Assembly: GCA_049320885.1 (NCBI GenBank)
Contig: JBMORA010000031.1
Coordinates: 32,001-96,000 of the forward strand
Length of the DNA stretch: 64,000 nt
Source: Thermodesulfobacteriota bacterium
GTDB taxonomy: Bacteria; Desulfobacterota; Desulfobacteria; Desulfobacterales; SURF-7
Direction of reading: 5' to 3'
Below the pieces are notes generated by a model. The model made no database searches. It worked only from the letters and a program-made list of their open reading frames with translations, and was not told where the DNA came from. The position numbers were made by a program, and so were the translations under genes. Positions 1 through 64,000 of this stretch are shown here, piece by piece. Numbering within the stretch: position 1 is the stretch's first letter; each line of letters opens with the position of its first letter.

Positions 1-1375
1 GGAGATCCAGCGTAAAAAACCGGCCGTGAATATCCTCCTTGTCCCGCCAATATTTTTCCAGGCCGATTTTCCCGCCGCAGGTGAGAAACGGTGTCGGGTC
101 CCCGCTGCCGCCCGTGGCCAACTGAAAGCCGCTCAGTTCATAATTCTCCTCATCACTGCCTTGATCGAAAAACCGGACGCCCGCCATGACTCGCGGCTCA
201 CGGCCTTTCATCAAATCCCGTTCCAGGGAGGATGCTCCGATGTTTCCGGGTTGATAGGCCAGGGCCTTACGGGAATGATGGATGGCCATGTCGTTGTCGC
301 CTTTCCAGGCGTAGGCATTGGCCAGCCCCTGGTGGGCCGCGGGATTACCGGGCTGCCGCTGCAGGATGACATGGTACTGGGCAATGGCCTTGTCCAGGTT
401 TTCCTTCCGGGAGCCCAGCAGCCGGGCGTATTTCAAGCGGATATCGACCCTGCCCGGATGCTTCCCGACCAGTTTTTCATATTGGCCGGCGGCCTGTTCG
501 TAAGTGGTCTTTTCACCGGCCAGCAGCTCCGCATATGCCAGCCTGGTATCCAGACGATCCCGTCTCTTCAACACGGTTTCGAACTGGATTTTGGCGCTGT
601 CGAAATGACTGCCGGTCCTGGCCAGGGCCTTGGCATATTCCTCCCGCATATCCAGATCTCCCGGGTATCGGTCCACCAGCTTGCGGTACTGGGAAACCGC
701 ATCTTTTCGATGGGCGGCTTCTTTTGCATACAGGCGGGCCAGTTGGAGATTGATTTCCCGGTCCCCGGGATATTTCCGGGCGATTTTTTCATATTCGGCG
801 ATGGCCTCCTTGCGGTAGCGGCCATCCCAGAGCAGCAGTTTCCGGTATTCGGCGTTGAGGACTTTGTTTTCGGGGTTGGAAGCGCCCAGTTTCCGATATT
901 CTTCCACCGCCTCGCCCATGGTTTTTTTATCCGCCGCCAGCAATTTGGCCAGTTTATGACGATTGACCCGGTCCTCCCGGACCGCCAGGCCCATGCGGTA
1001 ATATTTGATGGCGTCCTTTTTACGGTAGGCATACCGGGACCACTCGAGGAACCCGGCCTGTTTGAAGGCGATCTCGGCATCCTTTGGAAACCGCTCCAGA
1101 TAGCGGTCATATTGCTCGATGGCCTTATCGGTCAACCCCTCGGCTTCGTAGGCCTTGCCCAGCAGCCGCATGGCTTCCGGATCGTCCGGCTTGATTTCGA
1201 CAAGTTTCTCAAAGGCTTCGATGGCGGCCTTGTAATTGTGAATGCGCATATTGGCCTTGCCCCTGGACATGTACCAGGACTCCTTCAGCTCCCCGCCGTA
1301 AAGCGGCCCGGCCGAGAGCAGCAGCGACCAGAGAAAAACCAGGCGAAAAGCCGTCAGAGAAAGCGGTCCCTTCAT
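1..1375 (-). CDS. TPR-repeat periplasmic protein with start of a probable C-terminal outer-membrane beta-barrel (BcsC/PgaA-like secretion scaffold); runs off the left edge
   Basis: Hand translation from ATG at 1375 (4 nt after the stop of the synthase gene): MKGPLSLTAFRLVFLWSLLLSAGPLYGG (signal peptide), then many TPR-like repeats (AAIEAFEKLVEIKPDDPEAMRLLGKAY; KAIAQYHVILQRQPGNPAAHQGLANAYAW). No stop found before base 1, so it is absent from the ORF track. Confidence 0.8.
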   Translation of the reverse strand, partial: MKGPLSLTAFRLVFLWSLLLSAGPLYGGELKESWYMSRGKANMRIHNYKAAIEAFEKLVEIKPDDPEAMRLLGKAYEAEGLTDKAIEQYDRYLERFPKDAEIAFKQAGFLEWSRYAYRKKDAIKYYRMGLAVREDRVNRHKLAKLLAADKKTMGEAVEEYRKLGASNPENKVLNAEYRKLLLWDGRYRKEAIAEYEKIARKYPGDREINLQLARLYAKEAAHRKDAVSQYRKLVDRYPGDLDMREEYAKALARTGSHFDSAKIQFETVLKRRDRLDTRLAYAELLAGEKTTYEQAAGQYEKLVGKHPGRVDIRLKYARLLGSRKENLDKAIAQYHVILQRQPGNPAAHQGLANAYAWKGDNDMAIHHSRKALAYQPGNIGASSLERDLMKGREPRVMAGVRFFDQGSDEENYELSGFQLATGGSGDPTPFLTCGGKIGLEKYWRDKEDIHGRFFTLDL

Positions 1376-1379
1376 AGCG

Positions 1380-4300
1380 TTATGATCCTTCTTTCAGGCG
1401 GAATCCGACGCGAAACACCAGCGGCGCCATTTTCTGTTGATAAACAAGTTCCATTTCCATGGTCCCGGCCTCCTGGTTTCCCAACATCCATTTTTCGTTC
1501 CCTTGAATTGCCGGGGTGAAAACCAGAAATCCCCTGCCGGCCGCGGACCGGTTCCGCAGAAGGGCGGCGACCCGCCGCCGGCCGTTGGCCAGGCGCATGA
1601 AAGTAAGGCTTTTATATCGGACCTCGGAGCGTTTCAAGACCATTGAGGAAGAAAAGCAGGAAAAAATGCCCCGGATGAAATAAAACCCCATCAGGAGATT
1701 GCTGCGGGTGTGTTCCCCGTGGACGTCTTCCCAGGTGGCCGGGTCCGCGAAGGTGCGCAGCAGGAGTTGATTGCGATCCCCGGGGTCCCGGAATTGGAAA
1801 CAAAATCCGCACCGGCTGCGGCCGCCTTTTTCCCGGTCGTGATAGACCAATCTTGCGGGAATGCGCAGCGGCTCCGCTGCGAACAGGGTCAACTCCACCG
1901 CCCCGGGAATCCGGTCCTCCGGTCCGGTCCGGAAGGACAAACCCGTGAGGCTGATGTCGCTGGTGGCGGCGCTGAGCGAGACACCACCGGACGTGAGGGT
2001 GAACGGAATGGAAACCCGCAGTCTGTCGGAAGCGCGCCTTTGGGGACGCTCCCAGGCAACCAGCAGGGCCGCCGAAAGCAGCAGCATATTGTAAACGGCC
2101 CATCCCAGGTTGAAAAGATAGGCATCCTTTTCGATTTCGAAATAATAGAATTCCGCCACGCCCTTGATGATGGCCACGGCGTTGATCACGGCCATCAGCA
2201 GCGTGACGGCGGAGGAGGAGAAATCAAACCGGCGCCGGTCCGAGACGATGCCCTTGGGGGTCACCTTGAAGCCCAGGCTTCCGGGCAGCAGCAGGGAGAA
2301 CATGGACAGAAACAGCGGGAAGCAGACCGCCTTCTCGTAAATCACGCCCCAGAACATCCGGGGCCATTTGCGCAAAAGCGCTCCCGAGAGCAGGGGCAGG
2401 CAGATCATGTAGGGCAGCATGTAGGCCAGCAGCACCGATACATCCGCCAGAATCGGATGGAGATGAAACAGCAGATAATACAACGGCGTGATCCAGAAGA
2501 TGACCCGCACCACAGGAAAAAAGAAGTAATACAGGGAGGCGAAATAGCCGAACCGATGCCGAAGGCCCAGGCCTTTCCGGACCAGGGGATTGTCGCGGAA
2601 AAAAATCTGCAGGCAGCCCTGCATCCAGCGGCGCCGCTGCACGATATAGGAGGAGTAGTTTTCCGCGGTCAGGCCCACGGCGAGATCCTTGTCCACGAAG
2701 ACCGATTCGTAGCCCCTGGCGTGGAGATGCTGACTGCTGTGAATATCCTCGGTGATGCTCATCAACTGGAAGCCGCCGATATGCTCAAGCGCCGATCTCC
2801 GGAACACGGCCCCGCTGCCCACGAAAAAGGCCCCTTTCCATCCGTCCCGGCCCCCCTGGATTCCGTGGTTGAACATGTCCTGCTCGTTGGGGATCAGGCC
2901 TTCGCAATGAAAGGCGCGCTGAAAAATATCCGGATTGTAGAAATGGTGGGGGGTCTGGACAACGCCGACTTCGGAATTCTGGAAAAAAGGCACGGTTTCA
3001 TCCAGGAAGCTGGCCACCGGAATGTGATCGGTATCGAAGACCACCACCAGTTCCCCCCCGGTCAGGGACAGGGCGTTGTTCAGATTGCCGGCCTTGGCGT
3101 GTTGTTTCGGCCCTTTGATATAACGGGCACCGCAACTCCCGGCCAGCGCGGCCACTTCTTGCCGGTGGCTGTCGTCCAGCACGAAAACGTTCTTGTTCCG
3201 ATACCCCATGGAACAAGCGGCCAGCAGGGTTTTTTCGAGGATGTCGAGGCTTTCGGAATAGATGGGAATGTACACATCCACGGATGGGCAGTAGTTTTCC
3301 GGTTGTTGCGGCAGCTCCCGTTTCCGCTTTTTCAGACCGACCTGCAGCAGCAACAGGAAAACCGTGGACAGGCAATAGAATTCGGCGGCCAGCAGGGAAA
3401 TGCTGATAAAGGGACCGAGGGCTTCCAGAAAATTGAGCGAACACGCAACCCGCCAATTCAGGTATCGCAGACACAGGGCGAAGCCGGTGATCAGGAATCC
3501 GGCCTTGAAAAACGCATACCGGTCGAGGCCTTCCCAGCGGGAAAGCAGAAACAGGGCCAAACAGGCCATGGAGAGATGCAAAGGGAAATGGCTCCGAAAA
3601 CCGCGAAAATCAAACGGTTTCAGGAAGTCGAAAAAATCCGTCAGATCACGCGCCACATGAACCTGCAGCGCCCGATCGAACCACAGCCAGTTGTGGAGAT
3701 AATACGGAGTATCCTTCCCGGCCCTGGCCTTCCGCCATAACTCGCCGAGCTTGTGCTCACTCAATTGCCGGGCAAGATCCGGATCACCGATGGCGGCCAG
3801 GGAACGCACCGTGGCGTACAAAGGGAGCGCCTCGAACCGGGACTTCGATTTGCCGTCGATGGTATAGCGGTCATCGAACCGCCGCCGGTTTTGCCATTCG
3901 GATTTCCAGAAAGCCAGCATCCGGCCGATCAACTCGGTTTTGTTCCGGCCATGCCAGTAATCATCCACGGCCACCCGCCAGTAAATGGGAAACGCATCGT
4001 AACTGAAATCGGCCTTCCGCCCCTTTCCCGGTTTCATCAGCGTCGGTTTACCGGTCTTGCGGTCCAGATAGACGATTTCCGGCGGCAGGGGCAGTTTTTC
4101 CTGCAGGAAAATCCATTCCAGGATTTCATAGGAGGAAACCACCAGTTCCTTCCAGGGATGTTCCTCATCCACCTCGGCAAACAATTCATAGGCGTAGGGC
4201 GCCAGATAGGCAACGTGGACGGTGGGAAACGCCTCCTGGAGACTCCAGTTCCCGGCGGTGGGATAGTATTTGTCCTGGAGCCGAATGACCTCGTTTCTCC

Positions 4301-4766
4301 AGATGTCCTGAATGATCCTACGGGCGTCATCCCGGTATGCAGCCGTGGAGAATTTTTCCGCCGCCAAAAGGAGGGCCAGGGCGATATCCGTATCTGCATC
4401 CGTGGCGGAATTGCGGTCCTGTTTCCATTTCCAGGCGAACAAGTGATCCCCCCGGACCATCAGATTCTCCCGTGTCCACTGGTAGACCTGTTTGAAGGTC
4501 CGGTGATCGTTGGACCAGACCGCCCGCAGCAGGGCGTAGCCCTGCCCCTCCGAGGTCGTGATGTTGTTCTCGTCGAGACTGATCACCCGACCTTCCCGGA
4601 TATACGTGTATTTGTAGAAACTCCACAGTTCGTGAAGGCTGTTGACCAGGGCATGGGATTTCCCGGCCGGCGCCGCCGCCAGGGGAAGCGGGGAAGGCAG
4701 GAGCCAGAAGGCGGCGGCCAGCAGCGGGATGGTTACAAGTGGATGTGACAATACAATTCTGTTCAT
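1380..4766 (-). CDS. bcsA: GH8 endoglucanase (BcsZ-like) fused to cellulose synthase catalytic subunit (GT2) with C-terminal PilZ domain(s)
   Basis: Signal peptide; GH8 motifs TTSEGQGY, SATDAD, SYDA; TM helices; GT2 motifs LDD, HAKAGNLN, FDTDH, QTPH, FFVGS, TED, QRRRW; PilZ RASDR and DISLTG. Confidence 0.92.
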   Translation of the reverse strand: MNRIVLSHPLVTIPLLAAAFWLLPSPLPLAAAPAGKSHALVNSLHELWSFYKYTYIREGRVISLDENNITTSEGQGYALLRAVWSNDHRTFKQVYQWTRENLMVRGDHLFAWKWKQDRNSATDADTDIALALLLAAEKFSTAAYRDDARRIIQDIWRNEVIRLQDKYYPTAGNWSLQEAFPTVHVAYLAPYAYELFAEVDEEHPWKELVVSSYEILEWIFLQEKLPLPPEIVYLDRKTGKPTLMKPGKGRKADFSYDAFPIYWRVAVDDYWHGRNKTELIGRMLAFWKSEWQNRRRFDDRYTIDGKSKSRFEALPLYATVRSLAAIGDPDLARQLSEHKLGELWRKARAGKDTPYYLHNWLWFDRALQVHVARDLTDFFDFLKPFDFRGFRSHFPLHLSMACLALFLLSRWEGLDRYAFFKAGFLITGFALCLRYLNWRVACSLNFLEALGPFISISLLAAEFYCLSTVFLLLLQVGLKKRKRELPQQPENYCPSVDVYIPIYSESLDILEKTLLAACSMGYRNKNVFVLDDSHRQEVAALAGSCGARYIKGPKQHAKAGNLNNALSLTGGELVVVFDTDHIPVASFLDETVPFFQNSEVGVVQTPHHFYNPDIFQRAFHCEGLIPNEQDMFNHGIQGGRDGWKGAFFVGSGAVFRRSALEHIGGFQLMSITEDIHSSQHLHARGYESVFVDKDLAVGLTAENYSSYIVQRRRWMQGCLQIFFRDNPLVRKGLGLRHRFGYFASLYYFFFPVVRVIFWITPLYYLLFHLHPILADVSVLLAYMLPYMICLPLLSGALLRKWPRMFWGVIYEKAVCFPLFLSMFSLLLPGSLGFKVTPKGIVSDRRRFDFSSSAVTLLMAVINAVAIIKGVAEFYYFEIEKDAYLFNLGWAVYNMLLLSAALLVAWERPQRRASDRLRVSIPFTLTSGGVSLSAATSDISLTGLSFRTGPEDRIPGAVELTLFAAEPLRIPARLVYHDREKGGRSRCGFCFQFRDPGDRNQLLLRTFADPATWEDVHGEHTRSNLLMGFYFIRGIFSCFSSSMVLKRSEVRYKSLTFMRLANGRRRVAALLRNRSAAGRGFLVFTPAIQGNEKWMLGNQEAGTMEMELVYQQKMAPLVFRVGFRLKEGS

Positions 4767-4834
4767 GCCGTCCGTGAGTCGTCCTTGAAAAAAAAGAGAC
4801 TCTATAAATCAGCGCCCCCCTGCTGTCAATCGTT

Positions 4835-5725
4835 TTACCAGTGGGGCTGGTTCCCGATTCTTTTTCCCATGATTTCCAGAGTGTCCGTTACCACCATGAA
4901 GGTCTGGGGATCCATACGACGGATCAGTTGTTTCAGACGGGCCAGTTCCTGAAAGGTAATCACCGTATACAGGATTTTTTCCTCCTGGCCGGAATACCCG
5001 CCCTCCCCCGGGATCACCGTGACGCCGCGCTTGATTTCGTTCATGATGCCGTCGGCGATCTTCCGCCATTGCGGGGAAATGATCAGCACCGCCTTGCGCT
5101 GGCTCAGCCCGGTCACCACCAGATTGATGATCCGGGAGGATACGAAAATAAAAATCAGGGTATACAGAGCGCTCTCCAGGGAAAAGAGCAACCCGGCGGC
5201 GGCCAGCAGCAGAAAATTGAAGGCCAGCACCGTGCTCCCGATCCGGATGGAGAAGCGTTTCATCAGAATGATGGACAGGATATCCGTGCCGCCGGATGAA
5301 CCGTAGGAGCGCAACGTGATCCCGGCGCCGGCGCCGAACAGAATCCCGGCCAGCAGCGCGCTCAAAAGCGGATCATGGACGTCAAAGGGGACCTGAATCC
5401 AGGATACCGCCAGGGTGAACATCAGCATTCCCACCAGGCTGTAGTAGAAAAACCGCCGGCTGACATAAATCCACCCCAGGACGAACAGGGGGATATTCAG
5501 GAGGAAATACAGGAGGCCCATATCCCAGGACGGCAGGATGAAATACACCAGCATGGCCAGCCCGGTCACGCCGCTGCTGATGAACTGCCTGGGAATCAGG
5601 ATGCCGTTCACCGCCAGGGCGCAGAGCAGGCTGCCGGCCAGCATGAGCGCCAGGTTCCAGGCGATAACGCCGGGGGATGAGCTGCCGGCTTTTTCAACCG
5701 AAATCGTTTTTTCGTCGGATGTCAT
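4835..5725 (-). CDS. YitT family membrane protein (DUF161/DUF2179)
   Basis: GVTG, LNIPLF, SSGGTD, RGVT...GEGGYS, DPQTFMVV motifs; multiple TM helices. Confidence 0.9.
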   Translation of the reverse strand: MTSDEKTISVEKAGSSSPGVIAWNLALMLAGSLLCALAVNGILIPRQFISSGVTGLAMLVYFILPSWDMGLLYFLLNIPLFVLGWIYVSRRFFYYSLVGMLMFTLAVSWIQVPFDVHDPLLSALLAGILFGAGAGITLRSYGSSGGTDILSIILMKRFSIRIGSTVLAFNFLLLAAAGLLFSLESALYTLIFIFVSSRIINLVVTGLSQRKAVLIISPQWRKIADGIMNEIKRGVTVIPGEGGYSGQEEKILYTVITFQELARLKQLIRRMDPQTFMVVTDTLEIMGKRIGNQPHW

Positions 5726-5936
5726 GAAAGAGCCCTTTCGTCAGGGGGTTGCGAAGAACAAATCCGCTACCTTCTCAAACGGTTATGGGATTCCGCGCTT
5801 GTCCATGCGGCTTCCGGAATAATCTGTTTAGCTTTTTTTGGCGCTTGTTTCAAGGAATCCGCTGCGGTTGGTTCCGCGCGCGGGAAAAAATCCGGGATTC
5901 CAGGGGACCTCGGGGAACAAGGTCACGATTATTTTC

Positions 5937-5978
5937 TTGACTTTTTATGTTTCCAAATTATATTGTGCACGATAATTT
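5937..5978 (+). promoter_or_regulatory. Putative sigma70 promoter overlapped by a palindromic MarR/OhrR-type operator
   Basis: TTGACT (5937-5942), 16 nt, TATATT (5959-5964); near-palindrome ATTGTGCACGAT at 5962-5973 upstream of an operon containing a MarR gene. Confidence 0.5.
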
Positions 5979-6040
5979 TGAACGCCATATAAATGAAGAA
6001 CCCCAACGGGCCTGACCACAACCAGAAAGGATAGCCCCAA

Positions 6041-6478
6041 ATGAACAAACCGATACTGCTCACCGTCTGCACCATGATGCTGGCCGGCTGCGCGGGCAGT
6101 CCCCCTAAACACATCGGCCTGCGGGACGGCCGTCTGGCGCCCTGCCCCGGCAAACCCAATTGCGTCATCAGCGACGCCAACGATGCGGAACATTATATCG
6201 ACCCCATCCGGTACACCGGCGACCGGAAAGCCGCCATGCAGCGGCTCAAAGCCGTGGCGATCTCCTTTGACCGGAGCCGCATCGTGTCCGCAGACGAGCG
6301 CTACCTGCACATGGAATTCAAATCGCTGGTGTTCCGGTTTGTCGACGATGTGGAATTTTATTTTCCCGACGAACCCCTCATCCACGTCCGCTCCGCCTCG
6401 CGGATCGGCTATTCCGATCTGGGGGTCAACCGGAAACGGGTGGAGGCCATCCGCGCGAAATTCAATGAAGGCAAGTAA
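6041..6478 (+). CDS. DUF1499 family lipoprotein
   Basis: Lipobox LAGC; LAPCPGKPNCVIS, FVDDVEF, RSASRIGYSDLGVNRKR. Confidence 0.9.
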   Translation: MNKPILLTVCTMMLAGCAGSPPKHIGLRDGRLAPCPGKPNCVISDANDAEHYIDPIRYTGDRKAAMQRLKAVAISFDRSRIVSADERYLHMEFKSLVFRFVDDVEFYFPDEPLIHVRSASRIGYSDLGVNRKRVEAIRAKFNEGK

Positions 6479-6526
6479 CCACAACCGATTCCGGGGAAAT
6501 TTCAGGGATCGGGCAAGGGGGCTGCG

Positions 6527-7003
6527 ATGAACCGCGACGAACTGCTGCGCCTGGACAACCAGCTGTGTTTTCTCCTGTACGCGACCTTCCGGAAAATCGC
6601 CGGGCTCTACCGGCCGCTGCTGGATAAACTGGGAATCACCTATCCCCAATATCTGGTGATGCTGGTGCTGTGGGAGCATGGCCCCCTTTCGGTGGGTGAA
6701 ATCGGGGCCCGCCTGCACCTGGACTCCGGAACCCTCACGCCCCTGCTGAAACGGCTGGAAAAACAGGCGCTGGTCCACCGGAATCGCTCGGCGGAGGATG
6801 AACGCAGGGTCACCATCCGCCTGACGGAAGCGGGCGCGGCCATGAAGGCGTCGGCCTACAGTATCCCGGAAGCCATGATCTGCAACAGCGGCGTGACCGC
6901 GTCCCAGTATTGGACCCTTAAAAAAGAACTCGATTCCCTGCTGGCTCAAATCCCGACATCCGGACAATGTAAAAAGGAAACCATGCATCATGAGCATCCG
7001 TGA
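6527..7003 (+). CDS. MarR family regulator, OhrR-like
   Basis: LDNQLCF with N-terminal Cys, TYPQYLVMLVLWE, LDSGTLTPLLKRLE, DERRV. Confidence 0.9.
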   Translation: MNRDELLRLDNQLCFLLYATFRKIAGLYRPLLDKLGITYPQYLVMLVLWEHGPLSVGEIGARLHLDSGTLTPLLKRLEKQALVHRNRSAEDERRVTIRLTEAGAAMKASAYSIPEAMICNSGVTASQYWTLKKELDSLLAQIPTSGQCKKETMHHEHP

Positions 7004-8240
7004 CATGATGGGCTGCAGGCTCGCCTGCTCGACACTGTTACTGCTGATCCAACTGCTCTGGAACCTGCTTCCGGGACAGCCGGAAGCCGCGCTGTCGGCC
7101 TCACTTGGAGTGGACAACCTGGTTTTTGAGGGGATCGAAACCAATTATGCCGGCGATTACGACAAGGCCCTGAATCTGTTCCAGCAGGTGGAGACGCTGG
7201 CGCCGGACCATCCGGCCGGGGCTTTTTACCAGGCGTCGGTGCTGTTTTGGAAAAACAGTCTGGACCCCAACAACCCGCGTTACGACGACGACATCCGGCG
7301 CCTGCTGGAGCGGGCTATCGCCGTGTCCCAAAAACGCCTGGACAAACAGGCGGACGATCTGGATGCCCTGCATTACATGGGACTTGCCTATACGTATCTG
7401 GGGCGCATGGATGCCCACCGGGGCCGATTGTACGAAGGCGGCGTCCAGGGGGAAACCGGCCGGAAATATCTGGAAACCGCCATGCAACTTTACCGGAACA
7501 GCGCCTCCGGGAATGCCGGGAAAAACGAAAACGCCGCCTTGGTGTATGAAGACATCCACTTCCCCTACGGCGCCTATGTCTATTTCGCCGGACGGCTTCC
7601 CCGGTTTCTCCGGATGTTCAATTTTTTGTGGTTCATCCCCCGGGGTTCCGCTCCGGAAGGCATCGCGGCCCTGGAAAAAGCCCGGAAAAACAGCCGCCTG
7701 CACCATCTTGGCGCCACCCATCTGCTGGTAAGCATCTACGCCCATCTGGAACCCGGCAAAACGAGGGAAGCCCTTGCATTGTCCACGGAATTGACCCGGC
7801 GGTTTCCCGACAATCCGGTCCTGGATCTGCAGCAGGCGCGCCTGTTGCTGCTCAACGGGAAATACGAGGAAGCCCGCGCCCATACCCGGTCCATCCTAAA
7901 CAAGGTGCGGACGGCCCGTCTCAATTACGATGCCTGGGTTCTCAATGCAACCCGTCTGATCATTGCTGAGATCGACATCCACAAAGGGGAACTCCAGGCA
8001 TCGACGGCCGCGCTCGCCGACATCGAATCCTCGGCCAAACCCGAGATCGCCGCCGTGCTCTCGCCCCAGATCCTGCTGCTGAAGGGCATGATCGAGGACC
8101 TGAAGGGCTTGCGTCGGGAGGCGGTCCGCTATTACAAAGCCGTTCTCGATCAGGAAGACCGTTTTCGCAACCGGATGGCGGAGAAGGAGGCGCAACGGAG
8201 AATCGAGCAGGCGTTTTCCCCGGGTCTTCCCAGGGGTTGA
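6990..8240 (+). CDS. Exported TPR/alpha-helical repeat protein
   Basis: N-terminal hydrophobic signal; TPR-like helices (ALHYMGLAYTYLG; EAVRYYKAVL). Confidence 0.7.
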   Translation: MSIRDMMGCRLACSTLLLLIQLLWNLLPGQPEAALSASLGVDNLVFEGIETNYAGDYDKALNLFQQVETLAPDHPAGAFYQASVLFWKNSLDPNNPRYDDDIRRLLERAIAVSQKRLDKQADDLDALHYMGLAYTYLGRMDAHRGRLYEGGVQGETGRKYLETAMQLYRNSASGNAGKNENAALVYEDIHFPYGAYVYFAGRLPRFLRMFNFLWFIPRGSAPEGIAALEKARKNSRLHHLGATHLLVSIYAHLEPGKTREALALSTELTRRFPDNPVLDLQQARLLLLNGKYEEARAHTRSILNKVRTARLNYDAWVLNATRLIIAEIDIHKGELQASTAALADIESSAKPEIAAVLSPQILLLKGMIEDLKGLRREAVRYYKAVLDQEDRFRNRMAEKEAQRRIEQAFSPGLPRG

Positions 8241-8254
8241 ATCCGGTCCTTCGG

Positions 8255-9106
8255 TCAAGATCCGGTTTTCTTCCCCCGGGCTTTTTTCACCGCATGATCC
8301 AGGACCCTTTCCACAACCCCGGGCAGCCAGCGTTTGATGAGATAAACCAGACGTCCATCCATGCCGGGGATGATCATGAAGCGATCTTGACTCATCCCCC
8401 TCATCATTTCCCGAGCCACATCCCGGGCGGACATGAGTTTCGCCGTCTGGGAAATGGCCCGGGTTTCCGGCGGCTTGCCGATATTCTCCAAGGCGTATCC
8501 CGGCGTGTCCGTATCCGGCGGGCACAGCACGGATACCCGGATCCCCATGGGCTTGAATTCATTTCGCAGAACTTCCGACAAACCGACCACGGCGAACTTG
8601 GAGGCACAATAATCCGCATAACCGAAAAGACCCAGGAACCCGGCGATGGAGGCCACATTGACGATATGGCCGCCGCCCTTTTCCTGCATTTGGGGCGCAA
8701 GGACGGCGATGGTGTTCCATGTCCCGTATACATTGATCTTCATGGTTTCGTCGAACTGCTCAAAGGATATGCTTGCGAAATAATCCGGTTTGGCCCTTCC
8801 GGCTGAATTGATCAGGATGCCCGGAATCCCGAACTCCGTAACGGCCCTGGTCATCACCTGTTTCACCGCTTCCGGATCCGCCACATCCAGCTGGTAATAA
8901 CCGCATGGCCGGGCATCGCTTGCCCGGTGCCGCCGAATCTGCCGGGCAGCCTCCTCCAGCGGACCGATACGCCGGGCAAAAATCACCACATGGGCTCCCC
9001 CGGCGGCCATCAATTCGGCTGCCGCCAGACCGATCCCGCTGGACCCGCCGGTGATATAAACGACCCTATCCTCGAAGCCTTTTTTCATGCCGGTGGAGGA
9101 TCGCAT
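8255..9106 (-). CDS. SDR oxidoreductase, 3-ketodihydrosphingosine reductase (KDSR)-like subfamily
   Basis: TGGSSGIG, NSAG, YCASK catalytic motif, PPDTDTPG...KPPETRAIS; start may be the later ATG (MKKGF). Confidence 0.85.
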   Translation of the reverse strand: MRSSTGMKKGFEDRVVYITGGSSGIGLAAAELMAAGGAHVVIFARRIGPLEEAARQIRRHRASDARPCGYYQLDVADPEAVKQVMTRAVTEFGIPGILINSAGRAKPDYFASISFEQFDETMKINVYGTWNTIAVLAPQMQEKGGGHIVNVASIAGFLGLFGYADYCASKFAVVGLSEVLRNEFKPMGIRVSVLCPPDTDTPGYALENIGKPPETRAISQTAKLMSARDVAREMMRGMSQDRFMIIPGMDGRLVYLIKRWLPGVVERVLDHAVKKARGKKTGS

Positions 9107-9729
9107 GCTTCCAATGCTCCCGATTCCTGACCGGACTGGATTCTCAAAACAACCGTTTTATTCGCGGGAATCCGGGAACGGATCTCCGGAAGGGCCACCG
9201 GCCGGTCATCCAGCCGCGCCTCCGCCGCCGTCTCCGAAGCGGCGTCCAGGGCATCCAGGATTTCCGGCAGCAGTTTCGGCGGGACATGAACTCCCTGCCG
9301 CAGCACGCGCGGACCGATCTCACTGACAATCAGGTTGAACAGCTTCAGGGTCACCATTCCGGCCCCCCGGCTTTTCCCGGATTGGCCGGCGTGCAGGGAT
9401 ACATTGTCCCGGAATACGGAATAGTTTCCCGAACGCCGGAAAGACGCGCCCACCAGACCGGGCATGGCTGCCGATAAGGCCAGGGTGTCGCCGCCACTGA
9501 GCATGGCGGTTGCCAGGTCGTCCACGGCCCTGCCGTTCAGGAAGATGGTCTGAATCCGGTTCTCCGCATAGGCCGGTTCCAGACGCAGATATCCGTTGAG
9601 GAAATCCCGGATGGACAGCGTTTCCGCTATCGGAATCTGCACCCCCTTGGATAAAAAAGGGTAAAAAATCGAAAAAAACGCCGGTTGTTCCAGCAGGATG
9701 CTCAGGCAGGGAGTTGGGGTTGATTCCAT
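9085..9729 (-). CDS. Hypothetical protein with internal MoaD/ThiS-like segment
   Basis: Likely start MESTPTP at 9729; RIQTIFLNGRAVDD...LSGGDTLALSAAMPG; directly downstream of aor. Confidence 0.65.
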   Translation of the reverse strand: MESTPTPCLSILLEQPAFFSIFYPFLSKGVQIPIAETLSIRDFLNGYLRLEPAYAENRIQTIFLNGRAVDDLATAMLSGGDTLALSAAMPGLVGASFRRSGNYSVFRDNVSLHAGQSGKSRGAGMVTLKLFNLIVSEIGPRVLRQGVHVPPKLLPEILDALDAASETAAEARLDDRPVALPEIRSRIPANKTVVLRIQSGQESGALEACDPPPA

Positions 9730-9768
9730 GACGCCTTCGATGGCAACGGGTGCCGGTTCCTTCAAGTC

Positions 9769-9813
9769 GCACGGGGATCGCCGGGAGCCCCGGAAGGCTC
9801 CCGGCACCCGTGC
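9769..9813. repeat. GC-rich intergenic hairpin downstream of aor
   Basis: GCCGGGAGCC (9780-9789) / GGCTCCCGGC (9796-9805), extended by GCACGGG (9769-9775) / CCCGTGC (9807-9813). Confidence 0.75.
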
Positions 9814-9826
9814 TTCGCTTGGTGTT

Positions 9827-11575
9827 TCAGTCTTTCCGCCAGTTGAAAACCTGATCCAGATCGTTATCCGTCACCTGGAAGACCACATTGTGCGGCGGCA
9901 GGGCTTCGCGCTTGAAATAACCGGGCAGGCGGTCATCCTTGGCGGTGAACCCGGCCCGGCGATTGAAATCCAGCTCCATGGCCAGGATTTTCTTGCCCAG
10001 TTCGGTCACGCCATCCGCGGTCAGGTCCTGGCCGGTAAACGCACCGATGACATCCAGCATGTCCTGGAAGGTTTCAGGCTGATCCAGAATGGCGAAGGCG
10101 ATGAAAAGACAGTACCCGGTGGCGTCGATGGCCGCCGTGGCGATCTGGAGGTTGCGGGAGAGTTCGATCTGGCCGGCGGGTAAAAGCGGATTGACGGTTC
10201 CGCCCACTCCCAAAACGTTGGCGGTAACGGCGTAGCCGGCGGTATGATCGGCCCCCATGGGACTGGTGGCATAGGTGACCCCCACGCCCTGGACAGCCCG
10301 GGGATCGTAGGCCGGCATGGATTGGCCCTTCACGGTGGGAACCCGCTCTATACCGAATACCTTGCCGGTGACCTCGGCGCCGCTCCCCAGGATGCGTCCC
10401 AGGGGCGTCCCCTGCCCCACTTCCCTGACCAGACGGAGTGCGGCCTCGCCATCCCCGAACGCTGCCACACCGGCTTCCATGGCGACTCCGATGGTGGCGC
10501 CCATCTCGATGGTGTCGACGCCGAAATCATCATCCAGCCGATCCAGCTGGGCGATGACGTCCGGATCATCGATGCCGCAGTTGGCGCCGTGGGCCCAGAC
10601 GGTTTCATACTCCGGCTGTTTGGTGAGGAATTTTCCGTTCTTGTCGTGAAAGATTCCGGAGCATTGAATCACGCAACCGCGGTGACAGCCGTGGGTGGGA
10701 TTGCCGCCCCGGGCCTTTTCCAGTTCCGCATAGGTTTCGCCGCTGATTTTTGATGCCCCGCCGAACCTGCCGGTGGTGAAGTTATGGGTGGGGAACGCGC
10801 CGGCCTCGTTGATGATATTGGTCAGAACATTGGTGCCGTAAGCCGGCAGGCCCTGGCCGGTGACCGCATGGCGTTTCAATCCCTGGACAAAGCGTTTGTT
10901 GGCTTCCTTGAATTGATCCGGATTCTTCGGTGACCGCATGGGGCACCCGGCATCATCCAGAACGATGACCTTCACCCCTTTCGATCCCATGACAGCCCCG
11001 GGTCCGCCGCGACCGGCATGCCGCGTGGGCCGGAATTCCATGTCCGTGAAGGCCACGGAGGCCGACGGCAGTTTCATTTCACCGGCGGGACCGATGGAGA
11101 TGCAGGCCACCTTATCGCCATCTTCCGCCTTGATGCGGTCGATGAGATCGTAGTTGCCGAGCCCCTTCAAGCCGCCTTCCGGCATCACCGTTACGCCTTC
11201 CTTGTTGATCTTGATTTTATAAAGGGCGCCCTCGGCGGGTTTCCCCTCCAGAATGATGGCGGCGTATCCCAGCCGGCCCAGGACCTGGGCCGCCTGGCCG
11301 CCGGAATTGGCTTCCTTGATCCCGCCGGTCAGCGGGCTCTTGCAGCCCACGGATATTCGCCCGGACTGGGCGGCGGCGGAACCGCTCAGCAAGCCCGGCG
11401 CGATCACCAGTTTGTTCTCGGCGCTCAACGGGTGGCACAGGGGTGGTACTTCCTTGGCAATGACGGCCGACGTCATTCCGCGTCCGCCCAGACCGGCATA
11501 TTCTCCCAATGGATGGGTGGTTGCCCGGGGACCGCCGGCAGCCCCCATATCGATCCGCAGTATCTTGTCCATCAC
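9827..11575 (-). CDS. aor: Aldehyde:ferredoxin oxidoreductase (tungsten AOR family)
   Basis: KSPLTGGIKEANSGG, IGPAGE, AGRGGPGAVMGSK, CHRGCVIQC, PEYET, PAYDPR, GADH, DDRLP. Confidence 0.95.
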   Translation of the reverse strand: MMDKILRIDMGAAGGPRATTHPLGEYAGLGGRGMTSAVIAKEVPPLCHPLSAENKLVIAPGLLSGSAAAQSGRISVGCKSPLTGGIKEANSGGQAAQVLGRLGYAAIILEGKPAEGALYKIKINKEGVTVMPEGGLKGLGNYDLIDRIKAEDGDKVACISIGPAGEMKLPSASVAFTDMEFRPTRHAGRGGPGAVMGSKGVKVIVLDDAGCPMRSPKNPDQFKEANKRFVQGLKRHAVTGQGLPAYGTNVLTNIINEAGAFPTHNFTTGRFGGASKISGETYAELEKARGGNPTHGCHRGCVIQCSGIFHDKNGKFLTKQPEYETVWAHGANCGIDDPDVIAQLDRLDDDFGVDTIEMGATIGVAMEAGVAAFGDGEAALRLVREVGQGTPLGRILGSGAEVTGKVFGIERVPTVKGQSMPAYDPRAVQGVGVTYATSPMGADHTAGYAVTANVLGVGGTVNPLLPAGQIELSRNLQIATAAIDATGYCLFIAFAILDQPETFQDMLDVIGAFTGQDLTADGVTELGKKILAMELDFNRRAGFTAKDDRLPGYFKREALPPHNVVFQVTDNDLDQVFNWRKD

Positions 11576-12113
11576 CAGCCTCCTTTCCCTGTTGTCAGGA
11601 ATTCCTGTTGCATTGATCCTGTCTGAAACCGGTTATCGAAACGATTCCAAGAAACCATCGTCAATGGTGCTGTTGGGAAAATGAAAACCTCCGGTGCCGT
11701 TCGCGTTCAGCCAAGCAAGCATATCCACAACAAGAGGAAGGCGGATCTGCGTGTCCGGTTAGGGAGGAAAGCATTCGAGCCATCGGTCCGATACAAAATT
11801 CTTGTTTATGACCGCGAGATGGAATCTGAGCTAAGAATCAGAAAGAACTTATAAAAATTCAAGCCTTTTGTCAATTCATATTGTCCACGCCCGTGTCAGG
11901 CTGCTCATCCATAGAAAGTCCTCTGGAATAATAACGCCATCCTCCGACCCAATTCCGCTCATTTCCGTTCCAATTCCAGTGGAAAATAATCGCATTTTTA
12001 TCAGGATAACCTCAAAACTTCTGCTTGACAACTTCGGCCGATATTATCTATTTGAAACCATTCTATTCATGGTCGATATCGACTGGACATCTTGAATATG
12101 GAAGGGATGATGC

Positions 12114-14918
12114 ATGCGTGTTTTCTGGGGTTTTCTTACACTTTTGGTACCTTACCTGATATATCCCGGCCTCGGCAATGCCGCTTTTATTGGTTCCGTG
12201 AGTTCTTCCAAAACCACCGTGTGCCTCGAAAACTGTGACAAGATTGGTACACTAACGATTTCGTTTGATCCCGGCACGATCATTCTGGCCGGCGATTGGA
12301 TTACGCTCGATTTTTCGCTGGGAGTAACCAGTTGCGAAACGGCCAGTTACCTTACCTCGGGTCAGGCATCCGGGAATGTGGTGGTCGAGGCGCCCAATGA
12401 ACTTTTAATCAGATATACGCAGGGATCTTCCAGGACAAGAGTGGATTTCCAGGCCGGGGTGACAATTGGACCCGGCGGGACCTATTCATTCACCCTCGGG
12501 AAACAAGCCGTCAGTATCAATGAACATCAATTCGGCGGAACCACCGTTAATTCATCCATCAATGCCGGCGGAGTCAGCGGCAATAATTTTATGACATTCA
12601 TGCCTCCGAACCCCGAGCGCGCCGACGTCATAAGTTGCGGGATACCCGCGGCATTTGAATGTAGCGTCAGCGCTTCCACGACGAATGTATGCCTTGAAAG
12701 ATGCGATAATACCGGCTCCCTCGCGTTTATCATCGGCCCCGGTACGACAATTCAGCCCGGTGACTGGATCGCGATTGATCTGCCGACAGGTATTACAAAC
12801 TGCCAATCTGTGGATTATGCTGCCACCGGTCAACCGAGCGGAAGCGTCACGATCGTCGGATCGAATGAAATCCGGATCAACGGTTTGCAAGGAGACGGGC
12901 GGCTCACGGCGAGCTTCCAATCCAGTGTATCCGTGAATGCCGGCGGTACCTATTCATTCGGAATCGGCGGATATTCCATTCAAATGGATGCGAACCGATT
13001 TTCCGGCGGGCCGATTCGCGCCGATATCAGCAGCGGCGGAACAAGCGGCTCGAATTTTTTGTCATTCAGCACCACCACGCCCATGTTCGCAATTGCACGA
13101 AAATGCTCGGGTGCGCCCGAAGTGAAAACAGGCGATGTAAGCTCCTCCGGACCGACATTCGCGAATCTGAGCGGAATCATAAATCCGAAAGGGTATGCCA
13201 CAACCTATTATTTCAAGTACTGGTCTGACAACTCAAACGAAACCACCGCTGCACGGACGCTGGATGCCTCCTTTACGACCAATTCCGTATCGGAAGGCAT
13301 CTATAATCTGCTACCGGGTACACTTTATTATTACCAATTATGCGCAGATAACCATGAGGGAAATGCCGCCGGCCTCGTAAAAAATTTCCAGACGGTTTTC
13401 ATTCCCTTGTTCAAGCCGATCAATCCGACCCCGGAGATGCATGCGGAAACCCTTCCCGTAACGACCGGCCTTCAATGGGAAAACGGCGGCGGTGCTACTA
13501 GCTATGATATTTATTTTGGAACATCTCCCGCTTTAACGACAAGCCATTTCGTCGGCAATACAACTTCCACCACCTATTCTCCGACCCACCTGGATTATGG
13601 ACAGACATATTATTGGCGGGTTGATGCACGTGATTCAGAATATGTGGTAATAGGAGACACTTGGTCTTTCTCAACGGAACAAGCATTGTTTTTCGGGCAT
13701 GTCGCCTGTGATCAGTTATGGCAAACGTCGATTTGCATTGTTAACCCCAATGAAACGCGGACGCTGTGCGGCACACTTTTCGCTTATGATCAGCAGGGGC
13801 AACAGGTGGGCGCAAAAGTCATTTCTCTCCCGATCCATGGGCGGAGAGAAATGGAAGTTTCCAAGCAATTTGCCTTCCCGGGGAAAATCCGCTACATGGT
13901 GTATAAGTCGGATTTTGCGGCTAGTGGTTATACAACATTCCTTCAACCCGGAAAATATCGCGCCTCGATCCCTGCCGCCACAAAAATCAACAGCGGGAAT
14001 ATCTACGTCCCGCATGTGACGTCCGATGAAAATTGGTGGACCGGGATCTGTCTCCTGAACACGATGACGACCACGAAAGAGGTAACTATTCAATTTAATA
14101 ACGGCACCGAAAAGCGGATCATACTGGGGGAAAATGCGCAGGCGTCATTTACAATCGAAGATCTGTTTGGAGGAATGCATCAGCCGGACATCCATTCCGC
14201 GATTGTTAAAAACGGGAACGGCCTCGTTGCCCTACAACTGTTCGGCAGCAACTGGGACAGGGGCAGCGATATCTTATGCGGAATGGAATTGGGGGATAAA
14301 AGCGCATCCAATATGTTTTTCCCCCATGTTGTCAGCGATGCCACCTGGTGGACCGGAGTTGTGGCGTATAATCCCAACGATCTGCCGGTCAGCCTGACGA
14401 TTTCGCCCTATACAGATGAGGGCGTATCCTATCCAGTCCAGACAATCCAGCTTGCCGCAAAAGAAAAATACATCGGTGCGGTGGATCAGTTGGCACTTCC
14501 GGTCGACACGGCCTGGCTTCAAATTTCATCCACATATCCGGTTTCGGGTTTTGAGCTGTTCGGTACTCGTGATTGGAATCGGCTTGCCGGATATACCGTG
14601 GTGAACAAATCAGGGAAAAACGGAATTTTTTCTGAAATCAATAAAAAAGGATGGAAACGGATGGCTTTTGTAAATACCCAGCCCAATTCCGCAAACGTGC
14701 GCTTGAATGCCTATAACGACAATGGAGATATGATCGCATCCGAAAGCATCGTAATTGAAGCCTACTCAAAGAGGATTTCTCTGCCCGCCGCTTTATTCAC
14801 GGCAGATATTGCCGGCGCCACCCATATTACCTACACATCAGACCGGGCTGTAGTTGGTTTTCAATTGAACGAATCCGACGACAATTTGCTATTTGACGCC
14901 ATGACATGTCTTCCATAA
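12114..14918 (+). CDS. Large secreted multidomain beta-rich protein (two N-terminal Cys-containing repeats, FN3-like domains, four C-terminal repeats)
   Basis: Signal peptide; duplicated ~150-aa unit; LLPGTLYYYQLCADN and LDYGQTYYWRVDA FN3-like motifs; repeated (F/V)PHV.SD..WWTG motif. Confidence 0.8.
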   Translation: MRVFWGFLTLLVPYLIYPGLGNAAFIGSVSSSKTTVCLENCDKIGTLTISFDPGTIILAGDWITLDFSLGVTSCETASYLTSGQASGNVVVEAPNELLIRYTQGSSRTRVDFQAGVTIGPGGTYSFTLGKQAVSINEHQFGGTTVNSSINAGGVSGNNFMTFMPPNPERADVISCGIPAAFECSVSASTTNVCLERCDNTGSLAFIIGPGTTIQPGDWIAIDLPTGITNCQSVDYAATGQPSGSVTIVGSNEIRINGLQGDGRLTASFQSSVSVNAGGTYSFGIGGYSIQMDANRFSGGPIRADISSGGTSGSNFLSFSTTTPMFAIARKCSGAPEVKTGDVSSSGPTFANLSGIINPKGYATTYYFKYWSDNSNETTAARTLDASFTTNSVSEGIYNLLPGTLYYYQLCADNHEGNAAGLVKNFQTVFIPLFKPINPTPEMHAETLPVTTGLQWENGGGATSYDIYFGTSPALTTSHFVGNTTSTTYSPTHLDYGQTYYWRVDARDSEYVVIGDTWSFSTEQALFFGHVACDQLWQTSICIVNPNETRTLCGTLFAYDQQGQQVGAKVISLPIHGRREMEVSKQFAFPGKIRYMVYKSDFAASGYTTFLQPGKYRASIPAATKINSGNIYVPHVTSDENWWTGICLLNTMTTTKEVTIQFNNGTEKRIILGENAQASFTIEDLFGGMHQPDIHSAIVKNGNGLVALQLFGSNWDRGSDILCGMELGDKSASNMFFPHVVSDATWWTGVVAYNPNDLPVSLTISPYTDEGVSYPVQTIQLAAKEKYIGAVDQLALPVDTAWLQISSTYPVSGFELFGTRDWNRLAGYTVVNKSGKNGIFSEINKKGWKRMAFVNTQPNSANVRLNAYNDNGDMIASESIVIEAYSKRISLPAALFTADIAGATHITYTSDRAVVGFQLNESDDNLLFDAMTCLP

Positions 14919-15117
14919 AACCACTTCAGCATTATCGCATTTCCATGGGTTATAGCGCTGGAATGAACCCGGTTGTATTTCGAGCTGCCAGGTTGAAGCT
15001 TGGCTTCGTCAGACGGGCATTGTCTGATCGTAGTTCTTAAAACATCCGGAATTCAATGCTGGTCTCCCTGGCGTAATTTTCCTATCTGACTATCGCCATT
15101 TCCTGCATACCGATGGA

Positions 15118-15453
15118 TTAATGAAAGTTAAGAATCATGCTGTCATTGGGCACAAACTTCCCATATGGCATTCCCGTATCTTTGGCGACGTAATCCGGCA
15201 CTACAATACCGGAATCAAATTGAGCATAATTGGTAAACGTGCGGCCATCGATCCGTACTTTCATGCCCCTCACGGGGTTTTTCAGCGGGACGACAGCGCT
15301 GGACAGCCGGTATTGATCCTTTAATTCGGAATACCCAAGCTCGCCGGCGCGCTGCCCGATGTCCACCTGCAGGTAATGCCTGGCCCCCTTCGCGATATTG
15401 TCTTTGAATTCTTCATATATATTCGTTAATACATCCTGTAGTTTCCGATTCAT
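15118..15453 (-). CDS. Hypothetical protein (111 aa)
   Basis: Clean ORF preceded by GGAGGAAAG RBS; protein-like composition; no recognised motif. Confidence 0.75.
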   Translation of the reverse strand: MNRKLQDVLTNIYEEFKDNIAKGARHYLQVDIGQRAGELGYSELKDQYRLSSAVVPLKNPVRGMKVRIDGRTFTNYAQFDSGIVVPDYVAKDTGMPYGKFVPNDSMILNFH

Positions 15454-15646
15454 CGCTTTCCTCCCCGAAAAGGTTTTTTCCAGAAAACAGCAGACCGGTT
15501 TTTGGCATTCAAGTAAAAATTAGGACCCTCTCCGGCCTTTGCAATGGGGGCATATGATAAGATTAATGATAGTTAAAAACTACCATTAACAGGGAAGCAT
15601 TGAGAGGATCCACATCCGCCAGGCAGAATAGCCGACCAAATAGCGC

Positions 15647-16807
15647 CTATAGCGGCGAACGAAACGGTTCCGCATATCCGGTCAATTCAACGTATCCATG
15701 ACCGGTCAGCGGCTTCTGTTGCCTTTCGGCAATAACACGGACGCTCCCTTCCCAATAGGTGACGCCTGTACTTTGGTGGGTGGTTAATTCTTGATCATCC
15801 AAATTGGACCGTATTTGGAGCCGCAGTTCTAAATCAGGAATCTCAATTTGCCATTGACTCGGATAAACGGCTTGGGTTGAAGGACTTTTCCATTTCTTGT
15901 CCACCTGGACGTGAACCTGTTTCAATGCTAACGATATTTTCTGCCCCCGGGCGTCAATGAATGTTCCGCCCGAAGCCGGGGAAAACCCGCCGTCCATTTC
16001 TCGAACAAAAAACAACATCAGTTCGGTCTGGTCGTCAAACTGGAGGCTGAACCAGTCCCATCCAATGGCGACGGGATCCAAGGGCGCCGAACTGTATTCA
16101 TGATCCATCCAGGCATTGCCGCTGATGGCATACGAAACGTCATCGATTGTAATGAAACCGTCGGCCTTGAGACGGGTATACGAATAATAACAGGAAGCCC
16201 TCTCAGGTGACCGCCCTTTTCGGCTATAGCCATCATTGCCATGGGCCACGAGGGGTTTCAAGGCTTTCAAATGGATATCCAAGGCAAAGTCGTCGGACCG
16301 GCATTTGAGTCGGTGTTCATCCGTTTTAATGGTTGCCGACCAATTTTTGAGATACACATGAATCTCCTCTTTCCGGGCATCGACACCAGCCAGTTTCAGC
16401 GCCCCCCGGGTCATGAGGTCATCATGGAAAAACCGGTTGCGGCTGATATCTGAAATCGCTGCATGGCCGAAATAAATCTGCGCAAAGCGCCAATTGGAAG
16501 AAGCGTTCACGGTTATTTCCATTTCCTGATTGGTGGAAATCTGGGATCTGAAAAACGTCAATTGGAATCCGAACTGGTTGCCCTTCGCATCAAAAACATT
16601 CCCGGTATAATACCACCATTCGGTCCGATAACCGCTATGTTCGCCGTGGTCATCCGGAAATTGGAAGCCGCAAGGCCCGTCCACTTTAAAATAATCGCCG
16701 TCGTGGCCCGGTTGGGGGATGGCCCGGACAGGAAAAACAGCCCCATAAATGATTGCCAGGGCCATCCATAAGTGATGGATTTTTAGACTAGCCATAAGCC
16801 TTCTCAT
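15647..16807 (-). CDS. Lipocalin-like secreted protein, AttH/CrtC family
   Basis: FPDDHGEH...EWWYYTG, SCYYSYTR, WMDHEYS, GWDWFSL, YWEG, GYVELTGY. Confidence 0.9.
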   Translation of the reverse strand: MRRLMASLKIHHLWMALAIIYGAVFPVRAIPQPGHDGDYFKVDGPCGFQFPDDHGEHSGYRTEWWYYTGNVFDAKGNQFGFQLTFFRSQISTNQEMEITVNASSNWRFAQIYFGHAAISDISRNRFFHDDLMTRGALKLAGVDARKEEIHVYLKNWSATIKTDEHRLKCRSDDFALDIHLKALKPLVAHGNDGYSRKGRSPERASCYYSYTRLKADGFITIDDVSYAISGNAWMDHEYSSAPLDPVAIGWDWFSLQFDDQTELMLFFVREMDGGFSPASGGTFIDARGQKISLALKQVHVQVDKKWKSPSTQAVYPSQWQIEIPDLELRLQIRSNLDDQELTTHQSTGVTYWEGSVRVIAERQQKPLTGHGYVELTGYAEPFRSPL

Positions 16808-19433
16808 TCAAAAGGGTTGCCGGAGGTATGCGATACACCGAACGGATCGCCGGAATTGCGGCAAAAAAAGCCGCCAGGAAGATCAGGGGCAACGACATCC
16901 AGATCATCTTGCCATTAACGCGATATAAGAACGTCCAACCGAAAGATTGGGCATTGATGACATAGATCAATAGAAAGGAAAGGACAACGCCGCATAGAAC
17001 GCCTAAAATTTCCCCTGCGATAACCATGAAAGCGGACTCGCAAAAAATCATTTGGCGGATTTGCCTTGGCGAGGCGCCGATGGCAATCAAGGTGTTCAAT
17101 TCGCGGGCCCTTTCCAAAACCAGAATGGTCATGGTCGTTGCAATGCCAAGCGTTGCCACCAGCAAGGCAATCAGCAGCAAAATGAAAGTGACCGCAAACG
17201 TCTCATCAAAAATGTCAAGGATTCGGTTCCGCAAATCATTTCCCTGAATGACATTCAAGGTACCGTTTGATTGCAACAGCAGCTGTTTTCTCAAATGAAT
17301 AATTTTCTGCTGACGGCCCTGGTCATCGTCACTTGGGGAATCCTTTACAAAAAGACGCACGCCGCTCCATGCAGGAGAAGCCGGCGCTCCCTTTGCACCA
17401 GCTTGACTTTCCAGTACGCTGAAAGAACAAAAAACAACACCGCCCTGGGTTCGGTAGTCCCGGATAATACCCAAAACAGGCAACTGCATCGGGGTTGCAT
17501 TGACCACTGACTGAAAAAGGTGCCCTACCCCCAAACCCGTCCGGGCCGCCATCACTTCGGAGATCAATACGCCCTTGCCATCGGCGGCCAGCCGGTAAGC
17601 GGTTTGGGGATCTCCCTTGACCCACATGAAATTGCCGTATCGGGCAAACTTCAAAAGGTCCGTGGCTTCCAATTGAAATCGGACCCCGCTTTTTCCAGGC
17701 ATCTGGTAGTTGAGATAAAATTTCCTCATCGGTATGGCATCAAAATCCGAATCCGCCTGCCTGATCAACGCAATGGCCGCCATATTCAACAAATCCCGAT
17801 TTTGATTCAGTTCCCCCAGGCGCGGGCTTACAAACAAATCGCCGCTGACGGTCTGATGCACCCACAATCCGACGGTTTGACGAAAACTGTGAATCATAAT
17901 GACCAAAGCCGTAAAAAGAGCTACGGCCGTAATCAAGGCGCCCACCGATACGGCTGTTTGGGTGCCCTTCCCGTGGGTAATATAGCGCAACGCCAGGTTG
18001 CCGGCCGCTCCGAAAAATCGGCCCGCAAGGGGCGCGCTTTTTTTGGATGCATGTTTCAGCAGAAAAGGCGTTATCAGGGCAAAGCCTGCAAACAACAGGA
18101 GCGCCGCTGCATAGCCGGGCAAAGGGAAGCCCGCTATTCCGGGTGAAAATGAGAGGGGCAGGATTGACAACAAACACAACAAGCCCCCCCGCAACCATTT
18201 TCGCAAATCAGAGCGTTGGTCCATGTGATTGACCGGGGAGGAGAACACTTCCCGCGGCTCGACCCCCATGGCCTGTTTTGCAGGCATATAGGCGGCCGTG
18301 ACCGATATCGCCATGGTCATACCGAATGAAACCAACAGCTCCCATGGGCTTAACGACAGGCTCGTCACGTTGACCCGCACGAAAAGGGTGGCAATGGTTT
18401 TGCTGATGCCCGCCACCATGAAGGAGACGGCCGCGAGACTGCCGGGAATGGCAATTGCCCACCCCACCATCCCCAAAAACGCCCCTTCGGCTAAAAAAAG
18501 CCAGAAAATGGTATTGTCCGACGCACCCAATGATCGCAAGATTGCCAATTCCGTACGCCGGGCGGTGGCATTCACCGTAATCAGACTATACACCAGAAAC
18601 ATGCCGACAAACAGGGAGGCAAACCCCAGTACGGATAGATTCAGCTGATAGGCACGGATTAACTGCCGGCCGCTTTGATTGGTATCCGACGGATCGGAAA
18701 GAACCGCATGGGGCGCGATCTGTTTGGTGATGCGGTCGATGTCCAGCGGTTGGACGTCTTTTGCAAAGGCGATGTCGATTGAATCCACCCAACCAGAGAT
18801 ATTGGAAAATTCTTGAAAGGTGGCGATATCGACCAGCGCCATCATGCCCCCTTCCACCAGTGATACATCAGCGCTGGAAAGGATCCCGACAATGATGAAC
18901 TCATTCTTTTTGGCGGCATTGATGAGCGTGAAGGGGGCGTTTACTTCCAATCCATACCGATCCGCCAATTGTCGACTGACAATCAAGGCATGGGGTTTTC
19001 GCATCAGGTCGAACCATGCCCGGGATGCGTCACCGCCGCTGATCGCGGTTGACCAGTGGCGCATGGGCCGGTCCAAAATGGGATCAATTCCCACAAGCAA
19101 AATGGGTTCCTCCTCTTCACCTTCAGGCGAGACGTATGTCTGAAGAAGCGGGGAAACCGTTTCAATTTCAGGTTCGATAAAGAGAGTCCGCACCAGGTGC
19201 TCGGGCACACGCCCGCCGGGATTGATGACAACCTTGTCGGCCTTGCCGGCAATAGCATTCATACCGCGTGTAAAGGCATCCATGGAAGCATGCACCGCCA
19301 ACCGCACGCTGGTGAAGACCGCCGCCCCCATGGCAATCCCCAAGACAACCGCCATCGTCCGGAAACGATGGCGATACATCTGCCGTAAACTGAACCAGAC
19401 AAACAGTCGCAATGAGAAGGTTACGGTTCGCAT
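16788..19433 (-). CDS. ABC transporter permease with duplicated FtsX/MacB domains (AttF/G-like)
   Basis: Two FtsX motifs (RRTELAILRSLGA; ERARELNTLIAIGA), INAQSFGWT. Confidence 0.9.
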   Translation of the reverse strand: MRTVTFSLRLFVWFSLRQMYRHRFRTMAVVLGIAMGAAVFTSVRLAVHASMDAFTRGMNAIAGKADKVVINPGGRVPEHLVRTLFIEPEIETVSPLLQTYVSPEGEEEEPILLVGIDPILDRPMRHWSTAISGGDASRAWFDLMRKPHALIVSRQLADRYGLEVNAPFTLINAAKKNEFIIVGILSSADVSLVEGGMMALVDIATFQEFSNISGWVDSIDIAFAKDVQPLDIDRITKQIAPHAVLSDPSDTNQSGRQLIRAYQLNLSVLGFASLFVGMFLVYSLITVNATARRTELAILRSLGASDNTIFWLFLAEGAFLGMVGWAIAIPGSLAAVSFMVAGISKTIATLFVRVNVTSLSLSPWELLVSFGMTMAISVTAAYMPAKQAMGVEPREVFSSPVNHMDQRSDLRKWLRGGLLCLLSILPLSFSPGIAGFPLPGYAAALLLFAGFALITPFLLKHASKKSAPLAGRFFGAAGNLALRYITHGKGTQTAVSVGALITAVALFTALVIMIHSFRQTVGLWVHQTVSGDLFVSPRLGELNQNRDLLNMAAIALIRQADSDFDAIPMRKFYLNYQMPGKSGVRFQLEATDLLKFARYGNFMWVKGDPQTAYRLAADGKGVLISEVMAARTGLGVGHLFQSVVNATPMQLPVLGIIRDYRTQGGVVFCSFSVLESQAGAKGAPASPAWSGVRLFVKDSPSDDDQGRQQKIIHLRKQLLLQSNGTLNVIQGNDLRNRILDIFDETFAVTFILLLIALLVATLGIATTMTILVLERARELNTLIAIGASPRQIRQMIFCESAFMVIAGEILGVLCGVVLSFLLIYVINAQSFGWTFLYRVNGKMIWMSLPLIFLAAFFAAIPAIRSVYRIPPATLLNEKAYG

Positions 19434-20125
19434 GAGCCTTTATAAATCCGGCCGTCTTTCAGGCAAAACTGGCGGTCTGCGAATGGGTCGGCGATTTCGC
19501 TGTGGGTGGCGATAACGAGGGTCCTTTTCATTTCCCGATTCATATCGACCAATAAGCGAATGACCGCTTCGCCGTTCCTGCTGTCCAGATTGCCGGTGGG
19601 CTCATCCGCCAGTATAATGGCTGGGTGATTGATCAGTGCGCGCGCGATGGCCGTGCGCTGCATTTCACCGCCGGAGAGTTGGGCCGGAAAATGATCCAGA
19701 CGTTTTCCCATTTCCAGCCAATTAAGCAATTCTTCGGCACGCGACCGGATTTCCGCCTGCCCGGCGCCAGCCAGCAGCGCCGGCAAACAAACGTTTTCAA
19801 GCACCGTAAGGGTGGGCATGAGGTTAAACGCCTGGAAAATCATCCCGACAACATGGCGGCGATAAGCCGTCAACTGCTCCGTCGGCACCGCCGCCAAATC
19901 CACACCGGCAACCTGTAAAAGACCGCTGGTGGGTTTATCCAATCCACCCAGCAGCGCCAGCAAGGTGCTTTTACCTGATCCGCTGTTTCCTTTGAGGACG
20001 ATCATTTCAGCAGGAGCGATACGCAGATCAATGCCGATAAGCCCCACCACTTCGGTTGCCCCGCGCTGATGGATCCTGGTCAGTCCGCTGGCCTCGATAA
20101 TCCAGTTTTGATTTTGTTTATCCAT
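19421..20125 (-). CDS. ABC transporter ATP-binding protein (LolD/MacB-type)
   Basis: GNSGSGKST, LSGGEMQR, ILADEPTGNLD. Confidence 0.95.
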   Translation of the reverse strand: MDKQNQNWIIEASGLTRIHQRGATEVVGLIGIDLRIAPAEMIVLKGNSGSGKSTLLALLGGLDKPTSGLLQVAGVDLAAVPTEQLTAYRRHVVGMIFQAFNLMPTLTVLENVCLPALLAGAGQAEIRSRAEELLNWLEMGKRLDHFPAQLSGGEMQRTAIARALINHPAIILADEPTGNLDSRNGEAVIRLLVDMNREMKRTLVIATHSEIADPFADRQFCLKDGRIYKGSCEP

Positions 20126-20262
20126 AGATAGCTGTGCCCGGCCATTCCTGGTAATGTAGTCTTCACGTCATTATACATGTTTTTAGCGAATAGCAACGAT
20201 CATGATCCGGGTTGAAAAAAACGGGCGCCAATGCTTAACTGGACAAGACCGAGGAAAATGCA

Positions 20263-21063
20263 ATGCAGCCAACCACCCGACATCGAAATATAACCTTGAA
20301 GCGGCTTCTGCTGGACAGCTATCAATTCCTGCGGTCCCAATCCTTTGTGGTACGGTGGGCCGGCAAACCGTTCTCTCCCAGTTTTACATATGCAGAAATG
20401 GACATTACCTATAAATGCAATTTAAAATGTTTCAATTGCAATCGTTCCTGCACCCAGGCCCCCAGCAATATCGAAATGCCAGTTGGCATGGTCGAAACAT
20501 TTATCCGCCAGAGCATTGAAAAAAATATTCTCTGGCAGCGGATACGGTTATTGGGGGGGGAACCCACCTTGCACAGCCGAATTTTTGATATTATTCGTAT
20601 TCTGACTGATTATCAACGGAAGGACAACCCACATGTCAGCCTGGTCATCGGAACCAACTATTTTGGTCCGGAAGTGCATCGTGTGTTGGATCGATTGCCG
20701 CCGAACATCGCCGTCAAAAGCACCCTGAAAAAATCCCGCAGAAACCTGTTTAGACCATTTAATGTGGCCCCAAAGGATACGTTTTATAACCGCTTTTCGG
20801 ATTACTCCTGCGGATGCCGCATCATCGCTGACTGTGGTTTGGGGGTAACACCTTCTGGTTACTACATGTGCGCGGTGGCAGGCGGCATCGACCGGGTGTT
20901 CAAGTATCATTTGGGACGACAAAATCTTCCCGACAAATCCGATTCCTTATCGGATCAGATGGCTGCATTTTGCTGTCTTTGCGGTCATTTCGGTTTCATG
21001 TGGCCTACGAAAAAAAGTAAAATTTCCAAGACCTGGCTTACGGCTTATGACAATTTGAGGTAA
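20263..21063 (+). CDS. Radical SAM protein
   Basis: CNLKCFNC, GGEPTLH; extra C-terminal cysteines. Confidence 0.88.
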   Translation: MQPTTRHRNITLKRLLLDSYQFLRSQSFVVRWAGKPFSPSFTYAEMDITYKCNLKCFNCNRSCTQAPSNIEMPVGMVETFIRQSIEKNILWQRIRLLGGEPTLHSRIFDIIRILTDYQRKDNPHVSLVIGTNYFGPEVHRVLDRLPPNIAVKSTLKKSRRNLFRPFNVAPKDTFYNRFSDYSCGCRIIADCGLGVTPSGYYMCAVAGGIDRVFKYHLGRQNLPDKSDSLSDQMAAFCCLCGHFGFMWPTKKSKISKTWLTAYDNLR

Positions 21064-21079
21064 AGGAATACCGCTTCAA

Positions 21080-22303
21080 ATGAAAATACTGCATGTTATC
21101 GGGCAGAGACCGGAAATGACCGGCAGTGGCGTTTATCTCCAGGCACTTGCCAAGGAATCAACAAAACAGAACCACCAGAATTATTTGGTGGCCGGCGTGC
21201 CGCTGAACAAGATGCCCGAATTGGAAAATATCCCTCCTGATTGCTGCCAATATGTCCATTTTGAATCCGATCATCTGAATTTTCCGGTGACCGGCATGTC
21301 GGATGTCATGCCCTATGGGAGTTCACTTTTCAAAGAACTGAAAGGCGAGCGCCTCGACGCCTATAAAACAGCTTTCGGCCAAACGCTGATGGACGCCGTA
21401 ACCCTTTATCGGCCGGATATCATCCATACCCATCATCTGCTGGTGGTGACCGCCCTGACACGGCAATTGTTTCCCGATTTACCCATTGTAACCACCTGCC
21501 ACGGGACAGACCTCAGACAATACCATAACTGCGACCATCTAAGAACCTTCGTTAAAGAACATTGCTGCCGGTTGGACAGGATCATCGCCCTGACAACGGA
21601 TCATAAAAAAGCGATCAACACCGTATATGATATCCCCCTTGACAGGATTGCGACCATTCCCGGAGGATATGATGATCGGATCTTCAACCGGATACCCAAG
21701 ACCGTCGGCAGCAAGGTCCATATTCTGTATGCGGGCAAATTGAACCGGAGCAAAGGCGTTCCCTGGCTGTTGCGATCTCTTGCCAAAATACAAGACCAGG
21801 TCTGGCACCTTCATATGGCTGGAAGCGGCAAGGGGCCTGAGTATGAGGAATGTCTTGCCCTTGCCAGAAATTTGGGCCAAAGAGCAACCATCCATGGGTA
21901 CGTCAGCCACCATCAATTGTCCGCCTTAATGAAAAAAGCCCATATTCAAGTGCTGCCTTCCTTTTTTGAGGGCCTTCCCCTGGTCCTGTTTGAAGGGCTG
22001 GCATCCGGTTGCCGCGTCATCACCAACAACCTGCCCGGATTCGATGAAATCTTTGGCAAGGCAAAACGAAAAACAGTGGATCTGATACAACTGCCGGAAC
22101 TTGAAACCATTGACCGGCCGTATCAAAAGGATGAGCAATGGTTGATAGACGAGTTGGCGGAAAGAATAATGGAAATGATTTCCACTGTAAGGGAATGCCC
22201 CGATTTTGATGACCCCCATGCAGAAAAAATCGCCTCGCAATATACATGGCGGAAAATTTTCAAACGTGTCGAATCTGTATATCTCCAAGCGCTTGGTGAC
22301 TAG
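21080..22303 (+). CDS. Glycosyltransferase family 4
   Basis: TGSG, PDIIHTHH, HGTD, YAGKL...KG, PSFFEGLPLVLFE. Confidence 0.92.
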   Translation: MKILHVIGQRPEMTGSGVYLQALAKESTKQNHQNYLVAGVPLNKMPELENIPPDCCQYVHFESDHLNFPVTGMSDVMPYGSSLFKELKGERLDAYKTAFGQTLMDAVTLYRPDIIHTHHLLVVTALTRQLFPDLPIVTTCHGTDLRQYHNCDHLRTFVKEHCCRLDRIIALTTDHKKAINTVYDIPLDRIATIPGGYDDRIFNRIPKTVGSKVHILYAGKLNRSKGVPWLLRSLAKIQDQVWHLHMAGSGKGPEYEECLALARNLGQRATIHGYVSHHQLSALMKKAHIQVLPSFFEGLPLVLFEGLASGCRVITNNLPGFDEIFGKAKRKTVDLIQLPELETIDRPYQKDEQWLIDELAERIMEMISTVRECPDFDDPHAEKIASQYTWRKIFKRVESVYLQALGD

Positions 22304-22508
22304 GTTCCTTGACCTGGATTTCAGTTGCACTAAAAACCGCTTCCTTTATTTCGTTGCCCAAAAGAACAAAAAAAACCGTAATTCCGTTTCGCTTGTGAAA
22401 AACTGAAGGCCTTCCCTGCATTTGCGCCCCATACCAGAACCCCCATTGAAAAAATTCGGAAAATCTAGGCTCGTAACAATTTTAAAACCATTTCAACAAC
22501 CAAAGTTC

Positions 22509-22557
22509 TTGACAAGCGGCCCGTTTCTTAATATTGAACAAATTATCTTTTTGTTCA
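22509..22557 (+). promoter_or_regulatory. Putative promoter -35 and TetR operator
   Basis: TTGACA at 22509-22514; perfect inverted repeat TGAACAAA-N7-TTTGTTCA at 22535-22557 upstream of tetR; -10 box is not well matched. Confidence 0.6.
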
Positions 22558-22607
22558 TTTATTCATTTTAACCATGCCGATGATCCGGCGCCGACGAAAC
22601 GGGTGCC

Positions 22608-23198
22608 ATGCGCAAGAAAGAAAACCTGGAAACGATTTTGGAGGCGGCCCTGGCCGTGTTCGCGAAATTCGGTTATCGCAAGGCGACCCTGGAGGATATC
22701 GCCGGCCGGCTGCGGATGACCAAGAGCAATCTCTATATCTACGCGGCAAGCAAGCGGGAGCTGTACCAAAAGACCGTGGCCTGGGCCCTGCTGCGCTGGC
22801 AGATGCGCGTCCGCGAGGCGGTGGAACGGGAATCCGGGGCCCGGGAAAAATTCACGGTGATGTGCTTCAAGGCCGTGGAGTATCTTTCGGAAGACGAGGA
22901 GTTCCGCCAGGTGCTCCTCCAAGACCCGGATATTTTTCCCATGTTTCCGGTGAACGATCCGTTTCAGGAGATCAACCGGAATTCCGTGCTCATGATCCGC
23001 GGCATCCTCCAGCAGGGCATCCGGGAAGGCGTGTTCCGGCCCGTGGATCCGGAAAAAATGTCCGACGTGATTTTCATGATCTACAAGATGTTCATCATCC
23101 GAACCTATGTAAAAACCGACGAGCGGCAACTCCAGGAGGCCTTCGCCGACACCTTCGAGCTGCTGGTCAACGGTCTGTTTGTCAGGAGCAATGCATGA
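22608..23198 (+). CDS. TetR/AcrR family regulator
   Basis: ILEAALAVFAKFGYRKATLEDIA...KSNLYIY..SKREL. Confidence 0.93.
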   Translation: MRKKENLETILEAALAVFAKFGYRKATLEDIAGRLRMTKSNLYIYAASKRELYQKTVAWALLRWQMRVREAVERESGAREKFTVMCFKAVEYLSEDEEFRQVLLQDPDIFPMFPVNDPFQEINRNSVLMIRGILQQGIREGVFRPVDPEKMSDVIFMIYKMFIIRTYVKTDERQLQEAFADTFELLVNGLFVRSNA

Positions 23199-23256
23199 AG
23201 GCCTTCATCCCAGGCGCCATGCTTCCCATTCCACCCTTCACATCCAGGAGGTCACC

Positions 23257-23658
23257 ATGAACGCCACATTTCAGTATCTGAGTCCGGAATGGCGGGATCA
23301 GGCCGAACAAAAACTGAAGGCCGAACTTCCGCCGGAGCGCATGAACCACATCACTTCCTCCATGTCCAACATTTACATTCATTGTCCGGACGGGAAGGAC
23401 CGTTACCTGTTTTTCCATTACGAAAACGGGAGCCTGAAGCAACTGCTGGCCGGGGAAGGCGAGCCGCCCGCAGCCGAATTCAGGATCACCGGCGACTACG
23501 AGACCTTCGCCAAAATCACCCGGGCTGAACTCAGTTCCCAGAAAGCGCTGATGACCATGAGGCTGAAACTGAAAGGCAACATGATCAAGGCCCTGAAACT
23601 GGCTTCCGTCGCCGACCGGTTGAACAAAGTTCTTTCCGGCATTCCGACGAATTATTGA
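23257..23658 (+). CDS. SCP2 sterol/lipid-binding domain protein
   Basis: AGGAGG RBS before ATG 23257; YLSPEW; KALMTMRLKLKGNMIKALKL. Confidence 0.85.
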   Translation: MNATFQYLSPEWRDQAEQKLKAELPPERMNHITSSMSNIYIHCPDGKDRYLFFHYENGSLKQLLAGEGEPPAAEFRITGDYETFAKITRAELSSQKALMTMRLKLKGNMIKALKLASVADRLNKVLSGIPTNY

Positions 23659-23683
23659 TATCATTGACCAGGAGGAAATCACC

Positions 23684-24910
23684 ATGGCAGCCCTGCTCGA
23701 AAAAACCAGCCCATATTATATCGATTTTCCCAAACGCCTCAAGGACGTCCAGGAGGCAATGGCCGCCCAACAAATCGATGTCTACCTCGGTTCCCGGCTC
23801 CGCACCTTGTCCTGGATGACGGACGCCTTTTGCCCCTGGCGCAGCTTCATCGTCATTCCCGGCGAAGGTCTCCCCACGGTTTTCACCTTCGTCATCGACG
23901 CCGCCAGAATCGCCGACGATTCCTGGCTGGGGGAATCCCAGGTCTATGGGTTCGCGCCCATGGGCGGTCAGGACCAGATCGAACAAATTTCCGATTTCAT
24001 CAAGGACCTGCTGAAAAACGGCAAGGGAAGAATCGGCATCGAAAGCGGCATGTCCAATTATCTCCCCGAAGGCTGGTTGACCCATTATGAGTACAACCAG
24101 TTCCAGAGCGCGCTCTCGGGCGCCGAGCTGGTCAATGCCCACACGATCATGGACAAGCTGGCCCTCATCAAGGACCAGGGCACCATCAACCGCTTCCGCG
24201 AAGCTTCCCGGATCGTGGACGTGGGGCATCAGGCGGTGCTGGCGGCCCTGAAAAACGGCGGTTACAAGGGCATGACCGAAACGGAAATCGCCGGCCTGGC
24301 GGCCTATGCCATGCGCAAGGAAGGCAGCGAGTTCGAATGGTCCTTCACCGGAGGCAACGAGATCGCCAGCGGCTACCGCACCAGCTATATGGGCGGCGCC
24401 TGCACGCCCGCAACCCGCCGGAAAATCCAGGCCGGTGAGCCGCTCATGGTGGACATCCACTCCATGTTCATGCTCGGGCTGGGCGATCATGCCCACAACT
24501 ACCTCATCGGACCGGCCACGGACCGTCAGTTCTGGCATGCCAGCAATTTTGTGGACATCGTAGCGTTGACCCTCAAGACCTATCGGGCGGGCATCACCCC
24601 CTCCAGACTGGCCGAGGAAATGATGAATTTCGCTGACTCCCGGGGCTTTTCCGATTACATGGTGCCCGGCTTCGAGCACGGAATCGGGATGATGGGGGAC
24701 GAATGGCGGATCGGACTGAACGACGGCCCCTTCCCGTACTGGACCAATCCGGACCATGTCTACCAGGAAAATGAAGTCCTGATCTGCGCCATGCAGTACG
24801 CCTGTCCGGATGAAAAAATCGGTTTCCGCTATGAGAACCCCATCGTGATTCAACAGAACGGTTGCGAGGCCCTGTCCAAATTTCCGCTGGGCATTGAGGA
24901 AATTGTCTGA
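23684..24910 (+). CDS. M24 (Xaa-Pro peptidase/creatinase fold) hydrolase, atypical
   Basis: Creatinase-like N-domain; GMTETEIA, VDIH, GDH, EHGIG, GFRYENPIVI. Confidence 0.85.
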   Translation: MAALLEKTSPYYIDFPKRLKDVQEAMAAQQIDVYLGSRLRTLSWMTDAFCPWRSFIVIPGEGLPTVFTFVIDAARIADDSWLGESQVYGFAPMGGQDQIEQISDFIKDLLKNGKGRIGIESGMSNYLPEGWLTHYEYNQFQSALSGAELVNAHTIMDKLALIKDQGTINRFREASRIVDVGHQAVLAALKNGGYKGMTETEIAGLAAYAMRKEGSEFEWSFTGGNEIASGYRTSYMGGACTPATRRKIQAGEPLMVDIHSMFMLGLGDHAHNYLIGPATDRQFWHASNFVDIVALTLKTYRAGITPSRLAEEMMNFADSRGFSDYMVPGFEHGIGMMGDEWRIGLNDGPFPYWTNPDHVYQENEVLICAMQYACPDEKIGFRYENPIVIQQNGCEALSKFPLGIEEIV

Positions 24911-25043
24911 TTTCCAGGCCGTTGGGGACGTCGCCGTCCCCGGCGGCCGGACGCAAGCGAACCGCGGGGAGGCCGTCCCTCCCAGAGCACAGGCCGAAAC
25001 GACTGATTGAAGAGCGGCCCACGGCCGCTCATGGTCATGTAGC

Positions 25044-25241
25044 TCATGAAAAACGCCCGGGCCCTCCGGGAGCGCAGGCGCCCAGGCCCTTGCCTCCCAG
25101 ACAGGTACCGGCGCTCATCAGCTTTTTCACGTTGACGGAGCGGCAGCGGGGGCATTCGGTCCCTTCCTCCGAATCCCCCTGCATCATCAGTTTTTCAAAC
25201 CCTTTGCCGCAGGCGTTGCATTCATATTCATAAATCGGCAC
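25044..25241 (-). CDS. FmdB family zinc-ribbon protein
   Basis: GTG start: MPIYEYECNACG..FE...CPRCRS; GGAAAGGAAGG RBS. Confidence 0.88.
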   Translation of the reverse strand: MPIYEYECNACGKGFEKLMMQGDSEEGTECPRCRSVNVKKLMSAGTCLGGKGLGACAPGGPGRFS

Positions 25242-25445
25242 GTCGGTTCCTTCCTTTCCCCGAATAAGTTTCCCTGCCCAACAGCCGCCGGTGGTGTTCC
25301 GTCCAGCCCTTCCGCCCGGCGACCGCTTCCGGCCAACCCGGACCGGTCCGACCGTCTGGTAATATAGGGTCGATTCCCCGGATTTCAAGCCCCCGGCAAA
25401 ACCGGCCACCTCCTGCGGCGTCTTGTCCCGGGCACGGAGTTCGAT

Positions 25446-26117
25446 TCACACGCCCAGCGCGCTGCGGATGGCCTTCACCGCTGCGTTGATGCCGATAAAC
25501 CCGGTGTTGATCACCAGGTCGTATTGCAGCGGATCATCCACATCCGCGTTGAAATACTTGCGGACAAAAGCCTTTCGATCCGATTCCGTGCGGATGACGC
25601 GACGTCTGGTTTCCTCCTCCGGTGAACCGAACTGCCGGCAGACATTTTTGACCCGGATTTCAAGGGGCGCGATGATCCGCACGCTGAAACGCTTTTCCCG
25701 CGGGATGAGGTAATTGGCGCCCCGGCCGACGATGACCGCCCGGCCGTGTCTGGCGATGGTGCCGATGATTTTCATCAGATGGTGCAGGTATTCGTCCGGC
25801 CAGAGATGGCGGTCCAGAATCGCCGCGGATACCCAGTCCTCGATCATGGAAAGCCCCCTCTCGTCCAGGGTTTCCATCAACATCTTGCTGACGTGGGCGC
25901 TCTGGGAGATTTCCCGGATGAATTCCTGATGAAAAAAATCCAGCTTCAGCTCTTCGGCCAGTTGTTGCGCCACCAGACGCCCCCCGCTTCCGGGTGCCCG
26001 GGAAATGGTGATCACCGGCACGTTTTCCGCAACCGGTTTCTCTTCCTGATGCAACCGCTGCCAGCGTTGCGCCTGTTCCTCGACAATCTGATGAATGGAG
26101 CGGGTTCTGGTCTGCAT
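25446..26117 (-). CDS. Cytidylate kinase-like family protein
   Basis: VITISRAPGSGG, VIVGRGA, YDLVINTG; AAAGGAGG RBS before ATG 26117. Confidence 0.88.
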   Translation of the reverse strand: MQTRTRSIHQIVEEQAQRWQRLHQEEKPVAENVPVITISRAPGSGGRLVAQQLAEELKLDFFHQEFIREISQSAHVSKMLMETLDERGLSMIEDWVSAAILDRHLWPDEYLHHLMKIIGTIARHGRAVIVGRGANYLIPREKRFSVRIIAPLEIRVKNVCRQFGSPEEETRRRVIRTESDRKAFVRKYFNADVDDPLQYDLVINTGFIGINAAVKAIRSALGV

Positions 26118-26471
26118 ATGCCCTCCTTTCTGTTGATGACGAAGACGGAACGCCCCATCCGGCGGGTCGGTCATCCGGAACAACGGTTCCAGCGAGGGCC
26201 CCGCCGATGTCAACCTATTCGGATTGTAATAAGAAATCGTCTCAAATGAAAATGGAGAGAGGAGAAGGAGAGCCGCCGCCCAGGGGTTTCCGGCAAATAC
26301 CGCGCAACAGTCTTTTTCGCGGAGCAGTCCGTCCGTTTCCGGTTTGAATCTACTTCCACTTTAAATGGAAAACCACCCTCAGTCAATACAAAACCAAGCA
26401 GTCGTCCCGGAACAACGATTCGATGATTTTTTCTCCGGCTCGGTCACAGTGCGCTTCGGCAGGGGATGGAT

Positions 26472-27266
26472 TTATTGGCTGGCCGGATGGGCGCTTTTTT
26501 TCGCGGCAACGCTTTTCCTGATCCAGTCGATCCAGATGTCAAATCCCTCCCCGGTCTTGGCCGACAGGCGAAAAATCGGCATCTGCGGATGAATCTGGCG
26601 GATATGACCCTCCGCCGCCGCCACATCGAAATCGAGGTAGGGCAAGAGGTCGACCTTGTTCAGCAAAGCCACGTCGCTCTCCCGGAACATCAGGGGATAT
26701 TTCAAGGGTTTGTCCTCCCCTTCGGTGACACTCAGGACCACCGCCCGGGCATCCTCTCCGATATCGAATTCCGCCGGGCACACCAGGTTCCCGATGTTCT
26801 CGACCACCAACAAATCCAAATTGTCGCTGTCGATCCCGTCAAAGGCGGTCTGGATCACATGCGCGGTCAGGTGGCAGTCGCCGCCGAATTCGTCCGTATT
26901 GATCTGCACCACGGGCACACCGGCCCTGGCGAGGCGGTCCGCGTCATTGGTGGTGCAGATGTCGCCCACAATCACGGCGCATTTCAGCTCATCCCGGAGC
27001 AGGTTCAGGGTTTTTTCCAGGGTGGTGGTCTTGCCCGATCCCGGGGAACTCATCATGTTCAAAACAAAAATACCCTTGCCGGAAAAAATCGCACGGTTTC
27101 TGCGGGCCATTTCCTCATTGACGTCCAGCACCCGGCGGAGCACCTTGATCTCCCTTCCGGCCGTGGTCTTGCTTTCCACCCCGCCGCCGTGACGGTGTTC
27201 ATGGTGGTGTTTATGGGAATCCTCATGATGACGGAATCGTATCATCTTCATTTCCACATCCAGCAT
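26472..27266 (-). CDS. hypB: Hydrogenase nickel incorporation GTPase HypB
   Basis: His-rich N-terminus, SSPGSGKTT, CHL, ENIGNLVCPAEFDIGE, EGEDKPLKYP, NKVD. Confidence 0.95.
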   Translation of the reverse strand: MLDVEMKMIRFRHHEDSHKHHHEHRHGGGVESKTTAGREIKVLRRVLDVNEEMARRNRAIFSGKGIFVLNMMSSPGSGKTTTLEKTLNLLRDELKCAVIVGDICTTNDADRLARAGVPVVQINTDEFGGDCHLTAHVIQTAFDGIDSDNLDLLVVENIGNLVCPAEFDIGEDARAVVLSVTEGEDKPLKYPLMFRESDVALLNKVDLLPYLDFDVAAAEGHIRQIHPQMPIFRLSAKTGEGFDIWIDWIRKSVAAKKSAHPASQ

Positions 27267-27366
27267 GGCGATAACTCCTGTAAAATTGTAAATTGATCCG
27301 GATGGAACCCGATACCCATCATGCTTGCATCACGCGCTGAAATCAATCATTTTGTGCTGTCCACCG

Positions 27367-28839
27367 TCAAATACCGAACACCCGCTTCATGGGAATCCCC
27401 TCTTCCGGATCGCCCTTCAGCACGGCGTACGCCTTGACCCCCTCGAGTTTCTTGGACAGTCTGGGCACCAGGGAAGTGTTTTTCATCTGCAACTCCATGA
27501 AAATATCCGTGGGCGGCTGGAAGCCCGCCTTGCGGCTCAATTCCCGGGTGAAACAATAAACATCCTCCAGTTCGTCGACCTTGACGATCTGGTTTACATG
27601 CAGGAATATTTCCGGAAAGGTCTTGAAAGCCTCCCGGACCCAGGGCGTATTGGAAAAAGTCTCGGCATAGACCCGTTCAATGCCCATCTCTTCCGCCAGG
27701 CGCAGAATCTCCCGGATCACCTGATAGAAAATGGGCTCGCGGTTTTCCAGCAATCCATCCTGACACTGTCCACTCAGGTCGTCCCGAAGCGCCCGGACGG
27801 TTTCAATGGCGTCCACCGCCAGGGCCATGCGGCCTTCCCCGTTCCGGAGAATGAAAAGCGGCAGCAGGTGGGCCTTCATGACAAACACGCCCTGATGAAA
27901 AACTTTTAAAATCTGATAATTGCGATCCAGGATCCAGGGGAAAACGGTCCAGTAAATGTTCTCCACATGGCGATCGGCCTGGAAGGTCTTTTTGTCCGCA
28001 GTGCAATCTCCGGTCTGTTTCCCCAACAAAAGGTACCGGGAATCGCGACGCGCGAATTCATAATCGATTTCACGTCCCGCCGGGCAGATCAGGCCACCGG
28101 TGCCGGCAAGGGGCGTGATTCTGCCGATCTCGAAAAGGGCCATGGCGATTTCATCGGCAAAAACAGCCAGCCGCTCACTCTTCGGATCGGCGACATCGAA
28201 GGACGTGGCCTGGAAAAGACGCGCAAGGATGTCCTTTGCCAACACCAGGGCCAAGGCCTTCCGACAGGCGGCGCTTCTCTCGCCGGCCCCTATGCTGGCA
28301 ATCTTTCTGGTCAGGATTTTAGCGGCTGCTTGGGGCAATTCTCTTTCCGGGATGGAATTGAGCACATCCCGGCGGATGAAGCCATCGGCCAGAAACGGCC
28401 GCAGATCCGTTTTCCCGGCCCGGAGCAGTTCCTCCTGATTGTCCCGGATGATGCGGCCCACCAGCGACGGCGGGTTCAGATTGCAGAAAGGCTCCAGGCG
28501 CAGATCGAATTCCCTGGCATAATCACGATGCCAGGTATCGAAAAAACCGAACACGGCGGCCTTCAGGTTGAATCCGGGCTTTTCCAGCAATTCCGTGATC
28601 AGCCTGCCGGCGGCCAGATTCAGGCCTTTCTTGTTTTTCCGGGTATTTTTCGGGGAAACGAAGCGATAGTCGCTGGGCAGACGTCCATACAACCGTCTGG
28701 CCTCCTGCAAAGGGATGCAAACCGGTCCGTTATGTTCGGTGAACCCGATAATATACGGGTTGTATTCAGGTCGCTCCGGTGTCGGCATGACAAATTCCGC
28801 CTGGGTTCGTTGGCAATCGGGTTGGTACTTACCCCCCAC
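27367..28839 (-). CDS. Hypothetical protein (~470-490 aa)
   Basis: Long ORF with protein-like composition; start uncertain; no confident family. Confidence 0.7.
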   Translation of the reverse strand: MGGKYQPDCQRTQAEFVMPTPERPEYNPYIIGFTEHNGPVCIPLQEARRLYGRLPSDYRFVSPKNTRKNKKGLNLAAGRLITELLEKPGFNLKAAVFGFFDTWHRDYAREFDLRLEPFCNLNPPSLVGRIIRDNQEELLRAGKTDLRPFLADGFIRRDVLNSIPERELPQAAAKILTRKIASIGAGERSAACRKALALVLAKDILARLFQATSFDVADPKSERLAVFADEIAMALFEIGRITPLAGTGGLICPAGREIDYEFARRDSRYLLLGKQTGDCTADKKTFQADRHVENIYWTVFPWILDRNYQILKVFHQGVFVMKAHLLPLFILRNGEGRMALAVDAIETVRALRDDLSGQCQDGLLENREPIFYQVIREILRLAEEMGIERVYAETFSNTPWVREAFKTFPEIFLHVNQIVKVDELEDVYCFTRELSRKAGFQPPTDIFMELQMKNTSLVPRLSKKLEGVKAYAVLKGDPEEGIPMKRVFGI

Positions 28840-28935
28840 CGGGTTCTCCCCGCCCGGTGAAACGGAATCACTTTTCTATAATTCCGTCGAAAAGTCAAAC
28901 GGTCCGAAGCGACCATCGCGCTGATTTTTCACGGG

Positions 28936-30726
28936 TCAGAACCCATACCCGCGCCTTACGGTCTCCGGGTCCAGGGACGTCAGCAATTCCTTCATCCGCT
29001 GGGCGACTTCTTCGTACTTCAAGCGGACTTCCTCCCGGAAGTCCTCATGGATCGTATCCATGGCCGCCTTGCATTTTTCCATGATCCGCCGGCTCTGCCG
29101 CCACAGATTCTCGGCCTGCCGCACCGCTTCCTTGGAATTTTTCATGACCGTGCCGGAATACCGGCTGACCTGCTCCTTCAAATATCGATAGCCGTCATCC
29201 AGATGGGAAGAGATCTCATCGACCTTCAGCGTTTCCTGGGTGATCATGTGGAAATGATGCCCCATGATGCAGTATTTGATCACCTCGCCGAACACCTGCC
29301 GGTTTTTGAAAAAATGCCGGCCGACGAATTTCAGGTACTGCCAGCCGTAGGGGCTGAACGACTGCATGGAAAGCGACTTCAACAGCATGAGGATTTCCTT
29401 GCCGCCGATCTCCCGCTCAAAATGGGGTGCCTCCCCCAGATTGTCCAGAAACCGGGTACAGCGGGAGAAGTAGTTTTTCAGGTTTTTGTCGTAAATCGCC
29501 CCCAGCACCTCACGATACCCCGCCTTTAATCGCCCCGGCTCCATCTTCGGCTCGAAATTCAGTCTCAGGCAATGGGTATTGTTGCCGTTGGAAGTCGACC
29601 GGATGCGGCCTTCGCGTTCCAGACGGTGGTACAGATCGGTGCCGGGCAGGGCGGTCAGCAGACCCACCATGGCCTTGGGGATGGCGGCCTGCTGGATGAA
29701 GGATATCTGACGTTGGAAAATTTCTTCCGTATCGTTGTCGAAGCCGAGGATAAACCCCGCCATGACTTCCATTCCATGCCGCTGGATGGATTGCACCGCT
29801 TCCCGTAAATCGGTTTTCAGATTCTGCAGCTTGCCGGTTTCCCTCAGGCTTTCCACTGAAGGCGTCTCGATGCCGATGAACACTTCGTTGAATCCGGCGT
29901 CCCGCATGCGGCTCATCAGCGCGGTGTCTTCCGCCAAGTTGATGCTGGCCTCGGTGAAGAAACGGAAAACAAACCCATGCTCGGATTGCCAGGTCTGCAA
30001 CGCGGGCAGCAAATCCGTTTTCACGCTGCGTTTATTGCCGATGAAGTTGTCGTCCACGATGAAGACAGGCCCCCGCCATCCCAGATGGAAAAGGGTGTCC
30101 AGTTCCGCCAACACATCCCGCGGCGACTTGACCCGGGGACGGTTGCCGTAGACCTTCCAGATATCGCAGAACTCGCATCGGAACGGGCATCCACGGCTGT
30201 ATTGGATGGACATGGAAGCATAGGCATCGAGGTTCAACAGGTCGAAACGGGGAATCCGGCTGCGGGTAATATCCGGTTTTTCCAGACACTGCACCAGGGC
30301 GGGAGCGGTTCCAGCCTCCAGCCGGGCAAAAAAGGACGGAAAAATCTCCTCGATCTCGCCTGCCACAATATGGTCCACGCCGGTTATTTCCCGGAAATGG
30401 GAATTGGCGTAAGGCCCTCCCAGGATCGTCCTTTTTCCCAATCGCCGGCAGGCGGCGACGACCTGTTCCACCGATGCCTGCTGAACGATCATGGCGGAAA
30501 TGAATACCGCGTCGGCCCAGCGGATATCGTCCTCCCGGAGCTCCTCGATGTTCATGTCCACCAGTTTCAACCGGCAGGGATCGGGAAAATACGCCGCCAG
30601 GGAGATCAGTCCCAGGGGCGGCTGGCCGCTCTTTTTCCCGATAAACCGCAGGGCATATTTGAAACTCCAGTAAGTATTGTTCGGCACTTCAGGATAAACC
30701 AATAGAATATTTTGTAATTGCAGCAT
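28936..30726 (-). CDS. B12-binding domain radical SAM protein (DUF4070 type) with helical C-terminal extension
   Basis: PPLGL, SAMIVQ, SRGCPFRCEFCDI, VDDNFIGN, GIET, GFILGFDND; start trimmed from the ORF track's 30957. Confidence 0.9.
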   Translation of the reverse strand: MLQLQNILLVYPEVPNNTYWSFKYALRFIGKKSGQPPLGLISLAAYFPDPCRLKLVDMNIEELREDDIRWADAVFISAMIVQQASVEQVVAACRRLGKRTILGGPYANSHFREITGVDHIVAGEIEEIFPSFFARLEAGTAPALVQCLEKPDITRSRIPRFDLLNLDAYASMSIQYSRGCPFRCEFCDIWKVYGNRPRVKSPRDVLAELDTLFHLGWRGPVFIVDDNFIGNKRSVKTDLLPALQTWQSEHGFVFRFFTEASINLAEDTALMSRMRDAGFNEVFIGIETPSVESLRETGKLQNLKTDLREAVQSIQRHGMEVMAGFILGFDNDTEEIFQRQISFIQQAAIPKAMVGLLTALPGTDLYHRLEREGRIRSTSNGNNTHCLRLNFEPKMEPGRLKAGYREVLGAIYDKNLKNYFSRCTRFLDNLGEAPHFEREIGGKEILMLLKSLSMQSFSPYGWQYLKFVGRHFFKNRQVFGEVIKYCIMGHHFHMITQETLKVDEISSHLDDGYRYLKEQVSRYSGTVMKNSKEAVRQAENLWRQSRRIMEKCKAAMDTIHEDFREEVRLKYEEVAQRMKELLTSLDPETVRRGYGF

Positions 30727-30963
30727 TGTCGAGTCCTCCGACATGTATGAAATTGAATTGGTTTTGATCGGTGTCCATTTCGTGCGAATCGTGGCCCCTG
30801 AATACTCATGTAGCCCGAAGATCACCTGCTGGCAATGTTTATATGCTGCTTTTACAATAGTTTTACAAGGCCTGCATGTCGCCTTCCTACCGACGTTTTC
30901 CGCGAAAAGATTTCGCTGTCGTATCGGGCCGGAGCGCCTTTTTCCCGGCGCCGGCAATTTTCG

Positions 30964-31090
30964 GTGAATGTCCTTGATAAGAATGACATCTATGAATTGA
31001 TTGAGAAGCAGTCCCGGATCATTTTCCGCATTAAACCGGACCGGATCGATGTCCTATCAGTGATCCACGGAGCATGGCGGCTACCGCAAA
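30964..31090 (+). pseudogene. C-terminal remnant of a RelE/ParE family toxin
   Basis: DIYELIEKQSRIIFRIKPDRIDVLSVIHGAWRLP resembles the RelE/ParE C-terminal pattern (RE....YRIIYRI....I.VL.V.HG.R); no recognisable N-terminus or antitoxin. Confidence 0.6.
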
Positions 31091-31435
31091 AAAACAGCCG
31101 GGAAGTGGATTTCCCGGCGGTAAGGTACGATATGGATCTGTCTCTGTCTTTCCGCGGCCTCCTCCCGGGGTGCCAAGATCGCCAGCAAGAAGGTGCTGGA
31201 TCTTTCCAAGTTGATATAAAACTGAGGGCGAGCCAAACATTCTTGATGAAATATCATTACCTATCGGTGAGCACGGCACGGCGGGACTGAATATATGTCA
31301 ATTATTTTGTGAATCCAATGGATTAGTTTTTCAAATATCCCGCAAGATATTGACTTTTTAGTTACATCGGTCTATTCATTCTCTGCATTGCAGCAACTGT
31401 TTGGTAATGCTTAATTTCGATAAAGGAAGTACCCC

Positions 31436-32089
31436 ATGCCAACAATTGTAATATATGGTGCCGGTGGATTCGCCAGAGAGGTCGCCTGGCTCATTCCCTC
31501 ATCCAATATGAAACAATATGAAATCGCATGTTTTATTTCCGATACCCCGGAAGAACAGGGTTTGGTGATCAACGGGATTGCCGTAATGAGCCTTGAAGAG
31601 ACCCGAAAAAGATATCCATCCGCATCAGCCATTGCCGCCATTGGGAATCCCGCTGGCCGGGAAATCATCAGCAACAGGGCAAAAGAAAACGGGTTCTGCT
31701 TCGCAACCATTATACACCAAGAAACCCTGAAGTCCGAATGGATTAAGATCGGCGAGGGAACTGTAATTTGCGCTGGGAATATTTTAACGACAAATATTGA
31801 AATCGGGCGGCACGCCCAGATCAATCTGGGGTGTACCATTGGTCATGATGTTATTATCGGTGATTATTCGACCCTCTCTCCAGGGGTGCATGTCTCCGGT
31901 AGAGTTCATATCGGAAACCGTGTGTATATCGGTACGGGTGCTGTCATTATCGCAGGGACCTCTGAACGTCCCATCGTGATTGAGGATGATGTCGTCATCG
32001 GCGCTGGTGCCTGCGTAACCAGATCACTTGCTGGCAAGCAAACCTATGTCGGTGTTCCGGCAAAATCCATCCGAACAGCGCACCTATAA
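31436..32089 (+). CDS. Sugar N/O-acetyltransferase, NeuD/PglD family
   Basis: IYGAGGFAREV, AIGNP..R, hexapeptide repeats, IGHD, YVGVPAK. Confidence 0.92.
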   Translation: MPTIVIYGAGGFAREVAWLIPSSNMKQYEIACFISDTPEEQGLVINGIAVMSLEETRKRYPSASAIAAIGNPAGREIISNRAKENGFCFATIIHQETLKSEWIKIGEGTVICAGNILTTNIEIGRHAQINLGCTIGHDVIIGDYSTLSPGVHVSGRVHIGNRVYIGTGAVIIAGTSERPIVIEDDVVIGAGACVTRSLAGKQTYVGVPAKSIRTAHL

Positions 32090-33325
32090 ATGACAACCAG
32101 AAACCGGCAAACTTCCGATCCTAATTATCCACCAAGCGATCTATCCTGGTTGGGCAGGTTGCGAGGGGCAGCCATCATCATGATAGTCGCCTGGCATGTG
32201 AATCAATTGCCCTTCAGCGGATTGTTTCTTCATAAATATACCAGATTTCTGCTGCCGTTTTTAGATCAGCCCGGATTTCAGGACCTGTTTACAACCACCT
32301 CCAGCGTGCAATTCTTTTTTCTGCCCATCGCCACATTTTGTAATCTCGGATACCAAGGCGTGCATCTTTTTTTCGTTTTAAGCGGATTCGGCTTGGTTTT
32401 GTCCTGGAACGCCTCCTTGAGGAAACAGAAAATCGACCGGTTTTTCCTGTTCTCATGGATGCGCAGACGATTTATGCGGATTTCTCTTCCGCTGTGGTTT
32501 TCCTTGGTCATCGTACTTGTTTTTTTACTACTTTTCGGCCCTAGAAAAATATATTATGTTACCAACCTTCCGGATAGTCCGGTTGTCTGGCTGAGGTTAT
32601 CCTTGCTCACGGCGTTGGGCCTAAATGGACTATTCCCAGGAACTATATATAGTATCAATCCTCCCCTCTGGTTTATTGCGCCGCTTTTCCAGTTTTATCT
32701 CATTTTCCCAATCCTGGTCGTTCTTTTAGATCGATACGGACCCGGAAAATTTATGATTTTTTCCATCATTATCACTATTGTATCTCGCTTTATTTTTATA
32801 TTTTATTTACAAAAATCCATCGGATGGCCTTTTGCTTTAGGCTCGTTCATCGGGTGCCGGCTGGCGGAGTTCGGTTTCGGCATGTCGATGGCGACATGGT
32901 ATCCAGAACAACATCGGAAATGGATACCTAACCTGAAAAATACTCTCCTTACCCTGTCAGGTTATGCAATGGGTCTGGTTCTGGCAACGACTCTCTGGGG
33001 AGCCTTGTTTTCCGAAATGTTCATCGGCGTGTTTCTGTTCGTACTCCTGTATTTTTTCTTTAATCGATTTAATTGGCTATCGATGGAACGGATCGGCAAA
33101 TATTCATTGGGTATTTTTCTAATTCATTATCCCTTGATGTATCCATTACAAAAATTATTTGGTTTGGTTTTACCGAATTATATCTTGTATGGTCAGCTGA
33201 TAAATTTTATTTTGGTTATGATAACATTGTTTTATTTCGGGATCGCTTTTGAATGGTCCTTATCCCGACTGATGCCGTTCCTGCAGCCCACAAAATGCAA
33301 CCATGGAGAAGGGAATGTATCTTGA
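32090..33325 (+). CDS. Membrane acyltransferase family 3 (OafA-like)
   Basis: LRGAAI...H, GVHLFFVLSGF, RRFMRI, WFI...FQFYLIFP, IGKYSLGIFLIH. Confidence 0.9.
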   Translation: MTTRNRQTSDPNYPPSDLSWLGRLRGAAIIMIVAWHVNQLPFSGLFLHKYTRFLLPFLDQPGFQDLFTTTSSVQFFFLPIATFCNLGYQGVHLFFVLSGFGLVLSWNASLRKQKIDRFFLFSWMRRRFMRISLPLWFSLVIVLVFLLLFGPRKIYYVTNLPDSPVVWLRLSLLTALGLNGLFPGTIYSINPPLWFIAPLFQFYLIFPILVVLLDRYGPGKFMIFSIIITIVSRFIFIFYLQKSIGWPFALGSFIGCRLAEFGFGMSMATWYPEQHRKWIPNLKNTLLTLSGYAMGLVLATTLWGALFSEMFIGVFLFVLLYFFFNRFNWLSMERIGKYSLGIFLIHYPLMYPLQKLFGLVLPNYILYGQLINFILVMITLFYFGIAFEWSLSRLMPFLQPTKCNHGEGNVS

Positions 33326-33427
33326 ATGAAATTCGACAATGATCTTTATTAAAATAAGATTTTTGTATATGCATCCATTGTGGATGCGGCTCCAGCCATC
33401 TGCATTTTTATAGCATAAGGATGAATC

Positions 33428-34642
33428 GTGATGATGGAAATCGATGTTTCTGTAAAATCTGCGCCGAATGATTTCGCCATCTTGGGCGGAACTCCCGTTT
33501 TTCCGGAAAAACTCCATGTGGGAAGACCGAACATTTTAAACAAAGCCGCCCTATTGACCCGTATCAACCAGATGTTGGAACGATGCTGGCTGACCAATAA
33601 CGGTCCCCTGGTTCAGGAGTTTGAACAAAAAATTACCGATATAACCGGTGTAAAGCACTGCATCGCCATGTGCAATGGAACCATCGCCCTGGAAATCGTC
33701 ATTCGCGCCCTCGGAATGACGGGCGAAGTCATCGTTCCCTCGGCAACGTTCATCGCTACGGCCCACTCCCTTCAATGGCAGGGTGTCACTCCGATATTCA
33801 GCGACATCGATATCCATACCCACAATCTGGACACCGCCAAAATTGAACGGATGATCACACCCCGGACAACGGGTATCATCGGTGTTCATCTATGGGGTCG
33901 GCCGTGCGATATCGAGGCCCTGACCGATGTGGCCAACCGACACGGGTTGAAACTGATCTTCGATGCGGCCCATGCCTTTGGATGCACATACAAAGGGAAA
34001 ATGATCGGAAATTTCGGTAATGCCGAAGTCTATAGCTTTCACGCCACCAAATTCATCAACACTTTTGAAGGCGGCGCCGTGGTAACCAACGACGACCATC
34101 TGGCTCAAAAAATCCGGTTGATGAAAAACTTCGGTTTCGCCGGTTACGACAACGTCATTTATATCGGCACCAACGGTAAAATGAGCGAGATATCGGCCGC
34201 CATGGGTCTGACATCCGTTGAGAGTATGGACGAAATCATCAGCGCCAACAGGACCAACTACCATCTGTATCAACACCTGCTGGAGGCGATTCCCGGAATT
34301 TCCCTGATCAGCTATAATAAAAAAGAACGGATGAATTATCAGTATATCATCATTGAAGTTGACGAGAAGGCCGCCGGCATAGCCCGTAACCGGATTGTGG
34401 AGATCCTCCACGCGGAAAACATTATCGCCAGGCGCTATTTTTTCCCCGGTTGCCATAAAATGGAACCGTATCGATCCTACTTTCCCCATGCCGGATTGTT
34501 GCTGCCGGAAACGGAGAAACTGCTGGATCGCGTCATCTCGCTACCCACCGGCACAGCCATCACGGAAGAACATATCCGGAAGATATGCGCCACCTTGAGC
34601 GCCATCATCCACCACAGTGGTTCCCTGCGGGAAAGGGCTTGA
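33428..34642 (+). CDS. DegT/DnrJ family NDP-sugar aminotransferase (VioA/DesI-like)
   Basis: LHVGRPN, WLTNNGP, DAAHAFG, SFHATK, GTNGKMSE, RRYF. Confidence 0.92.
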   Translation: MMMEIDVSVKSAPNDFAILGGTPVFPEKLHVGRPNILNKAALLTRINQMLERCWLTNNGPLVQEFEQKITDITGVKHCIAMCNGTIALEIVIRALGMTGEVIVPSATFIATAHSLQWQGVTPIFSDIDIHTHNLDTAKIERMITPRTTGIIGVHLWGRPCDIEALTDVANRHGLKLIFDAAHAFGCTYKGKMIGNFGNAEVYSFHATKFINTFEGGAVVTNDDHLAQKIRLMKNFGFAGYDNVIYIGTNGKMSEISAAMGLTSVESMDEIISANRTNYHLYQHLLEAIPGISLISYNKKERMNYQYIIIEVDEKAAGIARNRIVEILHAENIIARRYFFPGCHKMEPYRSYFPHAGLLLPETEKLLDRVISLPTGTAITEEHIRKICATLSAIIHHSGSLRERA

Positions 34643-34646
34643 TGTC

Positions 34647-35591
34647 ATGAGCGAATATACCGTTGACTACTCCATTATTATACCGGTTTACTATAACGAA
34701 GGCAGTCTTGCAAAAACATTTGATATACTGAAAAAGGAAGTTATTGGCAGGAATCCGGATTTAACGGCCGAGATCATTTTCATCGATGACGGCTCCGGAG
34801 ACAATTCCTTCCAGGAAATGACCGAATTGAAAAATGCCGCCCCACAACTGGTGAGGCTGATTAAATTTACCCGTAATTTTGGACAACTTCAGGCCATCAT
34901 GGCTGGATTCAAACTAGCCAGGGGAAAATGCGTGATCAACATATCGGCGGATCTTCAAGATCCTCCAGAACTGATCAATGAAATGATTTATTATCATTTC
35001 CAGGAACACCGCGAGATTGTCATCTGCACCCGTGAAGCACGGGATGAATCTTTTTTCCGGCGGGTGACGTCGCAGCTTTTCTATTCCATCATGAAACGCC
35101 TGAGCTTTCCGAACATGCCGCAAAAAGGCTTCGATTTCGTACTGCTCAGCGACAAGGTGAAGCAAGTCATCCTGAACAGCCGGGAATCCAACGCATTTTT
35201 TCAGGGACAGATCCTTTGGACCGGATATTCCATACACTTTATCCCCTATGTCAGAAGACGCAGGGAAATCGGTAAATCCCGTTGGACGTTCGGGAAAAAA
35301 ATCAAATACCTGATCGACGGGGTGATGAGTTATTCCTATTTTCCGATCCGGATGATGTCGGTCATCGGCGCCATCACGGCTTTGATCGGCTTCGGATATG
35401 CGTTTGTTATTTTCACGGCCTGGCTATTCGCCGGCGGGTCGGTGAAAGGCTGGGCTCCTCTGATGATCGCCATCCTCGTCCTGAGCGGCGTGCAAATGCT
35501 GATGATCGGTATTGTAGGGGAATACCTGTGGAGAACCCTGGACCAGGTGCGGGAGCGGCAACCGTACATCATTGACCGGATTATCGAATGA
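34647..35591 (+). CDS. GT2 polyprenol-phosphate glycosyltransferase (GtrB/ArnC-like)
   Basis: IDDGSGD, RNFG, ADLQDPPE, two C-terminal TMs, GIVGEYLWR. Confidence 0.92.
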   Translation: MSEYTVDYSIIIPVYYNEGSLAKTFDILKKEVIGRNPDLTAEIIFIDDGSGDNSFQEMTELKNAAPQLVRLIKFTRNFGQLQAIMAGFKLARGKCVINISADLQDPPELINEMIYYHFQEHREIVICTREARDESFFRRVTSQLFYSIMKRLSFPNMPQKGFDFVLLSDKVKQVILNSRESNAFFQGQILWTGYSIHFIPYVRRRREIGKSRWTFGKKIKYLIDGVMSYSYFPIRMMSVIGAITALIGFGYAFVIFTAWLFAGGSVKGWAPLMIAILVLSGVQMLMIGIVGEYLWRTLDQVRERQPYIIDRIIE

Positions 35592-36019
35592 GGATGGATT
35601 TGAATAAAAAATTGAAATTTCGCACCGGGGTGATCCAGTTTGAAAAATATGTGGCGGTGGGCATCCTGAACCTGTTTTTCACCCTGGCCGTCTATTTTGT
35701 TTTTCTCAAACTGCTCCACTCCCATTACCTGGTAGCCTATTCGGTATCATGGCTCGCCGGGGTTTTATTCACCTATGTCATCAATTTCGTCTGGGTGTTC
35801 AAACCGGAAAAGCAATTGGAATTCCGCTCCCGGTTGCCCAAATATTTCATCGTCTACATTTCTTCATTTCTGATCAATTTCTTTTCCCTGAAACTGTTGA
35901 CGGAATTCACAGGATGGGATCCGCTGATCGTTCAGATGTTTATCCTGCCCATTATCGTTTTTATCAACTTTTTTGGGATGAAATGGTGGTCGCTGAGACA
36001 TCGTGAGGTTCCGGATTAA
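35588..36019 (+). CDS. GtrA family flippase-like protein
   Basis: 143 aa, four TM helices, N..WVF motif, overlaps the GT2 stop. Confidence 0.88.
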   Translation: MRMDLNKKLKFRTGVIQFEKYVAVGILNLFFTLAVYFVFLKLLHSHYLVAYSVSWLAGVLFTYVINFVWVFKPEKQLEFRSRLPKYFIVYISSFLINFFSLKLLTEFTGWDPLIVQMFILPIIVFINFFGMKWWSLRHREVPD

Positions 36020-37865
36020 ACCAGGGATCGACATATCCAAAGAAACCCGGGAAAACGGCAGCAACTCCCTCTGGCAGGCCTTCGCCGCCACCGCCGTTTT
36101 GTTTCTGCTGATCTTGATTTTTTTTCCGGTTCGATATGAAACCAACGACGATTTCGCCCTGGTATATGAATTATCTGGGCCTTCCGCAACGCCGGTGAGT
36201 TTTGTTCTCAATCCGATCACCAGTCATTTTCTTTTTTACGCCTACCGGCTTTTCCCGGGAATCCCCTGGTACGGAACCTGGTTGTACGGTAGTATCTTTT
36301 TGGCAATATTTCTGATTATTTCAATTCTTATTCGGATCAGTCATCGTTTGGTGCTTCTTTGGATCGGGCCCTTTTTTCTGATTCTTTTGTTTCGGACCAT
36401 CGCCTTTCCCGGTATCACATCGGCAACCCTGCTGCTGTTGTTCGCCGTCTTTCTAAACATTCTGGATTGGGGCTTGACTGGGAGATGCCCATTTCCTCGA
36501 AAACGGATGCATCAGGCCCTCCTGATGATTGGATTATTCATGGGATTCCTGTTGCGGTGGGAATTGGCGACTTACGCTCTTGTATTCCTCGTCCCGGTGC
36601 TCATCTGCTGTAAGCCCTCGCGGCAACTCTATTGCCGTTCCGTTCTTTCCGGAGTCCTTCTCATTCTGTTGCTGTATCCGGTCTTTTTGACTTATCTGAA
36701 TTCCGGAAACAGACAGCCCTATAATGAATACAGTAAACTGAGGAAGATCTTTCACGATACGGAAAAAGGATATTACTACGAAGATATCACGCCGGCGGCC
36801 CTCGGTAAGGCAGGCTGGTCTTACAATGACTTCGTATTGTTCCGGAATTGGTGGTTCTTATATGACCACCTTCATTTCAATAAGGAAAAACTGACCGCGT
36901 TTTTACAGGAAAACACGCCTCTCCAGAAGAAACCGTTCCTCCGGCACGCTATAGAAAGGGTAACGGAAGCCTTTGGAAACAGCAAACAGCCAACCATTTT
37001 GTTCCTGTTGTCGGCAATGCTGCTTTTTCTATTTCGGATATTGTATCCGCCGGGTGCAATGAAACAGGACTTTCTGAAACGGTCAATATCGATTTCCATG
37101 ACGACGGCCGGTGTTTTATTTTTTGCGTATTACCGCTTTGAACCCCGCATTTATTTCCCCCTGTATGCCTATTTGCTCGGCATGATGGCGATCCTGCTGT
37201 ATCATGACTGCCCCGGGATGCCAGCGCGTATATCGGTCTTTCACAAAATGATATGGTGCGCCGTCATACCGTTTTCCATTGGAACTATTGGCTTGGTCTA
37301 CATCATCGGCGACATCCAGTTGCAGGATCTATCCGCGTCTTACAGGAACAAACAATTTATCCGCCATCAGTTCGAAAAAGTTGATCCAAACCTGATCAAC
37401 AAGGATAGTGCTCTCTTAATCGTATTGAACCCCCTGGATAATATAATGATTGAGACCATCCACCCCCTTAAGGAAAAAAAGGATTATCCCGATTTTACAA
37501 TATTGCCCTTCGGCTGGCAGATTAACTCACCTCAATATGTCCGTCTGCTGGAGGAGTTCGGCGTTTTCGACAAGGATTCCTTTTTACGCTGGACCTTGGA
37601 CAACCGGAATGTTTTCTGGTTTCAGCTTTTCCGGGATTCGATAGACGACCATCGGATCAGCCTGATAGAGAAGTATATCGGACGGTATGCCGCTAATGGG
37701 AAACCATGTGTTTTCCAGCCTGTTGTTGATTGCAGAAACCAGGATGGAATCGGTTTTGTTTTTTTTAACCTGGTGTGCAACAATATAAAGCAAAGTCTTT
37801 TAAATTACATGGACACCGGGATAGAAGCGGTGCTTCCATGTGAGGACAACAGGTATGATCGCTGA
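36003..37865 (+). CDS. Polytopic membrane protein, probable GT-C glycosyltransferase (GtrC position)
   Basis: YETNDD acidic motif after first TM, many TM segments, follows GtrB/GtrA-like genes. Confidence 0.6.
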   Translation: MRFRIKPGIDISKETRENGSNSLWQAFAATAVLFLLILIFFPVRYETNDDFALVYELSGPSATPVSFVLNPITSHFLFYAYRLFPGIPWYGTWLYGSIFLAIFLIISILIRISHRLVLLWIGPFFLILLFRTIAFPGITSATLLLLFAVFLNILDWGLTGRCPFPRKRMHQALLMIGLFMGFLLRWELATYALVFLVPVLICCKPSRQLYCRSVLSGVLLILLLYPVFLTYLNSGNRQPYNEYSKLRKIFHDTEKGYYYEDITPAALGKAGWSYNDFVLFRNWWFLYDHLHFNKEKLTAFLQENTPLQKKPFLRHAIERVTEAFGNSKQPTILFLLSAMLLFLFRILYPPGAMKQDFLKRSISISMTTAGVLFFAYYRFEPRIYFPLYAYLLGMMAILLYHDCPGMPARISVFHKMIWCAVIPFSIGTIGLVYIIGDIQLQDLSASYRNKQFIRHQFEKVDPNLINKDSALLIVLNPLDNIMIETIHPLKEKKDYPDFTILPFGWQINSPQYVRLLEEFGVFDKDSFLRWTLDNRNVFWFQLFRDSIDDHRISLIEKYIGRYAANGKPCVFQPVVDCRNQDGIGFVFFNLVCNNIKQSLLNYMDTGIEAVLPCEDNRYDR

Positions 37866-39513
37866 TAATCTCTCTTCAACTAGCGGGCGGGCCAGAAAAA
37901 GCCGAATTTTGCTGCCATCGGTTCTTTTGGTTTTTTTGACCCTGATGGTTTACTGGCAAGTGAAGGATTTCGAATTTATCAATTATGATGATCCCACCTT
38001 CACGACTCAAAATTACCTTGTACAAAAGGGATTCACCGTAAAAGGCATCCGGGAGATCTTCTCCAACCCCGATTATTTTTGCATGCAGCTGAGTTTTTTG
38101 TCCCATATGCTGGATTGCCAGCTGTTCGGCCTGCAAGCCGGTTACCATCACCTTACCAACCTTTTCTGGCATATCGCGAGCGCCGTTCTGTTGTTTTTAT
38201 TCCTCCGCCACATGACGGGTGCCATGTGGAAAAGCCTTGCCGTGGCCATGCTGTTCGCCATCCACCCGGTCCATGTTGAATCCGTGGCCTGGATTGCTGA
38301 ACGGCGGAATGTCCTGAGTACTTTTTTTTGGTTCGCGGCTCTGCTGGCCTACTGGCGTTACGCCCGTCAACCCGGGTTTCTTTCCTATCTGGCAGTGACG
38401 GTTCTGTTTACTTTGGGTTTGACTGCCAAGTCGATGCTGGTGACACTTCCTTTTCAACTTCTCTTGCTGGACTTCTGGCCCCTGGAAAGAATACATTTCA
38501 AATCGCAAAATTCAAATGTTAAATCTTTCCTCTCATGGGTTATGATAGAGAAAATCCCCCTGTTCGCCATCTCGGCTCTCGCATGTTACCTTACCCTAAT
38601 TTCCGCACGAAATCAGGGAGGGGTTAAAGGAATCGGCGGGCTGGTATCCTTTGAAGCCATTCCACTTTTTTCGCGCATGGCAAACGCTGCCATTGCCTAT
38701 ATCAACTACATGATTCATTTGGTTTTTCCTTTTGATCTGTCGGTTTATTATCCTTACCCGAATTCAATCCCTCTTTGGCAGGTTACCGGCGCATCTCTGC
38801 TGCTGATTTCCATGCTGATCGTTATCTTACGGTATGCTGTTCGTCTGCCCTGGTTGGTGACTGGCTGGTTCTGGTTCATGGGGACTCTGGTGCCTGTAAT
38901 CGGTCTGGTTCAGCTCGGAGGCCAGGCCATGGCCGACAGATATATTTACGTACCGAGTATAGGAATTTTTATCATCCTGGTCTGGGGAACAGCGACGATT
39001 TTCACGAAAACCGGTATCCGGCGGAAAACCACCGCATTATTGGCGGTCTTTTTTTTCACTATCTTGGCATCCAATACCTGGATGCAGCTGCAATATTGGA
39101 AAAACAGTCTGACACTATTCGAACGCACGGTGCGCATAACGCCGGACTACCCCGTGGCATACAACAACCTCGGAATGGCCCTGGCCAACGCCGGCCGACT
39201 GGAAGAGGCAAGCGACAATATCCAAAAAGCCATACAACTGATGCCGGTATTTGCGGAAGCATACAACAATTTAGGCAACATTCTCAGCACCCAAGGGAAT
39301 ATCGATGAGGCTGTCGAGAATTATCGCAAAGCCCTGGCGCTGAACCCGGACTACTCCGAAGCGCATAATAACTTGGGAATCGCCTACTATACGAAACAGT
39401 TGACGGAAGAAGCCATATTCCATTTTCAACAGGCATTGCGTCTGTCGCCGGATTATCCGGATGCGCGCCACAATTTGGAAATCGTACTTAAAAAACGCTT
39501 AACCGGGAAATAA
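37840..39513 (+). CDS. TMTC-like GT-C glycosyltransferase with C-terminal TPRs (copy 1)
   Basis: FINYDD, LFAIHPVHVESVAWIAERR, MADRYIY, about 4 TPRs. Confidence 0.88.
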   Translation: MRTTGMIADNLSSTSGRARKSRILLPSVLLVFLTLMVYWQVKDFEFINYDDPTFTTQNYLVQKGFTVKGIREIFSNPDYFCMQLSFLSHMLDCQLFGLQAGYHHLTNLFWHIASAVLLFLFLRHMTGAMWKSLAVAMLFAIHPVHVESVAWIAERRNVLSTFFWFAALLAYWRYARQPGFLSYLAVTVLFTLGLTAKSMLVTLPFQLLLLDFWPLERIHFKSQNSNVKSFLSWVMIEKIPLFAISALACYLTLISARNQGGVKGIGGLVSFEAIPLFSRMANAAIAYINYMIHLVFPFDLSVYYPYPNSIPLWQVTGASLLLISMLIVILRYAVRLPWLVTGWFWFMGTLVPVIGLVQLGGQAMADRYIYVPSIGIFIILVWGTATIFTKTGIRRKTTALLAVFFFTILASNTWMQLQYWKNSLTLFERTVRITPDYPVAYNNLGMALANAGRLEEASDNIQKAIQLMPVFAEAYNNLGNILSTQGNIDEAVENYRKALALNPDYSEAHNNLGIAYYTKQLTEEAIFHFQQALRLSPDYPDARHNLEIVLKKRLTGK

Positions 39514-39526
39514 CCGTCTATACTCC

Positions 39527-41299
39527 ATGAATCAAATCTTTCGCGATTCCAATTCCCTCATTCGAAGACCCGGAACCTGGATATATGCCCTGCTGGTTTT
39601 ACTTACCCTGATGCCCTACTGGCCGGTGACCGATAATCAATTTATCAATTTCGATGACAATCAGTATGTTTATGAGAATGATCAGGTTATCAACGGCCTG
39701 AGCTTTCAGAACGTGATCTGGGCCTTTTCATCCACGGTGGCGGCAAACTGGCATCCGATGACTATGCTTTCCCACATGCTGGATGTTCATCTGTATGGAC
39801 TAAATCCCGGCGGGCATCATTTCACCAGCTTGTTGCTTCATATTCTGAATACGCTACTCCTGTATCTTCTGTTGAATCGGCTCTCCAGCGAGCCATGGCC
39901 ATCCCTGTTTGTCGCCATTCTTTTCGCCGTTCATCCTCTCCATGTGGAGTCCGTTGCCTGGGTCGCCGAACGTAAAGACGTCCTAAGCACTTTTTTCTGG
40001 TTTCTGACTGTCCTGAGTTATCTCCGCTTTTTGGAACATAAGACCTTCATAAACTATCTGATGGCTCTAACCTTTTTCTCCCTGGGCCTGATGGCCAAAC
40101 CCATGTTGGTCACCCTACCTTTTTCATTGCTGCTGATGGATTTTTGGCCGCTGGGGAGAATCGGACGTAAAACGAAAAGCGTCGCCCTCCAGGCAGACAC
40201 AAAGACAGCAACGGAAAAAAACTGGAATTCGGGATTTCCCGTTTATATCATATTGGAAAAAATACCATTTTTGATCATTGTGGCGGTTTTCTGCGTCATC
40301 GTTTTCAAAGTCCAGCAGATCGAAGGCGCGGTCGCTCCGCGGGATATCATCCCGCTAGAATCCAGGCTGCTGAACGCGCTGATATCCTATTGCCGCTATC
40401 TGGTCAAAACGGCCTGGCCGTTTCAACTTTCCGTTTTTTATCCATTTCCCCAGGTCATTTCCTTATGGCTACCGGTGTCTGCGGGGTTCGCATTGTTTTG
40501 TTTCTCTCTCTTTGCGCTGTTTCAATCCAGCAAAAGGCCTTGGTTGTTTTTCGGCTGGTTCTGGTACGTTGGAACACTGGTGCCGGTTATCGGCATCATC
40601 CAGGTCGGGGCTCAGTCCATGGCGGATCGGTACACGTACATTCCCTTGATTGGAATTTTTATCGCCATGGCATGGGAAATAGCTGAATGGGTGAAAAAAC
40701 ATCAGTTCCGAAAGAAGTTCTTGTTACCGACCGGCTCGATTCTGGTCGCCGCATTTTCCATCCTCACCTGGGTTCAGGTCCATCACTGGCGTGACAGCAT
40801 CACGCTGTATGAACATGTTCTGAGAATCAACGATGACAATAGTGTGATCCAAAACACCATGGGGCTGGCCAAACTGGATCGCAACCGAGTCCAGGAGGCC
40901 ATTCAGCATTTTTCGAAAGCCATCTGGTTGAAACCGGACAATGGAAAGCCGTATAACAATCTCGGCATCGCCCTTGTCCAGAACAATCAGCTTGCTCTGG
41001 CCGAGCAGGCCTTCCGGAATGCAATCGAATTAATGCCCGGCTTTGCCGATGCCCATGTCAATATGGGGATTGTAAAATTGCGACAAGGGGATACTCGTAA
41101 CGCCATAGCTCATTTTTCCCAGGCGCTTGCACTGAACCCTATCCATGCAAAAGCACATTTCAGCATGGCGCTGGCCTATGAAAAAGAAAATCGTGTTGAC
41201 AGGGCGATCTCCCACTATGAGACCGCCATAAAGACGGAACCGAAACTTGCCGCAATGGCATTGAATCGAATCCGTCAGTTGCGTAAATTCGGTGAATAA
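39527..41299 (+). CDS. TMTC-like GT-C glycosyltransferase with C-terminal TPRs (copy 2)
   Basis: FINFDD, NWHPMT, LFAVHPLHVESVAWVAERKD, MADRYTY, TPRs. Confidence 0.88.
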   Translation: MNQIFRDSNSLIRRPGTWIYALLVLLTLMPYWPVTDNQFINFDDNQYVYENDQVINGLSFQNVIWAFSSTVAANWHPMTMLSHMLDVHLYGLNPGGHHFTSLLLHILNTLLLYLLLNRLSSEPWPSLFVAILFAVHPLHVESVAWVAERKDVLSTFFWFLTVLSYLRFLEHKTFINYLMALTFFSLGLMAKPMLVTLPFSLLLMDFWPLGRIGRKTKSVALQADTKTATEKNWNSGFPVYIILEKIPFLIIVAVFCVIVFKVQQIEGAVAPRDIIPLESRLLNALISYCRYLVKTAWPFQLSVFYPFPQVISLWLPVSAGFALFCFSLFALFQSSKRPWLFFGWFWYVGTLVPVIGIIQVGAQSMADRYTYIPLIGIFIAMAWEIAEWVKKHQFRKKFLLPTGSILVAAFSILTWVQVHHWRDSITLYEHVLRINDDNSVIQNTMGLAKLDRNRVQEAIQHFSKAIWLKPDNGKPYNNLGIALVQNNQLALAEQAFRNAIELMPGFADAHVNMGIVKLRQGDTRNAIAHFSQALALNPIHAKAHFSMALAYEKENRVDRAISHYETAIKTEPKLAAMALNRIRQLRKFGE

Positions 41300-41505
41300 G
41301 CATCGGAAGAAAAACGGTTGAATAATTAGTCGGTTATTATTATAATCAACAGGTTTGTTTTCGGCACAAGACAAATAGCGCCACTGATGGCATAATTTCC
41401 TTTCTGTTTATGATTTAGGACATTGGGATATAAGTGGATGGACAAGACAGAAAAAACAGTACCGCTTGGTGGAAATCTTAAAAGACACGACTAAAGGAGG
41501 AAAGA

Positions 41506-42570
41506 ATGAAAAAGTCTTACGCCGGTCTGCTTGTCATGATAGTTCTTCCCCTGATGATGAGCTGCGCAAAAGATCCGAAAATTGAATGGAACGAACTGAA
41601 CAATCAGGTGGCAAGTCTTTATCAGGCCGGCAAATACGATGAGGCCATCCAGATCGGGAAAAAAGCCATCGAAGTTGCGGAGAAAGCATTTGATCCCGCG
41701 CATCCCAATGTGGCCAAAACCCTGTACAATGTTGCCGGATGCTATTACATTCAAAACAAATTGGACGAAGCGGAACCGCTTTTTGCAAGGGCTCTGAGAA
41801 TAAAAATCAAAGCCTTCGGCCCCATGCATCCGGAAGTAGCCGACCTGCTCAATCTCCTGGGGAACATCTATTCCCTGCAGGATAAAAACCATCAGGCGGA
41901 AGCCGTTTACCGGGATGCTTTATCCATCAGCCTCCAGGTATACGGTAACAAAGACCCCAAGGTAGCCACCATATTCAGCAACCTGGCGGCTGTTTATTTT
42001 TCCCAGGGCAAATTTGCAAAAGCGGACAAATATTACAATACCGCGCTTCAAATCACGCCCGGAGAACAAAATCTGTTGAAAAACAAAGCCGAGCTGGACA
42101 AAACCAGACCCCAGATCGACACCATTCTTCAGCAGCAAATTGAAAAAGTTCAACAAAAACCTGACGATCCTTACCTGCAGTGGAAATTGGGCAACCTGCA
42201 CTCGGAAAAAAATGACTTGGACAAGGCCATCGAGCACTATAAAAAAGCAGTTTCCATAAAACAGGATTATGTGGAAGCGATGCTGGATCTGGCTGACATT
42301 TACGAATATCAGAAAAATTTTGAACCGGCGCTTGAAATGGTGCAGAACGCCTTGAAGCTGCAACCGGAGAGAAATGACCTTATGTATCAGTGCGCCGCAT
42401 TGTTTGCCCAGAAAGCGGATACCAAATCAGCTGTTGAATGGCTGGGGAAAGCAGTTCAAAAAGGCTATCGGAATCTATCACGGATAAAAACCGACAATCG
42501 ACTGGCGAGCATCCGGGAGACCGAAGAATACAAAAAAATTATCACCCCTCCGGCAGCTAAGCAGGAATGA
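41506..42570 (+). CDS. TPR-repeat lipoprotein
   Basis: Lipobox-like MMSC; kinesin-light-chain-like TPRs (HPNVAKTLYNVA; HPEVADLLNLLG); C-terminal AVEWLGKAVQKGY. Confidence 0.85.
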   Translation: MKKSYAGLLVMIVLPLMMSCAKDPKIEWNELNNQVASLYQAGKYDEAIQIGKKAIEVAEKAFDPAHPNVAKTLYNVAGCYYIQNKLDEAEPLFARALRIKIKAFGPMHPEVADLLNLLGNIYSLQDKNHQAEAVYRDALSISLQVYGNKDPKVATIFSNLAAVYFSQGKFAKADKYYNTALQITPGEQNLLKNKAELDKTRPQIDTILQQQIEKVQQKPDDPYLQWKLGNLHSEKNDLDKAIEHYKKAVSIKQDYVEAMLDLADIYEYQKNFEPALEMVQNALKLQPERNDLMYQCAALFAQKADTKSAVEWLGKAVQKGYRNLSRIKTDNRLASIRETEEYKKIITPPAAKQE

Positions 42571-42774
42571 GAATGGGAATTCCAGGGATGGTTTTCGGCA
42601 GTCAAAGCGCTGCAATCGAACCGTGATATGCATTCGGCTGGAAACCATCCCGGCTTTCGAGTATGAGAATATCGGACCCGGATTTTACTTTTTTATCCCG
42701 GGACGAATGAAACATATCAACCGAAGCAAAACGCTTTCCGATTCAACCAGACAAGGACAATCATTCGAAGAACA

Positions 42775-44832
42775 GTGAATATCGTCAAACACCAAACGAC
42801 AGGATTGATCTGTGTCGCCCTTTTGATAGTTACCATTGCTGCATATGCCCAAGTGATGGGATTCGATTTCGTCGGTTTTGACGATCCGGCCTTCACCACC
42901 GAAAATCCCCTCATTCAAAAAGGCATAAGCCGGGAAGGGATCAGAGAGGTTTTCCGCAATCCGGACTACTTCTGCATGCAGTTGTCGGTATTATCCCATA
43001 TGCTGGACTGCGAGCTGTTCGGGCTCGATCCCGGCAGGCACCATTTTGTCAACCTGATTTTTCATCTTCTCAATGTGTTGCTGTTGTTTATTTTAATGAA
43101 ACGCCTTGGCGGAGATATTCTGCCAAGCGCTGCTGTTGCGGCCCTGTTTGCCGTCCACCCGCTGAATGTGGAATCCGTGGCATGGATCGCCGAACGACGG
43201 AATGTGCTCAGCACTTTTTTCTGGTTCGCCGCCACACTTGCCTATATCCGTTATACCGAACGACGCAGCCTGACATCCTATATCCTCATGACCGTTTTTT
43301 TTGTTTTCGGTCTCATGTCCAAAGCCATGCTGGTGACCCTGCCCTTTACATTATTGCTGCTGGATTTCTGGCCGTTAGAAAGGATCCAGCTAAACGGGGC
43401 GAGCTCAAAGCCGGAAGCAAAAATCTCAAATCTCAAATCTCAAATCTCAAATTCCTATGGAATCGCCGTTTTAGAAAAGCTTCCGCTGATGATTATCTCG
43501 GTTGCGGCCAGTTACCTGACGTTGATCGCCGCACAAAACACCGGCGGCGCACCCGGGATTGGAGGTCTCATGTCGGCGGAGGAACTGCCCATCGGTTTCC
43601 GATTCGCCAATGCGATGGTTTCCTATTCAGCCTATCTCGTCAAAACCGTCTGGCCCTTCGATTTGTCCTTGAACTATCCCCTGAATAAAAACCTGTCGTT
43701 ATGGCAGATTCTGCCGGCCGCGGCTTTTCTGGTAGCGGTCACCGGGATCTCCTTTTGGACCATTCGCACCAGACCATGGCTTGCGGTGGGCTGGCTCTGG
43801 TATCTCGGCACCCTCACCCCGGTGATTGGCATTATTCAGCTTGGCCATCAGGCCATGGCGGATCGGTATGTTTATGTGCCGCTCATCGGAATTTTCATAA
43901 TGGTCTCATGGACGGTCGCCGACTGGAATCGAATGCGTCCATTCCGGGGGAAAACCGTAATGGTTTGGGCCATGCTGCTGATCGCTCTCATGACGGTCAA
44001 CACCATCCTCCAAAACCGATATTGGCGGAATACGGTGACCTTGTTCGAACATGTCATCCATATTTCCCCAACGTATACACTGGCCTATTATAATCTCGGG
44101 GTTGCCCTTCGGAAAATGGGGCGATCGGCGGAGGCCTTTCATTATTTTTCAAAAGCAACCGCCATGGCGCCCGATTTTGCAGAAGCCAATTTTTTCATGG
44201 CCCTCTTTTTCACTGAATCGAATCAGCCCGACAAAGCCATCGCTTATTATCATAAAGCGCTTTCCCGAAAACCGGAACTTACCGAAGCCCGGTTCAATCT
44301 GGCTCGTCTTTTTACAAAACTCAGCCAATGGGAAGAAGCGGAGAATCAGTACCGGAAAATTCTGACGACCAAACCCAACGACCCGGATACCCTGCATGCC
44401 CTGGGCAATCTGTTCGAGCGGCAAAATCAACCAGAAATAGCCGCACAATATTACCGGAAAGCCATTCAAGGAAAGCCCGATTCCGCCATGTTCCATCAAA
44501 GTCTGGGCGCGTCCTTTGAAAAAATGGGAAATTTCGCGGAAGCTTCCCGGCAATACACCGAGGCCATCCGGATCGATCCGGGCAATACCAATTTATATAA
44601 CCAGATGGCCATTCTGATGTTCAAACAAGGCAAGATGGAGGAGGCGTTCCGTTATTTTCACCGTGCCCTCACCATCAACCCGAAGGATGCGAACACTTAT
44701 TATAACATGGCGGTTTCTTATTCCAAACTCAACCGTATTGAAGAGGCGATCCAACATTATACCAAAGTGATCGAAATCGACGAATCGTTTGCCGACGCCA
44801 GGAAAAAACGGGATATGCTGTTGAACAATTAA
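42775..44832 (+). CDS. TMTC-like GT-C glycosyltransferase with C-terminal TPRs (copy 3)
   Basis: FVGFDD, LFAVHPLNVESVAWIAERR, MADRYVY, about 7-8 TPRs. Confidence 0.88.
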   Translation: MNIVKHQTTGLICVALLIVTIAAYAQVMGFDFVGFDDPAFTTENPLIQKGISREGIREVFRNPDYFCMQLSVLSHMLDCELFGLDPGRHHFVNLIFHLLNVLLLFILMKRLGGDILPSAAVAALFAVHPLNVESVAWIAERRNVLSTFFWFAATLAYIRYTERRSLTSYILMTVFFVFGLMSKAMLVTLPFTLLLLDFWPLERIQLNGASSKPEAKISNLKSQISNSYGIAVLEKLPLMIISVAASYLTLIAAQNTGGAPGIGGLMSAEELPIGFRFANAMVSYSAYLVKTVWPFDLSLNYPLNKNLSLWQILPAAAFLVAVTGISFWTIRTRPWLAVGWLWYLGTLTPVIGIIQLGHQAMADRYVYVPLIGIFIMVSWTVADWNRMRPFRGKTVMVWAMLLIALMTVNTILQNRYWRNTVTLFEHVIHISPTYTLAYYNLGVALRKMGRSAEAFHYFSKATAMAPDFAEANFFMALFFTESNQPDKAIAYYHKALSRKPELTEARFNLARLFTKLSQWEEAENQYRKILTTKPNDPDTLHALGNLFERQNQPEIAAQYYRKAIQGKPDSAMFHQSLGASFEKMGNFAEASRQYTEAIRIDPGNTNLYNQMAILMFKQGKMEEAFRYFHRALTINPKDANTYYNMAVSYSKLNRIEEAIQHYTKVIEIDESFADARKKRDMLLNN
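43421..43448 (+). repeat. Intragenic heptamer tandem repeat (AAATCTC)x4
   Basis: Four perfect copies followed by degenerate AAATTCC; encodes KISNLKSQISN. Confidence 0.9.
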
Positions 44833-44920
44833 AATCAGTTTGCAAATTTGGGATGGAAACAGTGTATACAGGCGGCAGATGGTTTACGGCTCCGCCACCC
44901 TCTGAAAGGACTGATCGCGA

Positions 44921-45706
44921 ATGTATAAAAACCAGAAAGTAGTCGTCGTCATGCCGGCATATAACGCTGAATTGACCCTGGGTCGAACATATGATGAGGT
45001 AATGGCCCAGGAGATTGTCGACCTGGTGATTATCGTTGATGACAACAGCCGGGACAGAACAGTGGAAATCGCCCGGCAACTCCCCAACGCCATCGTTCAT
45101 CAACATCCGGTAAACACGGGATACGGCGGAAATCAAAAAACCTGTTATCGATTAGCTCTGGAACAAAGCGGCGACATCATCATCATGGTTCACCCCGATT
45201 ATCAATATACACCCAAATTGATTCCCGCCATGGCGTCCATGATAGGCAACGGTCTGTATCACTGTGTTCTCGGTTCCAGAATTTTAGGCGGCTATGCCCT
45301 TAAAGGCGGGATGCCTATATGGAAATACGTTTCCAACCGTTTCCTGACACTTGTCGGAAATCTGCTGCTGGGCGCCAAGCTTTCGGAATACCACACCGGG
45401 TATCGGGCTTTTTCCCGAAGCCTTCTCGAGAATCTGCCATTGGAGAAAAATTCGGACGATTTTGTTTTCGACAACCAGATGTTGGCGCAAATCGTCTGGC
45501 AGGGATACATGATCGCAGAAATCAGTTGTCCAACGAAATATTTCCCGGAAGCCTCTTCCATCAATCTGATCAGAAGCATTCAATACGGTTTCGGTTGTCT
45601 CAGCACAGCCATCTCATTCCGTCTCGCCAAATCGAGCCTTGCCCATTCGGGACTGTTCCCGCAAGCACTTTCTGGCCGCTATCCGACCATGGACAAAACG
45701 ATGTGA
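44921..45706 (+). CDS. GT2, dolichol/polyprenol-phosphate mannose synthase-like
   Basis: VVMPAYN, VDDNS, GYGGNQK, HPDYQY, GSR, EYHTGYRAF. Confidence 0.9.
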   Translation: MYKNQKVVVVMPAYNAELTLGRTYDEVMAQEIVDLVIIVDDNSRDRTVEIARQLPNAIVHQHPVNTGYGGNQKTCYRLALEQSGDIIIMVHPDYQYTPKLIPAMASMIGNGLYHCVLGSRILGGYALKGGMPIWKYVSNRFLTLVGNLLLGAKLSEYHTGYRAFSRSLLENLPLEKNSDDFVFDNQMLAQIVWQGYMIAEISCPTKYFPEASSINLIRSIQYGFGCLSTAISFRLAKSSLAHSGLFPQALSGRYPTMDKTM

Positions 45707-45732
45707 CCTGTTATGCAAAACAGCTGCTTCTG

Positions 45733-47670
45733 ATGAAATCCCAGCCGCATCGCTCCCTATTCATTATAATGTGTCTCATGGCTGCCGCTTTTGCGGTGTA
45801 CCAGCCGGTCCGCAACCATCCCTTTATCGAACTGGACGACAATATCTATGTCACCGCGAATTACCATGTCCGATCCGGCATCACCTGGGAAGGCATCAAA
45901 GAGGCTTTCCGTTTTACCGGAACCGGGGAACAGGTGTATTATCATCCCTTAACCATGCTGTCCCACATGCTGGATGTCGAATTGTTCGGTTTGAACCCCT
46001 CCTCCCATCATCTGGTAAATGTAGCCTTCCATGCACTCAATGCGATACTGCTTTTCTTGTTCCTGCATTTTTCCACCGGATCGACATATCGAAGCGGTAT
46101 GGCGGCGATGTTGTTCACCCTGCATCCGATGAATGTTGAGTCCGTCGCCTGGATAGCGGAACGGAAAAACCTGCTTAGTTCCATGTTCTGGTTGCTTGCC
46201 TGCCTTGCCTACGCCCGGTATTCCCGCAAACGGGACGTGTTTTCCTATGCCGCCACGCTGGTGACAATGTTTCTTGGCCTACTATCCAAGCCCATGCTGG
46301 TGACCCTGCCGTTCGTCTTTCTGCTTCTGGATTTCTGGCCGCTTGGAAGGATCAGGTTGAAAAATGGCAGCCCGCAGGCACCGGTCTTTGTTCTATTGCT
46401 GGTTGAAAAAATCCCATTTTTCTCTTTGTCGGCCGTATGGGTGTGGATTGCCTCTCTTTCCGCCAAGCAGGCGGGGTTATTGATTTCAACCCATGCGGCG
46501 CCCATGCCTGTGCGCCTGCAGAACGCCATTCACTCCTATTGGAGTTATCTAAGCAAACTCATCTTCCCGCAGGATATGGCTGTTTTTTATCCATTCCCAG
46601 CTGAAACCGGACCGCTGGGGCAAACAGCCGTTTTCGTATTTTTCCTGCTGATCGTTACTTTCCTTGCAATTCGGTTGCGTTTATCCTCCCCCTATTTTTT
46701 TTCAGGATGGAGCTGGTTCTGCGGAACCCTGGTGCCGGTATTGGGCCTCAAGCAGCAGGGACTGTGGCCTGCCATGGCGGACCGCTGGACATATATTCCT
46801 GGTATCGGCATTTTCATCGTCCTGGTGTGGGGAGGGCACCAATTGGCCTATAGCAACATTCTGAGGCGATATCTGCTGGTCTTTTCTTCGGTCATAATCG
46901 TTCTGCTGGCAATTCTAACCCGGATGCAGCTGGGATATTGGCAAAACGATATCCGCCTTGCGGAGCATTGCCTTGCAGCAACGGAACGAAACCATGTCGC
47001 CCATCACCTCCTTGGCCTGGCATTGATAAAAAACGGACAAAAAGAGGAAGGAATCCGGCATGTCCATGAATCCGTTCGGCTGGGACCCGGTTACAATACC
47101 CCGCATATAACCCTGGGAGGTATTCTGGCGGAAACCGGATACTTGAAAAGCGCCATGGAACAGCTTTCCATTGCCCTGACCATCAACCCCAACGTCGCCA
47201 TTGCCTGGAACAATCTCGGAATTGTTTATAAAAAAATGGGCGAGTTGGAGAAAGCGCTGGCGGCTTTTTCCAAGGCACTGCAATTGGATCCGTATTCCAC
47301 TGATGTCTGCAACAATCTGGCGAATACATTGAAATTGAAAAACCGCTTCAGCGAAGCGGTCCAGTATTATCAAAAAGCGCTTCAGATCAACAACAACATA
47401 CCAGAAATCCACAACAATATCGCCAATACCTACCTGGCGATGGAACAGCCGGAAAAAGCCATTCAACATTACAAGAAAGCGATTCAACTTTCCCCTCGTC
47501 AACCGATCTTTTATCTCAACCTTGGCGAAATCTTGCGGAGTAACGGAAAAAAGGAGGAGGCGATCGCCAATTACAACCAAGCCCTGCGGCTCATTCCTGA
47601 CGACCCTGAGATCATCGGCCGTCTGAAGGAATTGCATGTTTCTGAGATTCCATCGAACCCGGAAAATTGA
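45733..47670 (+). CDS. TMTC-like GT-C glycosyltransferase with C-terminal TPRs (copy 4)
   Basis: FIELDD, YYHPLT, LFTLHPMNVESVAWIAERKN, MADRWTY, TPRs; start moved from 45319 to ATG 45733 to avoid overlap. Confidence 0.88.
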   Translation: MKSQPHRSLFIIMCLMAAAFAVYQPVRNHPFIELDDNIYVTANYHVRSGITWEGIKEAFRFTGTGEQVYYHPLTMLSHMLDVELFGLNPSSHHLVNVAFHALNAILLFLFLHFSTGSTYRSGMAAMLFTLHPMNVESVAWIAERKNLLSSMFWLLACLAYARYSRKRDVFSYAATLVTMFLGLLSKPMLVTLPFVFLLLDFWPLGRIRLKNGSPQAPVFVLLLVEKIPFFSLSAVWVWIASLSAKQAGLLISTHAAPMPVRLQNAIHSYWSYLSKLIFPQDMAVFYPFPAETGPLGQTAVFVFFLLIVTFLAIRLRLSSPYFFSGWSWFCGTLVPVLGLKQQGLWPAMADRWTYIPGIGIFIVLVWGGHQLAYSNILRRYLLVFSSVIIVLLAILTRMQLGYWQNDIRLAEHCLAATERNHVAHHLLGLALIKNGQKEEGIRHVHESVRLGPGYNTPHITLGGILAETGYLKSAMEQLSIALTINPNVAIAWNNLGIVYKKMGELEKALAAFSKALQLDPYSTDVCNNLANTLKLKNRFSEAVQYYQKALQINNNIPEIHNNIANTYLAMEQPEKAIQHYKKAIQLSPRQPIFYLNLGEILRSNGKKEEAIANYNQALRLIPDDPEIIGRLKELHVSEIPSNPEN

Positions 47671-47732
47671 GGGCATACCTCTAGTTCAACCCGAAACCAT
47701 GAGCGTCTTTGTTTTTCAACTATCTGATATTA

Positions 47733-47821
47733 TGGTGCCTGGGACCGGAATCGAACCGGTACAGCCACTGAGGACCGAGGGATTTTAAGTCCCTTGCGTC
47801 TACCTATTCCGCCACCCAGGC
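47733..47821 (-). tRNA. tRNA-Leu(TAA)
   Basis: Reverse complement GCCTGGGTGGCGGAATAGGTAGACGCAAGGGACTTAAAATCCCTCGG...GGTTCGATTCCGGTCCCAGGCACCA: acceptor stem, TAA anticodon, long variable arm, TTCGA loop, encoded CCA. Confidence 0.97.
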
Positions 47822-47998
47822 ATTCGGAGGTTCCAGCGGGAAAACGGTCATCCAAACAAGGCAATCTTTTTAGCGGGAATTTGCCGGATTGTCAAGAATT
47901 CAAAGCGGTTTTCATCCGGATTCCCGGCCGGCGCTTCCCCATGGGTCCTGCATGGTTTCCAATTGTAAATCCGGACGCCATTTGATAAGAAAGCGCCC

Positions 47999-48634
47999 AT
48001 GTCCACGGCAAACCAACATCCGGCCATTATTCTGGCCTCCCAATCCCCCCGCCGGCGGTACCTGTTGAAACAGGCCGGCCTGCAATTTTCCGTGATTCCC
48101 AGCGGAATCGACGAGAGCACCGTAGAATCCGGACCTCCGGAACACTACGTGCGCACGCTGGCGGAAACCAAGGCCGCCGACATCGCCGACCGTTTTCCGG
48201 ACAGCTGGGTCATCGGCGCCGACACCGTGGTGCTGATCAACGGTGCCGTCCTCGGCAAACCGGTCTCCCTTTCCGATGCCCGCCGCATGCTGATGCAGCT
48301 CAGCGGTCAGACCCATCAGGTGCTGACCGGTTTCGCTGTCATCTGTAAAACCAGACAGCATTTTCACAGCCAGGTGGTCAGCACCGACGTGCACTTCAAA
48401 TCCCTTTCGGAAAAGGAAATCGAATGGTATATCCATACGAGGGAGCCCTTTGACAAAGCCGGCGCCTACGCCATCCAGGGGCTGGGCACATTCCTGGTCA
48501 AGGGAATCCGGGGTTCCTATACCAATGTGGTGGGCCTGCCGGTTTGCGAAGTCATCGAACACTTGATCCTGCATGGGGTCATCCGCCTGGAAGACCACCT
48601 GAACCATCCGGACGAAACAGGGGAACATTCGTGA
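47999..48634 (+). CDS. maf: Maf family nucleoside triphosphate pyrophosphatase
   Basis: ILASQSPRR, GADTVV, LGKP, DKAGAYAIQG, NVVGLP. Confidence 0.95.
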   Translation: MSTANQHPAIILASQSPRRRYLLKQAGLQFSVIPSGIDESTVESGPPEHYVRTLAETKAADIADRFPDSWVIGADTVVLINGAVLGKPVSLSDARRMLMQLSGQTHQVLTGFAVICKTRQHFHSQVVSTDVHFKSLSEKEIEWYIHTREPFDKAGAYAIQGLGTFLVKGIRGSYTNVVGLPVCEVIEHLILHGVIRLEDHLNHPDETGEHS

Positions 48635-49314
48635 AGCGGCGCATCGAAGCCCTCCGGCAACGGATACGGGAGGCGGCCGAACAATGCGGCCGGGACCCGG
48701 ACGAAGTCCGTCTGGTGGCGGTTGCCAAGACCTGGCCGGCGGAAACGGTCAGGCAAGCCGTGGCTGCCGGAATCGATCTGGTGGGGGAGAGCTACATCCA
48801 GGAAGCCCGCATGAAAATCGCGGAACTGGCGGACACCCCGGTTTCCTGGCATTTCATCGGCCATCTGCAATCCAACAAAGCCAAATACGCCGTCAGACTG
48901 TTCGACCTGATCCATACGGTGGATTCCGCGAAACTGGGCGCCGAACTGGACAAGGAGGCGCAAAAAATCCATAAAATCCAGGACATCCTTTTGCAAGTCA
49001 ATACCGGCATGGAAGCCTCCAAATCCGGCGTTTCCCCGAAGGAAGCCCCGGACCTGGCCAAGGCCCTTCAACGTCTCTCCAATCTGCGCCTGCGGGGACT
49101 GATGACCATTCCGCCGTTTTATGACGCTCCGGATCTGGCGGCGCCATATTTCCGGGAGCTGCGTCTGATCCGGGACCGTCTCCAAGAGGAAGGATTTCCT
49201 CCTGAAAACCTGAAGGAACTCTCCATGGGGATGAGCGGGGATTTTGAAGTCGCCATCCGGGAAGGCGCCACCTTGGTGCGCGTCGGATCGGCGCTTTTCG
49301 GTGAACGGGTATGA
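48631..49314 (+). CDS. yggS: PLP homeostasis protein YggS/PLPBP
   Basis: LVAVAK, GESYIQE, WHFIGHLQSNK, GLMTIPP, LSMGMSGDF, VRVGSALFG; GTG start overlapping maf stop. Confidence 0.95.
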   Translation: MKRRIEALRQRIREAAEQCGRDPDEVRLVAVAKTWPAETVRQAVAAGIDLVGESYIQEARMKIAELADTPVSWHFIGHLQSNKAKYAVRLFDLIHTVDSAKLGAELDKEAQKIHKIQDILLQVNTGMEASKSGVSPKEAPDLAKALQRLSNLRLRGLMTIPPFYDAPDLAAPYFRELRLIRDRLQEEGFPPENLKELSMGMSGDFEVAIREGATLVRVGSALFGERV

Positions 49315-49871
49315 AACTGCTGCTGCATACCTGCTGTGCCCCCTGCACCATCTATCCGCTGCGCGTGCTGCGGGAGTCGGGTGCGGACGTGATGGGTTTT
49401 TTCTATCCGCACAACATTCACCCTTACAGCGAATGCCTGAAACGCCGGGAGGCCCTCGCGGATTACGCGGCCAAGTCGGACCTGCGCGTGATCTTTCCGG
49501 AAGGCTATGACCTGGAGGATTTCATCCGCAAAATGGTCTTCCGGGAACAGGATCGCTGCCGCTTCTGCTACTACGAACGCCTGCGCGCCACGGCCCTGCT
49601 GGCCAGACAGGTCGGTTTCGATTCGTTTTCCAGCACGCTGCTCTACAGCAAATTCCAACGCCACGACCTCATCCGGGAAGCCGGGGAAGCAGTAGCCGGA
49701 GAGATCGGCGTGCGTTTTCACTATCAGGACTTCCGGGAAGGCTGGAAGGAAGGCGTGCGGGTCTCCAGGGAGATCGGGATGTACCGCCAGCAGTATTGCG
49801 GCTGCATTTACAGCGAGAAAGAGCGCTATTGCCGCCCACAGAAAAAAACCGCCGCCCCGGAAGGAATCTGA
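49311..49871 (+). CDS. queH: Epoxyqueuosine reductase QueH (DUF208)
   Basis: LLLHTCCAPC, NIHP, RCRFCY, YRQQYCGCIYS. Confidence 0.92.
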   Translation: MKLLLHTCCAPCTIYPLRVLRESGADVMGFFYPHNIHPYSECLKRREALADYAAKSDLRVIFPEGYDLEDFIRKMVFREQDRCRFCYYERLRATALLARQVGFDSFSSTLLYSKFQRHDLIREAGEAVAGEIGVRFHYQDFREGWKEGVRVSREIGMYRQQYCGCIYSEKERYCRPQKKTAAPEGI

Positions 49872-49883
49872 AGGTCCAGAATC

Positions 49884-51725
49884 ATGTTCGGCAATATTCT
49901 CTACTTCATCATTGTCCTGCTCGTCTACGCCACCTATGAACCGGCGGAAAGCGCCGATTTCCCGCCGGTGGAAGCGGTCACGGTTTTTTTTCTAACGGCG
50001 GCCTTATTCGCCCTGATGGTGAAAGCCGCTTTCGCGCGCCTCGGAAAACAGATCCGCCAGGATGGACCCGCCGGTCAGGACCAGCGGCTGGAATCCCTCA
50101 TCGCCCGGCAGTCGGTTCTCGCGCTGGTGCTGTTCGGCATCGACATCTACGGCCTGGAGCTCCCCCGCCATACGGCCCATCTGGCGGTTTTCAAGGCCTT
50201 CCCCACCCTGGAAGCCCTGCTTTTCCTGGCTGTCTTCGTCACCTATCTGGTCCTGATATGGTCCGCCGCTTTCGGCTGCTATCGCCTGCTTCAGCCGGAA
50301 GCGGCTTCCCGCCGGGAATACATCCGTTCCCATCTTTCCTTTTCCATTCCGGTTCTGATTCCCTGGTTCCTGATCTCCGGGCTCACCGATATCCTCCTGC
50401 TCCTGCCGCTGGAAACCCCCGGGAAAATACTGGGATCTGCCTGGGGCCAGGCGGGATATCTTCTGGCGCTGCTGATCCTGGTGGCCCTTTTCGGACCGGT
50501 CCTGATCCAGCGGTCCTGGGGCTGTCTCCCGCTGGAGCCCGGTTTCGCCCGGCAGCGGATTGAAGCCCTCTGCCGCAAGGCCGGAGTGGGATATGCCGAT
50601 ATCCTGATCTGGCCCCTGTTCGGCGGGCGCATGCTCACCGCCGGTGTCATGGGACTGATCAGAAGGTTCCGTTATATTCTGGTGACCCCGGCCCTGCTCC
50701 GTTTTCTCACCCACGAGGAGATCGATGCGGTCATGGCCCATGAAATCGGCCATGTCCGGAAAAAGCATCTGGTGTTTTATCTCCTGTTTTTCATCAGCCT
50801 GATGCCCACGGTCCTGCTTTCCTGCGCGCTCATCGGCCAGGCCCTTGTATTCCTGACGGTCTATTTTTTTTCCGTCGATCCGCTTACGGACCATCCCGGA
50901 ATTCAGCTGCTGCTGCAAAATCCCACCGTCCACGCCGCCATCTTCCTGGCTGTTTTCTATATCTATTTCCGCTATGTCTTCGGGTATTTCATGCGCAATT
51001 TCGAACGCCAGGCGGACATCCATGTATTCGAACTGTTGCAAAGCCCCATCCCCCTGATCACTTCCCTGGAAAAAATCGCCCTGATCAGCGGGCAGGCGCC
51101 CGACAAACCCAACTGGCATCATTTCAGCATCCGGGAACGCATCGATTACATCAGGAACTGCATCCTGGAGCCTGCCTGGATCCAACGCCACCACCGGAAA
51201 GTCCGGGCAGCCATGCTCCTGTATCTGGCCTGCATGCTCCTGGTGATCGGCGTCTTTCACCAGATGGAATACGGCGCCCCCGGGAAGAGAATCAACGCCT
51301 ATCTGACCGAAACCGTCATCACCCGCAAACTGGAAACGAATCCGGATGATCCGGAGGCGTACCGGATGCTGGGTGATCTACGCTTCATCCTGATGAAACA
51401 ATACGGGGAGGCGGTTGCGGCTTACGAAAAAGCGCTGCTGCTCGATCCGGATGCCGCCGAAACGCTCAACAACCTTGCCTGGCTTTACGCCACCTGCGAG
51501 GATGAATCCTTCCGCAACCCGGAAAGAGCCCTTTCCCTGGCCATCCGGGCGGCGGCGATCAACCCCTCCCCGCATATCCTGGATACCCTGGCGGAAAGCT
51601 ACCATCGGAATGGAATGACACGACAGGCGGTGGAAACGGAACAGGCGGCCCTGGAAAAGCTCGGAAAGCAGGATGATCGGAGCCATTATGAGGAGCAGCT
51701 GAACAAATTCAGAAAAAGCAATTAG
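49884..51725 (+). CDS. M48 family membrane zinc metalloprotease with C-terminal TPRs
   Basis: AVMAHEIGH, FERQAD, multiple TMs, LNNLAWLYAT / ILDTLAE TPR-like motifs. Confidence 0.9.
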   Translation: MFGNILYFIIVLLVYATYEPAESADFPPVEAVTVFFLTAALFALMVKAAFARLGKQIRQDGPAGQDQRLESLIARQSVLALVLFGIDIYGLELPRHTAHLAVFKAFPTLEALLFLAVFVTYLVLIWSAAFGCYRLLQPEAASRREYIRSHLSFSIPVLIPWFLISGLTDILLLLPLETPGKILGSAWGQAGYLLALLILVALFGPVLIQRSWGCLPLEPGFARQRIEALCRKAGVGYADILIWPLFGGRMLTAGVMGLIRRFRYILVTPALLRFLTHEEIDAVMAHEIGHVRKKHLVFYLLFFISLMPTVLLSCALIGQALVFLTVYFFSVDPLTDHPGIQLLLQNPTVHAAIFLAVFYIYFRYVFGYFMRNFERQADIHVFELLQSPIPLITSLEKIALISGQAPDKPNWHHFSIRERIDYIRNCILEPAWIQRHHRKVRAAMLLYLACMLLVIGVFHQMEYGAPGKRINAYLTETVITRKLETNPDDPEAYRMLGDLRFILMKQYGEAVAAYEKALLLDPDAAETLNNLAWLYATCEDESFRNPERALSLAIRAAAINPSPHILDTLAESYHRNGMTRQAVETEQAALEKLGKQDDRSHYEEQLNKFRKSN

Positions 51726-51747
51726 GAATTACGAATTATGAATTACG
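51720..51747. repeat. Degenerate heptamer tandem repeat (AATTACG family)
   Basis: AATTAGG AATTACG AATTATG AATTACG. Confidence 0.8.
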
Positions 51748-51822
51748 AATGTAAGGTATTCTGTCATAGATAAAAATCTATCGATAGCCGGTTTTTGGTG
51801 TCCGTTCAACCAATCCAACCGA

Positions 51823-54129
51823 TTACTTGATACAGACCTTCCGCACCTGCAGGAGGTCCGTGTGGCCGGCGAAAATCTTCTCGATGCCGTCCTGCTTGAG
51901 GGTGGTCATCCCTTCCTTGATGGCTTGGTCGCGGATTTCCTCCATGGGCGCGCTGCGCTGGATCAGCCGTTTAATATCATCGGTGCCCATGAGCAACTCA
52001 TGGATACCCATCCGGCCCCGGTAGCCGGTGTTGCTGCAGGCATCGCAGCCGGAGGCCTTGTACAGCATCAGGTCGTCCCCGTACTTGATTCCGAGCCTCT
52101 CGAACTCGTTCTGCCCGTATTCCCGCACCAGTTCATTGAATTCCGCCTCCTGGGGATGGTAGGCCTTCTTGCAGTTCTTGCAGAGGGTCCGCACCAGCCG
52201 CTGGGCCAGGATGGCCAGAATGGCATCGGCGAAATTGAAAGGGTCCATGCCCATATCGAGCAGACGCGTGACGCTTTCCGGGGCGCTGTTGGTGTGCAGG
52301 GTGGAAAAGACCAGGTGGCCGGTGAGGGAGGCTTCGATGCCGATATGGGTGGTTTCCTTGTCACGCATTTCACCCACCATGATGACATCCGGGTCGGCCC
52401 GGAGAAAGGCGCGCATGGCGGCGGCGAAATCAAACCCGATTTTGGGCTTGACCTGCACCTGCCGCAGGCCTTTCTGGGTGATTTCCACCGGATCCTCGGC
52501 CGTCCAGATTTTGGTTTCCGTGCGGTTGATATACCCGAGAGCCGAATGCAGGGTGGTGGTTTTTCCAGAACCGGTGGGCCCGCAGACAAAAACGATCCCG
52601 TACGGTTTGGTAATGGCGGACAGGAAATTCTCGTAATTCTTTTTGGCAAAACCCATCTTGTCCAGGGGCAGCGGCTCCCCGGCCGCCAGAATACGCATGA
52701 CCACATCTTCCACGCCGCCCTGGGTGGGCACGGTGGCGACGCGCAGCTCGATATCCAGGCCGCCGTATTTTTTGAATTTGATCTTGCCGTCCTGGGGCAG
52801 GCGCCGCTCGGCGATATCCAGGTCGGACATGATCTTGATGCGGGAAACCACCGCCGCCTTATATTGGAAGGGGATGGTCTGGTAGAGGGTGCAGGCCCCG
52901 TCCACCCGGATGCGCACCTGGGTATTGTTCTTTCCGGGATACGGTTCGATATGAATATCGGAGGCACCCCGGGCATTGGCGTCCAGGATGATCTTGTTGA
53001 CCAGCTGGACGACGGCGCTGCTCTCCTCGTCCATGGCGGAGACATCTTCCTCGATGGCGCCTTCATCTTCCTGGAGCTGGGAGATGATCTCATCGATGGA
53101 GGCCAGTTCCTTCTCGTCCTGGGTGAACAGCTTGATGAATTCCAGGATGTCGTCCGGAAAGGCGATGGTGAATTTAATTTTCTTTCCGGGAAACAGGGAT
53201 TTAATCTCACCGCTTTTCTGCAGGTCGTAGGGGTCGTCGATGGCGATCACCACCTGGCCGTCTTCGGTTTTCAGGGGGACCCAGACATTGTTCTTCATGA
53301 AGGGGACTTTCAGTCCCGCCAGGAGATCGCCAGGTATGGGATGGTTCTTGTTGAACAGAATATAGGGCACATTGTAATAACGGCTCAGGGATTCCAGAAT
53401 ATCCCGTTTCTGGATCTTGAATTCCGCGATCATCACCTCTTCGGGCGACATCCGCTTTTCCCGGGCCGTAAGCACGACCTTCTTCAATTCCTTCTGGGTC
53501 AGAATGTGATTTTCCAGCAGGTAATCGTATTTGTTCTTCCGTCCGCCCTTGGCCGTGGCCATGCGCTTCTGGTTGAACAGTCCGATGCCCATGGTTTCGG
53601 AGAGTTCCTTGACGTTCTTTTCATCCAGGGCGGTAAACGCCTTGTTGTCTTTGCGGTTGATCAGCTGAACGGCGCCGAGGAGCAGTTTCTTGAAAATAAT
53701 CGGCACCACCAGCACCTGGCGGGTCCGGAGGCCGGTGCGGTCGTCCCAGCTGCGGTCAAAATGCAATTGCGGGTCGATGTTCCGCAGTTCCTCGTCATCA
53801 TAGACATCCTTGATGTTGATCAGCTTCTGCTTGTAGGCCGCGAAACCGACGATGCTGCTGGGAGCCAGGGGGACGCGGATTTCCTGAATTTCATCACCGG
53901 TTTTGAACCGGGAAACCAGTTCCCGCTTGATGCCGTCCACGTAATAAATGGTCAGCCGCTCCGCTTCGAAAAGGGAAATGATTTCGCCCTGCAGATCAAT
54001 GATGATTTCATCCAGATTGGAAGCCGCGAAAATCTTCTTGTTCAGGGACTGGGCTTTTTGCCGGTACTCAACTTCCGATTGGAGGTCCTGAACATCGGAT
54101 GCGGGCTGATTGATTGTATTCGTCGTCAT
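51823..54129 (-). CDS. GspE/PilB family secretion ATPase with N-terminal GAF domain
   Basis: GAF (SIVGF...FDRSWDDRTG...QLINRK), ASDIHIEP, DIAERRLPQDG, GPTGSGKTTT, EDPVE, GEMRD, TGHLVFSTLHTN, two CxxC. Confidence 0.93.
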   Translation of the reverse strand: MTTNTINQPASDVQDLQSEVEYRQKAQSLNKKIFAASNLDEIIIDLQGEIISLFEAERLTIYYVDGIKRELVSRFKTGDEIQEIRVPLAPSSIVGFAAYKQKLINIKDVYDDEELRNIDPQLHFDRSWDDRTGLRTRQVLVVPIIFKKLLLGAVQLINRKDNKAFTALDEKNVKELSETMGIGLFNQKRMATAKGGRKNKYDYLLENHILTQKELKKVVLTAREKRMSPEEVMIAEFKIQKRDILESLSRYYNVPYILFNKNHPIPGDLLAGLKVPFMKNNVWVPLKTEDGQVVIAIDDPYDLQKSGEIKSLFPGKKIKFTIAFPDDILEFIKLFTQDEKELASIDEIISQLQEDEGAIEEDVSAMDEESSAVVQLVNKIILDANARGASDIHIEPYPGKNNTQVRIRVDGACTLYQTIPFQYKAAVVSRIKIMSDLDIAERRLPQDGKIKFKKYGGLDIELRVATVPTQGGVEDVVMRILAAGEPLPLDKMGFAKKNYENFLSAITKPYGIVFVCGPTGSGKTTTLHSALGYINRTETKIWTAEDPVEITQKGLRQVQVKPKIGFDFAAAMRAFLRADPDVIMVGEMRDKETTHIGIEASLTGHLVFSTLHTNSAPESVTRLLDMGMDPFNFADAILAILAQRLVRTLCKNCKKAYHPQEAEFNELVREYGQNEFERLGIKYGDDLMLYKASGCDACSNTGYRGRMGIHELLMGTDDIKRLIQRSAPMEEIRDQAIKEGMTTLKQDGIEKIFAGHTDLLQVRKVCIK

Positions 54130-54182
54130 GATCCTGTCCTCGATCCCACCAACTGAGCTTGAGCGTCCTGTATCTTCTTGCG

Positions 54183-54422
54183 CTATTGTTTTTGCTGTTC
54201 ATCCGGACGCCGCAGCTGGGCATACACCTTGCGCAGACCACCCACCATGAGAATGGCGCCCATCAGATAAAAACAAAAGCGAATAACCCCGAGAACCGAT
54301 GAAAAATAGTCGATCTCGGCGATGCGCGGCATGACCTGCGGGATACGAAAAAACACCCCCAGACCGGCCAGGGTCAGCGCAACGCCCCAGATCAGTGTCC
54401 GATTGTTTTTCTTGTCAGGCAT
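54183..54422 (-). CDS. Small two-TM hypothetical membrane protein
   Basis: Two hydrophobic segments; lies in an apparent operon between ABC-F and the PilB-like gene; start uncertain. Confidence 0.7.
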   Translation of the reverse strand: MPDKKNNRTLIWGVALTLAGLGVFFRIPQVMPRIAEIDYFSSVLGVIRFCFYLMGAILMVGGLRKVYAQLRRPDEQQKQ

Positions 54423-54523
54423 AATATTCTCGCGTTGTCGGGCGGTATGCTCCATTCTCCTGCAACCGCTTTTTATCTATAGCGTTATTTACGAATCCAT
54501 GTCAAATGAATCCCTCATGTTTT

Positions 54524-56404
54524 TCAGGTTTCCGCTTCCGTCTCCAGAACGGCGGCCTGGAGGTCCAGCTCGTTGCGTTCCTTTTCGTAGGTTTCGGTCA
54601 CCTCGGTAAGTTCCTGGAATAAACCGTCGATTCGGGACTGGCAGCGATGAATGTCCTGGGACAGGGCCACAATCCGTTTTCCGTCCCCGGCCTGGGAGGC
54701 CGCCTGCATGGCGGCGTGATGCCCGGCCAATTCCTCTTCCAGGGCGGCGATGGCGTCTTCCGTCCGGTTGATCCTGGTTTCCAGCGGTTTCAGGATCTTT
54801 GACCGCAGCGCCGTGATCTCCGAACGCCGTTTGCGGAGCTCTTTCTTGCTGAGCTTGGCACCTTCCGTATCCCGGACCTCCGCCGGCTTGCTCAAAACGG
54901 TGTCCCCCAAGGCGGCACCTGACTCCCGCCATCCGTCCTTGTCCAGAAAATCCTGGTAGGTGCCCTCGAATACAACGGCCTGCTCGTCCTGAAACACGAT
55001 CAGTCGCTTGGCCAGGGCATGCAGGAACATCTCGTTGTGAGTGACCATCACCACGGCGCCGTCGAAATTGTCCACGGCGGCCAGGAGGGAATCGCAGGAC
55101 TCCATGTCCAGGTGGTTGGTGGGTTCGTCCAACAGCAGCAGGTTCACCGGGGTCACCAGCAGTTTGCCGAGCATGACCCGGCTTTTTTCTCCGCCGGAAA
55201 TGACGGCGATTTTTTTCAGGGCTTCATCCCCAGAAAACATCATTGCGCCGCAGATGTTGCGGGCCGCCTGCCGGTCGATGTCCGGATGGGCGTACAAAAC
55301 CTCTTCCTCAACGGTCTTGTTGTCATCCAGACAATCCGTGTGGGTCTGGTCGAAAAAACCAACCTCCACGCCGGGGCTGTAAACGATATCCCCCCGGTGG
55401 GGTTTCATCTCGCCCGCCAGGAGCTTGAGCAGAGTGGTTTTCCCCTTGCCGTTCCGGCCGATGACGCCGATCCGGTCCTGGGCTTGAATGACGGTGCTCA
55501 ACCCGCTGAACAGGGGACGTCCGGGTTCGTACCCGAAGGTCAGGTCGCGAAGGGACAGCATGGTTTTCCCCTTGTACGGTTTGCTGCGGAAGGAAAACTC
55601 CAGGTTCTGAACCTTTTCCAGCTTGTCCTTCTTCTCCAGCTTGGCCAGGGTCTTGATCCGGGATTGCACCATGTTCGCGAGACGGGCCTTGGCCCGGAAC
55701 CGGCTGATGAACAGCTCCATTTCCTTGCGGCGGCGCTCGTCATTCACCCGGGTTTTTTCGTACACTTCCTCGTCCTGGGCGATCTGGCCGTAATATTTTC
55801 CGGTATCCCCGGGTATTTTCCGGATTTTCAGGCGATGGATGCCGGCGGTATGGGTCACCACCTTGTCCATGAAACTGCGGTCATGGGTCACCAGCAGCAA
55901 CTCATGGGGCCAGTTCAGCAGAAACCCCTCGATCCAGCGGATGGCTGTAATATCCAAATAGTTGGTGGGTTCGTCCAGCAGCAGCAAATCCGGCTCCGCC
56001 ACCAGGGCCTTGGCCAGATTCAGGCGCACCTGGTAGCCGCCGGAAAACTCCTGGGGACGGCGGTTCATGTCCGCCATGGAAAAACCGAGGCCGGCCAGGA
56101 TCTTTTCCGCTTTCCAGGTGTTCTCCCGTTCGGCGGCCGGCATGTCCGCCATGCATTCGGCGATGACCGTGTCCCATTGGAAATCGAACTGCTGCTTCAC
56201 ATGTCCGATGCGATAGTGCCTGGGGATTTGGATAAGGCCCTTTTCGGGCTCCTCTTCGCCGAGCAGCAACCGCATGAAGGTGGTCTTCCCGTGACCGTTC
56301 CGTCCCACCAGACCGATGCGCTCCCTGGGATTGATGCTGAACTGGATGTCCTCCAGCAGAACCCGGCTGCCGAAGCTTTTGGTCATGTTTTCGATGCGGA
56401 CCAT
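54524..56404 (-). CDS. ABC-F family ATPase (YheS/Uup-like)
   Basis: Two ABC domains (GRNGHGKTT, FSGG, LLLDEPTNYLD; GRNGKGKTT, ISGGEK, DEPTNHLD), no TMs, C-terminal coiled coil. Confidence 0.95.
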   Translation of the reverse strand: MVRIENMTKSFGSRVLLEDIQFSINPRERIGLVGRNGHGKTTFMRLLLGEEEPEKGLIQIPRHYRIGHVKQQFDFQWDTVIAECMADMPAAERENTWKAEKILAGLGFSMADMNRRPQEFSGGYQVRLNLAKALVAEPDLLLLDEPTNYLDITAIRWIEGFLLNWPHELLLVTHDRSFMDKVVTHTAGIHRLKIRKIPGDTGKYYGQIAQDEEVYEKTRVNDERRRKEMELFISRFRAKARLANMVQSRIKTLAKLEKKDKLEKVQNLEFSFRSKPYKGKTMLSLRDLTFGYEPGRPLFSGLSTVIQAQDRIGVIGRNGKGKTTLLKLLAGEMKPHRGDIVYSPGVEVGFFDQTHTDCLDDNKTVEEEVLYAHPDIDRQAARNICGAMMFSGDEALKKIAVISGGEKSRVMLGKLLVTPVNLLLLDEPTNHLDMESCDSLLAAVDNFDGAVVMVTHNEMFLHALAKRLIVFQDEQAVVFEGTYQDFLDKDGWRESGAALGDTVLSKPAEVRDTEGAKLSKKELRKRRSEITALRSKILKPLETRINRTEDAIAALEEELAGHHAAMQAASQAGDGKRIVALSQDIHRCQSRIDGLFQELTEVTETYEKERNELDLQAAVLETEAET

Positions 56405-56436
56405 GCTTCCTTCCTTTCATCCGCGAATCCAAAACG

Positions 56437-57153
56437 TTATCGTTTGAAAAGTTCATTCTTGAAGGCGCGGAAACCTTCCCGTTCATGGGCATATGCCGCG
56501 GCCAGGGTGGTCCCGTTCCGGTATTCGATCAGATTCTGAATATCCCCCAGGATGTTCTGGTGGACCGCGCAGATGTCGGCGGCGATCTGCCTGGCCCTGG
56601 GCAGGAGCATCTCATGGGGCACCACCTCGTTCACCAGGCCCCATTGAAAGGCTTTCTGGGCGGATATGGGCTGGCAGGTGTAGGACATCTGGCGCGCGCG
56701 GCGCTGGCCGATGGCCTGCTGCAGCAACTGGGTCATTCCCCAGCCGGGATGAATGCCCACCTTGGCATGGGTGTCGGCAAAAAAGGCCTGTTCGCTGGCG
56801 ATGAGGAAATCGCAGTTCAGGGCGATCTCGAACCCGCCGGTGATGGCATATCCGTTGATCGCCCCGATGAGGGGTTTCCGGCATTCCGCAATGATGTCCG
56901 GAAGATCGCGGCCGTCATCCCGGGGATCGAACAGATTTTCCGTCACGGCGGCCTCCAGGTCGATGCCGGAGCAGAAGGATTTGCCGTTTCCGGTAAGGAT
57001 CGCGACCCGGATCTCTTCCTTGCGGCTCACGGTTTCCAGATGGTCGTACAGGCAGCACAGCAGGGCCTGGTTGATGGCATTGTGCCGTTTGGGGCGATTC
57101 AGGGTGATCAGGGCCACCTGATCGCGAACTTCGAACAGTACGGCTTGTTCCAT
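56437..57153 (-). CDS. Enoyl-CoA hydratase/isomerase family protein
   Basis: ITLNRP, FCSGIDL, AINGYAITGGFEIAL.CD, FADTHAKVG; AAGGAG RBS before ATG 57153. Confidence 0.92.
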   Translation of the reverse strand: MEQAVLFEVRDQVALITLNRPKRHNAINQALLCCLYDHLETVSRKEEIRVAILTGNGKSFCSGIDLEAAVTENLFDPRDDGRDLPDIIAECRKPLIGAINGYAITGGFEIALNCDFLIASEQAFFADTHAKVGIHPGWGMTQLLQQAIGQRRARQMSYTCQPISAQKAFQWGLVNEVVPHEMLLPRARQIAADICAVHQNILGDIQNLIEYRNGTTLAAAYAHEREGFRAFKNELFKR

Positions 57154-57514
57154 GGGGTTTCTCCTTGTTATCATTATGGGTGATGCCATGCATGCGCACC
57201 TTTCCGGCGCGGAGCGGATACGGTCAATCACCGCCGAATCATACCCGATACAATTTGAAAAACAACCGCAAAATAGATCCTGTTCCCCATGGCAAACGGA
57301 ATGCCCAACCGCCCATTTTTTTTTGCTTTTCCCTGCGGCTCTGCGTGAAGACAATTCTTTCACGCCATTGCGGGACAACCCCCGCAGGCGTTTGAGTTAT
57401 CCCGCAGAGACGCCGGGACGAAGCGAAAAAACACGGCCATACGATATCATGGTGCCACAGTTCCGGCTGTATCGAATGTATAAGCGATGGCCCTGAACGG
57501 ACACCGGACACGGC

Positions 57515-57543
57515 TTGACACCGGCGACATATCCTGCCATAAT
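57515..57543 (+). promoter_or_regulatory. Putative sigma70 promoter for the XRE-por operon
   Basis: TTGACA-17 nt-CATAAT. Confidence 0.65.
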
Positions 57544-57612
57544 GTCATCATATTTCGTTTCCTTCAGCGACCCATAACCCATTCATCCGTCACCGAATTC
57601 ATACCTGCCGAA

Positions 57613-57627
57613 AGGCACATTTGTTGC
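57613..57627 (+). promoter_or_regulatory. Possible sigma54 -24/-12 element
   Basis: AGGCACATTTGTTGC: GG-N10-GC with GGCAC and TTGC. Confidence 0.4.
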
Positions 57628-57715
57628 CCGTTCTGGCAGGCTGGCTGACGGAAGTTCCGGTTTTCCCGCAACCAAACGAACGGAAAGCAAGCGGGATGTG
57701 ATCAGAGGAGGTCCC

Positions 57716-58315
57716 ATGACCGAGCCGACAACAGCGGGTCCGGCTGTCAACGCCTTTAAAATCGGAGATAAAATCAAGGAGCTGCGGGGGAAACACCGCT
57801 ATACCATCCAGGACATGAGCGCCAAAACCGGCCTGTCCCAGGAGGAATTGACCCGGATCGAAAACAACGAGATCGTGCCCCCGGTGGCGACCCTCCTCAC
57901 CCTGGCCACAGCCCTGCAGGTGGGCATGGTCTATTTTTTTCAGGAAACGGCCGGCAGCGGCAAGATCGCCGTGACCCGGAAAAACGAGCGGGTCCGCATC
58001 GAAAGACGGCCCCATCACCAGAAAGGGGAAGTCAATTACATTTACGAAACCCTGGAAGCCAAAAAAACCAACAAGCACATGGAACCCTTCCTGGTGGAGT
58101 TCCCCAGACTGGATACCGCCGACATGATTTTCGTCAGCCACAAGGGGGAGGAATTCCTGCATGTGCTGGAAGGCCGGCTGGAGTTCCGCAGCGTGGATCA
58201 GGTGCACGTGCTCGAACCCGGAGACAGCATCTATTTCGAGTCCGACATCGCCCACAGTTTCCGCTGCCTCAGCGATCAGACGGCCCGGGCCATCGTGGTG
58301 GTGTTTCATATGTAA
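57716..58315 (+). CDS. XRE HTH + cupin transcriptional regulator
   Basis: IGDKIKELR HTH, MEPFLVEF, HKGEEF, GDSIYFESDIAH; GGAGG RBS before ATG. Confidence 0.92.
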   Translation: MTEPTTAGPAVNAFKIGDKIKELRGKHRYTIQDMSAKTGLSQEELTRIENNEIVPPVATLLTLATALQVGMVYFFQETAGSGKIAVTRKNERVRIERRPHHQKGEVNYIYETLEAKKTNKHMEPFLVEFPRLDTADMIFVSHKGEEFLHVLEGRLEFRSVDQVHVLEPGDSIYFESDIAHSFRCLSDQTARAIVVVFHM

Positions 58316-58319
58316 CTGC

Positions 58320-58347
58320 AATTACGAATTGGGAATTACGAATTCGA
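58320..58347. repeat. Degenerate heptamer tandem repeat (AATTACG family)
   Basis: AATTACG AATTGGG AATTACG AATTCGA immediately before the porC ATG. Confidence 0.75.
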
Positions 58348-58914
58348 ATGATCGAAATCCGTTTCCATGGACGCGGCGGTCAAGGCACGGTGGTGGCCAC
58401 CATCCTGCTCGCCAAGGCCTTCTTCAAGGCCGATTATCAGGTGCAGAGCTTTCCCCTTTTCGGCGTGGAGCGAAGGGGCGCGCCGGTGGAGGCCTATTTG
58501 CGCCTGGACAGGGAAGAAATCCTGATCCGCACCAATGTATATCGGCCCGATCATGTGGTGGTCATGGACCGGTCCCTCCTGCACTCCGTCGATGTCACCC
58601 GGGGCCTGAAAAAAGGCGGCTGGATTCTCATCAACACACCGGATCCCCCTGAGCCGGATTCCGCCTTCGCGCCGTTCCGGACCGCTTGGATCGACGCCAC
58701 CCGCATCGCCCGGGACAACGGTCTGGGAACCAGGACCCATCCCATCCTGAACACCGCCATGATGGGGGCCTTTGCGCGGCTCCTGGGCATGCCGCCCATG
58801 GAAGCCGTGGTCGGAGCCATACGGGAGGAAATTCCGGATCAGGTTGAACCGAATATCCAGGCAGCCCGGGACGCCTTTGCGGCTGTCAAAACACCGGGCC
58901 CGGCAAGAGAATGA
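58348..58914 (+). CDS. porC: 2-oxoacid:ferredoxin oxidoreductase gamma subunit
   Basis: EIRFHGRGGQG, FGVERRGAPV, DAT.IA, NTAMMGA. Confidence 0.93.
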   Translation: MIEIRFHGRGGQGTVVATILLAKAFFKADYQVQSFPLFGVERRGAPVEAYLRLDREEILIRTNVYRPDHVVVMDRSLLHSVDVTRGLKKGGWILINTPDPPEPDSAFAPFRTAWIDATRIARDNGLGTRTHPILNTAMMGAFARLLGMPPMEAVVGAIREEIPDQVEPNIQAARDAFAAVKTPGPARE

Positions 58915-60692
58915 TGCAGAACATGAAACCCAGTCGATCCCCTGACAGACAACCGCCGATTCAGGAACCCCTGCTGATTTCCAGATCCCATATGACCTCG
59001 GAAAGCAACAAAACCGGGTCATGGCGCTACCTGATGCCGCGGTATCACGACAAAACAGCGCCCTGCAGCGTCGCCTGCCCCGCCGGGGAAGACATCGGCC
59101 GCATCGAGATGCTGAACACCCAGGGGTTTTTCAAGGAAGCCTGGGAGACGATTCTGCTGGAGAATCCGTTTCCGGCGGTTTGCGGCCGCATCTGCTTCCA
59201 CCCCTGTGAATCGGTCTGCAACCGTAAACGGTTCGATGAGGCCGTCTCCATCCGATCCCTGGAGCGGTTTGTCGCCGATACGGCCCAGCGCTACAAACTG
59301 GAGGCCTCCCTCCAGCCCGCCGCCCGCCGCGGCGAGAAGATCGCCGTGGTGGGAGCCGGTCCGGCCGGACTGGCGGCGGCCCATTTCCTGACCCTGCTGG
59401 GATATGCCTGCGATGTCTTCGAGGCCTTGCCGGAACCCGGAGGAATCCTTCGTTGGGGCCTCCCGCGTTACCGGCTGCCCCTGGAAGCGCTGGCGCCGGA
59501 AATCGAACGCATCCGACAGGCGGGCGTCTCCTTCTTCTGCGGCCAACCCGTCCGGAAGGACTTTTTCCGGACCGCCGCCGAATCCTACGCCGCCATTTTC
59601 ATGACCTGTGGCCTGGGCCGCATGCCGCGTCTGGGCATCCCCGGGGAGGAATCGGCGGGCGTCGGCGACGGATTCGCTTTTCTGCGCGCCATTGTCCAGG
59701 ACGATCCTCCGGTCCTTTCCGGCCTGACGGCCGTCATCGGCGGAGGCAATACGGCCGTGGATGTGGCCCGTTGCGCCAGACGTCTCGGCGCCCCGGCCGT
59801 CATCCTGTATCGGCGCAGACGTCAGGACATGCCGGCCTTCGGGGAAGAAATCGAGATGGCGCTTTCCGAAGGCGTGGAATTGATGGAGCTCTGTGTTCCC
59901 GTCAACATCCAGCCGGTGGAAGGCGGCCTGGGCATCACCCTGCAGCAGATGAAACCGTCGACCCCGGACGCGGACGGACGAACCCGGTCGGTTCCGGACG
60001 GGAAACGAGTGCACACCATCACCGCGGCCCATGTATTCAAAGCCATCGGCTTCGAGGCCGGGGAACCCTGGCATCTCCCGCCCCCGGAAAAAGAAAACCG
60101 GCTGAGACTCCGCCATTCCGTGCTGACCATGTTGCCGGACGCCATCCCGGTGGTGTACTGCGGCGACCCGGTCACTGACATCCAAAGCGTGGTGCATGCC
60201 GTGGCCTCGGCCAAGGAGGGGGCCATGGCTTTGGATGTTCTGTTCCGCAAGGGCTTCCGGTCGATTCCCGAAGAACTTTCTTCCGCCGCCGCCGGCCAGG
60301 ACGGCGCGCTCTCCATGGAATGCCACCTGAAAGGTCTGCGTTCCTCCCGCAGTCCCCATGTGGTCGCCTATGAGGAAATCAACATCGATTATTTCGAATA
60401 TGCGCCGCGACTGGTCCAGCCGAGATTGCTGCAGTCCGAACGACTGGAGTCCTTCGCTGAAATCGATTTGAAAATTTCCGCCAGCATGGCCATCCGCGAA
60501 GCGGAGCGCTGCTTCAACTGCGGACTCTGCAACCAGTGCGACAACTGCCGGATCTTCTGTCCGGACCTCGCGGTGAAACTCGATGATTCCCTCCGGGGAC
60601 GCGGGATCGATTACGACTATTGCAAGGGCTGCGGCATCTGCGTTGTGGAATGTCCGCGCAACGCCATGGTGCTCGAGGAGGAAAAGGAATAA
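58911..60692 (+). CDS. GltD-like FAD/NAD(P) oxidoreductase fused with PorD-like 2x[4Fe-4S] domain
   Basis: KTGSWR, CSVACP, CGRICFHPCE, GAGPAG, GGGNTAVD, YRR, CFNCGLCNQCDNCRIFCP, DYDYCKGCGICVVECP. Confidence 0.9.
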   Translation: MMQNMKPSRSPDRQPPIQEPLLISRSHMTSESNKTGSWRYLMPRYHDKTAPCSVACPAGEDIGRIEMLNTQGFFKEAWETILLENPFPAVCGRICFHPCESVCNRKRFDEAVSIRSLERFVADTAQRYKLEASLQPAARRGEKIAVVGAGPAGLAAAHFLTLLGYACDVFEALPEPGGILRWGLPRYRLPLEALAPEIERIRQAGVSFFCGQPVRKDFFRTAAESYAAIFMTCGLGRMPRLGIPGEESAGVGDGFAFLRAIVQDDPPVLSGLTAVIGGGNTAVDVARCARRLGAPAVILYRRRRQDMPAFGEEIEMALSEGVELMELCVPVNIQPVEGGLGITLQQMKPSTPDADGRTRSVPDGKRVHTITAAHVFKAIGFEAGEPWHLPPPEKENRLRLRHSVLTMLPDAIPVVYCGDPVTDIQSVVHAVASAKEGAMALDVLFRKGFRSIPEELSSAAAGQDGALSMECHLKGLRSSRSPHVVAYEEINIDYFEYAPRLVQPRLLQSERLESFAEIDLKISASMAIREAERCFNCGLCNQCDNCRIFCPDLAVKLDDSLRGRGIDYDYCKGCGICVVECPRNAMVLEEEKE

Positions 60693-61849
60693 TGAAACAA
60701 GTGCTCGAAGGCAGCCATGCCGTGGCGGAAGCGGTCCGACTGGCGAAGGTGCAGGTTATCTCCGCCTATCCCATCACTCCCCAGACCCACATCGTGGAAC
60801 GTCTCTCCGATTACTGCGCCTCGGGCGCCATTCAGGCCCGCTTCCTGCGGGTGGAAAGCGAACACTCCGCCCTGGCGGTGATGATCGGTGCCGCCAGCAC
60901 CGGCATGCGCACCTTCACGGCCACCTCCTCCCAGGGGCTGGCCCTGATGCATGAACTCCTCCACTGGGCCTCGGGCGCCCGCCTGCCCATTGTCATGGCG
61001 GAAGTCAACCGCGCCCTGGCGCCGGGATGGAACATCTGGACGGATCAGACCGACAGCCTTTCCCAGCGGGACACCGGCTGGATCCAGCTGTACTGTGAAA
61101 CCGGCCAGGAGGTGCTGGACACCACCCTCCTGGCCTTCCGGATCGCCGAAGCCGTGGACCTGCCGGCCATGGTGGTATTGGACGCCTTCTTTCTCTCCCA
61201 CACCTATGAGCCGGTGGACATTCCCTCCCAGGAGGAAGCGGACAGGTTTTTGCCCGCCTTCTGCCCTCGCATTCAGCTGGATCCGGACAATCCCTGCGCC
61301 CTCAACCAGCTCTCGCCCCCTGGGGTCTACATGGAAATGCGCCACCAGATCCACCAGGCCATGGAAAAAACCCTGGCGGAATTCGCCTCCATGGAGAAGG
61401 AGTTCCAGCAGGTTTTCGGCCGCGGGTACGGCATGGTGGAGGCTGTTCACTGCGAGGACGCGGAAACCATCCTGGTGGTTTCCGGCACCATCACCAGCAC
61501 GTCGCGGCAGTTCGTCCGCAACCTGCGGGCCGAGGGAGAAAAAATCGGGTTGCTCAAGATCAAGCTGTTTCGGCCGTTTCCGGTGGAGTTGGTCCGCCGG
61601 TATCTGAAAAAGGCCCGCAAGGTCGCCGTCATCGACCGCAATTGCTCCTTTGGCGCCGGCGGAATATTCGCCCAGGAAGTCCGGGCGGCTCTCTGCCGCC
61701 TGTCCCGCCGGCCCCACGTCTTCGGCTTTATCGCCGGGCTCGGCGGCCGCGATGTGACCATCGAAACCCTGGCGGATATCCATGGGTATCTCCGGAACCA
61801 TGACCGGCCGGATGCGGAAAGCATCTGGATCGGACTGAAAGAGGTGTAA
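60692..61849 (+). CDS. porA: 2-oxoacid:ferredoxin oxidoreductase alpha subunit
   Basis: AYPITPQTHIVE, ESEHSA, TATSSQGL, FRPFP, GLGGRD. Confidence 0.93.
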   Translation: MKQVLEGSHAVAEAVRLAKVQVISAYPITPQTHIVERLSDYCASGAIQARFLRVESEHSALAVMIGAASTGMRTFTATSSQGLALMHELLHWASGARLPIVMAEVNRALAPGWNIWTDQTDSLSQRDTGWIQLYCETGQEVLDTTLLAFRIAEAVDLPAMVVLDAFFLSHTYEPVDIPSQEEADRFLPAFCPRIQLDPDNPCALNQLSPPGVYMEMRHQIHQAMEKTLAEFASMEKEFQQVFGRGYGMVEAVHCEDAETILVVSGTITSTSRQFVRNLRAEGEKIGLLKIKLFRPFPVELVRRYLKKARKVAVIDRNCSFGAGGIFAQEVRAALCRLSRRPHVFGFIAGLGGRDVTIETLADIHGYLRNHDRPDAESIWIGLKEV

Positions 61850-61850
61850 C

Positions 61851-62735
61851 GTGCGGGAACAAGCGCCTGATACGGATCACATGTATTCCGGCCATGTCGG
61901 CTGCGCCGGATGCGGCGCCGCCATCGCCATGCGTTTTTTTCTCAAGGCCCTGGGCGACCGGGCCATCATGGTGATGCCGGCCTGCTGCTGGTCCATCATC
62001 GCCGGCCCGTATCCCATGTCGGCATTGCAAATCCCCCTGATCCACACGGCCTTCGAAACCGGCGGCGCGGTGGCCAGCGGGGTGCGCGCGGCCCTGGACA
62101 TGAAGGGCGATACGGAAACCACCGTGGTCACCTGGGCCGGCGACGGCGGCACCTTCGACATCGGCTTTCAGGCCCTCAGCGGCGCCGTGGAACGCAACGA
62201 AAACTTCATCTATGTCTGTTATGACAATGAAGCCTACATGAACACCGGCGTCCAGGGAAGCTCCTCGACCCCTTATGGCGCCTGGACCACCACCACTCCG
62301 GGACGGGAATGGAAGAAAATGAGGAAAAAGAACATCGTGGAAGCCCTGGTGGCCCATCGGATTCCCTATGCCGCCACCGCCAGCATCGCCTATCCCGAGG
62401 ATTTGATGCGCAAAGTTAAAAAGGCAAAGGAACTCAACGGTTCCCGTTTTCTCCATATTTTTTCGAGCTGCCCCACCGGCTGGCGCCTGCCCTCTGAAAT
62501 GTCTGTCAAAATCGCCCGGATGGCGGTCCAGACCAATATTTTTCCGTTGTACGAGGTGGAAAACGGGACCAAATACACCATCAACCTGACGCCCAAGGGC
62601 TATCTCGTCCGGGAATATTTCAAACTCCAGGGCCGTTTCCGGCATCTGACCGACAACGATCTGACGGCGATCCAGGAAATGGTCAATGAGGACTGGAAAC
62701 TGCTGCTGCGCAAGGCCGGGATTTCTCCACCCTAG
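61851..62735 (+). CDS. porB: 2-oxoacid:ferredoxin oxidoreductase beta subunit (TPP-binding)
   Basis: CAGCG, GDGGTFDIG, DNEAYMNTG, CPTGW, QGRFRHL. Confidence 0.93.
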   Translation: MREQAPDTDHMYSGHVGCAGCGAAIAMRFFLKALGDRAIMVMPACCWSIIAGPYPMSALQIPLIHTAFETGGAVASGVRAALDMKGDTETTVVTWAGDGGTFDIGFQALSGAVERNENFIYVCYDNEAYMNTGVQGSSSTPYGAWTTTTPGREWKKMRKKNIVEALVAHRIPYAATASIAYPEDLMRKVKKAKELNGSRFLHIFSSCPTGWRLPSEMSVKIARMAVQTNIFPLYEVENGTKYTINLTPKGYLVREYFKLQGRFRHLTDNDLTAIQEMVNEDWKLLLRKAGISPP

Positions 62736-62901
62736 GGTTGATCCCTGGACAGGCATCTTTCTCCAGCAAGCCCCCTGGAATAAATAGGATTTACCTGCCG
62801 ATATCTCCCATTTGGCTTCCTGGTGCACCGACGAGGCGATTCCCTATCTCATTGGGTGAAACGCCACGGTTCGGATGGATGGAGGCAACCGACCCAGAAC
62901 G

Positions 62902-62943
62902 AAAAAACGGGATTGTTTCCATATTGACTCCAGTCCCATTTTT
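62902..62943. terminator. Imperfect hairpin flanked by A/T runs, possible terminator
   Basis: AAAAACGGGATTG ... CAGTCCCATTTTT between porB and trkH. Confidence 0.3.
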
Positions 62944-63058
62944 CCTGTAGATTTCATTCTGTTTTGTTTTTCATCGACCACGGGAGGTCCGGATTGTTCC
63001 AGGCCGATCCCGGATATGATGATATGTACGCGATCCGACAGTCCAGAGGAACAGCATC

Positions 63059-64000
63059 TTGCTTCCATTCCGCACATGGTATCATGAAAAATACCGGCAT
63101 CTATGGCGCCGTTTTTTTCAATCCCCCGCCCGGGTTTCCATCCTGGGCTTCATGGTGCTGATTCTGCTGGGCAGCCTTCTGCTCATGCTGCCCCACTCCT
63201 CCACCGCCGCGCCGCTTTCCTTCATCGACGCCCTGTTCACCGCCACATCGGCGGCCTGCGTCACCGGCCTGTCGGTGATGGATATCGGCCGGGAACTGAC
63301 CCTGTTCGGTCAACTGACCGTCCTGGGGCTGATCCAGGTCGGCGGACTGGGCATCATGACCATTTCAACCCTGTTCATGCTCATTGCCGGAAAACAACTC
63401 AGCCTGACGGAGCTGTCCATCATCCGGGATAGCTTCACCCAGAGCGGCGAACGCAACCTGAAATCCATTCTCCGGGATATCATCGTCTTCACCCTGGTGA
63501 TCGAAGCCGGCGGCGCCCTGATTCTGTTCCTGCGCTTCCTGCCGGGCCGGTCCGCTTCGGATGCGGCCTACTTGTCCGTGTTTCATGCCGTCAGCGCCTT
63601 CTGCAACGCCGGATTCTCCCTGTTTTCCGACAGTCTGACGGGGTATGCCGGGGACTTGATTGTCAACCTCGTCATCGTCTTTCTGATCGTCAGCGGCGGC
63701 ATCGGTTTTCTGGTGATGTCGGAGTTGAAACGGGGTTTTCCCTTGAACCATCGCAAATGGTCGCGCCTGAGCCTGCATTCCAAGCTGATGCTGTCCTCCA
63801 CCGGGCTGATTCTTCTCATCAGCACCCTCGTCATCGCCTCCATGGAGTGGCACAACACCCTGGCCGACCTGTCGGCCCCGGAACGGATCCTGGCCGCTTT
63901 TTTCCAGGCCGCGACCACCCGGACAGCCGGATTCAACACCATTCCCATCGGCGACATGACCAGTGAAACCCTCTTTTTCATGATCCTGCTCATGTTTATC
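63059..64000 (+). CDS. trkH: TrkH/KtrB family potassium uptake membrane protein; runs off the right edge
   Basis: Hand translation: SPARVSILGF...LLMLP, DALFTATSAACVTGL, LIQVGGLGIMT, FHAVSAFCNAGFSL, TRTAGFNT; probable TTG start at 63059 after AGAGGA; absent from ORF track. Confidence 0.9.
   Translation, partial: MLPFRTWYHEKYRHLWRRFFQSPARVSILGFMVLILLGSLLLMLPHSSTAAPLSFIDALFTATSAACVTGLSVMDIGRELTLFGQLTVLGLIQVGGLGIMTISTLFMLIAGKQLSLTELSIIRDSFTQSGERNLKSILRDIIVFTLVIEAGGALILFLRFLPGRSASDAAYLSVFHAVSAFCNAGFSLFSDSLTGYAGDLIVNLVIVFLIVSGGIGFLVMSELKRGFPLNHRKWSRLSLHSKLMLSSTGLILLISTLVIASMEWHNTLADLSAPERILAAFFQAATTRTAGFNTIPIGDMTSETLFFMILLMFI

Follow-up and report, generated by a model that had tools for sequence, protein, structure and literature searches.

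A single-chain GH8–BcsA–PilZ protein and its BcsC-like partner: a candidate BcsB-free exporter of a cellulose-like glucan

Two adjacent genes at the left edge of the window—the whole stretch of DNA analysed here, 64,000 nucleotides long—encode what may be a cellulose-type exporter composed of two proteins. The first, P0001, is a single open reading frame of 1128 amino acids (aa) at 1380..4766 of the minus strand, the strand to which all window coordinates below refer. It comprises, in order, a GH8 domain, a BcsA-type synthase, a PilZ domain and a PilZ-like domain. The second, P0002, encodes a BcsC-like pore. We propose that together they constitute a c-di-GMP-controlled, BcsB-free maker and exporter of a cellulose-like β-glucan, a proposal built on sequence and structural models that we regard as evenly poised between right and wrong. 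Its direct basis is the domain order, the intact synthase motifs, the pairing of the genes, the folds and the absence of any BcsB match. A sequence-only reading had described P0001 as a GH8–synthase–PilZ fusion in one reading frame, and this observation is confirmed; the interpretation that accompanied it is, as a whole, partly supported.

The reading frame is unbroken from 1380 to 4766, and Pfam profiles find GH8 at aa 47-296 (103.7 bits; cut-off 24), GT2 at aa 494-775, and PilZ at aa 909-1002 (50 bits; cut-off 22.5). The motifs originally cited for these domains—TTSEGQ, ATDAD, SYDA, HAKAGN, DTD, TED and QRRRW—are all present in the translation. Compared with P0001, three public assemblies contain no insertion, deletion or stop. 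In one, X1, which may be the source sample, a single contig spans the gene; in the others, X2 and X3, both from one other study, 28/30 and 19/30 bins are covered, and the base differences number three (A540E, R410H and one silent). Among 68 loci from other genomes, the fusion is intact as one reading frame in 50, truncated by contig ends in 13 and broken in 5, the break never falling in the GH8–synthase linker. Homologous fusions in other genomes, together with the public assemblies, exclude an assembly artefact as the source of the fusion. The search for fusions returned 350 matches, and all 119 other matches listed contain both GH8 and GT2; they form a family found across several phyla.

P0001 begins with a hydrophobic helix (aa 1-32; 4671..4766), taken at first sight for a signal peptide. 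The helix stands, and a cleaved Sec signal is its likely identity; it may instead be an uncleaved helix that occupies the place of BcsA TM1. The segment is weakly conserved (majority 0.36, versus 0.61-0.80 for TM2-4), and by a crude pattern count over 63 homologues the N-terminus is AxA-like in 48, lipobox-like in 4 and neither in 11. In untrimmed structural alignments a low-confidence model helix at this end overlies BcsA TM1. The GH8 barrel (aa 36-375; 3642..4661) is joined to the first membrane helix by a conserved, aromatic linker and short helix (aa 376-395; 3582..3641), with conservation of 0.69 for aa 369-386. The linker is modelled as coil, with pLDDT under 50 at aa 377-383 and a model pTM of 0.69; the hydrophobic moment of residues 372-384 is high, yet they too are low-confidence coil. 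A BcsB-like amphipathic helix and anchor within the linker is unsupported: besides the coil in the model, the helix that comes next pairs with TM2 of BcsA, and comparison of A1 with a BcsB sequence showed no similarity. Residues 330-495 gave no usable match in the ESM Atlas. Profile and model alignments identify the three membrane helices that follow (aa 396-476; 3339..3581) as BcsA TM2, TM3 and TM4; the profile alignment to R. sphaeroides BcsA begins at residue 48, and model residue 387 pairs with residue 36 of 4p00_A. Sequence and structure alignments alike show the GH8 passing into the membrane domain at the outward-facing end of TM2, which bears out the earlier view of a periplasmic hydrolase joined to the membrane domain. 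Positive-inside charges lie at 409-420 and 477-495.

The hydrolase is an (alpha/alpha)6 barrel by Pfam and by structural match (Z 35-39 versus GH8 structures). Two enzymes tie at the top of the structural matches, CelA (1cem; Z 39.2, rmsd 2.4 across 324 residues) and the β-1,3-1,4-glucanase 5xd0. The catalytic Glu/Asp and the equivalents of D116, Y182 and W96 of GH8 endoglucanases are all present in P0001, and among the fusion matches listed E73, D123, D125, Y187, Y256 and D257 are kept in 119/119 and W112 in 118/119. The active site had been read as intact, and this is true of the catalytic pair but not of a conserved substrate-binding Arg. That residue, in the YDAxR motif of the −1 subsite (R246 in BcsZ, R281 in CelA), is P260 in P0001; it is Pro in 118 of the 119 fusions among the matches listed, and Arg in 80/80 of the nearest free GH8s. 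The change is paired with another, of the NPSY Asn to H184. Across 150 representatives the two positions, 184 and 260, covary (N/R 114, H/P 14, R/P 2), and 16 of the 17 with Pro at 260 have a basic residue at 184. In BcsZ and CelA this Arg binds the sugar at −1 and shifts its position in the course of catalysis, so GH8 activity could have been lost with it. Our best reading of these residues is, instead, that the fused domain is a rebuilt hydrolase, predicted to act in editing.

The synthase core superposes on BcsA 4p00_A from TM2 onwards (P0001 387-1038 on 36-726; Z 36.7, rmsd 3.3, 643 aligned), a match that includes the GT fold and the TM3-TM8 channel. The cytoplasmic, processive GT2 domain (aa 496-724; 2595..3281) contains HAKAGN, DxD, QTPH, TED and QRRRW. 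It is followed, by alignment and model, by TM5-TM8, an interface helix and the FKVTPK gating loop (aa 735-904; 2055..2564). The family motifs D,D,D,Q(Q/R)xRW, TED, KAG, QxPH and FxVTxK are present, and show little or no variation among those homologues that extend across them. P0001 scores under the NCBIfam CelA/BcsA cut-offs (TIGR03030, 525 versus 699.1 bits; NF008558, 392.5 versus 992).

What linkage the synthase makes can be approached through the 33 marker positions of Oehme 2019 Table S8, which describe proteobacterial clades; mapped by hand onto P0001, 13 are cellulose-only (H581, D630, F648, Y810 and E811 among them), 7 are shared, 6 occur only in the (1,3)-containing glucan synthases CrdS/BgsA (Q616, Q629, R640, V649, A701 and Y707) and 7 match neither. 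N633 and A743 fit no clade of the table. The acceptor site departs from Y302 (to N633) and N298 (to Q629), and several channel-entrance residues differ, family-wide, from those of the cellulose clades. The same two-part machine might, then, produce a mixed-linkage (1,3;1,4) or other β-glycan, its channel and GH8 cleft having adapted together. In both enzymes the family-wide changes do gather where the sugar is contacted: the six CrdS/BgsA-type positions and the two unmatched residues in the synthase, and H184/P260 in the GH8; the tie between 5xd0 and 1cem points the same way. We consider this rather unlikely, however, given the 13 cellulose-only positions, the absence from P0001 of the bulky CrdS/BgsA residues at 299, 465 and 480, and the identity of the nearest solved relatives of the parts, which are BcsA, BcsZ/CMCax and BcsC.

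The first PilZ domain (aa 909-1005; 1752..2042; Pfam) carries R911xxxR915 and D937xSxxG942. R911 and E702 correspond to R580 and E371, described in PMC8892547 as the autoinhibition pair of R. sphaeroides BcsA; among the fusion matches listed, E702 is kept in 116/119 and R911 in 105/119. From R1046xxxR1050, N1072xSxxG1077 and six strands in the model, we infer that aa 1046-1124 (1395..1631) form a second, PilZ-like β domain; it has no Pfam match, and pairwise comparison with PilZ1 gave nothing significant. The genome contains 18 GGDEF matches.

P0002 (708 aa) lies 4 bases beyond the fusion gene. Its 5' part occupies 1..1375, and the gene continues 751 bases past the left edge (G000:C31:31249-33375). 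The protein comprises a signal, about 10 TPRs and a 16-strand β-barrel. It matches BCSC_C (38.9 bits; cut-off 23.5), and its model (pLDDT 94.5, 16 strands) has BcsC (6tzk) as best structural match (Z 30.9, rmsd 5.5, 353 aligned). The first 120 residues of the mature protein are the most conserved (0.75-0.78, versus 0.52-0.64 in the barrel). A bcsC homologue is present downstream, on the same strand, in 55/55 loci with DNA there, and no other neighbour, an HlyD-like adaptor included, is conserved across phyla. Promoter and terminator scans of the operon yielded nothing usable. This two-gene layout with a BcsC-type exporter agrees with the minimal machine that the sequence-only reading envisaged. 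TPR arms in the bcsC-like partners span 189-364 aa, an array about half the E. coli length or less; E. coli BcsC is reported to have 19 TPRs across about 150 Å (PMC11379886). With arms this short a continuous bridge across the periplasm is doubtful, above all in Nitrospira.

Short arms would also suit a product that is not a long polymer: a fully active GH8 at the channel exit might chop every chain into short, soluble oligomers that reach the pore by diffusion or remain in the periplasm, a logic like that of NdvB and the length-trimmed product suggested by the sequence-only reading. The fusion provides one hydrolase per synthase, the catalytic residues are invariant, and a precedent exists in a periplasmic GH17 ahead of a GT2, proposed in PMC10237404 to cut and cyclise. 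Yet GH8 enzymes are inverting and so cannot cyclise, a missing −1 Arg suggests that cutting is slowed rather than sped up, and a TPR and barrel exporter at all 55 loci is a design for exporting polymers; we judge the oligomer reading distinctly unlikely.

The opposite extreme, a catalytically dead GH8 acting as a glucan-binding guide and as a docking site in place of the periplasmic domains of BcsB, is very unlikely. The nearly universal Arg-to-Pro exchange speaks for it, as do the domain's position where BcsB would be and its status as the sole GH8 match of the genome, which has no free BcsZ. But the acid, the base, D125 and Y187 are invariant over about 50% divergence, and Pro at 260 is nearly always accompanied by a basic residue at 184. 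Moreover, export in E. coli, by the account in PMC11379886, requires cellulase activity rather than the BcsZ protein as such, and is lost when BcsZ is inactive.

A BcsB profile (PF03170), of a kind that misses highly diverged BcsB-like partners, found no match in the organism's own genome (98.2% complete), in 2/2 genus mates, or in 47/50 relatives' genomes (50 of 68 searched, most of them incomplete). The earlier statement that no bcsB lies upstream, or between the synthase and TPR genes, can be extended to the locus and the rest of the genome. A bcsB just past the left edge is excluded, for the remainder of P0002 and then unrelated genes lie there. The two BcsB loci examined among the relatives are separate bcsA-bcsB-TPR operons; the BcsB-match loci L071 and L073 were left out of the loci examined. 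Least probable of all is a system that is not self-sufficient, in which an unlinked, unrecognised membrane protein acts as BcsB: BcsA of E. coli and of R. sphaeroides is described as unable to do without the BcsB tail (PMC8892547), and diverged single-helix proteins can escape profile searches, but the cassette is patchy over many phyla with a third gene never common, one-gene forms occur, and plant and some cyanobacterial synthases function without BcsB.

The patchiness is evident close by, the cassette being present in 3/3 genomes of the genus and 0/15 in other genera of the family. Cultured carriers are Anaeromyxobacter oryzae Red232, A. terrae SG22, A. oryzisoli SG63 and Nitrospira sp. NS4. 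None of 692 plasmid records matching the protein covers 80% of P0001, and among RNA records no carrier was listed. The GH8–BcsA fusion was undescribed in the literature searched, mostly at abstract level; Romling and Galperin 2015, which may mention it, and a preprint's 752-sequence BcsZ survey lay outside that scope. Four 50%-identity clusters combine synthase fusion and exporter in one reading frame of 1517-1996 aa with an internal signal-like segment, the fusion running into the exporter at the C-terminal BcsA interface helix (aa 1023-1036 of P0001; 1659..1700). The trees need three changes for the one-gene form. Independent origins were nevertheless not upheld: a single origin is not rejected when L020 is omitted (AU p = 0.30; 22/39 rows kept), and its rejection with L020 included (AU p 4e-10) is an artefact of scoring L020, a one-gene form cut at a contig end, as two-gene.

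In the BcsB-free exporter that we favour, c-di-GMP binding to PilZ1, and perhaps to PilZ2, would break the R911–E702 tether of the gating loop; the GT2 would polymerise UDP-glucose and push the chain through TM3-TM8. BcsB would be dispensable because TM1, one wall of the groove for the BcsB anchor, would be lost or changed in the synthase, and because the GH8, attached at the outward-facing end of TM2, would fill the space of BcsB. The GH8 would be an endoglucanase that is rebuilt yet still active: it retains the acid/base pair, lacks the −1 Arg and has acquired a His at another point of the cleft. It would cut only occasionally, removing chains that stall or go astray and setting product free. 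The chain would next pass to the first TPRs of the pore, which are strongly conserved and would probably dock on the GH8, by analogy with E. coli, where BcsC docks on BcsB through TPR1 and the BcsB tip (PMC11379886). The barrel would then export the chain as biofilm or floc matrix. A bolder version is more doubtful: that the machine is self-sufficient, that the re-engineered GH8 replaces BcsB as periplasmic partner and pore dock, that the system can be encoded by a single gene, with an internal signal peptide at which signal peptidase divides the polyprotein between the two membranes, and that the product differs from cellulose in linkage or length.

The system bears on two questions: why an enzyme that breaks down the exported polysaccharide accompanies its exporter, and why BcsA needs BcsB. 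As BcsB is missing here and each synthase carries exactly one hydrolase, both could be probed by single substitutions in no more than two genes. If the proposal is correct, no smaller cellulose-type exporter under c-di-GMP control would be available for expression or cryo-EM, and in Nitrospira, Anaeromyxobacter and sulfate reducers the system would be a candidate source of biofilm and floc matrix.

The closest known systems are the proteobacterial Bcs machines (E. coli BcsA-B-Z-C and R. sphaeroides BcsA-B; 4p00, 9b8v, 3qxq, 6tzk). Common to both are all the motifs for catalysis and gating, regulation through PilZ, a GH8, an exporter built of TPRs and a 16-strand barrel, and a BcsA fold that extends from TM2 as far as the C-terminal interface helix. 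Canonical Bcs systems (types I-III) encode BcsB with bcsA, whereas neither the P0001 locus nor its genome has a BcsB match. In Bcs the GH8 is free, and according to a preprint (10.64898/2026.08.24.745826) E. coli BcsZ is not a stable member of the complex; in P0001 it is fused to the synthase. The fusions named in excerpts of PMC7112194 are BcsA–B and BcsZ–C, not BcsZ–A. P0001 differs further in that TM1 may be absent or replaced, a second PilZ-like domain is present, and the −1 subsite and channel-entrance residues are altered; TPRs number about 5-10 in the fusion systems and 19 in Bcs. Cyanobacterial XcsA-XcsB(HlyD)-TolC likewise combines a BcsA-type synthase and an endoglucanase without BcsB, as described in PMC12430437 and PMC8892547, but employs HlyD/TolC and a separate endoglucanase in place of BcsC and a fused GH8. 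Pseudomonad NdvB and the 'Orphan' GH17-TM-GT2 proteins, in the account of PMC10237404, also place a periplasmic hydrolase-family domain ahead of a membrane GT2. These proteins, however, have a GH17 and a proposed cyclic β-1,3-glucan product; in the P0001 system the hydrolase domain is a GH8, which is inverting, and PilZ domains and an exporter of the BcsC type are present. In ascidian CesA the hydrolase domain is a C-terminal GH6. That enzyme, too, is described as uniting a cellulose synthase and a glycosyl hydrolase domain in one chain (PMC8892547), but it is an animal enzyme, and PilZ and the outer-membrane pore, both parts of the system proposed here, are absent from it.

The 1128-aa protein P0001, in which a GH8 hydrolase, a BcsA-type synthase, a PilZ domain and a PilZ-like domain follow one another, is encoded in a single open frame (window 1380-4766, minus strand), as the sequence-only reading had it, and Pfam profiles match GH8 (47-296), GT2 (494-775) and PilZ (909-1002), all above cut-offs. 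Three public assemblies aligned to this frame contain no insertion, deletion or stop; one of the three runs is possibly the source sample, and the other two, from one study, cover 28/30 and 19/30 bins. Nor does a bcsB lie past the window's left edge, where one had been thought conceivable: P0002, a bcsC-like gene (708 aa; G000:C31:31249-33375, host genome numbering), starts 4 bases past the P0001 stop, and unrelated genes follow. Those at G000:C31:28261-31140(-) encode proteins of 164, 249 and 530 aa, which we take from their motifs to be NUDIX-like, Smr-like and a membrane protein with a pilin-like segment, respectively. Directly upstream of the fusion, on the same strand, is a gene for a YitT-family membrane protein by Pfam (window 4835-5725(-)), absent from the loci of other phyla. 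The window also encodes two secreted-looking proteins, a 416-aa TPR protein (6990-8240(+)) and one of 934 aa (12114-14918(+)), where local G+C is lower (0.48-0.51 versus about 0.58).

A GH8-junction search matched 350 of 8000 scored proteins and, among the matches listed, all 119 other proteins have both GH8 and GT2. A genome scan gave at least 68 loci, selected on score; they come from Nitrospirota, Myxococcota, Desulfobacterales, Fibrobacterota, Bdellovibrionota and one Spirochaetaceae-labelled genome. The fusion is intact as one ORF in 50 of the 68; contig ends cut 13, and the remaining 5 have breaks, which in no case fall at the linker. The pairing of synthase and TPR gene holds in every locus having downstream DNA (55/55), the P0002 homologue being the next gene in 50, fused in frame in 3 and in damaged assemblies in 2. 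No further neighbour common to different phyla was found across the fusion loci. Among 40 relatives of the host, the fusion occurs in both genus mates and in none of 15 other family members; a weak GH8 match alone occurs in one of 23 more distant relatives. The closest named relative is a genome labelled Desulfobacterales. The pair looks like a mobile two-gene cassette.

In some genomes the whole apparatus is one gene. Loci L029:9953-14962, L032:9983-14968 and L038:10010-14995 each hold one ORF of 1661-1669 aa, GH8-synthase-PilZ-TPR-barrel, a lineage of three 90% clusters in a targeted search. A representative search added the more distant P0301, P0302 and P0304 (lengths, in ascending order, 1517, 1684 and 1996 aa), each from one record; P0301 and P0302 have an added N-terminal domain before GH8 (about 170 and 260 aa). 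All one-gene forms are without the second PilZ, which a read-through error would retain, and so they look real. In all of them the segment linking the interface helix to the first TPR retains a hydrophobic stretch whose end is a small-x-Ala site; a signal peptidase cut, or an internal start, could deliver the pore to the outer membrane. On trees this form needs three changes, and a single origin is not rejected (p 0.30).

In the P0001 structure model (63 sequences in the alignment, mean pLDDT 85.5, pTM 0.69), residues 36-375 form a GH8 barrel (versus CelA: Z 39.2, rmsd 2.4, 324 residues aligned) and 387-1038 a BcsA body (versus R. sphaeroides BcsA 36-726: Z 36.7, rmsd 3.3, 643 aligned). Because the structural match aligns there, we equate the first conserved membrane helix (396-409) with BcsA TM2; profile alignment agrees. 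Its charges fit an outside-to-inside passage, which places GH8 on the periplasmic side. TM1 is either absent, the signal being cleaved, or is the N-terminal helix, with GH8 inserted in the TM1-TM2 loop. That helix, of low confidence, overlies BcsA TM1 in untrimmed structural alignments. Cleavage is favoured because the helix is poorly conserved and ends, by a crude pattern, in AxA-like (48/63 homologues) or lipobox-like (4/63) sequence. In two Nitrospirota loci the fusion has a further BcsA-type gene nearby that is not fused (L010:5158-7431(-) and L011:1736-4006(-)), with tandem PilZ motifs; these genes start at TM2, so TM1-less synthases probably occur both with and without GH8. P0001 keeps every catalytic and gating motif, and E702 and R911 are counterparts of the BcsA autoinhibitory salt bridge. 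The interface helix is followed by a second domain, of six strands, given no Pfam name on scan, with RxxxR and (D/N)xSxxG in about 100 of 119 homologues (16 are unaligned there). The host genome has 18 GGDEF matches. Elsewhere in this genome the synthase has two further GT2 matches, both distant, at G000:C1:323161-324120 and C35:1527-2249, with 28-29% identity.

P0002 joins a signal and some 10 TPRs to a 16-strand barrel (model pLDDT 94.5), and passes the Pfam BCSC_C cut-off. In structure it is closest to E. coli BcsC entries (Z 30.4-30.9); PelB and PgaA-type pores rank below. Across 44 homologues barrel length ranges from 301 to 333 aa and TPR-arm length from 189 to 364 aa, and conservation is highest in the first 120 residues.

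The GH8 residues E73, D123, D125, Y187, Y256 and D257 are kept in 119/119 fusions. The YDAxR Arg, which in BcsZ/CelA holds the -1 sugar and shifts in catalysis (preprint 10.64898/2026.08.24.745826; PMC8805304), is Pro in 118/119 fusions and Arg in 80/80 of the nearest free GH8s (those of 120 listed matches with <41% identity and >300 aligned residues, the other 40 being fusion-like, mostly fragments). The NPSY Asn is His, also in 118/119. The Asn and Arg positions, 184 and 260, covary among 150 representatives (N/R 114, H/P 14, R/P 2); we read this as a basic group relocated within the cleft of an enzyme that is probably active but altered. Among the matches listed, the closest free GH8s are 35-39% identical, the named ones from Parcubacteria and Vampirovibrionia, whereas solved BcsZ/CMCax are 20-25% identical, so the fused GH8 probably does not derive from proteobacterial BcsZ. 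The nearest GH8 relatives include proteins of 860-900 aa with a PMT_2 (GT-C) membrane domain then GH8 (P0318, P0321, P0324, P0328 and P0339; 5 of 19 scanned), an LPG_synthase_TM-GH8 protein (P0315) and a GH8-LysM protein (P0314). The 959-aa P0378 is a fusion in reversed order, with a different GT2 (QQYRW) first, GH8 last and no PilZ match. Two members have diverged: in P0306 the synthase motifs are changed, QxxRW being absent, and GH8 position 184 is Arg, and P0305 has lost both catalytic Glu and Asp.

Linkage positions (Table S8 of PMC6821405) were mapped onto P0001 by hand via profile alignment. The 33 mapped comprise 13 cellulose-only, 7 shared, 6 CrdS/BgsA-only and 7 unmatched. A cellulose-like glucan is the likeliest product, and one of different linkage a real possibility.

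In canonical systems TM3-8 make up the channel, and the groove that takes the BcsB anchor lies between TM1-3 (PMC8892547). PF03170, the BcsB profile, has no match in the host genome (98.2% complete), in two genus mates, or in 47 of 50 relatives' genomes scanned (50 of the 68), among them the complete Anaeromyxobacter oryzae chromosome. Four loci match; the two examined are separate bcsA-bcsB-TPR operons, and their BcsB proteins, as queries, match nothing in the host genome or the 68 loci. There is a small chance that a strongly diverged BcsB-like partner serves the synthase.

We give about an even chance to a c-di-GMP-gated, BcsB-free exporter of cellulose-like glucan with a tethered, rebuilt GH8 as editing hydrolase. 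This reading is favoured by the exporter gene being retained throughout, by the invariance of the catalytic pair and by the requirement of E. coli for cellulase activity, whichever cellulase supplies it (PMC11379886), while free BcsZ is only loosely near BcsA. Short TPR arms, the lost Arg and odd acceptor-site residues count against it.

Every part of P0001 and P0002 has a solved relative. Cyanobacterial synthases (PMC12430437, PMC8892547) are a precedent for working without BcsB, and NdvB (PMC10237404) and ascidian CesA (PMC8892547) for fusing hydrolase to synthase. A survey of cellulose operons took bcsA and bcsB as the minimum set and gives BcsA-B and BcsZ-C as fusions (PMC7112194). No account of a GH8-BcsA fusion was found in the literature searched, whose coverage is incomplete. 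The layout, apparently undescribed so far, is a real and conserved variant of synthase-dependent Bcs secretion.

Follow-up and report, generated by a model that had tools for sequence, protein, structure and literature searches.

What a bacterial cluster with four TMTC/TfpW-like paralogues glycosylates, and with which sugars, is the question raised by positions 31436–47670 of the window, a stretch of 64,000 nucleotides from a Thermodesulfobacteriota genome. The cluster comprises 12 ORFs, all on the + strand, with intergenic gaps of −26 to +206 bp and a GC content of 45–51% vs 55.8% for the genome; a promoter scan stayed at chance level (26 vs 24.3). The assembly contains no 16S gene, and taxonomic placement here follows the names of hits. 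ORF and family searches bore out the original prediction of 12 co-oriented genes and of their types, and ten of these genes keep the same order in both congeners. The cluster consists of two parts: a conserved core of TMTC-like genes and a second GT2 gene (GT2b), and a genus-restricted module encoding a DegT aminotransferase, a GtrB-like GT2 (GT2a), GtrA and a 620-aa membrane protein.

The amino-sugar end of the cluster begins with two acyltransferase genes, each with a GC3 of 0.49. One encodes a NeuD/PglB/VioB-family sugar N-acetyltransferase (31436..32089; TIGR03570, 193.5 bits against a cut-off of 160.8), which was found in 0/2 congeners at E ≤ 1e-10; a different hexapeptide-repeat acyltransferase adjoins the block there in its place. 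The other encodes an AT3 membrane O-acyltransferase (Acyl_transf_3; 32090..33325; PF01757, E 2.8e-33), found in 0/5 relatives in a search that had no positive control. The DesI/VioA-like PLP aminotransferase (33428..34642) scored 529 bits with TIGR04427, below the cut-off of 650, and matched PDB 2po3 at E 4.5e-127 (next match, 1.6e-61); by sequence it is likely to make dTDP-4-amino-4,6-dideoxyglucose. It is followed by GT2a, a GtrB/ArnC-type polyprenyl-phosphate glycosyltransferase with two C-terminal hydrophobic helices (34647..35591; 5ekp, E 7.1e-58; ArnC, 1.5e-36), and by a GtrA-family protein, a proposed flippase or hub (35588..36019; PF04138, E 3.9e-22).

The 620-aa membrane protein (36003..37865) had been predicted for its place as a membrane protein at the GtrC position; the position holds, and the protein is itself likely to be a fifth GT-C enzyme, of an unnamed rare family, judging by its structure model. 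It carries an invariant YExNDD loop (NDD in 10/10 sequences of alignment A4) and no TPR, matched no Pfam or NCBIfam family, and returned eight matches in a homology search, itself included. Its model (pLDDT 78) gave GT-C proteins in all of the best eight VIA rows, at Z 8.6–11.7, short of the value of 13 recommended for helical proteins; DPY19 was found both by VIA (Z 11.7, rmsd 5.9, 445 residues aligned) and by Foldseek (E 7e-4, TM 0.38).

Downstream lie the four paralogues A (37840..39513, alternative start 37855; family match and congener orthologues), B (39527..41299; PMT_2, 39.3 bits, over the cut-off), C (42775..44832; PMT_2, 32.8 bits), which is closest to A (51%), and D (congener orthologues 55–58% identical), each predicted to join a GT-C domain to TPRs. 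The start of D is probably 45703, with a GTGA overlap, or 45733, and not 45319, where a 783-aa ORF begins inside the GT2 gene; D ends at 47670, and its congener orthologues have 658 and 672 aa. The membrane domains of A–D share 39–51% mutual identity, and all four contain DD, HPxxVESVAWxxER and ADRxxYxP. Between B and C, a TPR protein with a lipoprotein-type signal (LMMSC, lipobox-like Cys; 41506..42570; TPR match) is a putative accessory; its orthologues in both congeners are 62–72% identical and keep the Cys.

The structure model of B (pLDDT 84) aligned in its membrane domain with Pmt2 (Z 18.5, rmsd 4.9, 342 residues), followed by AglB (Z 17.8), Pmt4 (17.7), ALG12 (17.5) and ArnT (16.9), and has 11 candidate membrane helices, where crude hydropathy gave 6–8. 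The four paralogues thus have a predicted GT-C fold, A, C and D by homology to B, a point on which the original prediction had staked itself beforehand. When the PDB was searched by sequence with the B membrane domain or with the A2 and A3 profiles, no meaningful match emerged; the full-length profile and Foldseek recovered TPR proteins only. No TMTC or TfpW structure is among the 50 VIA rows listed for B, which excludes nothing. In a quick tree, most of the sampled genes adjacent to pilA or GT2b group in one subclade, to which B belongs (SH-aLRT 95).

Relatives of A–D form a very large clade, here called the VESVAW clade (35,787 clusters at E ≤ 1e-30; 117,255 at E ≤ 1e-3). Our literature search, whose coverage mostly left out subscription journals, found no substrate given for it. 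We reject the view that four tandem paralogues are distinctive, as arrays are ordinary: of 94 clade matches in the order, 49 have a second one no more than 6 kb away, and one genome has 32 matches. Nor do we take locus L085, binned as Saccharibacteria, to prove that an LPS-free host carries the clade, since in our judgement its contig looks out of place in a genome of that kind.

The designation of these proteins as TMTC-type holds in part. The order of their motifs (DD, N, HPxxxExV..RxD/N, K..T, R, P..L, [E/D]RxxYxP) follows the published TMTC alignment, the GT-C domain likewise precedes the TPRs, and an Atlas search gave a Chordata DUF1736 cluster as a lead to kinship (0.92, 191/256 features). 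Animal TMTC1–4 are Dol-P-Man protein O-mannosyltransferases, which act on cadherin-type domains and which we take to be CAZy family GT105. Unlike them, 0/29 clade members matched PF08409 (TMTC_DUF1736) at E ≤ 1, and nothing in the genome exceeded its cut-off; SHKSYRP and DW are absent, KE is replaced by KP, KS or KA, and ER by DR. The metal ligands proposed for TMTC, the Glu of KE(T/Q)xxT and the Asp of DW, are lost in 4/4 paralogues, although the Lys and Thr of the former motif are kept in A–D; across the clade, a Glu after the M4 Lys and the DW each occur in 0/268 proteins (6 and 8 rows, respectively, unparsed), and the first-loop DD is kept in 257/268. Among the paralogues, M2 reads HP in B and D and CMQL in A and C, M3 is RxD in B only and RxN in A, C and D, and M7 is DRxxY in all four. 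Prokaryotic full-length homologues of TMTC have already been noted (PMC7801869).

A closer parallel comes from Pseudomonas. It had been supposed that bacterial TMTC-like proteins lack defined substrates, yet TfpW, of the same architecture, glycosylates pilin: the Villela preprint (bioRxiv 10.1101/2020.04.19.049825) describes a pilin D-arabinofuranosyltransferase of P. aeruginosa group IV strains Pa5196 and PA7, with 11 TM segments, a DDX motif, a periplasmic TPR and a GtrA helper. Compared by description, the paralogues resemble TfpW in length (~650 aa), 11 predicted TM segments, a DDX in the first loop on the periplasmic side, TPRs at the C-terminus, an ArnT-like fold, a GtrA-like helper, a polyprenyl-phosphate monosaccharide donor (putative in the cluster) and, in relatives, pilA linkage. 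They differ in that four paralogues stand in place of one, that no pilA adjoins the cluster (clade members in relatives do sit after pilA) and that the donor would come from GT2 synthases, whereas that of TfpW comes via a DprE1/E2 route. An exact copy of the TfpW motif YX6PFX7P was found in 0/4 paralogues; YX6PFX6P, one residue short, occurs in A, B and C. By analogy, the cluster is likely to be an enlarged version of the design already known from TfpW; the design itself, known from TfpW and TMTC, is not new. A DPPR-synthase/DprE-like gene set lies on contig C38 of the genome.

Neighbouring genes bear on what the paralogues act with and on. GT2b, a soluble DPM-synthase-like GT2 (44921..45706; 5mlz, E 4.1e-11), is single-copy in 25/41 genomes at 68–83% identity. 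In 11/19 genomes having both, no more than 2 kb separates it from the clade (7 families; 0.09 expected), and in 12/24 genomes the clade is at most 6 kb from the major pilA (6 families; 0.3 expected), contrasts that these expected values overstate because kin are not independent. A GT2b match is absent from 10/29 clade-bearing genomes and a clade match from 6/25 GT2b genomes, among fragmented assemblies. GT2b is a conserved partner of the clade. Both GT2a and GT2b resemble polyprenyl-phosphate-sugar synthases in sequence, as the predicted loading of lipid-linked sugars would have it, and pilA, GT2b and a clade gene form a single run in four genomes of four families. The source genome has a distant homologue 186 bp after pilA (contig C64) and another that is convergent on a pilin-like gene (contig C12); these homologues align with the clade of the window in hhalign (100%, E 8e-50). 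The neighbourhood survey that the original prediction called for thus favoured a link to pilA and GT2b among relatives, and across phyla it did so far less: a pilin motif was found in 3/77 loci, any GT2 in 9/77 and a GT2b-like gene (at least 50% identity) in 6/77. In 4/12 genomes a DUF6160 gene is no more than 6 kb from the clade (0.55 expected), and a crude pattern picked one up in 0/77 cross-phylum loci; we keep these fibre-like proteins as a weaker lead to a second acceptor.

On this basis we propose, as an even call made by association only, a two-module periplasmic glycosylation line whose targets would be exported proteins of the cell surface, type IV pilin being the likeliest. GT2b would load a sugar onto undecaprenyl phosphate, and the four predicted GT-C/TPR enzymes would attach it to exported surface proteins; their use of a polyprenyl-phosphate sugar is suggested by the GT2b linkage, and a protein acceptor, possibly through Ser/Thr, by the linkage of the clade to pilA in relatives. 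The TPRs would be periplasmic, given the 11 candidate helices of the model and an N-terminus inside as in TMTC and TfpW. The genes upstream of the core would supply an acylated 4-amino-4,6-dideoxyglucose, a donor chemistry suggested by DesI/VioA and GtrB similarity, and pass it via their own predicted GT-C onto a glycan; this amino-sugar module (module 1) would cap or branch what the core (module 2) has built, rather than LPS.

The last point is where an envelope reading enters, in which all five GT-C proteins would modify envelope glycans other than those on protein (O-antigen, LPS core, lipid A or exopolysaccharide), working in parallel in Gtr/ArnT-type fashion, with the TPRs as mere scaffold. 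The GtrB-like synthase, GtrA and the likely GT-C-fold protein stand in tandem (34647–37865) in the three-component pattern given, in the available part of PMC11127046, as the classical triad for modifying O-antigen; the fold matches of B include ArnT, GT9 heptosyltransferase-like genes adjoin clade members in two loci (L015 and L116), and of 94 clade matches in the order only 13 have pilA no more than 6 kb away. Families for wzx, wzy, waaL, pglB and pilO were, as predicted, not found among the 12 genes in Pfam and NCBIfam searches; the genome as a whole has four Wzy_C matches, which fit this reading, and no STT3 match. The cluster nevertheless departs from the triad in its donor, likely an acylated aminodideoxyhexose, in a GT-C of an unnamed rare family and in the junction with a TPR GT-C array. 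Moreover, no LPS gene family recurs among the neighbours of the 77 loci (a survey that went through the clusters by sequence, only some of them being annotated), and the characterised enzymes with 11 TM segments, DD and TPRs, TMTC and TfpW, act on proteins; together with the pilA linkage, this leads us to think envelope decoration unlikely.

Two further readings keep protein as the acceptor and divide the labour differently. The four TPR enzymes, with different substrates, might put both lipid-linked sugars, amino-deoxysugar included, directly on proteins, and it speaks for such a single route that the gene order of both modules is common to 3/3 genomes of the genus and that each paralogue has its own orthologues in the congeners (quick tree), hence is maintained separately. 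We nonetheless find it quite improbable: the aminotransferase and the 620-aa protein occur in the same 3/41 genomes, the clade in 29, and GtrA or DegT in 0/77 cross-phylum loci. The amino sugar, predicted to pass through the TMTC-like enzymes, need not do so; it probably goes through the 620-aa protein, because that protein is likely a GT-C itself. Highly doubtful, in our estimate, is that some or all paralogues extend the glycan, flip lipid sugars or scaffold, with a KE/EHR-type homologue behind pilA attaching to protein. Neither of the proposed metal ligands is present in the clade, whereas the pilA-adjacent homologue clade mostly keeps KE; a KE-type homologue comes first after pilA in several loci, A and C have no M2 proline motif, and TfpW itself is proposed to polymerise, according to the part of the preprint cited above. 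Yet the clade shows little or no variation at DD, ER, K, R280 and DR, and in loci L114, L115 and L116 a clade gene directly follows pilA, with no KE-type gene found there.

Should the paralogues indeed glycosylate exported proteins, a clade that ranks among the largest of uncharacterised enzymes in environmental bacteria would gain a minimal unit, pilA with GT2b and one transferase, which four families already carry as a natural run. This would offer a bacterial model for protein choice by TPR-bearing GT-C enzymes and for catalysis that dispenses with the metal ligands proposed for TMTC. The cluster itself is not self-contained, because rmlBACD-like genes sit on a different contig, and the near self-contained route first envisaged falls with it; no pilin or DUF6160 gene lies within or beside the cluster, which makes it less suitable for a test than the loci next to pilA. 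As a long shot, the VESVAW clade would be a metal-independent TMTC/TfpW branch that serves with GT2b in general glycosylation of Desulfobacterota fibre subunits (pilins, DUF6160), the TPR of each paralogue picking a different protein and, in this genus, the new GT-C family adding an acylated viosamine-type residue as a cap to the sugar on the protein, stepwise in the periplasm. Protein glycosylation by such enzymes would also bear on Desulfobacterota pili more widely: in cable bacteria, the pilA clusters include TPR genes and genes for sugar modification, to which the available part of that report (PMC10580974) assigns no settled role. On plasmids, B and the pilA-adjacent homologue had no match, and a third homologue had one partial haloarchaeal match.

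The twelve co-oriented genes of the original prediction are present at 31436–47670, with intergenic gaps of −26 to +206 bp and a GC content of 45–51% (genome, 55.8%). Named matches (Desulfonema magnum, Desulfobacteraceae) suggest that the source genome is one of the Desulfobacterales. Family scans confirmed a NeuD/PglB/VioB acetyltransferase, an AT3 acyltransferase, a DegT aminotransferase, two GT2s (GT2a, 34647; GT2b, 44921), GtrA, four membrane proteins with TPRs (paralogues A–D, starting at 37840, 39527, 42775 and, probably, 45703 or 45733) and a TPR protein with a lipoprotein-type signal, and gave no family match for the 620-aa protein (36003). Membrane-domain identity among the paralogues is 39–51%, and in a quick tree each has orthologues of its own in two congeners. 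Both congeners share the order DegT-GT2a-GtrA-620aa-A-B-TPR-C-GT2b-D, set in different surroundings. The acetyltransferase and AT3 genes (31436–33325) are likely a later addition, because they have lower GC3 (0.49 versus 0.54–0.63) and were not found in either congener. A PilB/GspE-type ATPase gene with N-terminal GAF and MshEN domains (51823–54129, minus strand; below the PilB cut-off) lies 4 kb downstream on the opposite strand, and a 934-aa ORF (12114–14918, plus strand) in a low-GC stretch has a weak fn3 as its sole match.

The AlphaFold model of paralogue B (pLDDT 84) bears out the predicted GT-C fold: its membrane domain aligns to yeast Pmt2 (Z 18.5, rmsd 4.9, 342 residues) and to AglB, Pmt4, ALG12 and ArnT (Z 16.9–17.8), and PMT_2 exceeds its cut-off in B and C. 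The label ‘TMTC-type’ held only in part. Compared by eye with the TMTC alignment in PMC7801869, the motif order (DD, HPxxVExVAW..R, K...T, R, P..L, DRxxYxP) matches, and a chordate DUF1736 cluster stands at 0.92 in the Atlas (191/256 features). However, SHKSYRP is absent, the proposed TMTC metal ligands (Glu in KE, Asp in DW) are lost from all four paralogues, and PF08409 matched none of 29 members of their close family (the clade). Among 268 clade proteins, a set biased because all are top matches, DD is retained in 257, and the residue after the Lys is Pro in 251 and Glu in none (6 rows unparsed); DW occurs in none (8 rows unparsed). Judged by sequence, the paralogues are relatives of TMTC, not members; PMC7801869 had already pointed out full-length prokaryotic TMTC homologues.

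The family is common, and four paralogues in a row are ordinary. At E ≤ 1e-3, 117,255 clusters matched its profile; at E ≤ 1e-30, 35,787 did. Across the order, 32 of 41 genomes match (maximum 13 per genome; 8 close and 5 distant copies in the source genome), and 49 of 94 close matches have another within 6 kb. The 77 cross-phylum loci retained from the best 80 of 656 confirmed in a GTDB scan span Verrucomicrobiota, Planctomycetota, Acidobacteriota, Desulfobacterota, Nitrospirota and others, with more than one copy in 28. A Ca. Magnetocorallium genome (G042, locus L064) has 32 matches to the membrane-domain profile.

GT2b, whose nearest structure is DPM synthase 5mlz, is single-copy in 25 of 41 genomes (68–83% identity). 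Of the 19 genomes holding both, 11 have it no more than 2 kb from a clade gene (expected 0.09), related genomes not being independent in this or the other linkage counts. A GT2b-like gene (≥50% identity) occurs in 6 of the 77 loci from the best 80. On a probably misbinned Saccharibacteria contig (L085), a clade gene overlaps a GT2b orthologue (77%) amid other GT-C-like genes.

Module 1 (DegT aminotransferase, GT2a, GtrA and the 620-aa protein) is narrower: of the 41 genomes searched, only the three of the genus have an orthologue of the aminotransferase or a member of the 620-aa family. Since the aminotransferase is nearest to DesI (2po3, E 4.5e-127; second match 1.6e-61; NCBIfam match below cut-off), its predicted product is likely dTDP-4-amino-4,6-dideoxyglucose. 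The 620-aa protein, with an invariant YExNDD loop, probably represents a new GT-C family on its model (pLDDT 78): all top eight VIA rows are GT-C enzymes, as are the top Foldseek matches (E 7e-4), and the match to DPY19 is modest (Z 11.7, rmsd 5.9, 445 aligned). Because GT2a is GtrB-like (5ekp, E 7e-58) and this model is GT-C-like with that loop, module 1 reads as a three-component system with a transferase of its own, a periplasmic pattern described in PMC11127046. What the locus adds is the pairing with GT2b, the loss of the proposed metal ligands across the clade and this probable family. Contig C12 of the source genome (97624–126796; L024, L025) carries a paralogue of the 620-aa protein (36%), GT2s, a methyltransferase-GT2 fusion, MBOAT pairs, other unnamed membrane proteins and one close-clade gene; the set adjoins the window’s block in both congeners, so set and block were probably contiguous in the past.

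The reading to which we would give about half the weight is that GT2b would load undecaprenyl phosphate with a sugar, that the lipid-linked sugar would be flipped, GtrA perhaps helping, and that the four TPR enzymes would pass it to exported proteins, pilin first; the 620-aa GT-C would attach the amino sugar to a glycan, perhaps the one on the protein. The single, near self-contained route originally proposed has the conserved gene order of both modules in its favour, but rmlBACD-like precursor genes (recognised by motif) sit elsewhere, on contig C30, so the route is not self-contained. We consider it improbable. Extension or scaffold roles for the paralogues, favoured by the lost ligands and disfavoured by the retained DD, seem slightly less probable still. 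Non-protein acceptors are unlikely, if less so than either, and the neighbourhoods bear on them in both directions. The window cluster has neither a pilin nor a DUF6160 gene close to it. Association with pilA is strong in relatives: on the best 45 of 110 pilin rows and 126 of 128 transferase rows (two split genes being counted by their first halves), 12 of 24 genomes, from six families, have a close-clade gene no farther than 6 kb from pilA (expected 0.3), and 17 of 27 have any homologue at that distance. Single runs of pilA, GT2b and a clade gene occur in four families (L111–L114), and B falls in a 23-row group (quick tree, SH-aLRT 95) with 8 of the 11 pilA/GT2b-adjacent rows added. Against a pilin acceptor, pilA is nearby for only 13 of 94 clade matches (best 45 of 110 pilin rows), two loci have GT9-like genes next to clade members, and among the 77 loci from the best 80, many ending at contig ends, a pilin motif occurs in 3, any GT2 in 9, and GtrA or DegT in none.

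The statement that bacterial TMTC-like proteins lack defined substrates is contradicted by TfpW of Pseudomonas group IV strains, which shares the design and glycosylates pilin; for this clade, the literature searched gave no substrate. According to bioRxiv 10.1101/2020.04.19.049825, TfpW has 646 aa, 11 predicted TM segments, DDX, a periplasmic TPR domain and an ArnT-like model, and puts D-Araf on pilin Ser/Thr with a GtrA-like helper. The likeness is one of design; in place of TfpW’s YX6PFX7P, three of the four window proteins carry YX6PFX6P, one residue shorter. On C38 (84071–89962; L119), PMT_2 GT-C genes, a DPPR-synthase-like gene (199 bits, cut-off 207) and DprE1/DprE2-like genes, all ahead of lptF/G-like genes, are likely a lipid-linked arabinose route.

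Two distant homologues in the source genome lie after pilA on C64 and convergent with a pilin-like gene on C12; their clade is homologous to the window clade and mostly keeps KE. The C64 locus (161993–171990; L020) holds a pilR-like regulator, pilA, a KE/EHR-type TMTC-like gene, a VKOR-DsbA-like fusion, more membrane proteins and then a Wzx-like gene, and would serve better than the window for testing a TfpW-like system. A second, near-identical pilA (88%) is inserted amid unrelated genes on C47 (30960–31427), with no transferase found close by. DUF6160 proteins are a lead only as acceptors: 4 of 12 genomes have their genes no more than 6 kb away (expected 0.55), accompanied by a C39 peptidase and a FadL-like barrel. 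C57 (15468–44667; L021–L023) carries four TMTC-like genes, three of them close and the other distant, and a spermidine-synthase/TPR membrane fusion, followed by four DUF6160 genes, a 2192-aa protein with a GGGCFISS end, and orthologues of the C39 peptidase, a SPOR protein and the FadL-like barrel; the set is syntenic in G002 (L005, L006), on whose copies Pfam assignments were made, and resembles a Fap/Fil-type fibre export set.
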